Source of the DNA: Eledone cirrhosa
Lineage: Eukaryota
Direction of reading: 5' to 3'
DNA: 64,000 nucleotides
Assembly (NCBI GenBank): GCA_964016885.1
Contig: OZ024741.1
Location: forward strand, 46,314,001 to 46,378,000
A model generated the notes under the pieces. The model was not told where the DNA came from, searched no databases, and saw only the letters and a program-made list of their open reading frames with translations. A program made the translations under genes and the position numbers. Numbering within the stretch: the first letter of the stretch is position 1; every line of letters starts with the position of its first letter. This document shows, piece after piece, positions 1-64,000 of the stretch.

Positions 1-3000
1 AATTTGCTGGGGTACAGTACCTCTCTCTCCATCCTGATTCTTCTTCCAAAATGATATTTGAAAAAACGAATCAGTTGCTCGCCGGAGAGAAAGGTGTCTG
101 ACCTCAGCCCTTTTAACCTCGTCCACCATATAACCTCTTTCGCCATAGCCATAACACATAGGAAAACCGCCTCTCCCTCGTTTTTGAAGGAGTGTGGCGG
201 TTTGATCATGACAATGGACTCGGTGGTCAACCGGATTGGTCCCACCCGCAACAATAGTCGTTCTACATAGCCCCACAGGTCGGTAACGCCCGGGCAGTGT
301 ACAAATGCGTGTGCGACGGTTTCCTCGTCGCGCACGCATGTCGGACAGATCTTTTTCGAAGGGTCCCTACCCGGGCGCCCGTGCCTGTAGAGCTTGTCTC
401 GAACTGGTAGAGCTCCTCGGTAGCACTGCCAGGCCAGGGACTTTGGAAGTTGTCCATTGGTCCCGGGCGGAAGGTCCTACCGAACAGACTGGCCAGTTCG
501 TCCTCCTCTACGCCTAGAGTTTCTCCGAACGTGTCGTCGCACTTGCTGCGAACCAACCCTCTATGGAATGTCGAAGTGGAGTCTCCACTGATCGCCGGGT
601 CCGTTTGCCAGAGGACTGTGAGCGCCTGAGCACATTCGATATGCCAGTCGCCCTTTTTCCTCGGTCTTTGCTTGACCCAGGTCTGCAGCTCGGTCAGTGA
701 GACGAGTCGTGGGAAGGCTCGCCTCACGAACGGGGCCCACACCGGTTGTCTGGTGAGGAATACGTGGAGGAGCCGCAGCCTGAGCGCGTGTTTGCGCATC
801 GTCAGCCACGGCATCCCCAGCCCTCCGTTTGAAGGGTGTTGGCAGCAGATGGATCTTCTCACCAAAGGAGCCCGTTTCTTCCAAAGAGCGTTTTGGCTCA
901 CAACGGTCAAGCGGTAGTAGATGACGGACACTATAAAAGTGTTCGCCACCTCCGCTCGACCTTTCAAGGATAGTTTGCACTCGGCCCACTTCTGGGTGAG
1001 CGCAAACACCTTGGCCGTCACCTCGTTCCAGTTCTTCTCCACCTGGAGGTCAGGACCAAACCAGACCCCGAGCAGCTTTACCGGTCCTTCCGTCCAGCGT
1101 CCGACGACGTCGTCGGAAGGCATCGGTTTGCCTCTCCACGTTCCGAGTTGCAAACCGACGGATTTGTCCCGGTTCAGCTTCGCTCCTATGAACCTCTCGT
1201 ATTCCTCCAGTAAGGTGCCGATCTCCCCAATTTGCGCGGTGCTCGACACCATCACTGGTACGTCGTCGGCGTAGGCCGACGCCGCTTTTCGCAATCCCGG
1301 TTCCAAATGGATGCCCTGCAATAGTTCCAACTTCCGCAGTAGTGGCTCGAGAGTCAGTACGTACAGAAGGGAGGAGAGAGGGCATCCCTGTCGGATGGAT
1401 TCGCGTGATATGGAACGGCTCCGAGAGGTAGCCGTTCACCTTGACCCTTGAGCAGATGTTGCTGTTGTGTATTGCAGCAATCCAGCTCCTGAACACGGGA
1501 CCGAATCCTGCCGCCTCGAGCACCGCATCCAGGTAACGATGGTTAACCCTATCGAAAGCCTTAGACTGATCCAAGTTGATCAGGGCCCCACCGAAGCCGG
1601 ATTTACAGCCTACCCTCTCTATGATGTATCGCATGAGGTGGAGGTTGTCGTGTATGGACCTGGTTGGGATTGCGCATGTCTGCGCTTCTCCCACCAGGTT
1701 TTCGACGACAAGCACCAGCCTCTTTGCCAACACCTTGGCCAAAATCTGTAACTCTGTGTTGAGCAGAGTTATGAGCCGGAAGTTGCCTATGTCATCCCCC
1801 TTGTTCTCGTCCTTTCTGACTAACGTGATTACGCCCTTGATCACAGAACTGGGAATTCTCCCGTTCTGCTGCCAATTGCAGTAGACCGCTTCCAGGAGAC
1901 CGGAGAACAAGTCCGGCATTGCTACGTAAAATTCGTAGGGTAGACCGTCGAGACCTGGAGTTTTGCGTTTGCCGCATTGGCTCAGCGCGTCCCCTATCTC
2001 AGCGGCCGAAATCGGCCTTTCGCAGAACTTTGCCTCGCTGTCCGAGAGTCGCGGTAGGCCGTCGAGGTATGAACTGAAATCCATAGCCCCTCCCGGCGCG
2101 CCGCCCTGCCCCAACAGTTGAGCAAAGTGCCGCTGAAAGGCCGCGCACATTTGCTTCGGCTCACATATCACGCGTCCGTCTTGGTCCTTCAAAGACCGAA
2201 TCGTGGACTTGTTGCCACTTTTCGCCTCCGTCACTCGGGCCCAGCTAATAGTTTTGGCTCCCTCGTTTCCCAGAGCACGTATTTTGCTTCTGACAACGCA
2301 GCCTTCATGCTTTGCATCGAAGAACTGGTCCAAGGCCGTTCTAGTCGCTAGCACGCTGGCTACGTTTCCACTCCTAATTGCCTCTTCTACTTCATCTACC
2401 TGTTTCTTTTCGGTCTTATTTCTATCTAACACTAATTCTTTACTAAAACCTATCGAGTCTAATCTAACTGCCCCCTTGAGAGAGTACCACCATCTGTTGT
2501 TGACAGTGGCCCCCGTCAAGTGCTGCTTAACTAAAGTGCTAATCCGTCTACGGTAGGATTTGCATGTCGGTAACGACAAGTTCAGTTTCCAGTAGCCGGA
2601 TCCCTGTCTATGGGTTTTGTCAAGGTTGACTAAGCAGGTCACTAATTTGTGATCTGAATAGGCAACCATGAACATTTGTGGACAGCTTAACATGTCCCTA
2701 TCCTTATTTCTAACTAGAACCCTATCTAGGTACGATCTAGATGTTCCGCTAAGATTAGTCCACGTCCACAGTGGCACAGTCGGAAAATCTAGTCGATATC
2801 TATCGGCCAATTCGAATCGCCCGATTAACTGTTTGAGGCTGTCACACACCCCTCTATCGGGATATGCTCCCACATAGGCGCAACGTGCATCTAGGATTCC
2901 ATTCCAGTCCCTCACTAACAGCAGGGAGCGGGACGTTCCCAGAAAAGTTTCTAGACGTTTGAAGAAGTCTGGCCGCGGTGTCCCGGATGGGGTATATGCG

Positions 3001-3329
3001 GCCACCAGCCTGAAGGCTCCACCTTCACTACCGTCAACGTCTAGGACCACCAGTCGACCCTCCGGGTCCAGATGTACCGTCTGTGTTACGTGGTCCAGGT
3101 GTTTCCGCAGCAAAACGGCGACCCCACCCCCACCTCCCGGCTGACCGAGAGATGCGTAGATCTCAAAGTAGTCGAAGATGGGGGCCAGTTGTCGCTCGCT
3201 GTGGATCCTGGACTCGCAAATGGCTACTACATCCATGCTGTGCGACCTGAGGTCGTTTAAGAGTTTGCCCTGTTTCCAGGGCATCCCCAGGCCGCGTACA
3301 TTCACACATCCAACTCTTATATTGGCCAT
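1..3329 (-). pseudogene. Tx1 ORF2 (APE endonuclease + reverse transcriptase), frameshifted, copy A
   Basis: NVRGL, DWN, SYLDR and SDH APE motifs; KTPGLDGLP, LDQSKAFDRV and AYADD RT motifs. Split across ORFs 1050-3329 and 263-1330 by a frameshift near 1395. Confidence 0.9.
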
Positions 3330-3365
3330 GTTGGTGCTGAAAAGTTAACAGAAAAGGAAAAGAAA

Positions 3366-5453
3366 TCACTCACCTCTTCGTCTCCTGGGGACCAGGCTGC
3401 ACAATTTCCATGGGGGTGTTGGAGGGGTTGTTTGGTGGGGTGGTGGTCTCTGGAGGGGTGGGGACAGAGATGTTTGGTGGGGAGGGGTGTCTGGTGGGAT
3501 GGGGGTGGGGGTGGGGAAACATTTTAACAGGACTCGATTGTAGGGTTTGACGCAGGCGTTACCTACGTCGTTAGGAAAATTTTCTTTTAACTGTTTATGC
3601 GTGTAAATGGAGGTCCTAATCATTTTAAGATTAGGATTCTCCGATGAGTTTGTAAAAATTTTCCCTTCGGTCTCCACCGAAGGGTTTTTATATATGGTGT
3701 CTGTTAAAGTTTTATTGTTAGTATTTATGTAGGTGTAACATTTTTGTTGTGTTGGATTGCTTTTTGTCTGTGGTTCTTGTGTGTGTTTACGTTTTGTAGT
3801 AGGTGTTTTGTTTTCAGGAGGGGGTGTTTTTGTTTGTGCTGTTTGCGTCGCTTGTGTTGGTGTTTGTTTGTTTGTTGCATTTTTGTTTGTGTTATGTCTT
3901 TTCTTTTTTCTTTTTACTGGTCGGAAAAGCTCTCCCTCGTCGTCACTGGGTGACGATGATGAGGCCTCATCCGTGTTGTTGGGGAGGGGTACGTTTTGGA
4001 GAGCTGTTATGTGTGTGGGTGTTTTGGGAGTTGTTTTAGGTGGGGAGGGGTTGGGTGGGACTGTGTTTGTCGTTTGTTTTGTTGTCACTATTTTTTTATG
4101 TTGTTGTTGTTGTTGTGGTGGTGGTGGTGGTTGTGATTGTTGTGCTGGTGTTGCAGGTGTTGGCAGTAGTTCCTTTTTTTGGCTAGTTAGCCGAGGACAG
4201 GAAGCTCTCACGTGATCCCTGCTTGAGCAGTGGTAACATGAGGGCCGCCTACCCTCGACCGAAATGTTTATGTTTATAAGCCCATCCAGCAACACACGTT
4301 CCGGCATCCTAGCTATTCGTTCTGATGTCATTTGGACCAGAACTTCCAGGCTAGTTCCGCTGAACAGGTCGCCGGAGGACTTACCTACCGATATTATATA
4401 GTCTGTTTCGTGGTTTAAAAATCCACATAGTACCCACCAAATGTCAATATCTGCTGTGATACTTTGGATTTTTATTTTCTGTGTCCTTTTCCCCATGTAA
4501 GTGGGGAAAAAGGTGAACAGCGGTGACACAATTGGCGACACAGAATATTTATGTGCCGTCAATTGGTCTTTCATTAGAATGGATAAACTCCCGTAGAGTC
4601 TACCCTTCTGAATAAAAGCAATGTCTTTTAAGGCATTTTTTAAAGCCAACTCAATTTCGCCTTGTGAAAGTTGAGTCGGTTTTCGTGTTTTGTTTGAGAT
4701 TGTCCTGAAAATCACAGTTTTCAAGGCAGCTTCTCTTCGCAAATCTGGGGGAGAGTTTATGAAGAATGATCCGTTCTCCCCAAAAGTTACATATTGTCTG
4801 GCGTTATTCAAAAGCTCATTTGCATTTGAAATATCTACCAGAGTGTAGCTTACCGTTTTCTTTACGGTTTGCGCAAATGATATTTTGTCGTTTACTTCCT
4901 TGTTACAGTTATTGGCCTTGTTGTTGTTATTATTATTCTTATTGTTGATGTTGTTTTCGTTTTTTCCGTTGTTGGTGTTGTTGTTGGTTGTGGTTTTGTT
5001 GTCGTTGTTGTTGTTGTTGTTCTTCTTCTTCTTCTTCTTGTCACTCTTGTTGTTGATGGCGTTGTTTTGGTTTGTGCCATTCACAGTTTTCGTGTTGGTG
5101 GTGCTGGTGTTGTTGTCAGGGTGTGTTTTAAACATATCGAAGTGTTTCAATGAGGCGGTGAGAGCTGCTTCTTGGCTTGACAGTTTTACCGTCCCTCCAC
5201 CACTTCTGTCTAATTGTTGGCTGACAGATTTGATGTTGTTGTTGTTTTTGTTGCTGTTGTTGTTACTGTTGTTGTTGGTGGTGGTGATAGCAGCAGGCAG
5301 GCAGCCTTCACCTGCTACTAGTGTTGTGGAAGGTGATATTAACAGCCCATCTCCACAATTCTCTGATGTGTTTTTTGTGAAGATGAGATCAAAGAATTTG
5401 GCCATTTTGGCTATATTCAAAATTCCGGTAGAAATTTTGTGGAATTTCTCCAT
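3366..5453 (-). CDS. Tx1 ORF1 (gag-like protein with zinc knuckle), copy A
   Basis: 695 aa open frame with CYHCSSRDHVRASC (CX2CX4HX4C) and Asn/Thr/Pro low-complexity arms. Homologous to the broken ORF1 of copy B. Confidence 0.85.
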   Translation of the reverse strand: MEKFHKISTGILNIAKMAKFFDLIFTKNTSENCGDGLLISPSTTLVAGEGCLPAAITTTNNNSNNNSNKNNNNIKSVSQQLDRSGGGTVKLSSQEAALTASLKHFDMFKTHPDNNTSTTNTKTVNGTNQNNAINNKSDKKKKKKNNNNNNDNKTTTNNNTNNGKNENNINNKNNNNNNKANNCNKEVNDKISFAQTVKKTVSYTLVDISNANELLNNARQYVTFGENGSFFINSPPDLRREAALKTVIFRTISNKTRKPTQLSQGEIELALKNALKDIAFIQKGRLYGSLSILMKDQLTAHKYSVSPIVSPLFTFFPTYMGKRTQKIKIQSITADIDIWWVLCGFLNHETDYIISVGKSSGDLFSGTSLEVLVQMTSERIARMPERVLLDGLININISVEGRRPSCYHCSSRDHVRASCPRLTSQKKELLPTPATPAQQSQPPPPPQQQQQHKKIVTTKQTTNTVPPNPSPPKTTPKTPTHITALQNVPLPNNTDEASSSSPSDDEGELFRPVKRKKKRHNTNKNATNKQTPTQATQTAQTKTPPPENKTPTTKRKHTQEPQTKSNPTQQKCYTYINTNNKTLTDTIYKNPSVETEGKIFTNSSENPNLKMIRTSIYTHKQLKENFPNDVGNACVKPYNRVLLKCFPTPTPIPPDTPPHQTSLSPPLQRPPPHQTTPPTPPWKLCSLVPRRRRGE

Positions 5454-5619
5454 TTTTCGCCCTGATGGGGTTATTATTTGGGGTTGCTACCACCTACAAA
5501 GTGTAGGGTGGCAGCTTATCTACAAAATGGTGTAAGAATGTAGATTCAGTTCATGCAATTTCCAATGAAATTAAAACATTTACTCACCAGCGCGTTTTCC
5601 ACGTGTTAGACAGAATCCG

Positions 5620-5640
5620 AGATAGTAGACAGATAGATAA

Positions 5641-5711
<71 letters not shown>
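5620..5711 (+). repeat. (GATA)n microsatellite between the two Tx1 copies
   Basis: Direct read. It forms the (TATC)n 3' tail of copy B and the 5' flank of copy A. Confidence 0.95.
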
Positions 5712-5712
<1 letters not shown>

Positions 5713-8700
5713 GTTTCTATTTATTTGCGACGAGGGCACAAAAGAAGGGGACAAACACAAGGGGGGGGGGGGGTACATAAAGGAACGAGTAAAAAACAAA
5801 TAACAAATATGAAATTAAAAATACAGTCCTCAATAAGGAGGAGGCGTTTTGGGGGTTACACACACCCCCGAAAAAGTGTGCAACACTTTTTCTTAGGAGT
5901 ACAGACAGGGGTGCTCCTTTGCAATTCCACCTTTCCACCTACAGGCTGATAAAGAGAGAAGGCCCATTCACACGGGCCATTCTCGCCACTTTCACCCACC
6001 TTTCATAAAACTTGCTAGGGTAGAGCACCTCTCTCTCCATTCTGATCCTTCTCTTAAAATGGTATTTAAAGAAAAGGACCAGTTGTTGGCCGGAGAGAAA
6101 GGTATCCGACCTCAGCCCTTTCAAACGTGTCCACCATACCACCTCTTTCACCATGGCTATTACACAGAGGAAGACCGCCTCTCCTTCATTTTTGAAGGGG
6201 GGGGAGGCGGCTTGATCGTTACAATGGACTCAGTGAGCAACCGGATTGGTCCCACCCGTGACAGCAATCGTTCGACATAGCCCCACAGATCGGCAACGCC
6301 CGAGCAGTGTACCAATGCGGTTTCCTCGTCGCGCACGCATCTGGGACAGATTTTTTTCGAGGGGTCCCTACTCGGGCGCCCGTGTCTGTAGAGCTTTTCT
6401 CGAACGGGTAGCGCCCCTCGGTAACACTGCCAGGCCAGGGATCTCTGGAAGTTGTACATAAGTCTCGGGCCAAATGTCCTCCCGAATAGGCTGGCCAGTT
6501 TGTCTTCCTCCATGCCTAGGGCTTGTCCGAGGGCTCGTCGCACCTACTAACCAGCAACCCTTTATAGAATGACGAGGTGGAGTCTCCACCGATCGCCGTG
6601 TCCGCCTGCCAGAGAGCCGTGAGCACCTGGGGACACTCGGTGTGCCAGCCGCCCAGTTTTCTCGGTCTTTGCTTGACCCAGGACTGCAGCTCGGTGAGGA
6701 ATACCTGGAGGTGCCGTAGCCTTAATGCATGATTACGCATCAGCAGCCACGGCATCCCAGCCCTCCTTTCGAAGGGTGTTGACAGCAGATGGATCTCCTC
6801 ACCAAAGGAGCCCGCTTCTTCCAAAGGAATTGGATGATTGGAAGAGTGTGCGCTCCATTTTGGCGAGCGTTTCCCTTGGGCAAGGAACGACGGTCAGGCG
6901 ATAATAGATGACGGACGCTATATAAGCGTTCGCCCCCTCCGCCCGACCTTTCAGGGATAGTTTGCACTCAGCCCACTTCTGCGTCAGCGCAAACACCCTG
7001 TTCGATACCTCACCCCAGTTCTTCTCCACCTGGAGGTCTGGCCCGAACCAGACCCCGAGCAGCTTCACCGGACCCTCCGTCCAACGTCCGACGACTCCGT
7101 TGGAGGCCATCGGTTTGCCCCTCCACTCGCCGAGTTGCAAACCGACTGACTTGTCCCGGTTCAGCTTAGCCCTGTAAACGTTTCATATTCCTCCAGTAAG
7201 GTGCCGATGACCCCGATATCCGAGGCGCTTGACACCATTACTGTCACGTCATCGGCGTAGGCCGACACCGCTTTCCACAATCCCGGTTCCAAAGGATGCC
7301 CTGTAACAACTCCAACTTCCGCAGCAGTGGCTCTAGGGCCAATACATACAGAAGGGAGGAGAGAGGGCATCCCTGTCGGATGGGCCGCGTGATTTCGAAC
7401 GGCTCCGAGAGGTAGCCGTTCACCTTGACCCTAGAGCAGATTCGGCTGCTGTGCATGGCAGTGATCCAGCCCCTGAAAACGGGTCCGAAACCTGCCGCTA
7501 CTAGCACCGCATCCAGGTAACGATGGTCGACCCTATCGAACGCCTTAGATTGATCCAAGTTGATCAGGGCCCCACCAAAGCCGGGTTCATTACCAACCCT
7601 CTTTATGATGTATCGCATGAGATGGAGGTTGTCGTGAATTGACCTGGACGGGATGGCGCATGTCTGCGCATCTCCCACCAGGTTGCCCACAACAAGCGCC
7701 AACCTCTTTGCTAACACCTTGGCCAAAATCTTTAATTCTGCATTTAGCAGTGTTATGGGCCTAAAATTACTTATTTCATCCCCCTTGTTCTCGTCCTTCC
7801 TCACTAGCGAGACTAGGCTCTTGGTCACAGAACAGGGAATTCTCCCGTTCTGTTGTCAGTTGCAATAGACCGCTTCGAGGAGATCGAAGAACAAGTCCGG
7901 CATACTTAAATACAGTTCGTATGGAAGACCATCGAGGCCCGGAGATTTGCGTCTGCCGCATTGGCTCAGCACGTCCCCTATCTCAGCAGCTGAGATTGGC
8001 CTCTCGCAGGACTTCGCCTCCTCGTCCGAAAGACGCGGCAGGCCGTTGAGGTATGGACCGAGGTCCACATCTCCATCCGGCCCCTCATCCCTTCCGAACA
8101 ATCGGGCAAAGTGCCTTTGAAAGGCCTCGCACATCTGCTTAGGTTCAAGGATCACCCGTCCATCCTGGTCTCGCAAAGACCGGATAGTGGATCTAATCCC
8201 ACTTTTGGCTTCTGTCACGCGGGCCCAGCTAACAGCTTTGGTCACCTCGTTTCCCAGAGCACGTATTTTGCTTCGGACAACGCAGCCTTCGTGTTTCGCG
8301 TCGAAGAACTGGCTACGTCGCCGCTTCTAATTGCCTCTTCTACACTATCTACCAACTCCCTTTCCTTCCTATTTCTATCTGAGGCTAACTCCTTACTAAC
8401 TCCTATTGAAGCTACTCTAATCTCTCTTTTGAGAGAGCCCCACCACCTGCTGTTGACGATGGCACCCGTCAACCGCTCCTTAACTAAAGTACTAATCAGG
8501 TTCCTGTAAGCTTTACTTGCCGGTAAGGACAAGTTGAGCTTCCAGTAACCGGGTCCCTGTCTATGCGTTCTATCAAGGTTGACCATGGAGGTCACTAACT
8601 TATGGTTTGAATAGCCAGGCATGAGCATTTTTTGACAACTTAAAAAGTTCCTATCCTTATTTCTAACTAAGAACCTATCTAGGTACGATCTAGATTGACC

Positions 8701-11394
8701 GCTGTGGTTTCTCCAAGTCCAGGTTGGCACAGTTGGAAAACCTAGTCGATATATATCGGCCAGGTCGAATCGGCCGATTAACCCCTTGAGGCTGTTACAA
8801 CCCTCTCTATCAGGACATGCCCCTACATAGTCCCAACGTGCATCTAGGATACCATTCCAGTCCCCCACTAAAAGCAAGAAGCCGGACGTCCCTAGAAAAG
8901 TCTCCAGACGATGGAAGAAGTCCGGCCGCGTTGACCCAAAAGGGCCGTAGACGGCGACCAGCCTAAAAGCTCCGCCTTCACTATTGCCAAGGTCCAGAAC
9001 CACTAGTCGACCCTCCGGCTCCAAGTGTACCGTCTGTGTAGCGAGACCCAGATGTTTTTTGCAGCAGAACGACAACCCCACCCCCACCTCTGTGCTGATA
9101 GAGAGATGCGTCAATCTCAAAGTCATCAAAGGTGGGGGCCAGCTGTCGCACGCTGCTGATCCGGGCCTCGCAAATAACCATCACATTTATACATCGAGAC
9201 CTGAGGTCATTTAGAAGCATTGCTTGCTTCCAAGGTGAGTCCAGGCCACGCGCATTTAGACAACATATTCTCAACACAGCCATGTTGGTTGTAAAGAGAA
9301 AAGGCACTTACCTCTCTGCGTCCCGAGGACCGGGCCGCACAATTTCCATGGGGGTGGGGAGGTTGTGAAAGTCTAGGGGCATCAGTGTGTGTTGGGGTTG
9401 GGGTGTTTTGAGTTGTGTGGGTGTCTGGGGGGAGATTTTTTAGGAGGACACGGTTAATGGGTCTGACGCAGGGGGGCCCCACGTCCTCTTTAAAAGTGTC
9501 TTTTAACGTTTTGTAAATGTCCATTGGGGCTTTTATCATTTTTAGATGGGGAAGCCCCGTTGCTTGTGCGAAATTCGAACCTTCGGTTTTTATTAAGTTG
9601 TTATTATAATAACGTTTAACAGTTTTTTGTTTATTGTATTTATGTAAGTGTTGGCATATTTTTCTTTTTGAGTGATGTTTTTTGTTTGCTGTTGTGTGTT
9701 TTTTTTTTTGTTGACGTCTGTGTTGTGTATTGGAGAGGGGTTGTTTGTATTTGTGTTCCTGTGGTGTGTTTTCTTTTTTTTTCTTTTAACTTTATGAAAG
9801 TGTTCCTCCCCCCTCGTCTGACGACGAAAGGGGGTCGTCTTCCGTATTCGAGGGGAGGGGTTCATTTTCGGCCCGTGTTTGTGGTGTGGGTGTTATTGTA
9901 TTTGTTTTCTGTGTGGGGGGGATGGGGGGATTGTTTTCAGTTGTGTTTTAACTTGTGGTGTTAGTTGTTTTTGCGGTGGTGGTGGAGGTTGTGTTGGTAG
10001 TGTTGTAGTTATTGGTGTGGGCAAAATCGGTGTTTTTTTTTGTTTGCTTGGGACCAGGCAGCCCTCAGGTGACCTCTGCCACCACAGAGGTAACAAGCGG
10101 GTCGTCTACCCTCCACTATGATGTGGAAGTAGGCAAGCCCATCCAGCAATATGCGGTCGGGGATCCTAGCAATTCGTTCTAGCTGCATTTGCACCAGAAC
10201 TTGCAGGCTAGTTCCACCGAACACGTTGCTGGAAGACTTACCTACCGAAATTACTGCATCCTCTTTCAAGTCGAAGAGGCCACACAGTACCGCCCAGAAA
10301 TCAATATTTGGATCGATACTGTGTATGGTCAATCTTTGTGTTCTTCTTCCCAAATAAGTGGGGAAGAAGGTAAATAAGGGGGACACAATTGGGGCCAGGG
10401 AATGTTTTTCGGCCGTCAATTTATCTTTCATTCGGATGGATAGACACCCGTAGAGTCTATCTTTCCGAATGAATACAATGTTTTTCAGATGATCTTTTAA
10501 AGTCAGTTCAATCTCTGTCTGTGTCAGTTCTACTGGCTTACGGGTTTTGTTTGATATTGTCCTATAAATAATAGTTTTTAAGCTATTTTCCTTTTTTAGC
10601 TCTGGGGGAGAATTTAAAGAAAATAGACCATTCTCCTCCAAAGTTATATACTTCCGTGCATTTTCCATTTTCTGGGCCATATTTGAAATGTCAATAGGTT
10701 CATACACAGTGGTTTTTTTGGTAGTTTGCGCGAACGTCATTTTGTTCGCCCCCTCTTTGTTTAGATTTGTCGAAATGAGGTTGTTTTCTTGTTTTTTGTT
10801 GTTACAATTATCATTTTTTGTTGTGTTTGTGTTATTTATGTTGGTGTATGCTTTCACATTTTTTTTCCCGTTGGGGGTTAGACTCTATTTCTTCAAAAAG
10901 TTCACTTATATTTTCAGTATCCGAGAGACTTGTAGTCACAGCTACTACTTCTCTTTCACCTTTTCTGGTGGGCGTGCACCGTGAAAAGTCGAAACGGCAT
11001 CCATTAATTTTGGCAATTTCTCCGAGTCAATTTTTTTCACATTTTTTTCATTAGGGTTAGGCTCCATGTTTTCAATGTTTCTAATAATCATTATTCTTTC
11101 AGTAGGGAGGCTTGTTGCCCCCGCTACCCGCTCTCCTTCAGTTTGTTTAGTGGGCGTGTCATCGTTACCTGTGGTAATGGCTTCCATTACCACTAGCGTA
11201 GAGACAATCACAAAATTTTTAGGATGAAAAATTTCACCCTATAAAGGGTAAAATAAATTAACCCTAATGTCCGAAGACCCAGGCAAGGGGGTTAATTAAC
11301 ACAATAACGCAAGAGTACAGACAAACACTTACTGTTAACACGTAATATATTCAATAATCGAGGTGCCGATGTGAAGAACGTCTATACCATCCGG
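5712..11394 (-). mobile_element. Tx1/L1-clade non-LTR retrotransposon, copy B, full length but degenerate, diverged subfamily
   Basis: Fragmented ORF1 (~9308-11211) and ORF2 (5939-9283) homologous to copy A. AATAAA on the minus strand at 5720-5725, then a (TATC)n tail. 5' end abuts GATA/GATG repeats at 11395-11448. Confidence 0.92.
5939..9283 (-). pseudogene. Tx1 ORF2 of copy B, multiple frameshifts and stops
   Basis: Fragments 8981-9307, 8242-9129, 7856-8245, 7244-7828 (RQGCPLS), 7161-7370 (AYADD), 6799-7140, 6160-6543 (CPRC..HC) and 5939-6154. Confidence 0.9.
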
Positions 11395-12080
11395 AGATAG
11401 ATAGATAAATGGATGGATGAATGGATGGATGGGTAGATAGATAGATAGTTTCTAATTCATGTCTCAGTACAACACATACATTTTTTTTTTCATTTCCAAT
11501 AATTATACTATTGATTAATCAAACAGTTTAAGACTAGTGATCCAAGTTCGCAATTCAGTTTCGATTTCCGATCAATACCAATCCATTTCAATTAAGACGT
11601 TTATGCCACTGATAAAAGCATAAAGATTATAGGATTTCGTCACTTCCTCTCATATACTGACGACCTCATGTCTAATTAATAAATCGATATGTTAACATTC
11701 TTTGTGAACGAATTTCTTATATTGCATGTATCGGAATTCTTTTATAACACTGCATTAACTTCAACATGGAAATTCCACCATCATGCACACCTACATGCAT
11801 ATTTAGTTTCCTGTAACTTTGAAAGAAATAACAGAGTTAGGCATTGTAACTCTAAAATGCATGCATATACATATGCATATATATGCATATACATGTATAT
11901 ACATGCATATACATGTATATACGTGTGCATATACAGCATATACGTGCATATATATGCATATACATGCATATACTTGTGCATATACATGTACGTAAATATT
12001 TGTTTAGAAGGCAGCGGCGCATGTTGTATATTCTTAAACTTAACAGCCCTATGCTCTGGTTATATAAACATTGTAGATCA

Positions 12081-12328
<248 letters not shown>

Positions 12329-12371
12329 ATATATAGATATATAGATATAGATATATATACATATATAATAT

Positions 12372-12554
12372 AATTGTTTCTACTTTTGGCACAAGGCCAG
12401 CAACTACCCAGTGAAATTACTGGTACTTTATTTTATCGACCCCGTAAGGATGAAAGGCAAAGTTAACCTCGGCGGGATTTGAACTCAGAATGGCAAGGGC
12501 CGTAACTATGCGTCAAAGCATGGCGTCCGACCCTCTACCGATACTGCCAATCCA
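12372..12554 (-). mobile_element. tRNA-derived SINE, full length, with TSD
   Basis: A box TGGCAGTATCGG and B box GAGTTCAAATCC on the minus strand. TSD atatataatataat at 12361-12374 and 12555-12568. Confidence 0.85.
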
Positions 12555-12708
12555 ATATATAATATAATATACATATATACGTATATGTATGTAAGTAAGT
12601 AGTTATGTAGGTATATAAATACATGATTGTGTGTGTGTGTGACATATGTACTGTATATGTATGTATACATACATATATATGCATACACTTATATATAGAC
12701 ATACGCAT

Positions 12709-12739
<31 letters not shown>

Positions 12740-13361
12740 CGATATTAATAAATGGAAACTATATTTATAAAACCATATTTATTTCATTATACATATTTCA
12801 GGGATACCAAATTAAATTATGGTATGCCTTCATCAGACAAAATACAATATATAACAGTTTTACAAATAAGCTTTGACGTACCCTTTTAAAATGCAACCAT
12901 TATTTTTGGAAGCCATCTGGATAGTGATTTGTTTATATTATTTTAATAAGTCTTAGTGTTAAGGACAATTAGAAAAAGACGGAGAGAAAGGAAAAGACGG
13001 AGAGAGAGAAAAAAGAAAAAGAAAAAAACGTGGGGAAATATCGGAGAGAGAGAAATGCATGGAGAAAAAAGAGAGAGAGATAAATAAAGACAGGAGGAAA
13101 GAAAGAAAAAAAGAAAAAAGAAAAAAGGAAGAAATAAGAAAAACAGAGGAAAGCAACAGAGAGATATCAAGTCATCAGACAGATAGAAAAACTCAAGAGA
13201 GAGAAATAATATATAGAGAGAGGGGGAGATAATGAAAACTTTACGTCATGTCATATTAAGTTGAGTTAACAATTTATATGAAATGAATAATAAAAATATA
13301 AATATTAATATTCATGAATGGGACATAAATATATAATATGAGAAATTAAACATTGTTTAAT

Positions 13362-13570
13362 AATTGTTTCTACTTTAGGCACAAGGCCAGCAATTACTCA
13401 GTGCATTACTGGTACTTTATTTTATGTAATAATTGTTTCTACTTTAGGCACAAGGCCAGCAATTACCCAGTGCATTACTGGTACTTTATTTTATCGACCC
13501 CGTAAGGATGAAAGGCAAAGTCAACCTCGGCGGGATTGACTTTGCCTTTCATCCTTACGGGGTCGATAAA
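13362..13570 (-). mobile_element. 5'-truncated SINE with doubled 3' end and fold-back hairpin
   Basis: Two tandem 3' ends and a ~35 bp perfect stem at 13490-13570. TSD taaacattgtttaataat at 13347-13364 and 13567-13584. Confidence 0.85.
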
Positions 13571-14722
13571 CATTGTTTAATAATGATTATATGTTTAGTT
13601 TAAAACTTGAGATCAATACACTAAAATTTGAGAAACCACTATCTTACGGCAAAGATAGACAAATATATATATATATATATATATACACACGTCCTGAAAA
13701 TAGAAATTATATCTACTCAGGTCTACAATATAGACATACAAAACGCAAATGATTTCTCTTAATCACTGCTATACATTCCTTGTGTTATAAAAAGTTCACA
13801 GTATATATACATAAATATATACGATTAACATTCATGCCTTCATATATACGATTACCATTCATGCATTTAACATTCTGTTAAAATTATGCATATCTGCAAT
13901 CAAAACTGCGTGGGTAGGCATGCACACACATAACTCTCACCCACACACATACGTATACATATATATATATATACACATACATATGTATAAATAAATATTT
14001 GCGTGCGTCTTCACCAATTGTTAGACCGGCATCACTCATGTACAAGATATACAATCATAAAAAAACCTATAACACTTTTATATGCATGTTAATACACACA
14101 TACACATCTGTATAGAGATAATCAAATATCAATATATTACTAAAGGATTATACTTTGGAAATATTATTATAACAATATAAATTTAAAATACCAAAGGATT
14201 ATATTTTGGAAATACAATTATATCAGTATAGTCTAAAGGACAAACGAATTCTAGAGATATCAAAACATTAAATATCTTTAAAAACACTATAGAGTATCTT
14301 AAGTTAAAATATGTTCCATATATTTAGTATAGAAATTTATCCTACGTATATTTTAATCAAGATATTGAAAGGGTAGACTTATGAAAATTATGAGAAGCTA
14401 TCAGAATCAAAACAAACCTCTGTTTTTCTTATTTCTTCCTTTTTTCTTTTTTCTTTTTTTCTTTCTTTCCTCCTGTCTTTATTTATCTCTCTCTCTTTTT
14501 TCTCCATGCATTTCTCTCTCTCCGATATTTCCCCACGTTTTTTTCTTTTTCTTTTTTCTCTCTCTCCGTTTTTTTTTCTTTCTCTCCGTCTTTTTCTAAT
14601 TGTCCTTAACACTAAGACTTATTAAAATAATATAAACAATTCACTATCCAGATGGCTTCCAAAAATAATGGTTGCATTTTAAAAGGGTACGTCAAAGCTT
14701 ATTGTAAAACTGTTATATATTG

Positions 14723-14787
14723 TATTTTGTCTGATGAAGGCATACCATAATTTAATTTGGTATCCCTGAAATATGTATAATGAAATA
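14723..14787 (+). ncRNA. Type I hammerhead ribozyme (F1); copies at 12780-12844(-), 27490-27554(-), 27949-28013(+)
   Basis: tattttgt CTGATGA aggcatacca..tggtatccct GAAA tatgta TA atgaaata. Stem I and stem II pair. Confidence 0.8.
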
Positions 14788-15082
14788 AATATGGTTTTAT
14801 AAATATAGTTTCCATTTATTAATATCGTATATCTACTCCAAATACTTGTCGAGTGCTTTATATCAGTTATAAAAATATTTACTTGTTCTATCCCAACAAT
14901 TTTAAATAGAACTTTTGCATATATATATATATATATATATAACGAAGGAAATGTGGTAAGGAACCAGGTGGACCATAACGCACCAAAGTACTCAATACTT
15001 AGGGTAGTAGAGTGGGTAATAGGAACCAGTAAGACCCCAACGGCTGAGCTCAAGCCGTTTCGACGGCTAATTCTGGACTGGA

Positions 15083-15164
<82 letters not shown>

Positions 15165-15263
15165 GTGTTTGCGTGTGTATCGAAAACATTACACATGCAG
15201 ATATGTGGTTCGTCAATCATAATTGTAGACTGATACAAATACATATATGTGTATATGTGAATG

Positions 15264-15340
<77 letters not shown>

Positions 15341-15349
<9 letters not shown>

Positions 15350-16491
15350 GAAACACACAGATACATGCGGACACACACATATATACATGAATGCATCCGC
15401 ACCCAACTGTGAGTTAAGGGTGCCAACTTCACCGATGTTGCTCAATGAATGACTGGGACAGACCAATTCAGTTTGAACCAGACTGAACCAGTATCAGAGT
15501 TAAAAATACATTAAGAAGAGAGAAGAAACATTTAGATATAATTAGTAATAAAATGTATCATACCTAAACTGTTCCTAAATTCCTCGACTACGTAGTTTCG
15601 TGGCATAAACAAAAACAATATATCAAAGATATAGAGTCCTTGCGAGGTCTGCCGACTTATCAAGAGGATACCTCATTTTACTAGTCTCAAGAACGCGTCT
15701 ACACGTCGTGTAGACGCGTTCTTGAGACTAGTAAAATGAGGTATCCTCTTGATAAGTCGGCAGACCTCGCAAGGACTCTATATCTTTGATATATTGTTTT
15801 TGTTTATGCCACGAAACTACGTAGTCGAGGAATTTAGGAACAGTTTAGGTATGATACATTTTATTACTAATTATATCTAAATGTTTCTTCTCTCTTCGTA
15901 ATGTATTTTTAACTCTGATACTGGTTCAGTCTGGTTCAAACTGAATTGGTCTGTCCCAGTCATTCATTGAGCAACATCGGTGAAGTTGGCACCCTTAACT
16001 CACAGTTGGGTGCGGATGCATTCATGTATATATGTGTGTGTCCGCATGTATCTGTGTGTTTCTAAATATATTAATAACTCCCTCTGGTCGAGCAATCTTT
16101 GAAGTGTGGGGACAACTGGAAAGCTTCCATTACTCATACTTCTCGCCTTCTTCACTACCTCTTCTACGGCCTCGATATGAATACCCCTCCGCCTCCGTGG
16201 TATTTTCTTCGTGGTTATAAGAGGCTTAGCTCTGTTTCTCGACCGTTATATCGCGTGACTATCTCCCCCTCCGCCTTTTGGGATTCTTTCTCACGTCGTG
16301 TAGACGCGTTCTTGAGACTAGTAAAATGAGGTATCCTCTTGATAAGTCGGCAGACCTCGCAAGGACTCTATATCTTTGATATATTGTTTTTTGTTTATGC
16401 CACGAAACTACGTAGTCGAGGAATTTAGGAACAGTTTAGGTATGATACATTTTATTACTAATTATATCTAAATGTTTCTTCTCTCTTCATA

Positions 16492-16496
<5 letters not shown>
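15341..16496. mobile_element. Non-coding hammerhead element F3 (retrozyme/PLE-like): 365 bp-arm palindrome plus 590 bp-period direct repeat
   Basis: Palindrome 15341-16071 centred on 15706. Segment 15706-15905 repeats at about 16296-16496. Flanked by (TA)n. Confidence 0.8.
15744..15831 (+). ncRNA. Type I hammerhead ribozyme with U3-A8 core (F3); copies at 16334-16422(+) and 15581-15668(-)
   Basis: tcctc TTGATAA gtcggca..tgccac GAAA ctacgtag TC gagga, with a palindromic stem III. Confidence 0.72.
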
Positions 16497-16532
<36 letters not shown>

Positions 16533-16869
16533 GCACACGTCACTGGACAGAATTGCTTCCACATCATTCATTCTCATTTCGGGTACAATTTTGAATAGCG
16601 CCAGTTCGTAATTCGAACTCAGGAATTTTATATTCTGCGAGTGAAAAGAACCTTCTGGCTCGAAACCGTTTCGGTAAAGGTAACCATAGTAAGTACAGTG
16701 AATTTTTTGAAATTTATTTTGAAACTTTCTCTTATTTGCTAAACCTTGATTATGTATGTTCTGGCTCGTTAATTTATTAACCTGCAATAGAACCACATTG
16801 GCATATGGTTGGATAATACATGTGTCCCTATACGTTTTTTGCGTGTAGGGATATATAATTTATAAATAA

Positions 16870-16920
<51 letters not shown>

Positions 16921-17200
16921 GAATTTCAATAACAAAATAGCTATTTCTACATTGAAATAATATTTTTTTGGCATTTTGCAATATCATTTTTGCATATCCC
17001 AATATCTTTTGATCCATCCTTTATAATATATTTCATGTTTTCATCCTTTGTTTAATATCAGTGAAACATTTTGTTATTTTTTAATATTTCTAGCTATTCA
17101 AGTTTAGTCGATATATAAAGTAATGTATGTATGTATGTATGTATGTATGTATGTATGTATGTATGTATGTATGTATGTATGTATGTATGTATGTATGTAT

Positions 17201-17808
17201 TATGTCAGGTCACCAGTTAGTGCTACTGGTAACATGTATTCCAGTACAACCTGTCCTATGGTCGGGTCGTTGGCGACTAAACTGGCAACCCCACCAAGGT
17301 TTCTTGGTGAGGAGGGTGACTTTGGACATCCTGCAGGACTAAAAACAAAACCTGTCAAAGGGCAAAGGAGCTCTTAAGAGTCAATGGCCATCCAAAATCA
17401 CCGGGAGAGATGAACCCTTAGCCTTTGTCAAGGCAGAATTCTAGGAGAAGGAAAACTCTGATATAACACCTGCAACCCTGATGGTATCCAATGATGACTT
17501 GTTATTCTTTTTGGTAAATATCATCTTGGTTAAGAGAGTGGGACTGGTTTAGTGCAGTGCCTTTGCTCACTATAAAAGCTTCACGGCACAGGCATTGCTT
17601 TATATCTGGAGATCTCTCTGCACTTGTCGTCACATGCTGCAATGGGCCCAGCACTACGTGTCAATAATTGTCACAGGTGTAGTGTTTGTACCAGAGTTTT
17701 CAAGTCGCTGGCCGGACTAAAAATTCACACTTGTTTAGCGCATCGGTAAGGGTTCTCCTACATGGATATAAAGTAGTGGCCGTACTCGAAAACGAGTTGG
17801 CAGCCACG
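17201..17808 (+). mobile_element. ~610 bp non-coding insertion in (TATG)n, probably an RTE-derived non-autonomous retroelement
   Basis: Absent from the paired arm (23474-23560 is an uninterrupted repeat). Contains ctaggagaaggaaaactctga, which I recall as an RTE 5'-UTR motif. Confidence 0.6.
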
Positions 17809-17876
17809 ATGTATGTATGTATGTATGTATGTATGTATGTATGTATGTATGTATGTATGGATGGATGTATGTATGT

Positions 17877-20158
17877 TCTTCTGGTTTTATAATTTCACGA
17901 AGTTTTACCAATAGAGAGAGATTCGGTTTCTAATATAGACACAAGTCTCTCTCATTGGAATTTACAAAACATCAACTAGGTAGATATGTATGCATGCATG
18001 TGTAGATATGGGTGTTATTGTATGTGTGTATGTGTATGTTTTGAGTTGTATGTGTGAATGTCTATATGCTTTGTATCTGTACATGTGTATATGCAGTTAT
18101 TAGATGCAAAATCTTTGGAATGTTTTACATATTTTTACTGTTCCATTAATGGATTGTACTAGTTGTGTTCTTTCTGATCCTTTGAAGTCTAGCTTCTCAA
18201 GATTTGTATTGAAGCAGTTACTAACATATCCCAGTGCCCCAATAATCACAGGCATAAATCTGAAGGTGTGATCAGGGTGGAGTGTCTGCAGATTTCTCAT
18301 CAGTTCTGCATAAATATTCTCCTTTTCACTAATCTTTGATATTATATTGGCATCTGCTGCGCAGCTAATTTCTACTACTGTGGATGCTTTCTTCTCCCTG
18401 TCCCATATCATAATATCTGGTCTGTTATGCCTGCATTTTATTGGGGTTTTTACTGGAACATTCCACCAGTACTCTTTCATATTATGTACATGGATGTCTT
18501 CCACATTGCTGTAGCTTTTAATGTGTTTATTATCGGGGCTATCTTTTTTACGAACTGCATTGTACAGTCTTTTGGCCACTACATCATGCCTCATAGATAG
18601 ATAGTACCGCGATGACATCTTTGGACAGCTGCTGATGACATGGGTGATATCCTCGATGTTAGTTCTGCAGAGTCTGCACTTGTTATCACATCTAGGTGTT
18701 TTGCCTGCGTCCCTATCTCTTTTGTGAATCAGGTATTATGCGCTAATCTCCTGTTCTTGGATTGCAAAAGCGTAGCCTTCAAAGTGGGAGCCAATATAGC
18801 GGTTGTTGGTCCAAGATAGACTAGTTTCCTTAGCTATATTACTCTCACTCTGGAGCTTCCTGGCAACATATCCATGCATGATTTTTTGGTGATAGACATG
18901 CAGTTTTTCATCCATGGATTCACTGCGATACTGCTGAGCGACATCCCTGGATGTGAGTTTTTGATTATCACACAAGGAATATCTCTCAAGGAGTTCCTTG
19001 CCAACTCTCATGATCTTATCTGTTTCATGCAGATAGACTTGCTCGAGAAGCGGGCTCCTACGCTTCGAGGTTCGTAGATGTTGTCGGAGAGATATGATGC
19101 GACATTCAAATGTTGTCTGGACTGATGTTAGACCTCTGCCTCCCTGCTTACGTCTCAAGTAAAGGCGGTCTATGTCACTGTTGTTGTGGAAGTTTCCGGT
19201 GTTGTTCAGTATTTTCCGAGTTCCAACATCAACTGCTCGGATTTCGTCTATCGTCCAATTGAGTATTCCAAACGTTGGTGTTAGGACAGGCACAGCAAAC
19301 ACATTGTGAGCCACTGTTTTGTTTTGCGCAGAGAGTTCTGATGACCAGATCTTTCTTAATCGGGTGTAGTATTCCCTGGTTACGCGTTCTTTATTACAGA
19401 TACCGTTATAGGATATGTTCTCATCTATCACCAGGTATCTGTAGCAGTCCTCATCAGATATCGGTGAAACAGTTAGACCATTGATGACAATGTTGCTAGA
19501 TTGGGTTGTTGTTTTTCCCCGCTTTACAGTCATGTATGAGCATTTATCTTGGCCAAACTCCATTCCTATATCCTTTGAGAACGTTGTAACCAGGTCAAGA
19601 TTTTTCTTCATCCCATCCATGTTGTTGGCATAGAGTTTCAGATCGTCCACAAAGAAGTTATGGGTTAGGTTCGTATTTCTGTCCTCCTGTGAGCCAATGA
19701 TGTATCCCTCACATTTTTTTAGCAGAAAAGACAAGGGGTTTAATGACAATATGAACAATATCACAGAGAGACTGTCCTCCTGAAATATACCCCTGCAATA
19801 TTTTATTTTATCAGTGAAAATAGAGTCCTCCCTCTCTGTTTTAACCTTAGGATAGTAGTCCAAGAAGAAGACGGCTTCTCTATGGCTCTGACAATAATGT
19901 CTGGGACTTTAGCAAGTTGGAGGGCCTCTATCACCCAAGAGTGGGGAACAGAATCGAAAGCCTTCTTGTAGTCCAGACAGACTGTAGTCATATTCCTCCT
20001 AAGTTGTCGCACCTACGACATCGCAGTTTTGTTGATTAAGAGTTGATCAGCACATCCCCAAACCTCTTTCTTTCCAGCTGCTTGTTCATCTGTGATGATG
20101 TTATTATTTTCACAGTGATCTTGGAGGAATAGGTTCAGGCAGGCTGTATGCTTCTTAT
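17877..20158 (-). pseudogene. R4/Dong-like RLE non-LTR retrotransposon, 3' part (inverted copy)
   Basis: FFVDDLKLY, CRLC..H..C, RHD, NRPDI and VEISC motifs. Reverse complement of about 21172-23473. Confidence 0.9.
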
Positions 20159-20205
20159 GTATGTATGCATGTATGTATGCATGCATGTATGTATGTATAT
20201 ATATT

Positions 20206-20251
<46 letters not shown>

Positions 20252-20427
20252 AATACATATATACATGCATGCATACATACATACATACATACATACATAC
20301 ATACATACATACATACATACATACATACATACATACATGCATACATACATACATACATACATACATACATACATACATACATACATACATACATACATAC
20401 ATACATACATACATACATACATACATA

Positions 20428-23400
20428 GAACACCACCAAAAATACCATCATAGATAACTAAAATAGAAAAAAAGAATGCTGACCTACGAAAAGACATAGG
20501 ACATGTGACAATGCTCCTTACATGCAAACAAACACAAAAAAACCTCACTCCTCACCAACAAAGAGTGAAAAATGAAATAGAGACGATGTTTGGTAACAGT
20601 AGAACCAGAACTCTCCAATATAAGCTGATCACCCTCAAACAAGAATTGAGAGCTGTTAGGGAAAAACGTCGATACCTGAAGAAGGTAGATGAGAGAAAAA
20701 TGCTTAATAAACGATTCAGACGAAACCAAACATCAATCTATAGAGATATGAAGGGCAAAATAATAAGTGTCACTGAGGCCCCATCCCAGAAAGACATAGA
20801 TTCCTTTTGGAGAAAAATATGGGGTGAAAAGAAGAATTTCAACCAAGATGCAGTGTGGCTAAGAGAAATCCGAAAGAACTATTGCTCCTACACTACAACA
20901 AAAACATACGAAATAAGTGAGGGTACTCTTGAGACTGTGATAGGAAAACTCAAGATAAAAAAACACCAGGAAGAGACATGATTGTCGGCTACTGGTACAA
21001 AAAAACTGATATTCTATCGGAGGTATCTTACTGACCTCTACCAACAAGTTCTTAAGGGAGATACACTTATACCAGAATGGTTGACATTAGCACAAACGTT
21101 ACTGGTCTCCAAGAACAAAGACACCCACTTGGCAAAAGACTACCGACCCATTGCATGCCAGAACCTGATGTATAAGATGTATACAGCCTGCCTGAACCTA
21201 TTCCTCCAAGATCACTGTGAAAATAATAACATCATCACAGATGAACAAGCAGCTGGAAAGAAAAGGGTTTGGGGATGTGCTGAACAACTCCTGATCAACA
21301 AAACTGCGATGTCGAAGGTGCGACAACTTAGGAGGAATATGACTACAGTCTGGCTGGACTACAAGAAAGCTTTCGATTCTGTTCCCCACTCTTGGGTGAT
21401 AGAGGCCCTCCAACTTGCTAAAGTACCAGACATTATTGTCAGAACCATAGAGAGGCTGTCTTCTTCTTGGGCTACTATCCTAAGGTTAATGACAGAGAGG
21501 GAGGACTCTATTTTCACTGATAAAATAAAATATTGCAGGGGTATATTTCAGGGGGACAGTCTCTCTGTGATATTGTTCATATTGTCATTAAACCCCTTGT
21601 CTTTTCTGCTAAAAAAATGTGAGGGATACATCATTGGCTCACAGGAGCACAGAAATACGAACCTAACCCATAACTTCTTTGTGAACGATCTGAAACTCTA
21701 TGCCAACAACATGGATGGGATGAAGAAAAATCTTGACCTGGTTACAACGTTCTCAAAGGATATAGGAATGGAGTTTGGCCAAGATAAATGCTCATACATG
21801 ACTGTAAAGCGGGGAAAAACAACAACCCAATCTAGCAACATTGTCATCAATGGTCTAACTGTTTCACCGATATCTGATGAGGACTGCTACAGATACCTGG
21901 TGATAGATGAGAACATATCCTATAATGGTATCTGTAATAAAGAACGCGTAACCAGGGAATATTACACCCGATTAAGAAAGATCTGGTCATCAGAACTCTC
22001 TGCGCAAAACAAAACAGTGGCTCACAATGTGTTTGCTGTGCCTATCCAAACACCAACGTTTGGAATACTCAATTGGACGATAGACGAAATTCGAGCAGTT
22101 GATGTTGGAACTCGAAAAATACTGAACAACACCGGAAACTTCCACAACAACAGTGACATAGACCGCCTTTACTTGAAACGTAAGCAGGGAGGCAGAGGCC
22201 TAACATCAGTCCAGACAACATTTGAATGTCGCATCATATCTCTCCGACAACATCTACGAACCTCGAAGCGTAGGAGCCCGCTTCTCGAGCAAGTCTATCT
22301 GCATGAAACAGATAAGATCATGAGAGTTGGGAAGGAACTCCTTGGGAGATATTCCCTGTGTGATAATCAAAAACTCACATCCAGGGATGTCGCTCAGCAG
22401 TATCGCAGTGAATCCATGGATGAAAAACTGCATGCCTATCAGCAAAAAATCATGCATGGATATGTTGCCAGGAAGCTCCAGAGTGAGAGTAATATAGATA
22501 AGGAAAGTAGTCTATCTTGGACCAACAACCGCTATATTGGCTCCCACTTTGAAGGATACGCTTTTGCAATCCAAGAACAGGAGATTAGCACGAAATACCT
22601 GATTCAAAAAAGAGATAGGGATGCAGGCAAAACACCTAGATGTGATAACAAGTGCAGACTCCTCAGAACTAACATCGAGGATATCACCCATGTCATCAGC
22701 AGCTCTCCAAAGATGTCATCGCGGTACTATCTACCTATGAGGCATGATGTAGTGGCCAAAACACTGTACAAGGCAGTTCGTAAAAATGATAGCCCCGATA
22801 ATAAACACATTAAAAGCTACAACAATGTGGAAGACATCTATGTACATAATATGAAAGAGTACTGGTGGAATGTTCCAGTAAAAACCCCAATAAAATGCAG
22901 GCATAACAGACCAGATATTATGATATGGGACAGGGAGAAAAAAACATACACAGTAGTGGAAATTAGCTGCCCAGAAGATGCCAATATAATATCAAAGATT
23001 AGTGAAAAGGAGAATATTCATGCAGAACTGATGAGAAATCTGCAGATACCCCACCCTGATTACACCTTCAGATTTATGTCTGTGATTATTGGGGCACTGG
23101 GGTGTGTTAGTAACTGCCTCAATACAAATCTTGAGAAGCTAGGCTTCACAGGAACAGAAATAACACAACTAGTTAGGAAACTACAAGTACAATCCATTAA
23201 TGGAACAGTAAAAATATGTAAAACATTCCAAAAATTTTGCATCTAATAACTGCATATACACATGTACAGATACAAAGCATATACACATGCACACATACAA
23301 CTCAAAATATACACATCCACACATACAATAACATCCATATCTACACATGCATGCATACATACATATCTACCTAGTTGATGTTGTGTAGATTCCAATGAGA

Positions 23401-23473
23401 GAGTCTTGTGTCTATGTTATAAACCGACTCTCTCTCTATTGGTAAAACTTTGTGAAATTATAAAACCAGAAGA
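20428..23473 (+). mobile_element. R4/Dong-like RLE non-LTR retrotransposon, 5'-truncated, flanked by (CATA)n on both sides
   Basis: ORFs 20505-20981 and 20982-23246 (frameshifted) with YRPIAC, LDYKKAFDSV, FQGDSLS, FVND (mutated), degenerate CCHC, RHD and PD-(D/E)xK motifs. Confidence 0.92.
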
Positions 23474-23888
23474 ACATACATACATACATACATACATACA
23501 TACATACATACATACATACATACATACATACATACATACATACATACATACATACATACATTACTTTATATATCGACTAAACTTGAATTGCTAGAAATAT
23601 TAAAAAATAACAAAATGTTTCACTGATATTAAACAAAGGATGAAAACATATCAAATATATTATAAAGGATGGATCAAAAGATATTGGAATATGCAAAAAA
23701 TGATATTGCAAAATGCCAAAAAAATATTATTTCAATGTAGAAGTAGGTATTTTGTTATTGAAATTCATATTACATTTCTGCTAATTCTAATCTGGATAAA
23801 ATAAGAATTTTTATGTAAATAATGATTTGAATGTGTGTGATGAACTTCATAAGTACGATATACATATATATGTGTGTGTGTAAGTATG

Positions 23889-23981
<93 letters not shown>

Positions 23982-24111
23982 ACACACATATGTATAGTTA
24001 ATAAACAAAACAAAACGAACAGTGATGCAAAAATACACTTATATTAACACACACACACACATATATATATATATCCACATGTATCAATATATATGTACAC
24101 ACACACACACA

Positions 24112-24159
<48 letters not shown>

Positions 24160-24325
24160 ACAAACACACACACGTATCCGCACACACACATATATATATA
24201 GATATATGTACGTAAGAAAATAATTCTTTGGAAGGGCTCATCAACCGATACAAGAAATTGGTTTTGTATTTTTTAAGTATGATCATGTATATGATTATGC
24301 ATTAGCAAGCTTATATACGTGCATG

Positions 24326-24552
<227 letters not shown>

Positions 24553-25064
24553 TATATAAATATATATTATATAAATACTCGGCCACTTGTATGTTAATTT
24601 CACAAGCAAGCTTTTCTTTAGATCAAACATCTGGAAACTCATCATCGGAACCGACGGAGGTCCGACACAACCACACACACGTGTAGTCCAGGATAGTATG
24701 TAATAGTTATATTTATTGTGTACATTCAATTCCATTCAAAATCATTTAATAGCTTACTTTTAAGAACATCGTACTTCAGTATCGAAAACATAAAATCAAA
24801 ATAGCGAAATATATTTGCCTGTTATAATTTTATCTCAGCAATACAGCAATATACAATGCCACAATATCATCTTGCTTTTCTTAATTACTATTCTTATAAA
24901 TTACCCTATGTTTGCAAGAAAATTGCTATAAAATGTTCATTGTTATTCATATAATGCACCTACATTATGTTCTACCGCTTAACATATTTATATCATTAGG
25001 CGGAGAGTTATAGATATTTCTATAGAGAGTTCTATACGACCTCTTCTGAAACCGTTCTTCACAG

Positions 25065-25125
25065 GTTTGCTGGTAGAAGGAAGTATAAAATTGATTGTAT
25101 TGACGAAATTAAAGAGACATATTAG
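25065..25125 (+). other. Candidate host exon (61 nt)
   Basis: ttcttcacag|G ... AG|gtaagc splice signals. One fully open frame, LLVEGSIKLIVLTKLKRHI. Confidence 0.3.
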
Positions 25126-25252
25126 GTAAGCATTGAACTTTATCGATTCCGGAGGAAACTATCGTCTTCCTTCTTGTTAAATGTTTGCACAGAATGTGAT
25201 TAGGGAATTCTTTACATAAGCTTGTCCTATATACACTATTCTCAATCACGTT

Positions 25253-25331
<79 letters not shown>

Positions 25332-25350
25332 GGTGGTGGTGGTGGTGGTG

Positions 25351-25443
<93 letters not shown>
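25253..25443 (+). repeat. Compound trinucleotide repeat (GTA)n(GTG)n(GTC)n(GTA)n
   Basis: Direct read. Confidence 0.95.
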
Positions 25444-25839
25444 AAAAAAAGAGAATACCATTAAGTTGCAGTAAGTTGCGAGGTTAAAAAAAGACTCAAA
25501 ATGAAGGAAAGTGAGATGGGAAAATATGTAAATACATATAATCATACGCACACACATATATTGAGTATTACAGTTATTGACTTTATCGATGTGATATATT
25601 GAGTATTACAGTTATTGACTTTATCGATGGGAATACTGATTAATGAAGGTTACAGTAGAAGTTGTGGTTGTGGTAAGAAGGGAAAAGTTGCCTAGTTTAT
25701 CTTTGAATAATATTTATTTTTCTAATAGTCAATTATTTAACGCATGCGCTTTACTGCAATTAAGTGTTGTCTGCTATATTAAGCCTTTTACAAAGATGTA
25801 AGTTGTCAGTTAGATTCATTTATTCAATGACAATTATTA

Positions 25840-25966
<127 letters not shown>

Positions 25967-26190
25967 GAGAAAGGAGGCAAAGTTCTATTCAAATAAAAAT
26001 TATAGGTAAAAAGTAAAAGTGAAAAAGCCCAGCAGTATATTTAAAGACTTCTTTCTTAATCCGATAGAATGAACATTTTATAATTCTTACATTAAATAGA
26101 TTTAAATTTTGTCAAATACTTGACAAAATTCAAATCAATTATAGAAAAACATAATTTCTAAATATACCCCAGTGCTTTTTCCCTTTTACC

Positions 26191-26301
<111 letters not shown>

Positions 26302-26340
26302 TTAGAGAGAGAGAGAGAGAGAGAGAAAGAGAAGAAATTG

Positions 26341-27289
<949 letters not shown>

Positions 27290-27298
27290 CATATATAC

Positions 27299-28211
<913 letters not shown>

Positions 28212-28217
28212 CATATA

Positions 28218-28290
<73 letters not shown>

Positions 28291-28296
<6 letters not shown>

Positions 28297-28860
28297 GTGA
28301 GGGTTTTTTTTACAAAATGAAAAATAACCGAGGTGTCCTACACGAGTGAAAGTATAAAGAAAAAGAGATGAAATCGAAAATGCAACTGAAGTCTTATTTT
28401 TTTTAAAAATATATATATTTATTTGGTTCCTTTACCGGTTTCGCAGTTCTTCTGCTTTTCAAAAGGTGAGTTGAGATGAAGGGTCTGTGGTTTTTCTCAC
28501 ATCTGGTTGGTCTCTGAATGTTACTTGTTTTATATGGAAAAAGTGGCTCGAAATTCCAGGTTTTTCGAGAAGTAATTTGATTGGTTTGTCAATAATTATA
28601 ATAAATTTCGCGCCAGTTCGCGTTACAATAGTTCTTCAAATAAGAGAGGGGGTGGGGGGTTGTCACAGGTTGTTTTTTCATATATGAGTGTTTGAATTTC
28701 TTTTTACTTGAAAAGAGGAGGCTCACGAAGGCTTTTTTTTTTTTTTTTTTTTTTGGTTGGTTATAAATGAAATTTGGCTGTCACGTGAACAAGTTTTTAT
28801 TACATTTTTGCGCCCTTATTTGGAAAACTATTCTGAAGTCTTTATAGTGAATGTTATGAC
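28291..28860 (-). mobile_element. PLE family F6 3' fragment (right boundary approximate); palindromic relative at 53809-54165
   Basis: Starts at (TA)n. Hammerhead at 28429-28466(-): cctt TTGAAAA gcag aagaa ctgc GAAA ccgg TA aagg. Confidence 0.65.
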
Positions 28861-28861
28861 A

Positions 28862-29040
28862 TGGCAGTATCGGTAGAGGGTCGGACGCCATGCTTTCCAG
28901 CATAGTTACGTCCCTTTACGATCTGAGTTCAAATCCCGCCGAGGTTGACTTTGCCTTTCATCCTTACGGGGTCGATAAAATAAAGTACCAGTAATACACT
29001 GGGTATTTGCTGTCCTTGTGCCTAAAGTAGAAACAGTTAT
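28862..29040 (+). mobile_element. tRNA-derived SINE; partial copy at 29125-29207
   Basis: A and B boxes, with the same body as 12372-12554. Confidence 0.85.
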
Positions 29041-29350
29041 GACAATGGAGAGATAGTGGTCAAGAGAAAAGGAATTGGGAGAAATGTTCTGGTTCAGTGA
29101 ATATGGCCAGCTCGCCGGGGTGTCAGAGTTCAGGGGGTCGATAAAATAAAGTACCAGTAATGTACTGGGATAATCGCTGGCCTTGTACCAAAAGTAGAAA
29201 CTATTATTTATAGTGATCGGATGTTATTGCAGTCACTGTCTGTGTCTCGGACGATTATATTTTCACACTTCAAACACTTCCAGCACTTGGTTAATCATAA
29301 AATGTGTATATTTTTATGCCTGTATGTGTGTGTGCGTTAGTGTGTATGTC

Positions 29351-29384
<34 letters not shown>

Positions 29385-29389
<5 letters not shown>

Positions 29390-29643
29390 GTGTACATACC
29401 CCCGCACCTTCTTAACACACACGTGTGTATATAGGTGTTTATGTGTGTGTAAGTGTACATAGCTATGTACCTCCTTCAAATATATGTGTATATATATATG
29501 TCTGTGTATGTATATATGTGTGTGTACATACACCCATACCTCGTTAACACACACACATGTGTATATATATGTACGTGTATATATGTGTCTGTGTATGCGT
29601 GTGTATATGTGTACATACCACCGTACCTCCTTAACACGCACAC

Positions 29644-29708
<65 letters not shown>

Positions 29709-29902
29709 TGTCTTTGCATGTGTGTGTTCATACTCCTGTACCACCTAACACACATGTGTATATATATATGTATATGTCTGTCTGTGAATGTGTATGTGTG
29801 CATACTTCTGTACCTCCTAACACACGTGTATATATATAAATATGTATATGTCTGTCTGTATGTGTGTATGTACATACCTCTGTATATCCTAACACACATG
29901 TG

Positions 29903-29965
<63 letters not shown>

Positions 29966-30015
29966 CTTGTCTTTGAATGTGTGTGTATATACCTCTGTAC
30001 CACCTAACGCACATA
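29385..30015 (+). repeat. Degenerate minisatellite, core gtacatacc..tacctcctaacacac separated by TA/TG tracts
   Basis: The core recurs roughly nine times. Confidence 0.7.
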
Positions 30016-30298
30016 TATATATATGTATGTATATGTATATATGTATATGTATGTCTGTACGTGTGTGTGTCTATACATATGTGATAATCTTCTTTAGAGT
30101 TAGCGTGTTCCAACTTTCCCCTCATAAAGCTGGACATCAAACAAACAGAGAAAATACCGTTACTCAAATAATATCACCAATCCAATGTTCTCCTACCATC
30201 GTTGTAATACTACAGAGAGTAAGGTTAGTACTACAGTGGTGCATAATCTCAACTCTTTCTCCTGGAGCTGCCGCGAAAATATTAAAGCCTTTCGTAAG

Positions 30299-30345
<47 letters not shown>

Positions 30346-30479
30346 TGAAAAAGTATGGCCGAAACGGCTTGAGCTCTGCCGTCGAGGTCATACTTTTTCC
30401 TACTACCCACTCTACTACCCTAAGTATTGAGTACTCTGGTACGTTATGGTCCATCTGGTTCCTTACCACTATTCCTCCG

Positions 30480-30547
<68 letters not shown>

Positions 30548-30923
30548 TAAATAAACGAAAAATCAGTGATGCATCTGGACTGAGTTTATTGCGTGTTACA
30601 ATTGTTTCGCCGGCAGGTAGCTCGAGACATGATCACTGTATGGATCTGGCTGATTCTACGGCTGCAGGTTCCTTCAGACACATGCAATTCTTTCGGAGCA
30701 AATTTTCTCACTGGGGTCCTGTCATCAAAAAACACCTTCAAAAAACATCTTCCACGTAATATATGTATATATGTATAAACATATGTGTGCATATATATAT
30801 ACGTACACACACAAACACACGCAAAAACGCATACACATACATATACACAAACATATATATATATATATATATATGCATACACACACATATATATATATAC
30901 ATATATATATATGTGTGTGTATG

Positions 30924-30987
<64 letters not shown>

Positions 30988-31158
30988 ACTATGTATGTGT
31001 ATGCGTTTTTGCGTGTGTTTGTGTGTGTACGTATATATATGCACACATGTTTATACATATATACATATATTACGTACGTGATGTATGTGTGTGTCTGCAT
31101 GTGTGTGTGTGTCTGTATATGTGTGTGTGTGTGTGTGTGTGTATGTGTGTGAGTGTGT

Positions 31159-31191
<33 letters not shown>

Positions 31192-31471
31192 GTGGACAAT
31201 GTCCGTAACATGAAAGAGCTTATGGAGAACTATGTTAATTCGTTTTAGGTAGGAGACAGACATCACTATGACAGCCCAATCATGCCATAAAATATAATCT
31301 TAATTAATTCCACGTAATATGAAATGACATTAAACCATGCTATAAACCATGCTGTACGGAATGCTATAAACCATGTCTGCTGCTTCACCAGCATTCTTTA
31401 TGGAATCCGAATGAATGTAAAGGGCTTCCGTCAGTATTGACGAAGAACGTTTCAAGAAACAGCCTGCAAGT

Positions 31472-31917
31472 TACGAAAGTTCATAGGGTGAAAAGTTCAT
31501 AAGCCGACGAAGACCTTCTTATGGAATGAGGTTTACTTTTTCAACATAATCTATAGAAATAAACAAAGCAGTTATCAATAAGAAGAGTGGAAATTAATGC
31601 ATGCAAGATTTCACATCTCTAACATCACTCCTCCTTAGGCTGACCAATATACTCTCATGGAATGGCCAAATGAGGTTTATTTGTTCAATAGTCCATGGAA
31701 ATAAACAATGCAGTTATTGATAAGAAGAGTTGAAATTAATGTATGCAAGATTTCACAGCGCCAGCATCACTCCTTCATAGGCTGATCAAGATACTCTCAT
31801 GGAATGACCAAATGAGGTTTATTTTTTTAATAGTCCATGGAAAGAAACAAGGCAGTCATTAATAAGAAGAGTTGAAATTAATGTATGCAAGATTTCACAG
31901 CTCTAGCATCACTCATT
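31472..31917. mobile_element. Mariner-derived MITE with ~120 bp internal tandem units; relatives at 43315-43601, 49850-50221, 50787-51175
   Basis: Shared unit aagagttgaaattaatgcatgcaagatttcacagc. TIR-like tacgagg.tcg..tgaaaagttca / cttttcagccgaccctcgta with TA ends in the 49850 and 50787 copies. Confidence 0.75.
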
Positions 31918-32204
31918 CGAGCAAGTTATTCCATCGATTGAGCAACTGGAACATTCATCGTTAAAAAAAGTTGCTCTACTAGGAACATTTGATATCCTGC
32001 TCAAGATATCGATTCAATCATACGATTCAGACAGTAAAATCTCCACAGTCTTTACAATAAGCATGAAATAGAATAACACAACTTATAGAACATCAACTCT
32101 ACAAGATTAATACCTAATAAAATAACATAACATATACCCCTACTCAAGACCAATAACTCTTACAATCAATATTCTAGGCAGCTGCCACAAATTGATGCTA
32201 CATC

Positions 32205-35200
32205 ACACACCACACAACACGGAACCATACACAACACACCACACAACAAACATCACACACCACAGAACCTTACACCACACACCATACATTCCACGTCACA
32301 CACCACACACCACACATCCATCACACCACACACCACACACCACAAACCACACATCACACCACACACCACACACCACACACCACACACCACACACAAACAT
32401 CACACCACACACCACACACCACACACCACACACCACACACCACACATCACACCACACACCACACACCACACACCACACATCACACACCAGACATCACACA
32501 TCACACACCACACACCACACACCACACACCACACACCACACATCACACACCAGACATCACACATCACACACCACACACCACACACCACACACCACACATC
32601 ACACCACACACCACACCACATCACACACCAAATATCACACTACACACCACACACCACACCACACACCACACACCACACACCACACATCACACACAACACC
32701 ACACACCACACACCAGACATCACACATCACACACCACACACCACACACCACACACCACACATCACACCACACACCACACATCACACCACACACCACACCA
32801 CACACCACACACCAGACATCACACATCACACACCACACACCACACCACACACCACACACCACACACCACACCACACACCACACCACACACCACACACCAC
32901 ACACCACACCACACACCACACACCACATACCATAGTACACACCACACACCACACCACACTCACACCACACACCACACCACACCACACCACACCACACACC
33001 ACACACCACACACCACACACCACACACCACACCACACACCACACACCACACACCACACCACACTCACACCACAGAACTTTACACCACACACCACACAACA
33101 CACACCACACACCACACCACACACCACACACCACACACCACACTCACACCACACAACACACACCACACACCACACACCACACACCACACATCACACCACA
33201 CTCCACACACCACACACCACACACCACACACCACACACAAACATCACACCACACACCACACATCACACCACACACCACACACCACACATCACACACCACA
33301 CACCACACACCACATCACATCACACACCAAATATCACACTACACACCACACACCACACCACACTCCACACACCACACACCACACATTACACACCACACAT
33401 CACACACCACACACCACACACCAGACATCACACATCACACACCACACACCACACACCACACACCACACCACACACCACACATCACACCACACACCACACC
33501 ACACACCACACACCATACATCACACCACACACCACACATCACACCACACACCACACCACACACCACACACCAGACATCACACATCACACACCACACACCA
33601 CACCACACACCACATACCACACCACACACCACACACCACACACCACACCACACACCACACCACACACCACACACCACACACCACACCACATACCACACAC
33701 CACACCACACACCACACACCACACACCACACACCATAGCACACACCACACACCACACACCACACCACACTCACACCACACACCACACCACACCACACCAC
33801 ACACCACACACCACACCACACACCACACACCACACCACACACCACACACCACACCACACTCACACCACACACCACACCACACCACACCACACACCACACA
33901 CCACACCACACACCACACACCACACCACACACCACACACCACACACCACACCACACACCACACACCACACAACACACCACACACCACACACCATAGCACA
34001 CACCACACACCACACACCACACCACACTCACACCACACACCACACCACACCACACCACACCACACACCACACACCACACACCACACACCACACACCACAC
34101 CACAAACCACACACCACACCACACACCACACACCATACACCACACACCACACCACACCACACCACACACCACACACCACACACCACACACCACACCACAC
34201 CACACCACACACCACACACCACACACCACACACCACACACCACACCACACACCACACGCCACACCACACACCACACACCACACACCACACCACACTCACA
34301 CCACAGAACCTTACACCACACACCACACACCACACACCACACACCACACCACACACCACACACCACACACCACACTCACACCACACACCACACACCACAC
34401 ACCACACACCACACCACACACCACACCACACACCACACACCACACACCACACTCACACCACACACCACACACCACACACCACACACCACACACCACACAC
34501 CACACACCACACCACACACCACACGCCACACCACACACCACACACCACACCACACTCACACCACAGAACCTTACACCACACACCACACACCACACACCAC
34601 ACACCACACACCACACCACACACCACACACCACACACCACACCACACACCACACACCACACACCACACACCACACGCCACACCACACACCACACACCACA
34701 CCACATCACACCACACCACACACCACACACCACACCACACACCACACACCACACACCACACATCACACACCACACCACACACCACACACCAGACACCACA
34801 CACCACACACCACACACCACACCACACCACACCACACCACACACCACACACCACACACCACACACCACACACCACACCACACACCACACCACACCACACC
34901 ACACCACACCACACACCACACACCACACACCACACCACACACCACACCACACCACACCACACACCACACACCACACACCACACACCACACACCACACACC
35001 ACACCACACACCACACGAGACATCACACATCACATACCACACACCACACCACACCACACCACACACCACACACCACACTCACACCACACAACACACACCA
35101 CACACCACACACCACACACCACACATCACACCACACTCCACACACCACACACCACACACCACACACCACACACCACACACCACACATCACACACCAGACA

Positions 35201-37247
35201 TCACACCACACTCCACACACCACACACCACACACCACACACCACACACCACACCACACACCACACACCACACATCACACCACACTCCACACACCACACAC
35301 CACACACCACACACCACACATCACACCACACACCACACACCACACAGCACACACCACACTCACACCACACTCCACACACCACACACCACACACCACACAC
35401 CACACTCCACACACCACACTCACACCACACACCACACACCACACACCACACACCACACATCACACCACACACCACACACCACACACCACACCACACACCA
35501 CACACCACACAGCACACACCACACTCACACCACACTCCACACACCACACACCACACACCACACACCACACATCACACACCAGACATCACACACCACACAC
35601 CACACACCACACACCACACATCACACACCAGACATCACACCACACTCCACACACCACACACCACACACCACACACCACACACCACACCACACACCACACA
35701 CCACACACCACACACCACACACCACACCACACTCCACACACCACACACCACACACCACACACCACACACCACACCACACACCACACATCACACCACACTC
35801 CACACACCACACACCACACACCACACACCACACATCACACACCAGACATCACACCACACTCCACACACCACACACCACACACCACACACCACACACCACA
35901 CATCACACACCAGACATCACACCACACACCACACACCACACATCCATCACACCACACACCACGCACCACACACCACACATCACACCACACACCACACCAC
36001 ACCACACACCACACACCAGACATCACACCACGCACCACACACCACACATCACACCACACACCACACCACACCACACACCACACATCACACACCAGACATC
36101 ACACCACACTCCACACACCACACACCACACACCACACATCACACACCACACCACACACCACACACCACACACCACACCACACCACACTCACACCACACCA
36201 CACACCACACACCACACACCACACACCACACATCACACCACACACCACACCACACACCACACCCCACACACCACACTCACACCACACACCACACACCACA
36301 CACCACACACCACACACCACACACCACACCACACTCCACACACCACACACCACACACCACACACCACACACCACACCACACACCACACACCACACATCAC
36401 ACCACACTCCACACACCACACACCACACACCACACACCACACATCACACACCAGACATCACACCACACTCCACACACCACACACCACACACCACACACCA
36501 CACACCACACATCCATCACACCACACACCACGCACCACACACCACACATCACACCACACACCACACCACATCACACACCAAACATCACACTACACACCAC
36601 ACACCACACCACACACCACACACCACACACCACACATCACACACCACACCACACACCACACACCAGACACCACACACCACACACCACACATCACACCACA
36701 CACCACACATCACACCACACACCACACCACACACCACACCACACACCACACACCAGACATTACACATCACACACCACACACCACACCACACACCACATAC
36801 CACACCACACACCACACACCACACACCACACCACACACCACACCACACACCACACACCACACACCACACACCACACCACACTCACACCACAGAACCTTAC
36901 ACCACACACCAAACACCACACACCACACCACACACCACACCACACACCACATACCACACCACACACCACACACCACACACCACACATCACACCACACACC
37001 ACACATCACACCACACACCACATACCACACCACACACCACACACCACACACCACACCACACACCACACCACACACCACACACCACACACCACACACCACA
37101 CCACACTCACACCACAGAACCTTACACCACACACCACACACCACACACCACACCACACACCACACCACACACCACATACCACACCACACACCACACACCA
37201 CACACCACACATCACACCACACACCACACATCACACCACACAACACA
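32205..37247 (+). repeat. 5 kb strand-asymmetric (CACCA/CACCACA)n complex satellite
   Basis: Mix of 5-mers and 7-mers with recurrent marker variants (cacagaaccttacacc, ccagacatc, cactccac). Confidence 0.95.
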
Positions 37248-37249
37248 AC

Positions 37250-37789
37250 CTAGAAAACCCTATACGATAACTCCATGTCCACACGGGAAATCTACTCGGT
37301 ACCTATAAGACAGTTGGAATTGTTTGATCAGGCTTTTGAGGCTTTTGCAACCCACTCACCGTGCCTTTATCGACTACTCACACACAGTCACAGCGTGCGT
37401 CTAAAATACAGTTCTGGTTCCCAGTTAAATGTAACTAACGAGACGTTCCAAGAAAGGCTTTCAGATTCCGGGCGAAATCTGACTGTCCAAACCCATTCGG
37501 GGCATAGTCGGCAACAAATCTAAAAACAACACCTTCGTTATTGCTCACATCCAGAAACACCAACTTTCCGTCTGTAACTCGAGATTCAGGCCTCCCATCC
37601 CAGGCCAATTAAGAGATCCGTAGATCTCAAAGTCGTCAAAAATCGGGGCTAGTGCGTATCACATATCAGGATCACGTTGACGCTGTCACATCTACCGTAA
37701 ATGATCTGAGGTTGTTGAGAAAGCGACCTTGCTTCCAGGACTACCCAAACCACGTACATTTATGCTAATCCACTCTTAAATTTGCCATG
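37250..37789 (-). pseudogene. Old Tx1 ORF2 N-terminal (APE) remnant
   Basis: Aligns by eye with 2716-3329, for example gatctgaggttgttg..ccacgtacatt..tttgccatg. Confidence 0.7.
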
Positions 37790-38355
37790 CTAACCGGGAA
37801 GAGTTAAGAGACCGAAGCGGTGGGCTAATGCCTCCGCTACACTAGTTGGTGTTCCTTTCGGAACTCCTATAAAAGCCTACTGCTCAGTGCCGGATTTACC
37901 ATTGTGCTAAGGTGTGCTTAAGCACAGGGCCCCGTTGGCTAGTGGGAGGGGGACATCTTTCTTCCCCAAAAAATATTTTACTTTCTTCAGTTGTAGTTGT
38001 AGTTATGGCAGTGTTGGTGGTGCTGATGGTAATATCGGTGGTTGTGTTGACGGTTGTGGTGTTGGTGGGGTTGGTGTTGTAGATGTGCCAGTATTTATTA
38101 TGGATAAGTTTCGATCGGGTTGCAGCGACCACATATATAAAATCACCAAACCAACAAGTGACACGATGAACAAGAAGTCATTAAGCTATTCAATGCCTCT
38201 GAAATGCAGCATAATAGGAAATAAAATAGAGTTTAAAAAATAAAAGCCTTTTATTCACGTATATATATATATGTGCGTGTGTGTGCGTGTGTATATACAA
38301 ATATATTTATATCTATATCTATATCTATATCTATCTCTCTCTCTCTATATATATA

Positions 38356-38443
<88 letters not shown>

Positions 38444-38468
38444 ACATACATATATATTTATATACAAA

Positions 38469-38511
<43 letters not shown>

Positions 38512-39075
38512 GTATACTTATATATATGTATATATATATATATATATATATACATTTATATATAGGCACAATTCAATTGAATTTTCAAATGTAAATCTTT
38601 CTTTTCAGGATAGCCTAAACGGTAGAATGTTATAATAACAAATAACAAATAATTAAAGCAAGCTACGCTTTGATCTTCTGATCTGACGGGAAAATATTCT
38701 GAAATGAGAAATGTGTATAAATCCAGAAATATCTGCAACGTTTAGTTCAAAGAATTAATGGTTATTAAAAATATGTTAAACAATCCGCATGATTATAACA
38801 GAGAATTTCTATTATAAGTCATTCATTTGATCTTCAATGAATGTTATAATAGATTATAAGACTTACGTTACATATGCTATATCGGTAAATGTTGCTATTT
38901 TGCTTCAGTTGAACGTCAATGCTTGAGAAACAAATATGCATTGTGTTTTGTAATTATGATAGATTAAGTTATACATATACATACACACATAGATACATAC
39001 ACACATGTATATATACAAAGAGGACACAAACACTGACACACATACAGATACACACACATACAGATACACACACAC

Positions 39076-39181
<106 letters not shown>

Positions 39182-39363
39182 AGTAAGTAAGATCCCGACG
39201 GCTGAGCTCAAGCCGTTTCGACGGCTAATTCTGTATTAGCCGTCGAAACGGCTTGAGCTCAGCCGTCGGGGTCTTACTTACTCCTATTACCCACTCTACT
39301 ACCCTAAGTATTGAGTACTTTGGTGCGTTATGGTCCACCTTGTTCCTTACCACTTTTCCCTCG

Positions 39364-39430
<67 letters not shown>

Positions 39431-39432
<2 letters not shown>

Positions 39433-39964
39433 AAATAAAGTTAAATAAAAGTCAAATGATTAAAATTTAGCTTCGTTTATTACTGCTATATATATTTCAG
39501 TGACAGCCATCTTTGGCTGTGACCTCTTCAGGCAGTTTGAATTAGTAATCTATAGACAAGTACATATGTTGTTTAGGTGTATGATATTGTCAATACTCTG
39601 ATATGCCCAGTTCCTTGTTGGGTTGTTAATTCACTGGGGAACTGGAGTCATGTATGACTCCAGTTCCTCAGTGAATTAACAACCCAACAAGGAACTGGGC
39701 ATATCAGAGTATTGACAATATCATACACCTAAACAACATATGTACTTGTCTATACCATACTAATTCAAACTGCCTGAAGAGGTCACAGCCAAAGATGGCT
39801 GTCACTGAAATATATATAGCAGTAATAAACGAAGCTAAATTTTAATCATTTGACTTTTATTTAACTTTATTTTACACTACTCCGGAGTAACCAAACCAAC
39901 CTGCGCACTTCGTCGAGTGCTCCAGCCTGCATACTGAGGTGTTGGTATACAACCAACATAAACT

Positions 39965-39968
<4 letters not shown>
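39431..39968. mobile_element. PLE family F7, 222 bp-arm palindrome 39431-39874 plus 3' end
   Basis: Centre at 39652/39653, flanked by (TA)n, with a few arm mismatches. Confidence 0.75.
39769..39823 (+). ncRNA. Type I hammerhead ribozyme (F7); mirror copy at 39482-39536(-)
   Basis: actgc CTGAAGA ggtcacagcc aaagat ggctgtcact GAAA tatata TA gcagt. Confidence 0.82.
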
Positions 39969-40005
<37 letters not shown>

Positions 40006-40129
40006 GAAAAATGGAACGGGAACAATACAGAGAGACACACATACACACACACACATATACACACACACATATACATACACACATTCAAATACACACAGAC
40101 ACACATAGATACACACACCTCTCTGTTTT

Positions 40130-40200
<71 letters not shown>

Positions 40201-40463
40201 CTGTTTGTGTGTGTGTGTATACAGGAAGAGAAAGAGAGAAGAAGAAAGCAATACAGATAGATATAAATATAAATATAAGTGTATATTTATATATATATAT
40301 ATATATATATACATATATATATAAATATGTATAAAACATATATATATATATTTAGTTATATATATATATGTATATATAGATATATAGATATATATATATA
40401 CATATATATATATATATGCATATATATTTATTTATATATATATATATATGTATATATAGATAG

Positions 40464-40651
<188 letters not shown>

Positions 40652-41019
40652 TATATATATATATACAAGTTTAAAAGATGTATATAGTGAGAGGAGGAAA
40701 ATGCATGCATCTTTTGCGAATTTCCGATACACAGTATTTTATACACATAAATAAAGCAAATAATATTTAGGAAAATATATACTAAATTAGTACCACCTTA
40801 AAGTATGTATATTTTCCCACATATGACTTGCTCTATATATGTGTACAAAATATTATGTGTTTCGCAAAAGATATATGCCTTCTCCTCCTTTCTCTATATA
40901 TCTTTTAAACTTGTATGGTTGCTGCTCTGAACTAAGCTCCATTGAACTTATTATTGAGAAACATGATCGTTACATATTTAATATGAATCGATACCTTAAC
41001 ATAGTATATATATATAAGC

Positions 41020-41055
<36 letters not shown>

Positions 41056-41304
41056 GGGGGAGAGAGAGAGAGAGAGAGAGAGAGGGGGGAGAGAGAGAGA
41101 GAGAGAGAGAGAGAGGGGGAGAGAGAGAGTATTTAAGTATCGAGAGAGAGAAGAGATAGCAGGCGATACATATAGTTATTTGCCAATAGCATATGCAAAT
41201 GTGCTCAATACTTGTGACTGCAGTGTTAAATATTGGAAGTGTTAATATAGTAGCATAAGGAAAGTATATACTTTCAGACCTTCAATCATCTGACAGGATG
41301 GTAT

Positions 41305-41347
41305 ACGGTGCTGACGATAGCTAATAAGCTAGAAACTAGTACATCGT
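41305..41347 (+). ncRNA. Minimal type I hammerhead ribozyme (F9)
   Basis: acggtg CTGACGA tagct aata agcta GAAA ctag TA catcgt. Canonical core with palindromic stem III ACTAGT. Confidence 0.85.
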
Positions 41348-41569
41348 TCCTTTGTCAGTTTTGAACAAAAGGGCAACGATGGTTGCTAGACACTACGGCT
41401 TAATACGGGATGTTTGTTTACAAACAAACCGAGCATTATAATAAATGTTCGGTAAATCCATACGTACATATATATATGTGTGCATGTATGTATATACATA
41501 CTACTGTACGTCTGTATACATATATGTATGTACGTATACATACTTATATTTATATATATATATATATAT

Positions 41570-41665
<96 letters not shown>

Positions 41666-41714
41666 ATGTATGTATGTATATATATATATATATGTATGTA
41701 TATATATATATATG

Positions 41715-41779
<65 letters not shown>

Positions 41780-41989
41780 TCTTTTACTCTTTCACCTGTT
41801 CCAGCCGATATGTATTTTTATACGTTTTGAATTCACGTTAGATTTGTACAAGTGTTACAATACACAAGTATGTTTTCAAAGATATATCTATATATTTAAA
41901 ATATATATATATACATTCTTTTAGAAAATGTATTGATATACTTGTACGCAGTTATTAAACATCAAACCGATATGTCTCAGATCAGGTTA

Positions 41990-43150
41990 AACTTTATTGA
42001 TCGAAATAAAACCCATTAGAAACTTTATGTTTTTTTGTTAACAAATTTCATTATTCGAGTAACTCTGAAGTTCTGGAGGCGATGAATTCTTCGAAATCAA
42101 TTTTGCAGCCGTTTAGTTGTTGAAGACTTTTCCTTGCAAGAAGTTAATGGCAAGTTTGGAAAAGCTGTAGTTCGTTGGTGAAAGATGTGGTGAGTATGCT
42201 GAATAAGGCAGAGTTTCATAGCTCAATTTGTTCAACGAATTGAGTGTTGGTTATGCGATATGTGGTCGAGTTTTGTCATGTATGAGTACTGGACCTTTTC
42301 TATTGACTAATGCTGGACATTTTACGAACGAAAAATAAATTAGCCTTTTCTTTTGTTTGTTTATTTTTAATGAAGGTAAATTTGCACCTATTGTTTCATT
42401 TAAAACCTAATTAGGTTACTCACATCAACTGTTGATGACTTATAGAATGAACTCGGTAGATAATGAACACAACCACAAGGATATGGTCCGAACGTGGAAG
42501 AGCCGATCTCCCACTGTCATCGCCTCCATCTCTCTGCAATTATTTTGTATTCATTTCATCAATTGTGTTACAATACCTCAGGATTCAGAAAATCTGAAGT
42601 GAATTAATCTGGCTACGGACCATGAAGAAATCACTATAACCTTCTATCGATGCAACATTGGTTTAGTGAAGCGTTTAGGAGTTTCATCTTGGTACAACCA
42701 ATATCCTAAATGTTATTAGTTGTTGTATAGAGTCCTCTTTTCATTGCATGTCACAATGTGATCATGGGTCGGTCTTGTTGCGCAAAAGAAGTAAAGAGCA
42801 GATTTATAACGGCGGTTTTCTGGTCTTCATTCAATTCGAGTAGCACCCATTTTTCTATCTTCTTCCACTTTCCAATTCAAACGTTTAGAAATTGTTTCAA
42901 TCTAGCTCTCCTGCAATCTCTCGAATAGTTGTGCGAGAGTTTCCGCCAAAATCTTCAATTCATCATTGTCGCTAACAAGATGGACGTCTGCAACATTCTT
43001 CATCTTCAGGTTTTAATTAACTACGACAAACTTTTGAAAGCAACGTTGCACAGTGAATTCATTAACGCTTCCTTGGCTAAAGACTTCCTTGACGTTTCTT
43101 GCTATTCGTGCTAGAAATAAATTTGTCGAAAATCCTGTTTTGACATCATA
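41990..43150 (-). pseudogene. Mariner transposase remnant
   Basis: Minus-strand fragments EKWVLLEL (WVPHEL-like), IVTCNEK (VTGDEK-like) and YSPHLSPTNY..FLQGK (YSPDLAP-like). Confidence 0.8.
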
Positions 43151-43673
43151 ATTTTAAGGTTTTAAAAATTAACAAAAATTCGACTCATATTTAAAAAAAG
43201 ATTACGCAGAAAGAAAGAACATAAAATACGCTTGTGTAATTTTACACACCTTGCATGAGTTTTAATCTTTGAAAATGTTGAAAAAATTAAAAATATAAAA
43301 CCTGGATTAGTTTCTAAACACATAGTTTTCAACATAGTCCCTGGAAAGACAGAATGCAGTTATAAATAAGAAGAGTTGAAATTAATACATGCGAGATTTC
43401 ACAGCCCTAGCATCACTCATTCGTGGACTGACCAAGCTACTCTCATGCAATGACCAAATGAGGTTTATTTTTCAGCATAGTCCCTGAAAAGGAACAATGC
43501 AGTTATTGATAAGAAGAGTTGAAATTAATACATGTAAGATTTCACATCTCTAGCATCACTCCTTTATAGTCAGTCAATGAACTTTTCAGACTATCCTTGT
43601 ACATATATGTATGTAACACTGTGGACGTCTTTTGGGAATAAATCATTAAATAAGAAGAGAGTTGTTGTTGTTG

Positions 43674-43711
<38 letters not shown>

Positions 43712-43748
43712 GGTGGTGGTAGTGGTGGTAGTAGTGGTAGTAGTAGTG

Positions 43749-43811
<63 letters not shown>

Positions 43812-44106
43812 TAGTGTTTAAATGAATCAACATTGACTTTGGGGAGTCCGTTCCAGCATTATAAATCAATTAAATAAGCCAGGTTATATCTTTTTCTTTT
43901 CAATATATTTATTTTATCTTTTTATTACTTTCATCTTTTAATGTTTGTGTCTTTAATTCCGAATAATAAATTTAATACCATATTCCTAGTAACTGCCTCC
44001 ACAGACACTCTGGTCTTTTAACTAACTGGAGAATGTACACAGCTTCATATGATACAATATCTATTTATTCTCATATAAATACGTGTGTATATATATGTGT
44101 ATGTAG

Positions 44107-44236
<130 letters not shown>

Positions 44237-44609
44237 ATATATATATGTATTTATTTAAATATATATATATATTTGTGTGTGTGTATGTGTGTGTATGTAT
44301 TTATTTATATATTTATTTATATATATATATGAGTGTATATATTTATATATATATGTGTGTGTATAAATATGTATTTATATATATATGTATATATATATGT
44401 GTGTGTGTCTGTATATATATAAATATGCATTTATTTATATATATATATATATATATATGAGTGTGTGTGTATATATATAAATATGTATTTACATATATAT
44501 ATATGTATATATATAAATATGAATTTACTTATATATATGTGTAAATATATATATGTGTGTGTATGTACGTATATATATAAATATGTATTTATTTAAATAT
44601 ATATATATT

Positions 44610-44656
<47 letters not shown>

Positions 44657-44989
44657 GTGTGTGTATAGATATACGTATTTATATATATATGTGTGTGTGT
44701 GTGTATAGTTAAGAGAGCTTCAACTACTGATGGAGTGGTAGGGGTGCCGTCCTGACACGGTCTATAGGGAATCTTTAAATCTGGCGGAGCCTATACTTCT
44801 CCATGTCGGAACATGGATGTATGTGTATGTATGCGTGTGTGTATTATGTATGTATGTATCTGTGTGTGTATGTATGTGTGCATTTATGTATGTATGCATG
44901 TATGTATGTATGCATATTTGTATTTATGTGTATATATATATATATACGTATTTATATATATGTAAATATACGTATTTATATATATACGA

Positions 44990-45063
<74 letters not shown>

Positions 45064-45145
45064 TTACATATATAAATACATATACATATATGCATATATA
45101 TATAAATACGAATATATATATGCATAAATTCAAATATACATACAG

Positions 45146-45178
<33 letters not shown>

Positions 45179-45971
45179 CATACATGCATACATACATACA
45201 TACATACATACATACATACATACATACATACATACATACATACATACATACATACATACATACATACATACATACAACAAAGATATATCGAATCAATGAT
45301 AACATTATGATTAACTTCAAATGCGAATGAGAGAAAACGGGAATGGAGGCGGGAAAAAGAAGAGAAAAGCTAAAATAAATGGAATGAAATAAAATAGAAA
45401 TATAGAATTAAAAAAAGAAATTGAATGGAAGAAAGAGAACTAAGTGAACAACATCGACTACTGTAATAACAATAGATGAGTTTCAAATCCTTGCAAATAT
45501 AAAATAGATAAGTTCAAACAGAAATTTAGGTTAACACAATGTTAGTAACTCGTATGGGTTTTTTTAAACAGCCATTTTCTAAAGTCTTTTAGTCATTCTC
45601 GGATTTCTGTTTACTTGTTTTGTCTTTGGTTTGTTTGTTTGTTTTCTTCTATTTTGTTTTTTTATTTTTCTTGTTTTTTATATGGCGTTTTGTGGTTTTG
45701 GTTATTCGTGATAAAAATATTTTGATTAATTGATTTTTATTTTTCAATCAGTTTCTTTTTAATAATCCAGATTGTTTACATACCTGCTTAAAAATCACAT
45801 TTCCCATGAGAAGGTTGTCAAATTTTCAATCTTAACAAATTTTAGCTTTCATTTCAAAAAGTGATATAAAGTATATATTTTTTTTTAATTTTCAAAAATG
45901 TAACTGTTATTTCAAGAACTTGTTTTGTTTCATATTTTTTTTTCTAACTATATTTTCTCACTGTGTCTTCC

Positions 45972-46002
<31 letters not shown>

Positions 46003-46265
46003 CAGCGTATATATGTATATATGTCTCACTTATTAGAATTTATAAAACGTAAGCAAGTTATCATTCCAAGTAAACATACTTGAAATAAAGTGTAATGTTT
46101 TGAAAGTTCCAGTAATATCTTTTGCATTGTTCTCAAACATTGATTTTACGCGTTCCTTCTGAGAAGTTTATCTAAAATAATGAAGTTCAGTGTAAACATT
46201 GCGAAACAAAATACTTTAAAGAGTAAATCAAAGATATTAAATGAATGCCCAGAGGAATCTATCTT

Positions 46266-46305
<40 letters not shown>

Positions 46306-46362
46306 CTCTTTTCGTTTTTCTGTCTATATATATATATGTGTGTATGTGTGTGTGTATGTACG

Positions 46363-46408
<46 letters not shown>

Positions 46409-46475
46409 TATATTATATATGTGTGTGTGTGAGTGTGTGTGGGTATGCATATACATATATATATACATTTATATA

Positions 46476-46566
<91 letters not shown>

Positions 46567-46756
46567 ATACATATATAAATATGTGCATACACACACATAT
46601 ACATACAAGCACACACAGACACATATATTTATAGACACAAAAGGGAAGAGAGAGAGCATAGAATAGACTACTTTACTGAGTTCGTACTCATCCTCTGTGC
46701 TCAGAGTTCAAATTTCACCGAGCTCAACCTGTCATCCTTTTCTGATCGATAAATAT

Positions 46757-46940
46757 AATTGTTTCTACATTTGGCACAAGGCCAGTAATTATCCCAGTGT
46801 ATTACTGGTACTTTATTTGATCGGCCCCGTAAGGATGAAAGGCAAAGTTAACCTCGGCGGGATTTGAACTCAGAATGACAAGGGCCGTAACTCTATGCGT
46901 CAAAGCATGGCGTCCGACCCTCTACCGATACTGCCAATCC
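46757..46940 (-). mobile_element. tRNA-SINE nested antisense inside an older SINE (~46655-46975)
   Basis: TSD atcgataaatataat at 46745-46759 and 46941-46955. Confidence 0.85.
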
Positions 46941-47439
46941 ATCGATAAATATAATACCAGTTTAATACTGAGATAGATCTTTCCACTCTTTCCCCTCGCT
47001 CTCTCCCTCTCTCTCCCTCTCTCTCCCTCTTTCCCCTCTACTCCCTCTATCTTCCTTTCTCTCTCCCTCTCTCCGTCTCTCCTCCTCTCTCACTCACTAT
47101 CCATCACTCTCCCTCTCTCTCTTTTCTCTCTCCTCACTCTCTCGTTCTCTCCCTCTATCTTCCTTTCTCTCTCCCTCTCTCACCCTCTATCTCCCTTTCT
47201 CTATCCCCATCCCCCCCCACTCTCTCTCTCTCTCCTATCTCTCTATGCGAAATCGATTGTGTTAAGACCAGGTAAACGATGCGCTTCACCAGGTTTAGTT
47301 GCCCTTCGATTTCGTCAGAAGATAGGGGCCCATGAATACATAACAACCTTAAACTGTTGGCAGCAAAGCCAATCTTTCACTGCAACACCACGATAGCACC
47401 AACGACACTAGATCTAACAACCAACTGATACAACTGAGC

Positions 47440-47900
47440 TTAAATATATACGTACCCAAGTAACAAATCTAGAAAACTCTCAAATACTTCAAACTTAACC
47501 ATCTGCTCCATTAACGACCCCACCTAATACTAAAAGCACATGGTAGCAAACAAAATGTGAAAAAAGATTGAAACACTAGTTAGCCTGAAACTGGACCCCA
47601 TGAGGCAAAGATCTGTATGAAAACATAGAGTGCAAATATGAGGTAAAGTCTACTAGTGACACATAAATATATCGGTGCAGCTGCAAAGAGTTTCAAAAAG
47701 CGCCTCTACATGCACATACATTTGTTTAAAAATAAAAACCAACCTTCAGGCATTAATCGAACTCCAAATGCATTTTACAACTTCTTTATTTTGTCTTGGA
47801 TTGCTTCAGCATCTGAAAAGAGGATATTAACACTGAAATATAATGTTAAAATACACTGGGTAAAACATTACTTTGCTTTGTGTTGTTTTATTTGTCATTA
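47440..47900 (+). pseudogene. Degenerate Penelope-like GIY-YIG remnant
   Basis: KYIGAAAKSFKKRLYMH..F resembles the YIG..FK.R...H motif. Confidence 0.45.
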
Positions 47901-47962
47901 TTTTCCCTTCGTAGTTTCTACCGCATTGTACCGGCAATAAAAAAAAATGATCGGTTTTTTAC

Positions 47963-47994
<32 letters not shown>

Positions 47995-48012
47995 TGTGTA
48001 TATATATATATG

Positions 48013-48067
<55 letters not shown>

Positions 48068-48547
48068 GCATCAAAAGCTCCCATGACCAGTCGTCAGACA
48101 ATTGGTTTTCATTTTAGCAAGAAACTCAAAGTAATGTGTCTGTAAAACTTTAAATTTCCAATAAATCAATCAAAACGCTTACCGACATTTACTACCCACT
48201 ATTATTGTGGAATATTTCCTATCATATTTTTCCACTATACATGTATGTGTATGTATGTCTGTAAGTGTGCATATGTGTAAGCACCTATGTGTGCATATAC
48301 ATGTGTATCTGTCTGCATTTGTGTGAGTTGGTGCGTTACTTTACTTTCTAAACTTTCGCAATAACTGGTGTTTTACATGTTCACTCGTATATGATTTAAT
48401 ATCATTATTGTGAAAGTAGGGGTGATATCAATAATAAGATCATATTGTGAAACTTCTTTGAAATGTGATCTTCTAGATAATTGTGTTTTCAGATCAGATT
48501 TTTCTGCCCAATAAATTTATGGGCATCGACTAAATAAATTCGAAGAA

Positions 48548-48677
<130 letters not shown>

Positions 48678-49020
48678 TGTTTCTGCTACCAATACCCACA
48701 AACGATAAATGTTGACGAATAAATACATGAGAAAATTACTACTTGTATATACTAAGTTATATTTTTTTTCACACTAGCAATATACGAACTTCGTTTTATA
48801 TTTTTACATTTATGTTTGAGAAGTGAGCGCGAGGAAATAAACAAGCTTATGGTGTTTTGGAGCGTGAATGGAAAATAGTAAGATGAGTAATCAACAAATT
48901 TGAACGCCATTATGAAGTCTAGTGAGTCTTCATATATATATATATATATTATGTATGTGTGTGTGTGTGTGTGCGTCTGTGTGTGTGTGCATATGTGTGT
49001 GTGTGTGTATGTGTGTGTGT

Positions 49021-49127
<107 letters not shown>

Positions 49128-52100
49128 GTTAGTAGTTTCCTTTGTTAGTAGACACGTACAGCATTAAAGGATGCCGCCGGAATACAATTAGGCTTTTACG
49201 AAATTGTATATAATAATATAGGAAGACATTGAATGTATATCATTTATTTGATGTCCTCCGGTCATCTTTGTAATCGTTGTCATCAACATTCTGAATGAAG
49301 ACATCGTATCAGGAAAACACTGCTATTATTATCTTTTCTATTATACTTATTTTTACTTTGGTAGGTTTCATGTCCATACTAATGCATAGATAGTATTTAC
49401 GAAAATGGACGAATGTGTCTGATTTTATGAAATGTAAAAGATAAAGCTGGAAATTCACTTTGGTGAATGTCTTGGAATTAAATTGAATCAACCATTAGTG
49501 ATAATCTTCAATATTCATTCTTTCACAACTTTAACAAGATTAGTTTTCAAAATTTGAATGGCAATTTTCAAGATGAATTTTTTTTATTTTTCTGTAGTAT
49601 ATTAAGATAATTTTTACTGCATGCGTAATGTCATTGATTTATGAAATCGTTGTAGTATATATGGATTTTGTAATTTATTCTTTTCAACTGGGTTTTTTTT
49701 TTCAGTATATAAAACATTTGTGAACGGGAACGTTGTTAGTTTTACGCTTCCAATAGGTCAATAACTCGTTCACTGTGTATATGAATTTTAATGGTTATCG
49801 TTTAACCTCTGTTTTTCTATGTTTGCATAGAATGGACGAAGCCGAAATTTACGAGGTTCGATTGAAAAGTTCATAGGCTAACCAAGATACTCTCATGAAA
49901 TGACTTATTGTTCTACATAGCCCCTGGAAAGAAACAATGCTGTTATTAATAAGTAGGTTTGAAATTAATGCATGCAAGATTTCACAGCTCTTGCATTATA
50001 GAATGAACGAGGATGAAGATTACAAGGTTCGATTGAAATGTTCATAGGCTAACCAAGATACTCTCATGGAACCACCAAATGAGTTTATTTTTCAACATAG
50101 TCCCTGAAAAGAAACAATGCTGTTATTAATAAGAAGAGTTAAAATTAATGCATGCAAGATTTCATGGCTCTAACATCCCTCCTTCATAGTCAGTCAATGG
50201 ACTTTTCAGCCGACCCTCGTATCTCAGCTTCATAAATGACTGAAAATATACGACTCCTCTGTCAGACAGGATAACTATCCATTGTACAGGTAACCTCCAG
50301 TTGCTTCAGTTACTCATTTATTTCAGGTGAGTGAATTGGAGCAACGTGGAACTGTCTTACAATGCGTTATATGGGAATCGACACCACGAAACTTACGATT
50401 GTAAACCCAACTCGCTAACCACCACCAGACAGTGCTCCTTATGTAATTACTTATATCTATAATACTTTCTACATTAATACTTCATTATCTTGTCTAGATA
50501 GGCATATGAAGTATAAAAAGATTTCATCTCTGAAGATGGAGTTAATAGTCCGAAAAATTATAATTATATGAACAATAATTCATTTTTAACATTTAGACAT
50601 TTATTATATTGATTTAAAATAGCTCAGATATCTACTGTGACCAGGTCAATAAAACATATAACACAATGACTACGATTTTATTGATTCTATTACAGAATCT
50701 TTTTAATATGTCTCGGACCTACTTTTCTAATGTAATTTTTGCTGTTATAATTGTTTAAACCCACATAAATCCTGTTTGAGGAGACATATGAGGGTCGGCA
50801 GAAAAGTTCAATGGCTGACTATGAAGGAGGGATGTTAGAGCTGTGAATTCTTGCATGCATTAATTTCAACTCTTATTAATAACTGCCTTGTTCCTTTACA
50901 GGGACTATGTTGAAAAATAAACCTCATTTGTTCATTCCATGAGAGTAACTTGGTCAGCCTATGAAGGATTGATGCTAGAGCTGTGAAATCTTTCATACAT
51001 TAATTTCAACTCTTCTTTTTCAACTCTTGTTTTTTCCAAGGACTATGTTGAAAAATAAACCTCATTTGTTCATTCCATGAGAGTAACTTGGTCAGCCTAT
51101 GAAGGAGTGATGCTAGAGCTGTGAAATCTTGCATGCATTAATTTCAACTCTTCTTATTTTCAACTGACCCTCGTATGATCAAAAGCATAGAATGCAACAG
51201 AGACCTGTTAAATCAATATTAGAATTGACACTAAGGCTCTAGCTACGATTTCATTGAACTTACTGAAATGTTTTCAATTTGTGTTAGACTTATTCACAAT
51301 AATATTTATGTTGTGGTTGTTATACTTGTTTAGCCCTCGGTAAACCATGTTTGAGAAAACATGTAATCAAAGGAGTTTCAAACTTTTCCATTTCGTCTTT
51401 TTGTCAGGCATAGTATAGGGCAAATCCTTCGTCGGTTTGGGGGGTGAGCAGTCAGTTGTTTGACCAATTAAACGTCCCACTCGTTAAATTCTGAATTCAA
51501 TAAGTGCATAAAGAGAACTTTAGAAATTGTTAAAACTCAAAATTTAATGCATAAGTATTAATCAAATTGACAGTGGAGAGCACTGCAGTAATATATTCTT
51601 TAAAAGGGGGGGGGCGTCCAACAGAATTTTGGGAAACTCTGATATAGAGCAAATATGGTTAAAGTTAGGAGATATATAAAGAATCAAAAGAACGTCAAAG
51701 AATCTAAGGAGTAATTAGCTCATACCTTTTAAAGCAGCTAAGTGAATAGAAACTATGAAAACGTTACTATGGAAACCTACATAAATCATTTGAAATGACT
51801 CGAATGTGACTTTTTAAAACGATCGGTATAGAAGCCATGTTTGGTTTCTTGAGGCAATTAATATTTGTTTTAACGGTAAACTTTCTATTCGAGAAGGTAA
51901 ATTGAATTTTAAGTGTATTAAGTGGCTTGTTACGACGTCAGTGTATCAATTGAGAGTAATGGAAGGATGACAAAGGACGGGGAGTTGGGAAGAGGGTTAC
52001 AATCACTTCAGAAAAACACATTCAATAATATAAGTGTTATACTTCTATAGGTTTGCTGCTTTAATATATTGTGTGCTTTTATCAACACGAATACCCCTGT

Positions 52101-52357
52101 TAATATGCATACACTTCAGGCCGTAGACGATCAATTTTAGCATTAAATTGTTATATAAGTGATTTGCGACACTGAGCCCTCTTAGCTCGTGAATGCGAAA
52201 TATCCAATAACAAAAATGTGTTTGGTTAGAAAATCAATACCGAATCGAATCCTATTAGAGATTCTTTGCTAAGCTATTTCAGAAACCACTTCGGAAGTTG
52301 GCTCGCATCCCATCTCTGCTTAATGACATAAAGGTCATCATTTTGCTGGAAATATCA

Positions 52358-52672
52358 TCTATATATCTAAAACAGAGAATGTCTGTATGTCTGTCTGTCT
52401 GACTCCCTAAAATTCGAGAACCACCCAACCGACTTTTTTCAAACTTTACACATGCAATTGTTATAGTCCTGCGAGTGTTTTGAGCAACATAAATTTCAAA
52501 TTTTCAATGCCCTACTGACCGCCGCATTAGGCGATTTAGCGATCTCTCTCTATAATTCTTAGTCTTTCTTTTTAGATAGATACATAGATATAACGTTGAG
52601 CCCTTATAATATCTGTCTGTGTGTCTAGCTGTCTGCATTATGACATTATGACGCTATATGTGTGTATATATA

Positions 52673-52736
<64 letters not shown>

Positions 52737-53285
52737 TCGGGATTTGCTCTAGGGTTCTTATATATTTGATATATATTTATCCTTATCGAGCCTTGTGAAA
52801 TAAATACGTTTGTTTATATCTTGTTATTGTGTATGCAAAACTATCTGTACACGAATATATAATTATATATATTAAAATAACAGATTAAAGTTTAAGCAAA
52901 GAATCGCTGCTTTCACCCTTAACGGGATATTCTGAAACTAAAAAATCAATCTGTGAACGCAGAAGTAAATATTTTGAAAAATGTTACACATTATATATAT
53001 ATATATAATGTGTAACATTTTTCAAAATATTTACTTCTGCGTTCACAGATTGATTTTTTAGTTTCAGAATATCCCGTTAAGGGTGAAAGCAGCGATTCTT
53101 TGCTTAAACTTTAATCTGTTATTTTAATATATATAATTATATATTCGTGTACAGATAGTTTTGCATACACAATAACAAGATATAAACAAACGTATTTATT
53201 TCACAAGGCTCGATAAGGATAAATATATATCAAATATATAAGAACCCTAGAGCAAATCCCGAGCATCGCCGGGCTATTCTGGTAG
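52358..53285 (+). mobile_element. Non-autonomous Helitron-like element containing a 534 bp palindrome (52733-53266)
   Basis: 5' A|TCTATATA..(GTCT)n, a 3' GC hairpin cccgagcatcgccggg, and end gtag|T (degenerate CTAG). Confidence 0.6.
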
Positions 53286-53408
53286 TATTCTATTAAATCT
53301 AATATACCTCTAATTAGATTTGTCGATGTGAGTTCGTCTCGTTCACACAAACATTTTAAATATACATATATATGTGTGGAAACATATATTTATATGTACA
53401 CACACACG

Positions 53409-53459
<51 letters not shown>

Positions 53460-53683
53460 CAAAGAAAGTGTGGTAAGGAATCAGGTTGGCCATAACACAC
53501 CAGAGTACTAGATACTTAGGATAGGAGAGTGGGTAATAGGAAAAGAGTCAGGACTCCGACGGCTGAGCTCCGACCGTTTCGACAGCTAGATCCGAACGAT
53601 CTAGCTGTCGAAACGGCCAGTGCTCAGCTGTCGGTGTCCTGACTTTTTTCCTATATATATATTTTTTTTTTTTAATATAGAAA

Positions 53684-53734
53684 AACTTCTACAGGACTAG
53701 AACTGTTTCATTCGTGAGAAATCATCAGGAAGTT
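53684..53734 (-). ncRNA. Type I hammerhead ribozyme (F8); relative in palindrome 60111-60236
   Basis: aacttc CTGATGA tttctcacgaat GAAA cagttctagtcctg TA gaagtt. Confidence 0.82.
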
Positions 53735-53808
53735 CAGGTATTGAGTACCTTACTTACTGTGGTTACCCCCGATTGAACCCGGAATAACTTATATATATAT
53801 ATATATAT

Positions 53809-54159
53809 TAGAAAGTGAGGTTTTTTTTACAAAATGAAAAATAACCGAGGTGTCCTACACGAGTGAAAGTATAAAGAACAAAAGATGAAATCGAAAATGC
53901 AACTGGAGTCTTATTTAAAAAAAATATATATATATTTATTTGGTTCCTTTACCGGTTTCGCAGTTCTGCTTTTCAAAAGTAGAGTTGAGATGGAGGGTCT
54001 GTGGTTTTTCTCACATCTGCTGTGAGAAAAACCACAGACCCTCCATCTCAACTCTACTTTTGAAAAGCAGAACTGCGAAACCGGTAAAGGAACCAAATAA
54101 ATATATATATATATTTTTAAATAAGACTCCAGTTGCATTTTTCGATTTCATCTTTTGTT

Positions 54160-54165
<6 letters not shown>
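53809..54165. mobile_element. PLE family F6 head-to-head palindrome
   Basis: Arms 53870-54015 and 54021-54165, with (TA)n on both sides. U3-A8 hammerhead at 54057-54089. Confidence 0.75.
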
Positions 54166-54228
<63 letters not shown>

Positions 54229-54378
54229 GTTTTGTTTACATGCCAACACAAGAGCAAGAATGATCAGGTCATTCTACTGACATGGCTTTAAAGAGGCTGT
54301 TTGCATAATTGCAAATCAATCGAAAACCTCAGATTACATTTACTGTATTCAGCCAAGTAGAGCGATTAACTATTTGTC

Positions 54379-54462
<84 letters not shown>

Positions 54463-54637
54463 GATATCCGTTGATAAAAAGCCAAGGTAAACAATGCTCT
54501 ATATATATATATATATATGTATATATAGGAAAAACTCCGACAGGGTTAAATTTTTACCTATTTCCCACTCTACTATCCTAAATATTGAGTACTCTGGTGC
54601 GTTATGGCTCATCTGGTTCCTTACCACACTTCCTTCG

Positions 54638-54717
<80 letters not shown>

Positions 54718-54900
54718 GAGAAGGATAGAACATCTGGGTTTTTTTGAGGACAAAATACTAACAAGACAATATGAATTTAGGCAACTTTATTACTCAATGC
54801 GATGTGTTTTTATGTTGAATCAGTGTCAGAGTAATAAAATTATGGCTTTTATTTATATTTAAGACTGTAGGTTTAATACAATATCATTTTAAAATTTCAG

Positions 54901-54964
54901 AGCACCGAAGAGCCGCAGGTTCCCTATCCCTAGTGTAGAGGCACTCTCGAGGGCTCCTGGCCAG
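54901..54964 (+). other. Candidate host exon (64 nt)
   Basis: GC-rich island bounded by tttcag| and CAG|gtagat. Single open frame, APKSRRFPIPSVEALSRAPGQ. Confidence 0.35.
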
Positions 54965-55641
54965 GTAGATTATCGTTGTTAGAAATACTCACAAAACAGC
55001 TCCAGTGACGAAATATGAACCTTTAACCTTATAATCATAATACTGGCAATCTCATGAAACACTGACAACGATATTTTCATTAAAACAAACAAATCACTAT
55101 ATGTTCGGTATAACTTCATTTATATTGCATTTGTGTTTGGAAGGCGAAATTGCATGTAGTATAATATTTGGGTTTCAATTAAGATTTAAACCTTTTGGTA
55201 AATAGCGGTTTATAATTCACTGTTCAATTTGAAAGCGGCATTATTACATTTTACAACATAAACCGAAATATAATGGACATTTTTCAACCTTTGAATTACT
55301 CCAGTTTGTTTGAAATCCTAAATATTAACTTTAAAATATCGACAGAATTACGAGTTTATATTTCCAAATTTAATAGTGAAACTTCAAAGATTTTATATTC
55401 CAAGCCAATAGGCTTTAAAGAAAATTATTTAAAAAACATAAACTTATTAGATATTAGATATTCGATATTAATAATCTCTTTGCCTAAGTAGAAATCGATG
55501 TGGTCAACATGTACATAACACAATATGTAGTGCGCATATTGTCTATCGTTAACGGTTTGTCGTGTATTTTAAATAACCTTATTTATTAATAACAACGTGA
55601 AGATACTTTTGTACTTAAGTGATTACTAGATGATTCTAAAC

Positions 55642-55692
<51 letters not shown>

Positions 55693-56593
55693 TTAACAAC
55701 AAACAACTTAGGAAGCTAGAATTAATCCTAAGTCTCATAATTCTTCTGAAAGGATGAATTTTAATCTGCTTCTCTAAATATATTTATAGTAAAACGGTTT
55801 CTTTGGAATAAAATACTCGATTTATACAATTCTTTTCATAAATTCATAATAACCTTACGAACGTATTCAGAATACTTCTTGTTTATATTTTGTTATTTTG
55901 TGGGGTTTTCATAGACATATGAAAGTTAGTAAATCTCGTTGAATGATATAACAATACTCAGATGATCAAGAAATACTAATTATTTCTGGAATACATGATT
56001 GATCAAAATTAGCGAATCGCCCGAAAATGTTCTATTTTACTTGGAAACACATAAATAAAGACGGGAGATTGTGAATCGGCTTAAACAGATACTAAGCGTT
56101 TATGGATGACTGAAATATTTCAGAAGTAAATGTAGACAAATAATTGACGGTTTCATTGTTCATATTCTGCCATCAACACAGCATTCTCTAATAAATGCAG
56201 CAAAGCCGAATGGTTAAGGTGTTCACTTCACATTCATAAGGTCCCACTAGCAAGTGACCTTTACCAAATCCTCCAATCGACACGAGCTTTGTAAGTGAAA
56301 TTGGGAAGAAGGAAACTGTTTGGAAACTCATCGAATAAACTGTAACTATAAATGAAAGGGTTAGCTTTGTTACATTTTATCATGCTGAATCTTCCTGAAA
56401 ATTATGTTAAGAGGACATGTGTCTGAGACACATTCAGCCACTTTCACACAAATTTCACCAGTGGGTGGCTCCTTGGTCGAATGACTGAAAAGTACTGTGT
56501 GTCGCAAATCGATAGCATCCCCCCTGAGCGGCTGCTTAAAAGATCTCTCACTTCATCGAAGTGAATGCTGTGGTTATTAAAGGTTTAGGCTGA

Positions 56594-56642
<49 letters not shown>

Positions 56643-56662
56643 CATATATATATATATTATAA

Positions 56663-56730
<68 letters not shown>

Positions 56731-56772
56731 GGGGGATAGATAGATAGATAGATACATACATACATACATAAA

Positions 56773-56808
<36 letters not shown>

Positions 56809-57186
56809 TATATATATCTATCTATATATATATATATATGATATATATGCATGTATATATACATATATATGTGTGTATGTGTGTATTGACATCTAATTGA
56901 CAGTCATATGTTATTGGTAAATTTTAATGGAAAGAAAAACAAAAATTATAGATTTTCTGTAAAAACAAACTTCCATCAATGAAGGAAAGAAATTACTATG
57001 TAATATATCATTTGAAAAGAAAAGGAATTATAAATATTTTTGACAACAGCCTAATGCATTTTAGATAGTTCTACCATTTTTCCTTAATACAAATAGTACA
57101 CCGAAATAATGTACAGGAGAAAAGAAATCTTTCGGATTTTACAAATATAAAGTAAATACACAAATGAAACAGCAGAGGTTATTTTG

Positions 57187-57244
57187 ATATAAAACAAGGA
57201 TATAGATTATATACATATGTGTGTGTGAGTGTGTGTGTGTGTGT

Positions 57245-57291
<47 letters not shown>

Positions 57292-57326
57292 GGTAAAATA
57301 TAATCATATAAAACAAGGATATAGAT

Positions 57327-57364
<38 letters not shown>

Positions 57365-57421
57365 TGTGTGTCTGTGTGTATGTGTGGGTAAAATATAATC
57401 ATATAAAACGAGGATATAGAT

Positions 57422-57468
<47 letters not shown>

Positions 57469-57810
57469 GTCTGTGTGTGTGTGTATGTGTGGGTAGTATT
57501 TAATCATAAGAAACAAGGATATAGATTATATATACTGTGTGTGTGTGTGTATATGTGTGTGTGCGTGTATGTGTGTGTGTGTCTGCATGTGTGTCTGTAT
57601 GTGTGTGTGTGTATATGTATGTGTGGGTAATATATAATTATATAAAACAAGGATGTAGATTATATATACTGTGTGTGTGTGGGAGGGGGTATGTATGTGT
57701 GGGTAATATATAATCATATAAAACAAGTATAGCTTATATATACTTTGTGTGGGTAATATATAATCATATAAAACAAGTATAGCTTATATATACTTTGTGT
57801 GTGTGTGTGT
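57187..57810 (+). repeat. Compound tandem repeat: ~40 bp core gtgggtaa(a)atataatcatataaaacaaggatatagattat alternating with (GT)n
   Basis: About seven cores visible. Confidence 0.85.
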
Positions 57811-57835
57811 GTGAAATATATAATATATATACTAT

Positions 57836-58045
57836 AAGATACCTTATATTATAATAGAACATGTTAAGATAACTTATATTATAATAGAACATGTTAAGAT
57901 AACTTATATTATAATAGAACATGTTAAGATAACTTATATTATAATAGAACTTGTTAAGATAACTTATATTTTAATAGAACATGTTAAGATAACTTATATT
58001 TTAATAGAACATGTTAAGAAACCTTATATTTTAAAGAACATGTTT
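57836..58045 (+). repeat. 30 bp minisatellite aacttatattataatagaacatgttaagat, about 7 copies
   Basis: Direct read, no spacers. Confidence 0.92.
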
Positions 58046-58100
58046 ACACTGTCTTATGATTTATTAGAGTGGGGCTTGTGACGTATTTATCAGCGGGTTA

Positions 58101-58146
<46 letters not shown>

Positions 58147-58192
58147 CACAGAAAAAAAGAGAATCAGTGTTGCGACGAATGGAATTTATTGG

Positions 58193-58286
58193 ACATATTA
58201 CAATCGTTTCTCTGGCGACCAGCTCGAGGCACGATCGAAGTGATGATCGAACCTGACTCTGAAAATCGCAAGGTCCTCAGATACGT
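58193..58286 (-). ncRNA. Type I hammerhead ribozyme with ~60 nt stem II insertion (F5)
   Basis: acgtat CTGAGGA [long structured insert] GAAA cgattg TA atatgt. Confidence 0.65.
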
Positions 58287-58421
58287 CTAGATTCTACGAC
58301 GCAGATTTTCCTTTCCTCGCAACACTGATTCTCTTTTTTTTGTGATATCACACTCTGCTCTATGAGAGCATCGAGTGATCATACGGCCTACCGCATACGG
58401 ACGCTTTAAGCATCCAACACC

Positions 58422-58485
<64 letters not shown>

Positions 58486-58536
58486 ATATATATGTGTGTA
58501 TATATATATATGTATATATATATGTGTATATATATA

Positions 58537-58595
<59 letters not shown>

Positions 58596-58644
58596 ATATA
58601 TATGTGTGTATATATATATATGTATATATATATGTGTATATATA

Positions 58645-60117
<1,473 letters not shown>

Positions 60118-60303
60118 ATATAGAAAAGCTTATACAAGACTAGAACTGTTTCATTCGTGAGAAATCATCAGGAAGCTTCTGATTTCTCACGAATGAAACA
60201 GTTCTAGTCCTGTAGAATCTTTTCTATATTAAATATTTATACTCTGCTTTGTATTGTGTACCTTACTTACTGTGGTCATCCTCGATTGAACCCGGGATAA
60301 ACT

Positions 60304-60362
<59 letters not shown>

Positions 60363-60513
60363 ATACTTTGGGAGGGCCATGTTGCCAATAAGAAACACAC
60401 GCACCAGTTGCTTTCACTTCAATTTAATTTAATATATATTTATAAATTTACAAATTTATAAATTTCTGGTTGGTTGGTTGGTTCCACAACCAGATAGTTG
60501 TTTATATATATAT

Positions 60514-60558
60514 AGTCATAGTTCTTTCGTCACACACTCTGTGACCTCTTCAGTGACT
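60514..60558 (-). ncRNA. Type I hammerhead ribozyme in the Naiad 3' region
   Basis: agtca CTGAAGA ggtcacagagtgtgtgac GAAA gaac TA tgact. Confidence 0.8.
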
Positions 60559-60854
60559 GGGGATTTCTTTCTTCGTTTCTGTGCCTTTCCTTTCTTCTAT
60601 CCTACGCCATTTTGTTTGTGTGTGGGTTGCGTGCTCAGTTTGCGCATGCGCCACATCCGGGTGTCTGTGTGTGTTTGTGTTCATTTTTCTATTTTTCTAT
60701 TTATATTTGTTTGTTTATTTATTTATTTATTGTTGGTTGGTTGTTTGTTCTATGTGTGTGTGTGTTTTCATTTTGTCTTGTGTGTGTTTTCATTTTGTGT
60801 GTGTTTTCAATTGTAAGTTGTTTATATATGTGTGTGTGTGTTTTCATTTTGTCC

Positions 60855-63800
60855 TTAATTGTAAGTTGTGATGTTGCTGTTCCACTCATATTTTCTATTT
60901 AATTTTGGTTTTAATTCTTTTATGCTTACTGCCTCTGTAATTTGCCTAAACATTGCGTCTTTCTTGTGTGTGGATTCTATTTTTATTTCTATGCTCTCTA
61001 ATTTACCCCTGTGTTCTATCTTAGCATGTTGGTAGAGCACAGATGATTCTTTACTATCTTGGAGGTCTCGCCAGTGTTCATTTATTCGTTCCCCTATACT
61101 ACGAGCTGTCTCACCTATGTACACTATATTTTTGTCTCTACATTGTCCCTCAGTACATCTTATGCTATATACTACATTTCTAGTTTTACAGTTAATATGG
61201 GGGCTTATTTTACAGGTTATACATTTCTTATCTATTCATGAGGGTCTTTGGAACGGGTATGTCTTGCTAATAAGTGTTTTTACGGAGGTACCAGGTCTTT
61301 CTACTATCTTAATATTGAGATTATGTTTCTTTAGGGCCCTTCTAAATTTGTAGGCTAGTTCACCTCTAGGGGTTGTATTGATGAACATTACACTCTGGTA
61401 TTTATTGCTATCATACCATGAGTTTATTCTATTGGCCTTGTTCTTAGTTCTTTCTATTCTATTCCAAAATTTGCTCCTATACAAGGGGCAGGTCCCATTT
61501 ATGTCATTATTTACCATTTTTTCCCATTTGGTTCTGGCTCCTTTATACACTCTGATTCTATCTCTCTGATTGTAGCCAGAGAACTGCATACGGTGGATGA
61601 AGTGTTGTATGTGTCTCTCTAGTTCTTCGGGGTTGCACATGCGGGACACATTTCTCATCACCCGTATCAAATCCGCAATCAGTATGTTGATTTTGGTATG
61701 GTCCGAAATGGCCGAGTTTCGGTGGATCAGATGTTTGGAAGTCATGGGTTTGGCATAATGGGAATGGAGGATTTGTTTTTGGTTGTTAATAGTATCTAAC
61801 CAGAGCTCTGTGTCTAGTACAGGTAATCGATGGTTGGGGTGTCTACTTGGGTAGTCTATAGTAACTCTAATGCTCTGGTGGATGGAGTTTGCTATTTGCT
61901 GGATGCTTTCCATTGTGTTTTTCTCAGGTTCCTGACTGTTCTTTAGTGGGGGTGTCTTAACTACGATGTTTATATCATCTACGTAGCGGGAGTACATTAT
62001 CAGGGTTAATCTGTCTTCTAATTGTTCTTTAAGTTTTTGTTTAAGTCTACTGTCCCACCATACCATGAACAAGTTAGCTATGTCGCCTGCAATGCTAACA
62101 CCAATGGCTGCTCCTTCCTCTTGGGCATATGTTTTACCATTAAATTTGAACATATGTTCCTTAAGGGTTAATTTTATGCTGGCCCCTACCGCATGTGCAA
62201 TCATTTTCTTCAGTTCATCGTGGTTTTCGGGTGTCCGTATGGCTCTGGTCCACCCGTTCCATCTATCTGTGTGGGTTTTCTTGGCCATTGAGGTAATGGT
62301 AGGTGGTCTGCCTCTTGCTGGTCTTGTAGGGCACAGGTTGCTAAGGTCATAAGTGTCTAGGTAACTATTACTATGGGTAAGCTTAAGTAGAAGTCCCAGC
62401 TCACTGGTATCAATCCCACGGAACTCAACCTTGCTCTCGCTGATCATTTCGACGCATTTCTCCACAGCAAAATCCACGTCAATAGATGGATACAGGGACA
62501 CAACATCCATACTGCCTATTATGCAGTTTGTTAGGTCCCCAGATCGGTTACCCGCGTCGATTCTGCTGAGGAGGTCCTCCGTGCTGTCACACACATCTGG
62601 GGACATCTCAATGATGGGGCGTATGATCAGGGAGAGGAAGTAGGACAGTCTGTAGTTACTAGCAATGTTAGCCCCACAGACTGGCCGTGTTGGTGGTCCC
62701 GCGACAGGGTCCCAGCCCGTTTTATGGTCTTTTCGAAGCCCATACAACGCCGGCACGTCATTGTTCCAGGCCTGGAAGTTGTTGGCAGTCCTTTTGTTGG
62801 GCTGCATTATATTTGTCCACATCACCATATGGGCATTGAGGGTTTTTTTTTCTCTGTCTTCATGCTCCTGTGGTGTTACCTCTCTTGTGTTAGTGATGTG
62901 GGGTTGCATTGCCTGGATGTAGTTTGGCAGGCTGTCAACCGACATTCTGCCGGACTTGTCTGTTGGAAAGCATGCTATCTCTCCATTACGCGAGCGCTGC
63001 ATGAGCTCACGCAAGCCATTTGCAGATTCTTCTCCCAGTTGCTGGGCCTCTATTCTATTATGCTTCTTGCTATACTGTTCTATAATATTTCTAAGTTCGG
63101 ATTTAGCTATACTAAATTGTGCTTCTGTTTGTTCATCGACCTGCGACGGCAACTGCGTGCGTTTGTTAAATGGCAAAGTCGTGGCGTGGACTCGTCGTAG
63201 GTCGAATGATTTATCGGAGGGGTTATAAAACGGAGAGTTCCAGGCTGCTGCTTTATGTGTACTTGCGCTATTGTTAGTTGTGTTGTTTCTATTTCCACCA
63301 ACAGCAGCAGCCTCAGCTTCATGGTTGTTTCTATGTCTCTCATAATTACTCCTATCTCTTTCCACTGGCTCAATGTTGTTATCTACCCTATTTTGTGTGT
63401 CTGTGTGTTCGTCTTGGTTATTCTCTTTGTCCTTAGTCTCCCTACTCCTTTTAATCCTATTACTTTCTCTTATTTCTCTGATTTCTGTGCTACTGTCATT
63501 ACTTGTTTTCTGTGTCTGTGTGTTTGTTAAGATTGTAGTGGTGGTGAGAGGCATTGAATGTGTGTGTGTTGTTGTTGTTGATGTGTGTTGTTGTTGATGT
63601 GTGTTGTTGTCTCCGTGTGTGTGTGTGTTATCGTTGTTGTGTGTGTTGTTATTGTTGTTTGTGTTTGCGTGTCTGTTGTTGTTGTATCTGGGTATGTTGC
63701 TGTTGTTGTTGTTGTTGATGTGTGTGTTGTTGTTATTGTTGTCTCCGTGTGTGTTGTTATTGTTGTTTGTGTCTGCGTGTCTGTTGTCTCCGTGTGTGTG

Positions 63801-64000
63801 TGTGTTATCGTTGTTGTGTGTGTTGTTATTGTTGTTTGTGTTTGCGTGTCTGTTGTTGTTGTATCTGGGTATGTTGCTGTTGTTGTTGTTGTTGATGTGT
63901 GTGTTGTTGTTATTGTTGTCTCCGTGTGTGTTGTTATTGTTGTTTGTGTCTGCGTGTCTGTTGTATCTGGGTATGTTGCTATTGTTGTTATTGTATCTGG
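60855..64000 (-). CDS. PLE polyprotein (N-rich repeats, RT, Cys linker, GIY-YIG) with one in-frame TGA at 61236-61238
   Basis: TDKSGR, KDHK..GPPTRPVCGA, SMDVVSLYPSI, RYVDD and SGY motifs. After the TGA the same frame continues IDKKCITC..CKTRNVVY..VYIGET..R..EH to TAA at 60855. The frame is also stop-free from 63554 to 64000. Confidence 0.8.

Follow-up and report, generated by a model that had tools for sequence, protein, structure and literature searches.

A conserved, probably functional 5' splice site where ORF1 ends in LINE families of Eledone cirrhosa, and two chimeric families joined at its exon boundary

Background

The closest described case is the donor G98U99 of human L1, which is conserved and rarely used; mutation of this donor lowers the RNA level, and the SpIREs leave exact splice junctions in the genome (PMC5860796). 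A second related case is that of mRNA/LINE-1 chimeras, which may arise through template switching or through splicing in cis or in trans (10.1101/2025.02.02.635956). Two precedents come from Rous sarcoma virus, namely PTBP1 binding after the gag stop (PMC4764554) and a decoy donor (PMC9143442). As these sources describe them, the NRS and RSE of this virus are retroviral, separate and far longer than the site considered here, and may be taken as a functional analogy only (PMC9143442, PMC4764554).

The LINEs reported here share with human L1 a conserved donor and exact junctions in genomic copies, but the L1 donor belongs to the 5' UTR and has been attributed to a RUNX3 site, whereas the present one lies at the end of ORF1; moreover, SpIREs are described as dead ends arising within one element, whereas our junctions lie between elements and their products are amplified (PMC5860796). 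As in the mRNA/LINE-1 chimeras, the 5' partner ends at a donor and a LINE is joined to it (there in some cases at an acceptor); in that system, however, the donor belongs to a host exon and the promoter is replaced, while here the donor is the LINE's own and conserved, and the 5' UTR is replaced together with ORF1 (10.1101/2025.02.02.635956). The elements also resemble Kibi and Koshi of the Tx1 group, which are two-ORF non-LTR elements residing in microsatellites, except that the present ones probably target (TATC)n and (ATT)n (PMC4494074).

Our literature search by title and abstract, with most subscription papers and Repbase Reports outside its scope, found neither an ORF1-end donor nor ORF1 swaps made by splicing. 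To our knowledge, two questions are open: by what route a LINE family obtains a different 5' end and ORF1, and what allows a bicistronic LINE RNA to pass through nuclear processing and escape decay. The reading proposed below, if true, would supply a sequence-encoded mechanism for the replacement of the 5' end and ORF1 long seen in LINE evolution; and one genome holds, together with young families that are intact, a donor kept through repeated frame changes and dated chimeras whose cut coincides with its boundary, which makes both questions testable.

Results

The window is the whole 64,000-nt stretch of DNA analysed here; every result comes from the one genome to which it belongs (3.0 Gb searched). 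Its minus strand carries a head-to-tail pair of LINEs, copy B (11392-5712) followed by copy A (from 5630 to past the window start), with (TATC)n between them. The features referred to below are as follows.

1..5630, minus strand: LINE copy A (family A1), whose 3' end falls outside the window, roughly 300 nt past its start
5712..11392, minus strand: LINE copy B, family B1, decayed
5644..5711, minus strand: (TATC)n microsatellite linking the 3' end of copy B to the 5' end of copy A in a two-family head-to-tail array
5582..5587, minus strand: donor-like GTGAGT in the 5' UTR of copy A, some 45 nt into the element
11327..11332, minus strand: donor-like GTAAGT in the 5' UTR of copy B
3366..5453, minus strand: ORF1 of copy A, open up to the junction, its end shifted by one base relative to the MEIV frame
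4379..4384, minus strand: donor-like GTAAGT within ORF1 of copy A, with a counterpart at 10241 in copy B
3450..3452, minus strand: CAG, 76 nt 5' of the copy A donor, homologous to the cut point of chimera J2
3374..3411, minus strand: MEIV motif, the final 13 codons of the family ORF1 frame; exon boundary at 3374
3368..3373, minus strand: conserved 5' splice site GTGAGT of copy A, containing the TGA stop of the MEIV frame
3337..3367, minus strand: pyrimidine tract and AG of copy A (AG itself at 3338-3337, present in only 8 of 18 lineages)
3327..3336, minus strand: ORF2 ATG of copy A (at 3329) with its Kozak-like context
1..3329, minus strand: ORF2 of copy A, encoding an endonuclease and a reverse transcriptase, with frameshifts near 1400 and 440
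9306..9311, minus strand: conserved 5' splice site GTAAGT of copy B, containing a TAA stop
9281..9305, minus strand: AG-less pyrimidine tract of copy B, followed by its ORF2 ATG (at 9283) in a Kozak-like context

The first-pass annotation of this DNA had laid out both junctions correctly, in copy A from the exon end through GTGAGT, the pyrimidine tract and the AG to the ORF2 ATG, and in copy B from GTAAGT (9311-9306) to the ATG; the intron lengths it derived (37 nt in A and 21 nt in B) are also right, and either join would be in frame. It had, however, called the ORF1 of copy A degenerate, which it is not: 706 codons are open, and the frame arrives at the junction shifted by one base from the MEIV frame. 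That the MEIV frame is the ORF1 frame is confirmed by the intact elements B2, C2 and A4 (L149, L143 and L248, respectively), whose ORF1 ends in it; the counts of the three frames in decayed copies do not settle the matter, being 10/11/5 among 26 A copies with the anchor (the modal spacing of 144 nt corresponds to the MEIV frame) and 10/9/9 among 28 B copies.

The best named protein match belongs to Argonauta hians (60%). Exo_endo_phos, RVT_1 and zf-RVT were found in all three intact ORF2s (zf-RVT slightly below the cut-off in one), and a CCHC-like motif is visible in ORF1, with Pfam E-values of 0.067-0.085, i.e., below the cut-off for acceptance, in two of five ORF1 sequences. The inspected full-length copies, which were a selected set, adjoin (TATC)n or (ATT)n. 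The Tx1 label appears plausible for these LINEs; the search matches included no named Tx1 reference. Two metagenome scans found no relative, and Rfam gave no match at the junctions.

The donor was compared in 18 lineages, one natural copy each; six representatives were obtained with a pattern conditioned on the donor, and 12 by DNA or protein searches or as neighbours, with no donor requirement. The motif GGTRRGT, with the exon boundary after its first G, lies 27-49 nt 5' of the ORF2 ATG in all 18 representatives and in both clades of the endonuclease tree, with the reservation that the locating expression GGT[AG][AG]GT fixes five columns, whose invariance is partly by construction, and that copies of the old families D and E were picked for a readable donor. 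Against the U1-complementary consensus, the donor matches at 6-9 of 11 positions in 18/18 lineages. Among 18 other, old loci with an endonuclease match, the exact GTAAGT occurs in 11, a one-base variant in three and neither in four. The third element of the window, an old fragment of a related endonuclease (minus strand, 37249-37788; 35% identity), has no donor upstream of 37788.

Relative to the donor, the ORF1 stop occupies +2..+4 in 10 lineages, starts at +6 in six, lies at +28 (phase 0) in one, and has no assignment in the remaining one; the stop codon inside the donor, which the first-pass annotation had taken to be a common property, is thus only one of three states. The donor is found in all three ORF1 phases, and the phase shifts within both clades of the endonuclease tree (A4 stands among phase-2 families and F among phase-1 families); lineage F keeps the donor although the MEIV peptide is gone. 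GT, +5G and +6T persist across the frames, and all changes at +3/+4 are splice-compatible. In 10 lineages, positions +5/+6 fall outside the coding sequence, and in six, +2 is at a wobble position. None of the columns +7 to +15 is invariant, and invariant four-fold sites at the endonuclease start number 0/8 and 0/6 within the two clades, a null that is inflated by the use of single decayed copies. Judged from the sequences, the occurrence of the motif across lineages exceeds chance, and the constraint is on the donor nucleotides rather than on the internal stop, the frame or the acceptor.

The acceptor side behaves differently from the donor. In 30 loci of family A, GTGAGT is kept in 29 and the AG before ORF2 also in 29; in 30 loci of family B, GTAAGT is kept in 26 and the AG in none. 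Conservation across genomic copies, which the first-pass annotation had named as a check, holds for the donor in both families and for the AG in A, but in none of the 30 B loci; and since all 30 family-B copies lack the AG, it was not lost through decay in copy B, which had been read as a mutation of AG to AC. Over the lineages, a tract of 78-96% pyrimidines and a Kozak-like ATG are present in 18/18, the AG in 8/18, and removal of the donor-to-AG segment is out of frame in the young intact families C2 and A4. Inspection of A, B2 and C2 by eye revealed no conserved acceptor in the 3' UTR.

Donor-like sites recur in the 5' UTRs. Of 16 putative 5'-end clusters, five were dropped as microsatellite or truncated, which left 11 mutually unalignable 5' UTRs; 10 of these have a GTRAG no more than 90 nt from the start, compared with 0.09-0.26 per shuffle. 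The sites were located at 5582-5587 and 11327-11332 in the window and in L249, L216, L142, L218, L245, L149, L145 and L147. Thus, a donor-like site precedes each ORF. At the place of the site within ORF1 (4379..4384), A4, B2 and C2 have no GTRAGT. Many of these 5' UTRs also have an ACGTG-like word within the first 30 nt, which presumably resembles a downstream promoter element.

Two chimeric families are cut at the exon boundary of the donor. J1 consists of an A-type ORF1 cut at this boundary and joined to family B3, 23 nt 5' of B3's own donor; native B3 has CAG immediately before the cut point (3 copies). In J2, an ORF1 that is sister to that of window copy A is joined to a J1-type element, after CAG, 76 nt 5' of the J1 junction. 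J1 was found at at least 17 places and J2 at three, on several chromosomes. Their upstream halves belong to two separate lineages and their downstream halves are all B3, so J1 and J2 represent two events. In L214 and L221, the J1 junction is preceded by a J2-type ORF1, and these two copies may go back to J2. Both chimeras have the junction by which SpIREs are recognized, exactly at the donor on one side and directly after AG on the other, but the halves come from different families rather than from one element, and the products were amplified instead of being single-round dead ends.

As a control, 90 junction rows were collected in 232 loci (718,777 element bases). Three of them are J1/J2; among the other 87, none is at the ORF1-end donor, one permits a GT..AG reading, two are near another GTRAG and four are backward joins. 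A rough hand estimate, which assumes about 1,000 A/B-type copies (from 48 of the first 100 of 2,016 matches) and three equivalent cut positions, puts the number of breaks expected by chance at the donor at about 0.36 for all kinds together and at 0.02 for backward joins, while two backward ones are observed; selection for working chimeras would, in addition, crowd breaks toward the ORF boundary. J1 and J2 are each also compatible with a 2-nt AG microhomology and may be plain joins of this kind, and the J1 acceptor tract is poor in pyrimidines. Template switching to an RNA that ends at the donor would account for both as well and would also need the spliceosome. No chimera using the stronger AG before ORF2 was found. 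Both chimera acceptors sit shortly 5' of a strong donor, and exon definition would favour an acceptor in such a position. Heterologous tandem arrays were observed, including the one in this window.

Since spliced human L1 RNAs retrotranspose (PMC5860796), spliced RNA of the present elements, if made, should partly do so too. The genome was accordingly searched for the exon end joined to anything but the intron. For A1/A2/A3/B, 29 matches were obtained, comprising 11 of a one-base-shorter variant, 15 of J1 and three of J2; the complementary pattern gave 87 rows, which beyond the earlier matches contained only point or indel variants. The search for C yielded nothing by the first pattern and 12 places by the second, all of them variants or a downstream deletion, and that for A4 yielded 31 rows, variants only. 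Any exon fused to the A-type AG before ORF2 was matched twice, both times by deletions. Neither the product with the mini-intron removed nor a product joining the 5' UTR to ORF2 was found in these genome searches, which are blind to anchors that carry a mismatch and to junctions combining +5 G with T at an excluded position. An in-frame acceptor at ORF2 codons 5-6 was considered, and the search for A1/B found no such junction. Within the 23 nt 5' of the donor, J1/J2 are the only breaks among the first 100 (contig C1) of 514 matches, a set dominated by family A4. In three sequencing runs that resemble genomic DNA, and are thus silent on expression, none of the 15 joints listed (of 213) is at the donor.

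Discussion

The donor at the end of ORF1 is conserved without a conserved acceptor or frame, and two chimeric junctions coincide with it exactly. The first-pass annotation was right to see here a conserved and probably functional 5' splice site: the motif is present in every lineage compared, and both chimeras are cut at its exon boundary. We consider it probable that the spliceosome recognizes this donor.

The explanation we favour, to which we give an even chance, is that the donor is mostly an unspliced U1-binding site supporting full-length RNA, and that in the rare cases of its use within a tandem array ORF1 passes from one family to another. U1 snRNP would bind the sites at the ORF1 end and in the 5' UTR and keep the element RNA full length and productive; the pyrimidine tract may bind PTBP1, which would damp splicing and shield the ORF1 stop from decay; and ORF2 would be expressed from the unspliced bicistronic RNA. 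In a read-through RNA of a head-to-tail array, the donor would sometimes be spliced to a site in the element that follows, and retrotransposition of this RNA would found a new family whose 5' UTR and ORF1 have been exchanged. The protection argument is weakened by the small number of internal poly(A) signals (2-4 per element on the sense strand and 0-4 on the opposite strand), which leaves the need for protection not obvious.

More tentatively, and with somewhat less than an even chance in our judgement, a U1 site may stand before each ORF, the one at the ORF1 end being deliberately unpaired, and the donor may be a built-in joint for exon shuffling that founds new active families. The spliceosome would then pass the promoter and ORF1 of one family to the ORF2 of another, which head-to-tail stacking in microsatellites would enable.

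An ORF1-only RNA, produced when the donor is spliced to any downstream acceptor of the host or of the next element, or when first-step spliceosomal cleavage frees the 5' exon, is in our opinion unlikely, though less so than the alternatives that follow; J1 and J2 would then result from splicing or from a jump of the reverse transcriptase onto the freed end. It agrees with the position of the donor exactly at the ORF1 end in every phase, with the lack of a conserved acceptor and with the stop of both chimeras at the exon boundary. Nevertheless, no genomic copy was found to end at the donor and continue with a tail, a microsatellite or the 3' UTR, the cut would delete the stop codon in phase-2 lineages, and conservation of a branch point is not established.

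Less likely again, the junction could be a signal for translation or against nonsense-mediated decay, composed of a reinitiation spacer, a Kozak ATG and a PTBP1 tract, the donor match being incidental and J1/J2 due to cryptic splicing or microhomology. The tract and the Kozak-like ATG common to all lineages speak for it, as does the finding that PTBP1 near a stop blocks decay, described for Rous sarcoma virus (PMC4764554); the persistence of GT, +5G and +6T across frames and the donors in the 5' UTR would, however, be left unexplained.

We regard as improbable that the hexamer persists through common ancestry or for a reason at the DNA level, such as a site for a factor or in a promoter. The human L1 donor has been proposed to lie inside a RUNX3 site (PMC5860796), and our lineages are indeed related, being 72-85% identical over most of their length; but adjacent non-coding and synonymous positions diverge, and the breaks of the chimeras lie at the exon boundary.

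The control of ORF2 by splicing to the AG before it, proposed in the first-pass annotation as a mini-intron fusing ORF1 and ORF2 or as mutually exclusive exons, appears very improbable: the in-frame 37 nt of A1 and the eight lineages with the AG are in its favour, yet the AG that either version requires is missing in the other 10 lineages and in all 30 family-B copies, removal would break the frame of both C2 and A4, an intron of 21-37 nt would fall short of the usual minimum length, and our genome searches found no copy lacking the intron, although missing retrocopies are weak evidence against an ORF2-only RNA because it would need ORF1 in trans. Mutually exclusive exons cannot be a general arrangement here, but may apply to the eight lineages with the AG. 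Foamy virus pol, an enzyme ORF expressed from a spliced RNA, resembles the mutually-exclusive-exon version; that route, as described, needs a conserved acceptor before the enzyme ORF (PMC9143442), unlike the situation here.

Additional observations

Family C2 is very young, with many intact 1150-codon ORF2 frames among 150 scored matches, and forms an array in contig C1 (423.365-423.418 Mb, L142-L144) of about ten 5.84-kb units arranged head-to-tail in (ATT)n. Family A4 (L248, L249) has about 500 matches, intact ORF1 and ORF2, and tandem arrays in (TATC)n. L245 and L246 contain tandem A4 units of 2.4-2.7 kb with ORF1 and the junction, from which most of ORF2 is missing; their origin as splice products was rejected, as the junctions are not splice-like. 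The 5'-truncation points of L177, L180, L181 and the 3' part of L149 lie within about 250 nt 5' of the ORF1/ORF2 junction.

Elsewhere in the window, an inverted pair of 2.37 kb and 95.7% identity occupies 17809-20158 and 21172-23541; near-perfect palindromes of 440-730 nt lie at 15341-16071, 39431-39874 and 52733-53266; and a strongly skewed simple satellite, of the GTGTG type on the minus strand, extends over about 32000-37200. A dispersed 200-nt repeat at 12367-12569, which we take to be SINE-like, has further copies near 13425, 28862 and 46752.

Follow-up and report, generated by a model that had tools for sequence, protein, structure and literature searches.

Octopod LINEs carry conserved splice-donor motifs close to their 5' end and at the stop of ORF1, and in a sister family with a reverse transcriptase (RT) only ~50% identical, a further donor follows the ORF2 stop. 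The two copies that define the pattern, A and B, lie in the window, i.e. the whole 64,000-nt stretch of Eledone cirrhosa DNA analysed here (contig OZ024741.1, positions 46,314,001–46,378,000). Most of the donors are followed by U-rich tracts, a hairpin module in front of ORF1 is conserved, and the donor-containing segments are retained in the genomic copies examined. An earlier, sequence-only reading of this DNA noted the leader donors; the wider pattern at the ORF1 and ORF2 stops was absent from it. The most plausible explanation, to which we give tentative credence somewhat short of an even chance, is that these donors bind U1, that the genomic RNA stays unspliced while a minority of the RNA is spliced to leader-trimmed and ORF1-only mRNAs, and that spliced copies die out.

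The LINE copies and a sister family

The elements and their surroundings in the window are as follows.

1..5630, minus strand: LINE copy A (L1/Tx1 type), 3' end beyond the window edge; APE and RT Pfam matches
3366..5453, minus strand: ORF1 of A (CCHC, RRM-like), last conserved motif out of frame in this copy
5620..5711, minus strand: (ATCT)n array between the B 3' end and the A 5' end
5713..11395, minus strand: LINE copy B, full length, frameshifted; preceded by an ATCT-like array at 11395–11448
37250..37830, minus strand: fragment C, a third relative (tblastx and sequence), with a pyrimidine tract and a TAG 1 nt before the ORF2 ATG (37788)

Copies A and B are arranged head-to-tail within the first 11.4 kb of the window, each directly preceded by an ATCT array (2/2), and share 74.5% nucleotide identity across the coding part. 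ORF2 combines an N-terminal APE with an RT (PF03372, E 1e-8; PF00078, E 3e-12), and the top match of A ORF2 is an Argonauta hians protein (63%). The separate ORF1, with a CCHC knuckle and RRM, gives a weak PF00098 match in B (E 0.085), and its look-alikes in the atlas match zf-CCHC at 0.91; its homologs come from Octopus and Argonauta (106 matches, mostly partial), and other genomic contigs show indels in A ORF1 at 3483 and 3487. By this architecture, A and B appear to be L1/Tx1-type LINEs, the tree holding no named Tx1 reference; the Tx1 label for A, B and the sister family is our assumption. No relatives were detected among the viral contigs searched, and a word search with ORF1 gave no match. 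The metagenome yielded 46 distant L1-like loci (~25%); an upstream GTRAGT was present in 9 of the 25 examined, in none of them within 100 nt of ORF2, and the 5' ends of these loci are undefined.

Elsewhere in the window, two near-identical RT ORFs in inverted orientation (18100–19908, minus strand; 20454–23246, plus strand) have a C-terminal restriction-like nuclease motif and presumably belong to R4/Dong-type LINEs. A satellite of the (TGTGG) type, 5 kb long and extremely skewed between the strands (32100–37250), adjoins fragment C.

The sister family, which groups with A and B at 99/97 support in the tree, comes from animal contigs with tandem arrays inside a prokaryote assembly, G001. These contigs (C3–C15 and C17–C19; L047–L088 and L101–L135) amount to ~0.6 Mb and are contamination of that assembly; most of this sequence is made up of head-to-tail arrays in which 10 or more LINE copies may follow one another, their ORFs open and the types mixed within arrays. 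The sample comprises 54 full leaders of 13 types from one host, and because the related copies of an array are not independent, the units of comparison are the 13 types rather than copy counts. Sister copies, including the truncated ones, follow the 3' end of a neighbour, and the truncated copies begin ~20 nt past the neighbour's AATAAA, which suggests insertion into the family's own 3' end.

Leader donors, the 94-nt segments and the hairpin module

The following features of the two leaders were delineated, the hairpins by fold prediction.

5582..5590, minus strand: leader donor of A (D1), CTG/GTGAGT, ~45 nt from the element 5' end; counterpart in 51/54 sister leaders
5494..5587, minus strand: 94-nt GT-AG segment of A, a candidate retained intron; second AG at 5521–5520
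11239..11332, minus strand: 94-nt GT-AG segment of B, donor ACA/GTAAGT; second AG at 11265–11264
5486..5545, minus strand: two-hairpin module of A, with a TCTAC/GTAGA helix at 5545–5518, a CCACCCTAC/GTAGGTGG hairpin at 5515–5486 and an AG in each 3' arm
11232..11297, minus strand: two predicted hairpins of B, at 11297–11257 and 11255–11232

The two GT-AG segments are exactly 94 nt each, as the sequence-only reading had it (A, 5587–5494, GTGAGT..TTTGTAG; B, 11332–11239, GTAAGT..TTTATAG). By crude in-house scores, the leader donor of A ties for the best U1 match among 262 sense GTs and that of B ties for sixth among 301, and the AG at +94 ranks first of 61 pyrimidine-tract acceptors in B and fourth of 86 in A. 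In shuffled sequences of the first 130 nt, GTRAGT turns up with a chance of 0.05–0.06 per element. The segments contain a donor consensus, a pyrimidine tract and a YAG, together with hairpin pairing and a rival AG at +68/+69 that, in A, outscores the one at +94. Inspection by eye for a branch point 18–40 nt before the AG finds TTAAT 19 nt upstream in B and no clear YTRAY for the +94 AG of A. Homology of the two 94-mers was considered and ruled out: 22 of the 86 interior positions are identical, which is the chance level (P 0.76).

A leader donor recurs in the other full-length subfamilies checked, i.e. in 51 of the 54 sister leaders, across four leader classes that cannot be aligned with one another. 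It lies ~40–50 nt from the 5' end in type 1 (36 copies) and ~90–115 nt in type 2 (15 copies, 6 types), and is absent from type 3 (3 copies), a lineage that lacks D2, the donor at the ORF1 stop, as well. In type 2, the donor sits inside a 14-bp helix in five of the six types and is followed by a U-rich gap of variable length (175–197 nt) and a strong acceptor (6/6 types), so that this leader looks like a masked intron. The commonest form of the type-1 leader (18 copies) has no YAG at all between the donor and ORF1. With such variable spacing, the donor is general but the 94-nt distance is not, and its status as a family constant has to be given up; the length is probably incidental, and the +94 AG would be one among several possible leader acceptors.

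Additional candidate signals lie close by. B has a strong donor, CAG/GTAACG, 70 nt past the +94 AG and a short way downstream of the ORF1 ATG (11168, minus strand), and A has a weaker one, CAG/GTGAAG (5311, minus strand). Both leader AGs of B fall within TAGGGT (11265–11260 and 11241–11236, minus strand), a putative site for hnRNP A1, a splicing silencer.

The segments persist in genomic copies. A contig at depth 244, a value that does not measure copy number, covers 5444–5584 of A with 2 differences, the donor lying just outside; leader cover is also found among genomic contigs of a second species; and the segment is retained in 15/15 sister type-2 leaders. A contig of the X5 set, of unrecorded kind, spans the +94 AG of A. 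No spliced genomic copy was found among the 54 sister leaders, and the intron side is kept at 65/65 ORF1 ends, 52/52 3'-exon starts and 17/17 type-2 exon starts. This sample is too small to exclude the rate of ~2% spliced copies given for human L1 in the available text of PMC5860796. Four contig runs, none of them recorded as RNA, were compared over 3200–5645 of the window; the absence of a joint at 5493/5588 or 3336/5588 among 15 of 215 joints listed, and of a variant at the GT or AG positions among 40 of 837 variant sites listed, is not evidence either way. The proposal of an intron-retaining LINE survives in part: the donor and the hairpin are conserved and the segment is kept in genomic copies, whereas the 94-nt length and the acceptor before ORF2 (see below) are not conserved.

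The claim that the acceptor AG is buried in the 3' arm of a hairpin agrees with the predicted folds of both copies. The acceptor hairpin of A has 13 bp (z -4.8; 0/200 shuffles as good, in a stretch chosen around the hairpin); in B, the hairpin is present but longer than the 5 bp noted earlier, with 10 bp, and the two-hairpin stretch, again chosen around the hairpins, has z -3.2. The motif of the A hairpin, in a pattern written after seeing both families, has a single match in the window and is present in 13 of the 15 sister type-2 leaders, and its distance to the ORF1 ATG is 36 nt in A versus 44–47 nt in sister type 2. The TCTAC/GTAGA helix, too, is common to A and the sister leaders, with an AG of its own 24–26 nt upstream. 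Judged by these sequence comparisons, the hairpin module is real and old. Its AG is another matter: it is kept in five of the six type-2 leader types (in two as CAG, breaking pairs) and lost in one, and given the position of the module as well, the +94 AG may be a structural part rather than an acceptor. The strong type-2 acceptor lies upstream of the module, so that splicing there would leave it intact; in A, use of the AG at +68 or +94 would break it up. A small hairpin with its end at the ORF1 ATG is present in both sister leader types (L055:4020–4050 and L047:5880–5902), and two of its pairs change on both sides among the type-1 leaders.

These structures also bear on the possibility that the sites are look-alikes, i.e. 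a DNA promoter element at the 5' end and structured UTRs in which the pyrimidine and purine arms of hairpins mimic acceptors. A precedent for such a promoter element is human L1, the donor of which persists for the sake of a RUNX3 site according to the available text of PMC5860796. Sister type-1 leaders conserve AAAAGTAA, the upstream part of which does not match the donor consensus, and stems are kept where the AG is lost, in one of the six type-2 leaders and in the type-1 start hairpin (TAG/TGG). Mimicry nevertheless leaves unexplained the donors beside both stops and their A/G interchange at +3, and in two of the six type-2 leaders, the change from TAG to CAG preserves the YAG and breaks the pairs. 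We regard the look-alike explanation as unlikely.

Donors at the ORF stops and the spacer before ORF2

Four features at or after the ends of the ORFs complete the pattern in A and B.

3368..3376, minus strand: donor D2 of A, GAG/GTGAGT, overlapping the stop of the conserved ORF1 end; GT at 3373; kept in the X1 variant
9306..9314, minus strand: donor D2 of B, GAG/GTAAGT, overlapping the ORF1 stop; GT at 9311; no AG before the ORF2 ATG (9283)
3330..3373, minus strand: pyrimidine-rich ORF1/ORF2 spacer of A, with an AG (3338–3337) 7 nt before the ORF2 ATG; best acceptor of 86 in A
5939..5965, minus strand: acceptor-like site of B, with an AG (5947–5946) 5 nt before the ORF2 stop; second-best of 61 in B; candidate partner of D2

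Of 68 sister copies, 65 have a donor 1 nt past the ORF1 stop, and a further donor follows or overlaps the ORF2 stop in 65 of 65; GTAAGT and GTGAGT interchange at +3, as the donor consensus allows. A pyrimidine-tract YAG follows the ORF2 donor at 236–263 nt in 57 of 61 sister 3' regions; three of the four exceptions are type 3 and one is unmatched. The 3' region being 84% identical overall, conservation of this acceptor says little on its own. That region (L055:3036–3750) spans ~700 nt, is conserved at this level across 11 types, contains two AATAAA signals and includes a candidate 250-nt intron with invariant blocks inside.

Among 11 representative sister elements, three have just two sense GTRAGT motifs in 6.8 kb, those at the two stops, and ten have none inside ORF2. 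Purging of donors from ORF2 is not evident from synonymous shuffles of two elements (12 GTRAG versus 14.5 expected). In B, no strong donor follows ORF2; joining its D2 to the AG at 5946 is predicted to end ORF1 in frame at the ORF2 stop, and the C-terminus of P0003 does not clearly show this acceptor. By the rule for nonsense-mediated decay, RNAs spliced from donors that coincide with a stop or lie no more than 50 nt from it would be expected to escape degradation. A third GTAAGT shared by A and B (4384/10241) was rejected as a donor: it lacks a U-rich tract, and the V-G-K-S that it encodes accounts for its presence.

The full-length ORF1 homologs P0055 and P0061 share ~30% identity with A. 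Their last residues, G-K-S and G-K, are those expected if a GGTAAG donor lay at the end of ORF1, a correspondence seen at the protein level only. In the last 80 nt of ORF1 (window 3364–3445), contig depth is far above that of the rest of ORF1 (X1, X4), which suggests a conserved element just before the ORF1 stop.

The region between the ORFs is less uniform. An AG precedes the ORF2 ATG in A, in fragment C and in the X4 variant represented by 5 contigs; it is absent from B and from the X4 variants represented by 25 contigs and by 1 contig. The sister spacer measures 13 nt, is filled by the donor and contains no pyrimidine-tract AG. The stop and start overlap as TAATG in sister type 3, and the other types show a TGATG in the ORF1 frame, a layout like that of the stop-restart translation of SART1, as described in the accessible part of PMC5972666.

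This heterogeneity weighs on the three-way switch of the sequence-only reading, in which the leader donor would join the masked +94 acceptor to give ORF1, skip to the acceptor before ORF2 or stay unspliced. The best acceptor of A does lie 7 nt before the ORF2 ATG, the AG recurs in fragment C and in the 5-contig variant, and human L1 makes such an RNA, SpORF2, according to the available text of PMC2896524. Without an AG between D2 and ORF2 in B and in two X4 variants, or a pyrimidine-tract AG in the sister spacer, skipping to ORF2 is not a shared design, and no 5587–3337 joint is among the 15 of 215 joints listed; the switch as a whole seems improbable. Still harder to credit is a micro-intron from D2 to the AG before ORF2 that would delete the ORF1 stop and yield an ORF1–ORF2 fusion. 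In A, this join keeps the frame, and the AG precedes the ATG by 7 nt in A, 4 nt in the X4 variant and 1 nt in C, distances that share a phase (~1 in 27 by chance, post hoc). Against this highly improbable reading, neither B nor two X4 variants have the AG, no D2 was detected in C or the X4 variant, the sister spacer is just 13 nt, and the intron would be 37 nt in A, probably below the usual minimum size. The literature searched gave no figure for the minimal intron size of octopus.

A different possibility is that the donors bind U1 and are hardly ever used for splicing, serving instead to suppress premature polyadenylation in the A-rich ORF1 and, in arrays, at the poly(A) signal of the upstream neighbour. 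The commonest sister leader, with a donor and no YAG acceptor, fits this notion, as do the lack of spliced copies in the sister family, the AATAAA inside ORF1 of both A and B, and the location of the leader donor past the neighbour's AATAAA (56–70 or 105–135 nt in the sister family, 138 nt in the window). U1 has such a role in plant Copia elements, in the account given by the available text of PMC5580714. Conversely, ORF2 has no AATAAA or ATTAAA in the three sequences tested, so that D2 has little to protect, and strong acceptors are kept in the sister type-2 leaders and 3' regions. Protection by U1 as the sole function of the donors is, in our estimate, rather unlikely.

Proposed expression scheme and known systems

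Under the favoured explanation, the donors near the 5' end and at the ORF1 stop (in the sister family, also after the ORF2 stop) would bind U1 snRNP, and the hairpins and masking helices would hold splicing down, so that the RNA copied into the genome stays unspliced. A minority of the RNA would be spliced, yielding leader-trimmed mRNA and, by joining of the ORF1-stop donor to an acceptor at the start of the 3' region, ORF1-only mRNA; ORF2 would be made by stop-restart reinitiation on unspliced RNA. Spliced copies would die out if the removed segments hold promoter or 3' recognition elements.

A LINE has to make ORF1 protein in large excess over ORF2 protein from a single RNA, and splice sites within such elements are usually taken as accidents that lower activity. 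Should the scheme hold, with donors kept at ORF borders at ~50% RT identity, selection would be using the spliceosome or U1 within the element's own expression plan, as in plant Copia. A more far-reaching version is possible, although we consider it doubtful: a cephalopod LINE clade with retrovirus-like splicing, in which retained introns in both UTRs would be masked by structure, the ORF1-stop donor would give ORF1-only mRNA, unspliced RNA would serve for ORF2 and copying, and the leader donor would block the poly(A) signal of the upstream neighbour in head-to-tail arrays.

Human L1 is the closest precedent for the leader. As far as the available text of the reports goes, its 5'UTR donor has been kept for ~46 million years and has several acceptors, including one past ORF1, and ~2% of the copies are spliced (PMC5860796, PMC2896524). 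The L1 SpIREs and SpORF2 share with the octopod LINEs a two-ORF APE-RT architecture, a conserved donor near the 5' end and several downstream acceptors, and in L1, the genomic RNA is mostly unspliced, with structure proposed as the mask, as suggested here for the octopod elements (PMC5860796). The sites in L1 have been treated as incidental, with ~2% spliced copies, whereas none were found in the sister family (PMC5860796). Unlike L1, the octopod LINEs also have donors at the ORF1 and ORF2 stops across lineages ~50% alike in RT, and unlike in SpORF2, the acceptor before ORF2 is not conserved.

For the ORF1 end, the parallel is the short GAG RNA of plant Ty1/Copia elements, in which, judging from the accessible part of PMC5580714, a conserved donor gives a Gag-only RNA and, via U1, guards the full-length RNA. 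Both systems have a conserved donor where the structural ORF ends and an acceptor further downstream, and in Copia, as proposed here, U1 splices or guards the full-length RNA and the short RNA would supply an excess of structural protein (PMC5580714). Copia, however, is an LTR retrotransposon whose single ORF encodes a polyprotein, with a short intron and premature termination (PMC5580714), whereas the octopod LINE is a non-LTR element in which the predicted splice would remove all of ORF2 and keep the element's own 3' end. By analogy, the octopod LINEs resemble L1 in their leader and perhaps Copia at the end of ORF1, without belonging to either system. The L1 5'UTR donor with splicing to ORF2 and the Gag-only RNA of Copia being already known, the arrangement considered here is, on this comparison, a variant.

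Among the Tx1-clade elements, Kibi and Koshi resemble the octopod LINEs in the APE-RT ORF2 with a C-terminal zinc finger, the CCHC ORF1 and, apparently, the choice of target, next to a microsatellite or within the 3' end of their own kind, as far as the available text of PMC4494074 goes. For Octopus vulgaris, 80 ‘L1-Tx1' families are given in the accessible part of PMC13282606. Splice sites in retroelements turned up for human L1, Copia and TART alone in the literature available to the search; no report was found that describes splice signals for Tx1 or octopus LINEs, the search extending neither to subscription papers nor to Repbase notes, and the available text of PMC9115989 makes no mention of splicing, introns or Tx1.

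Penelope-like elements retain introns, their splice signals being kept through retrotransposition. The statement that they are the only retroelements to keep splice sites is too strong, given that the 5'UTR donor of human L1 splices to acceptors in the 5'UTR, in ORF1 and past ORF1, according to the available text of PMC5860796 and PMC2896524. The A and B LINEs differ from the Penelope-like elements in having an APE and no GIY-YIG endonuclease. At the far end of the window (60500–64000, minus strand), a 920-codon RT ORF is followed by a GIY-YIG-like frame, a combination that presumably represents a Penelope-like element.
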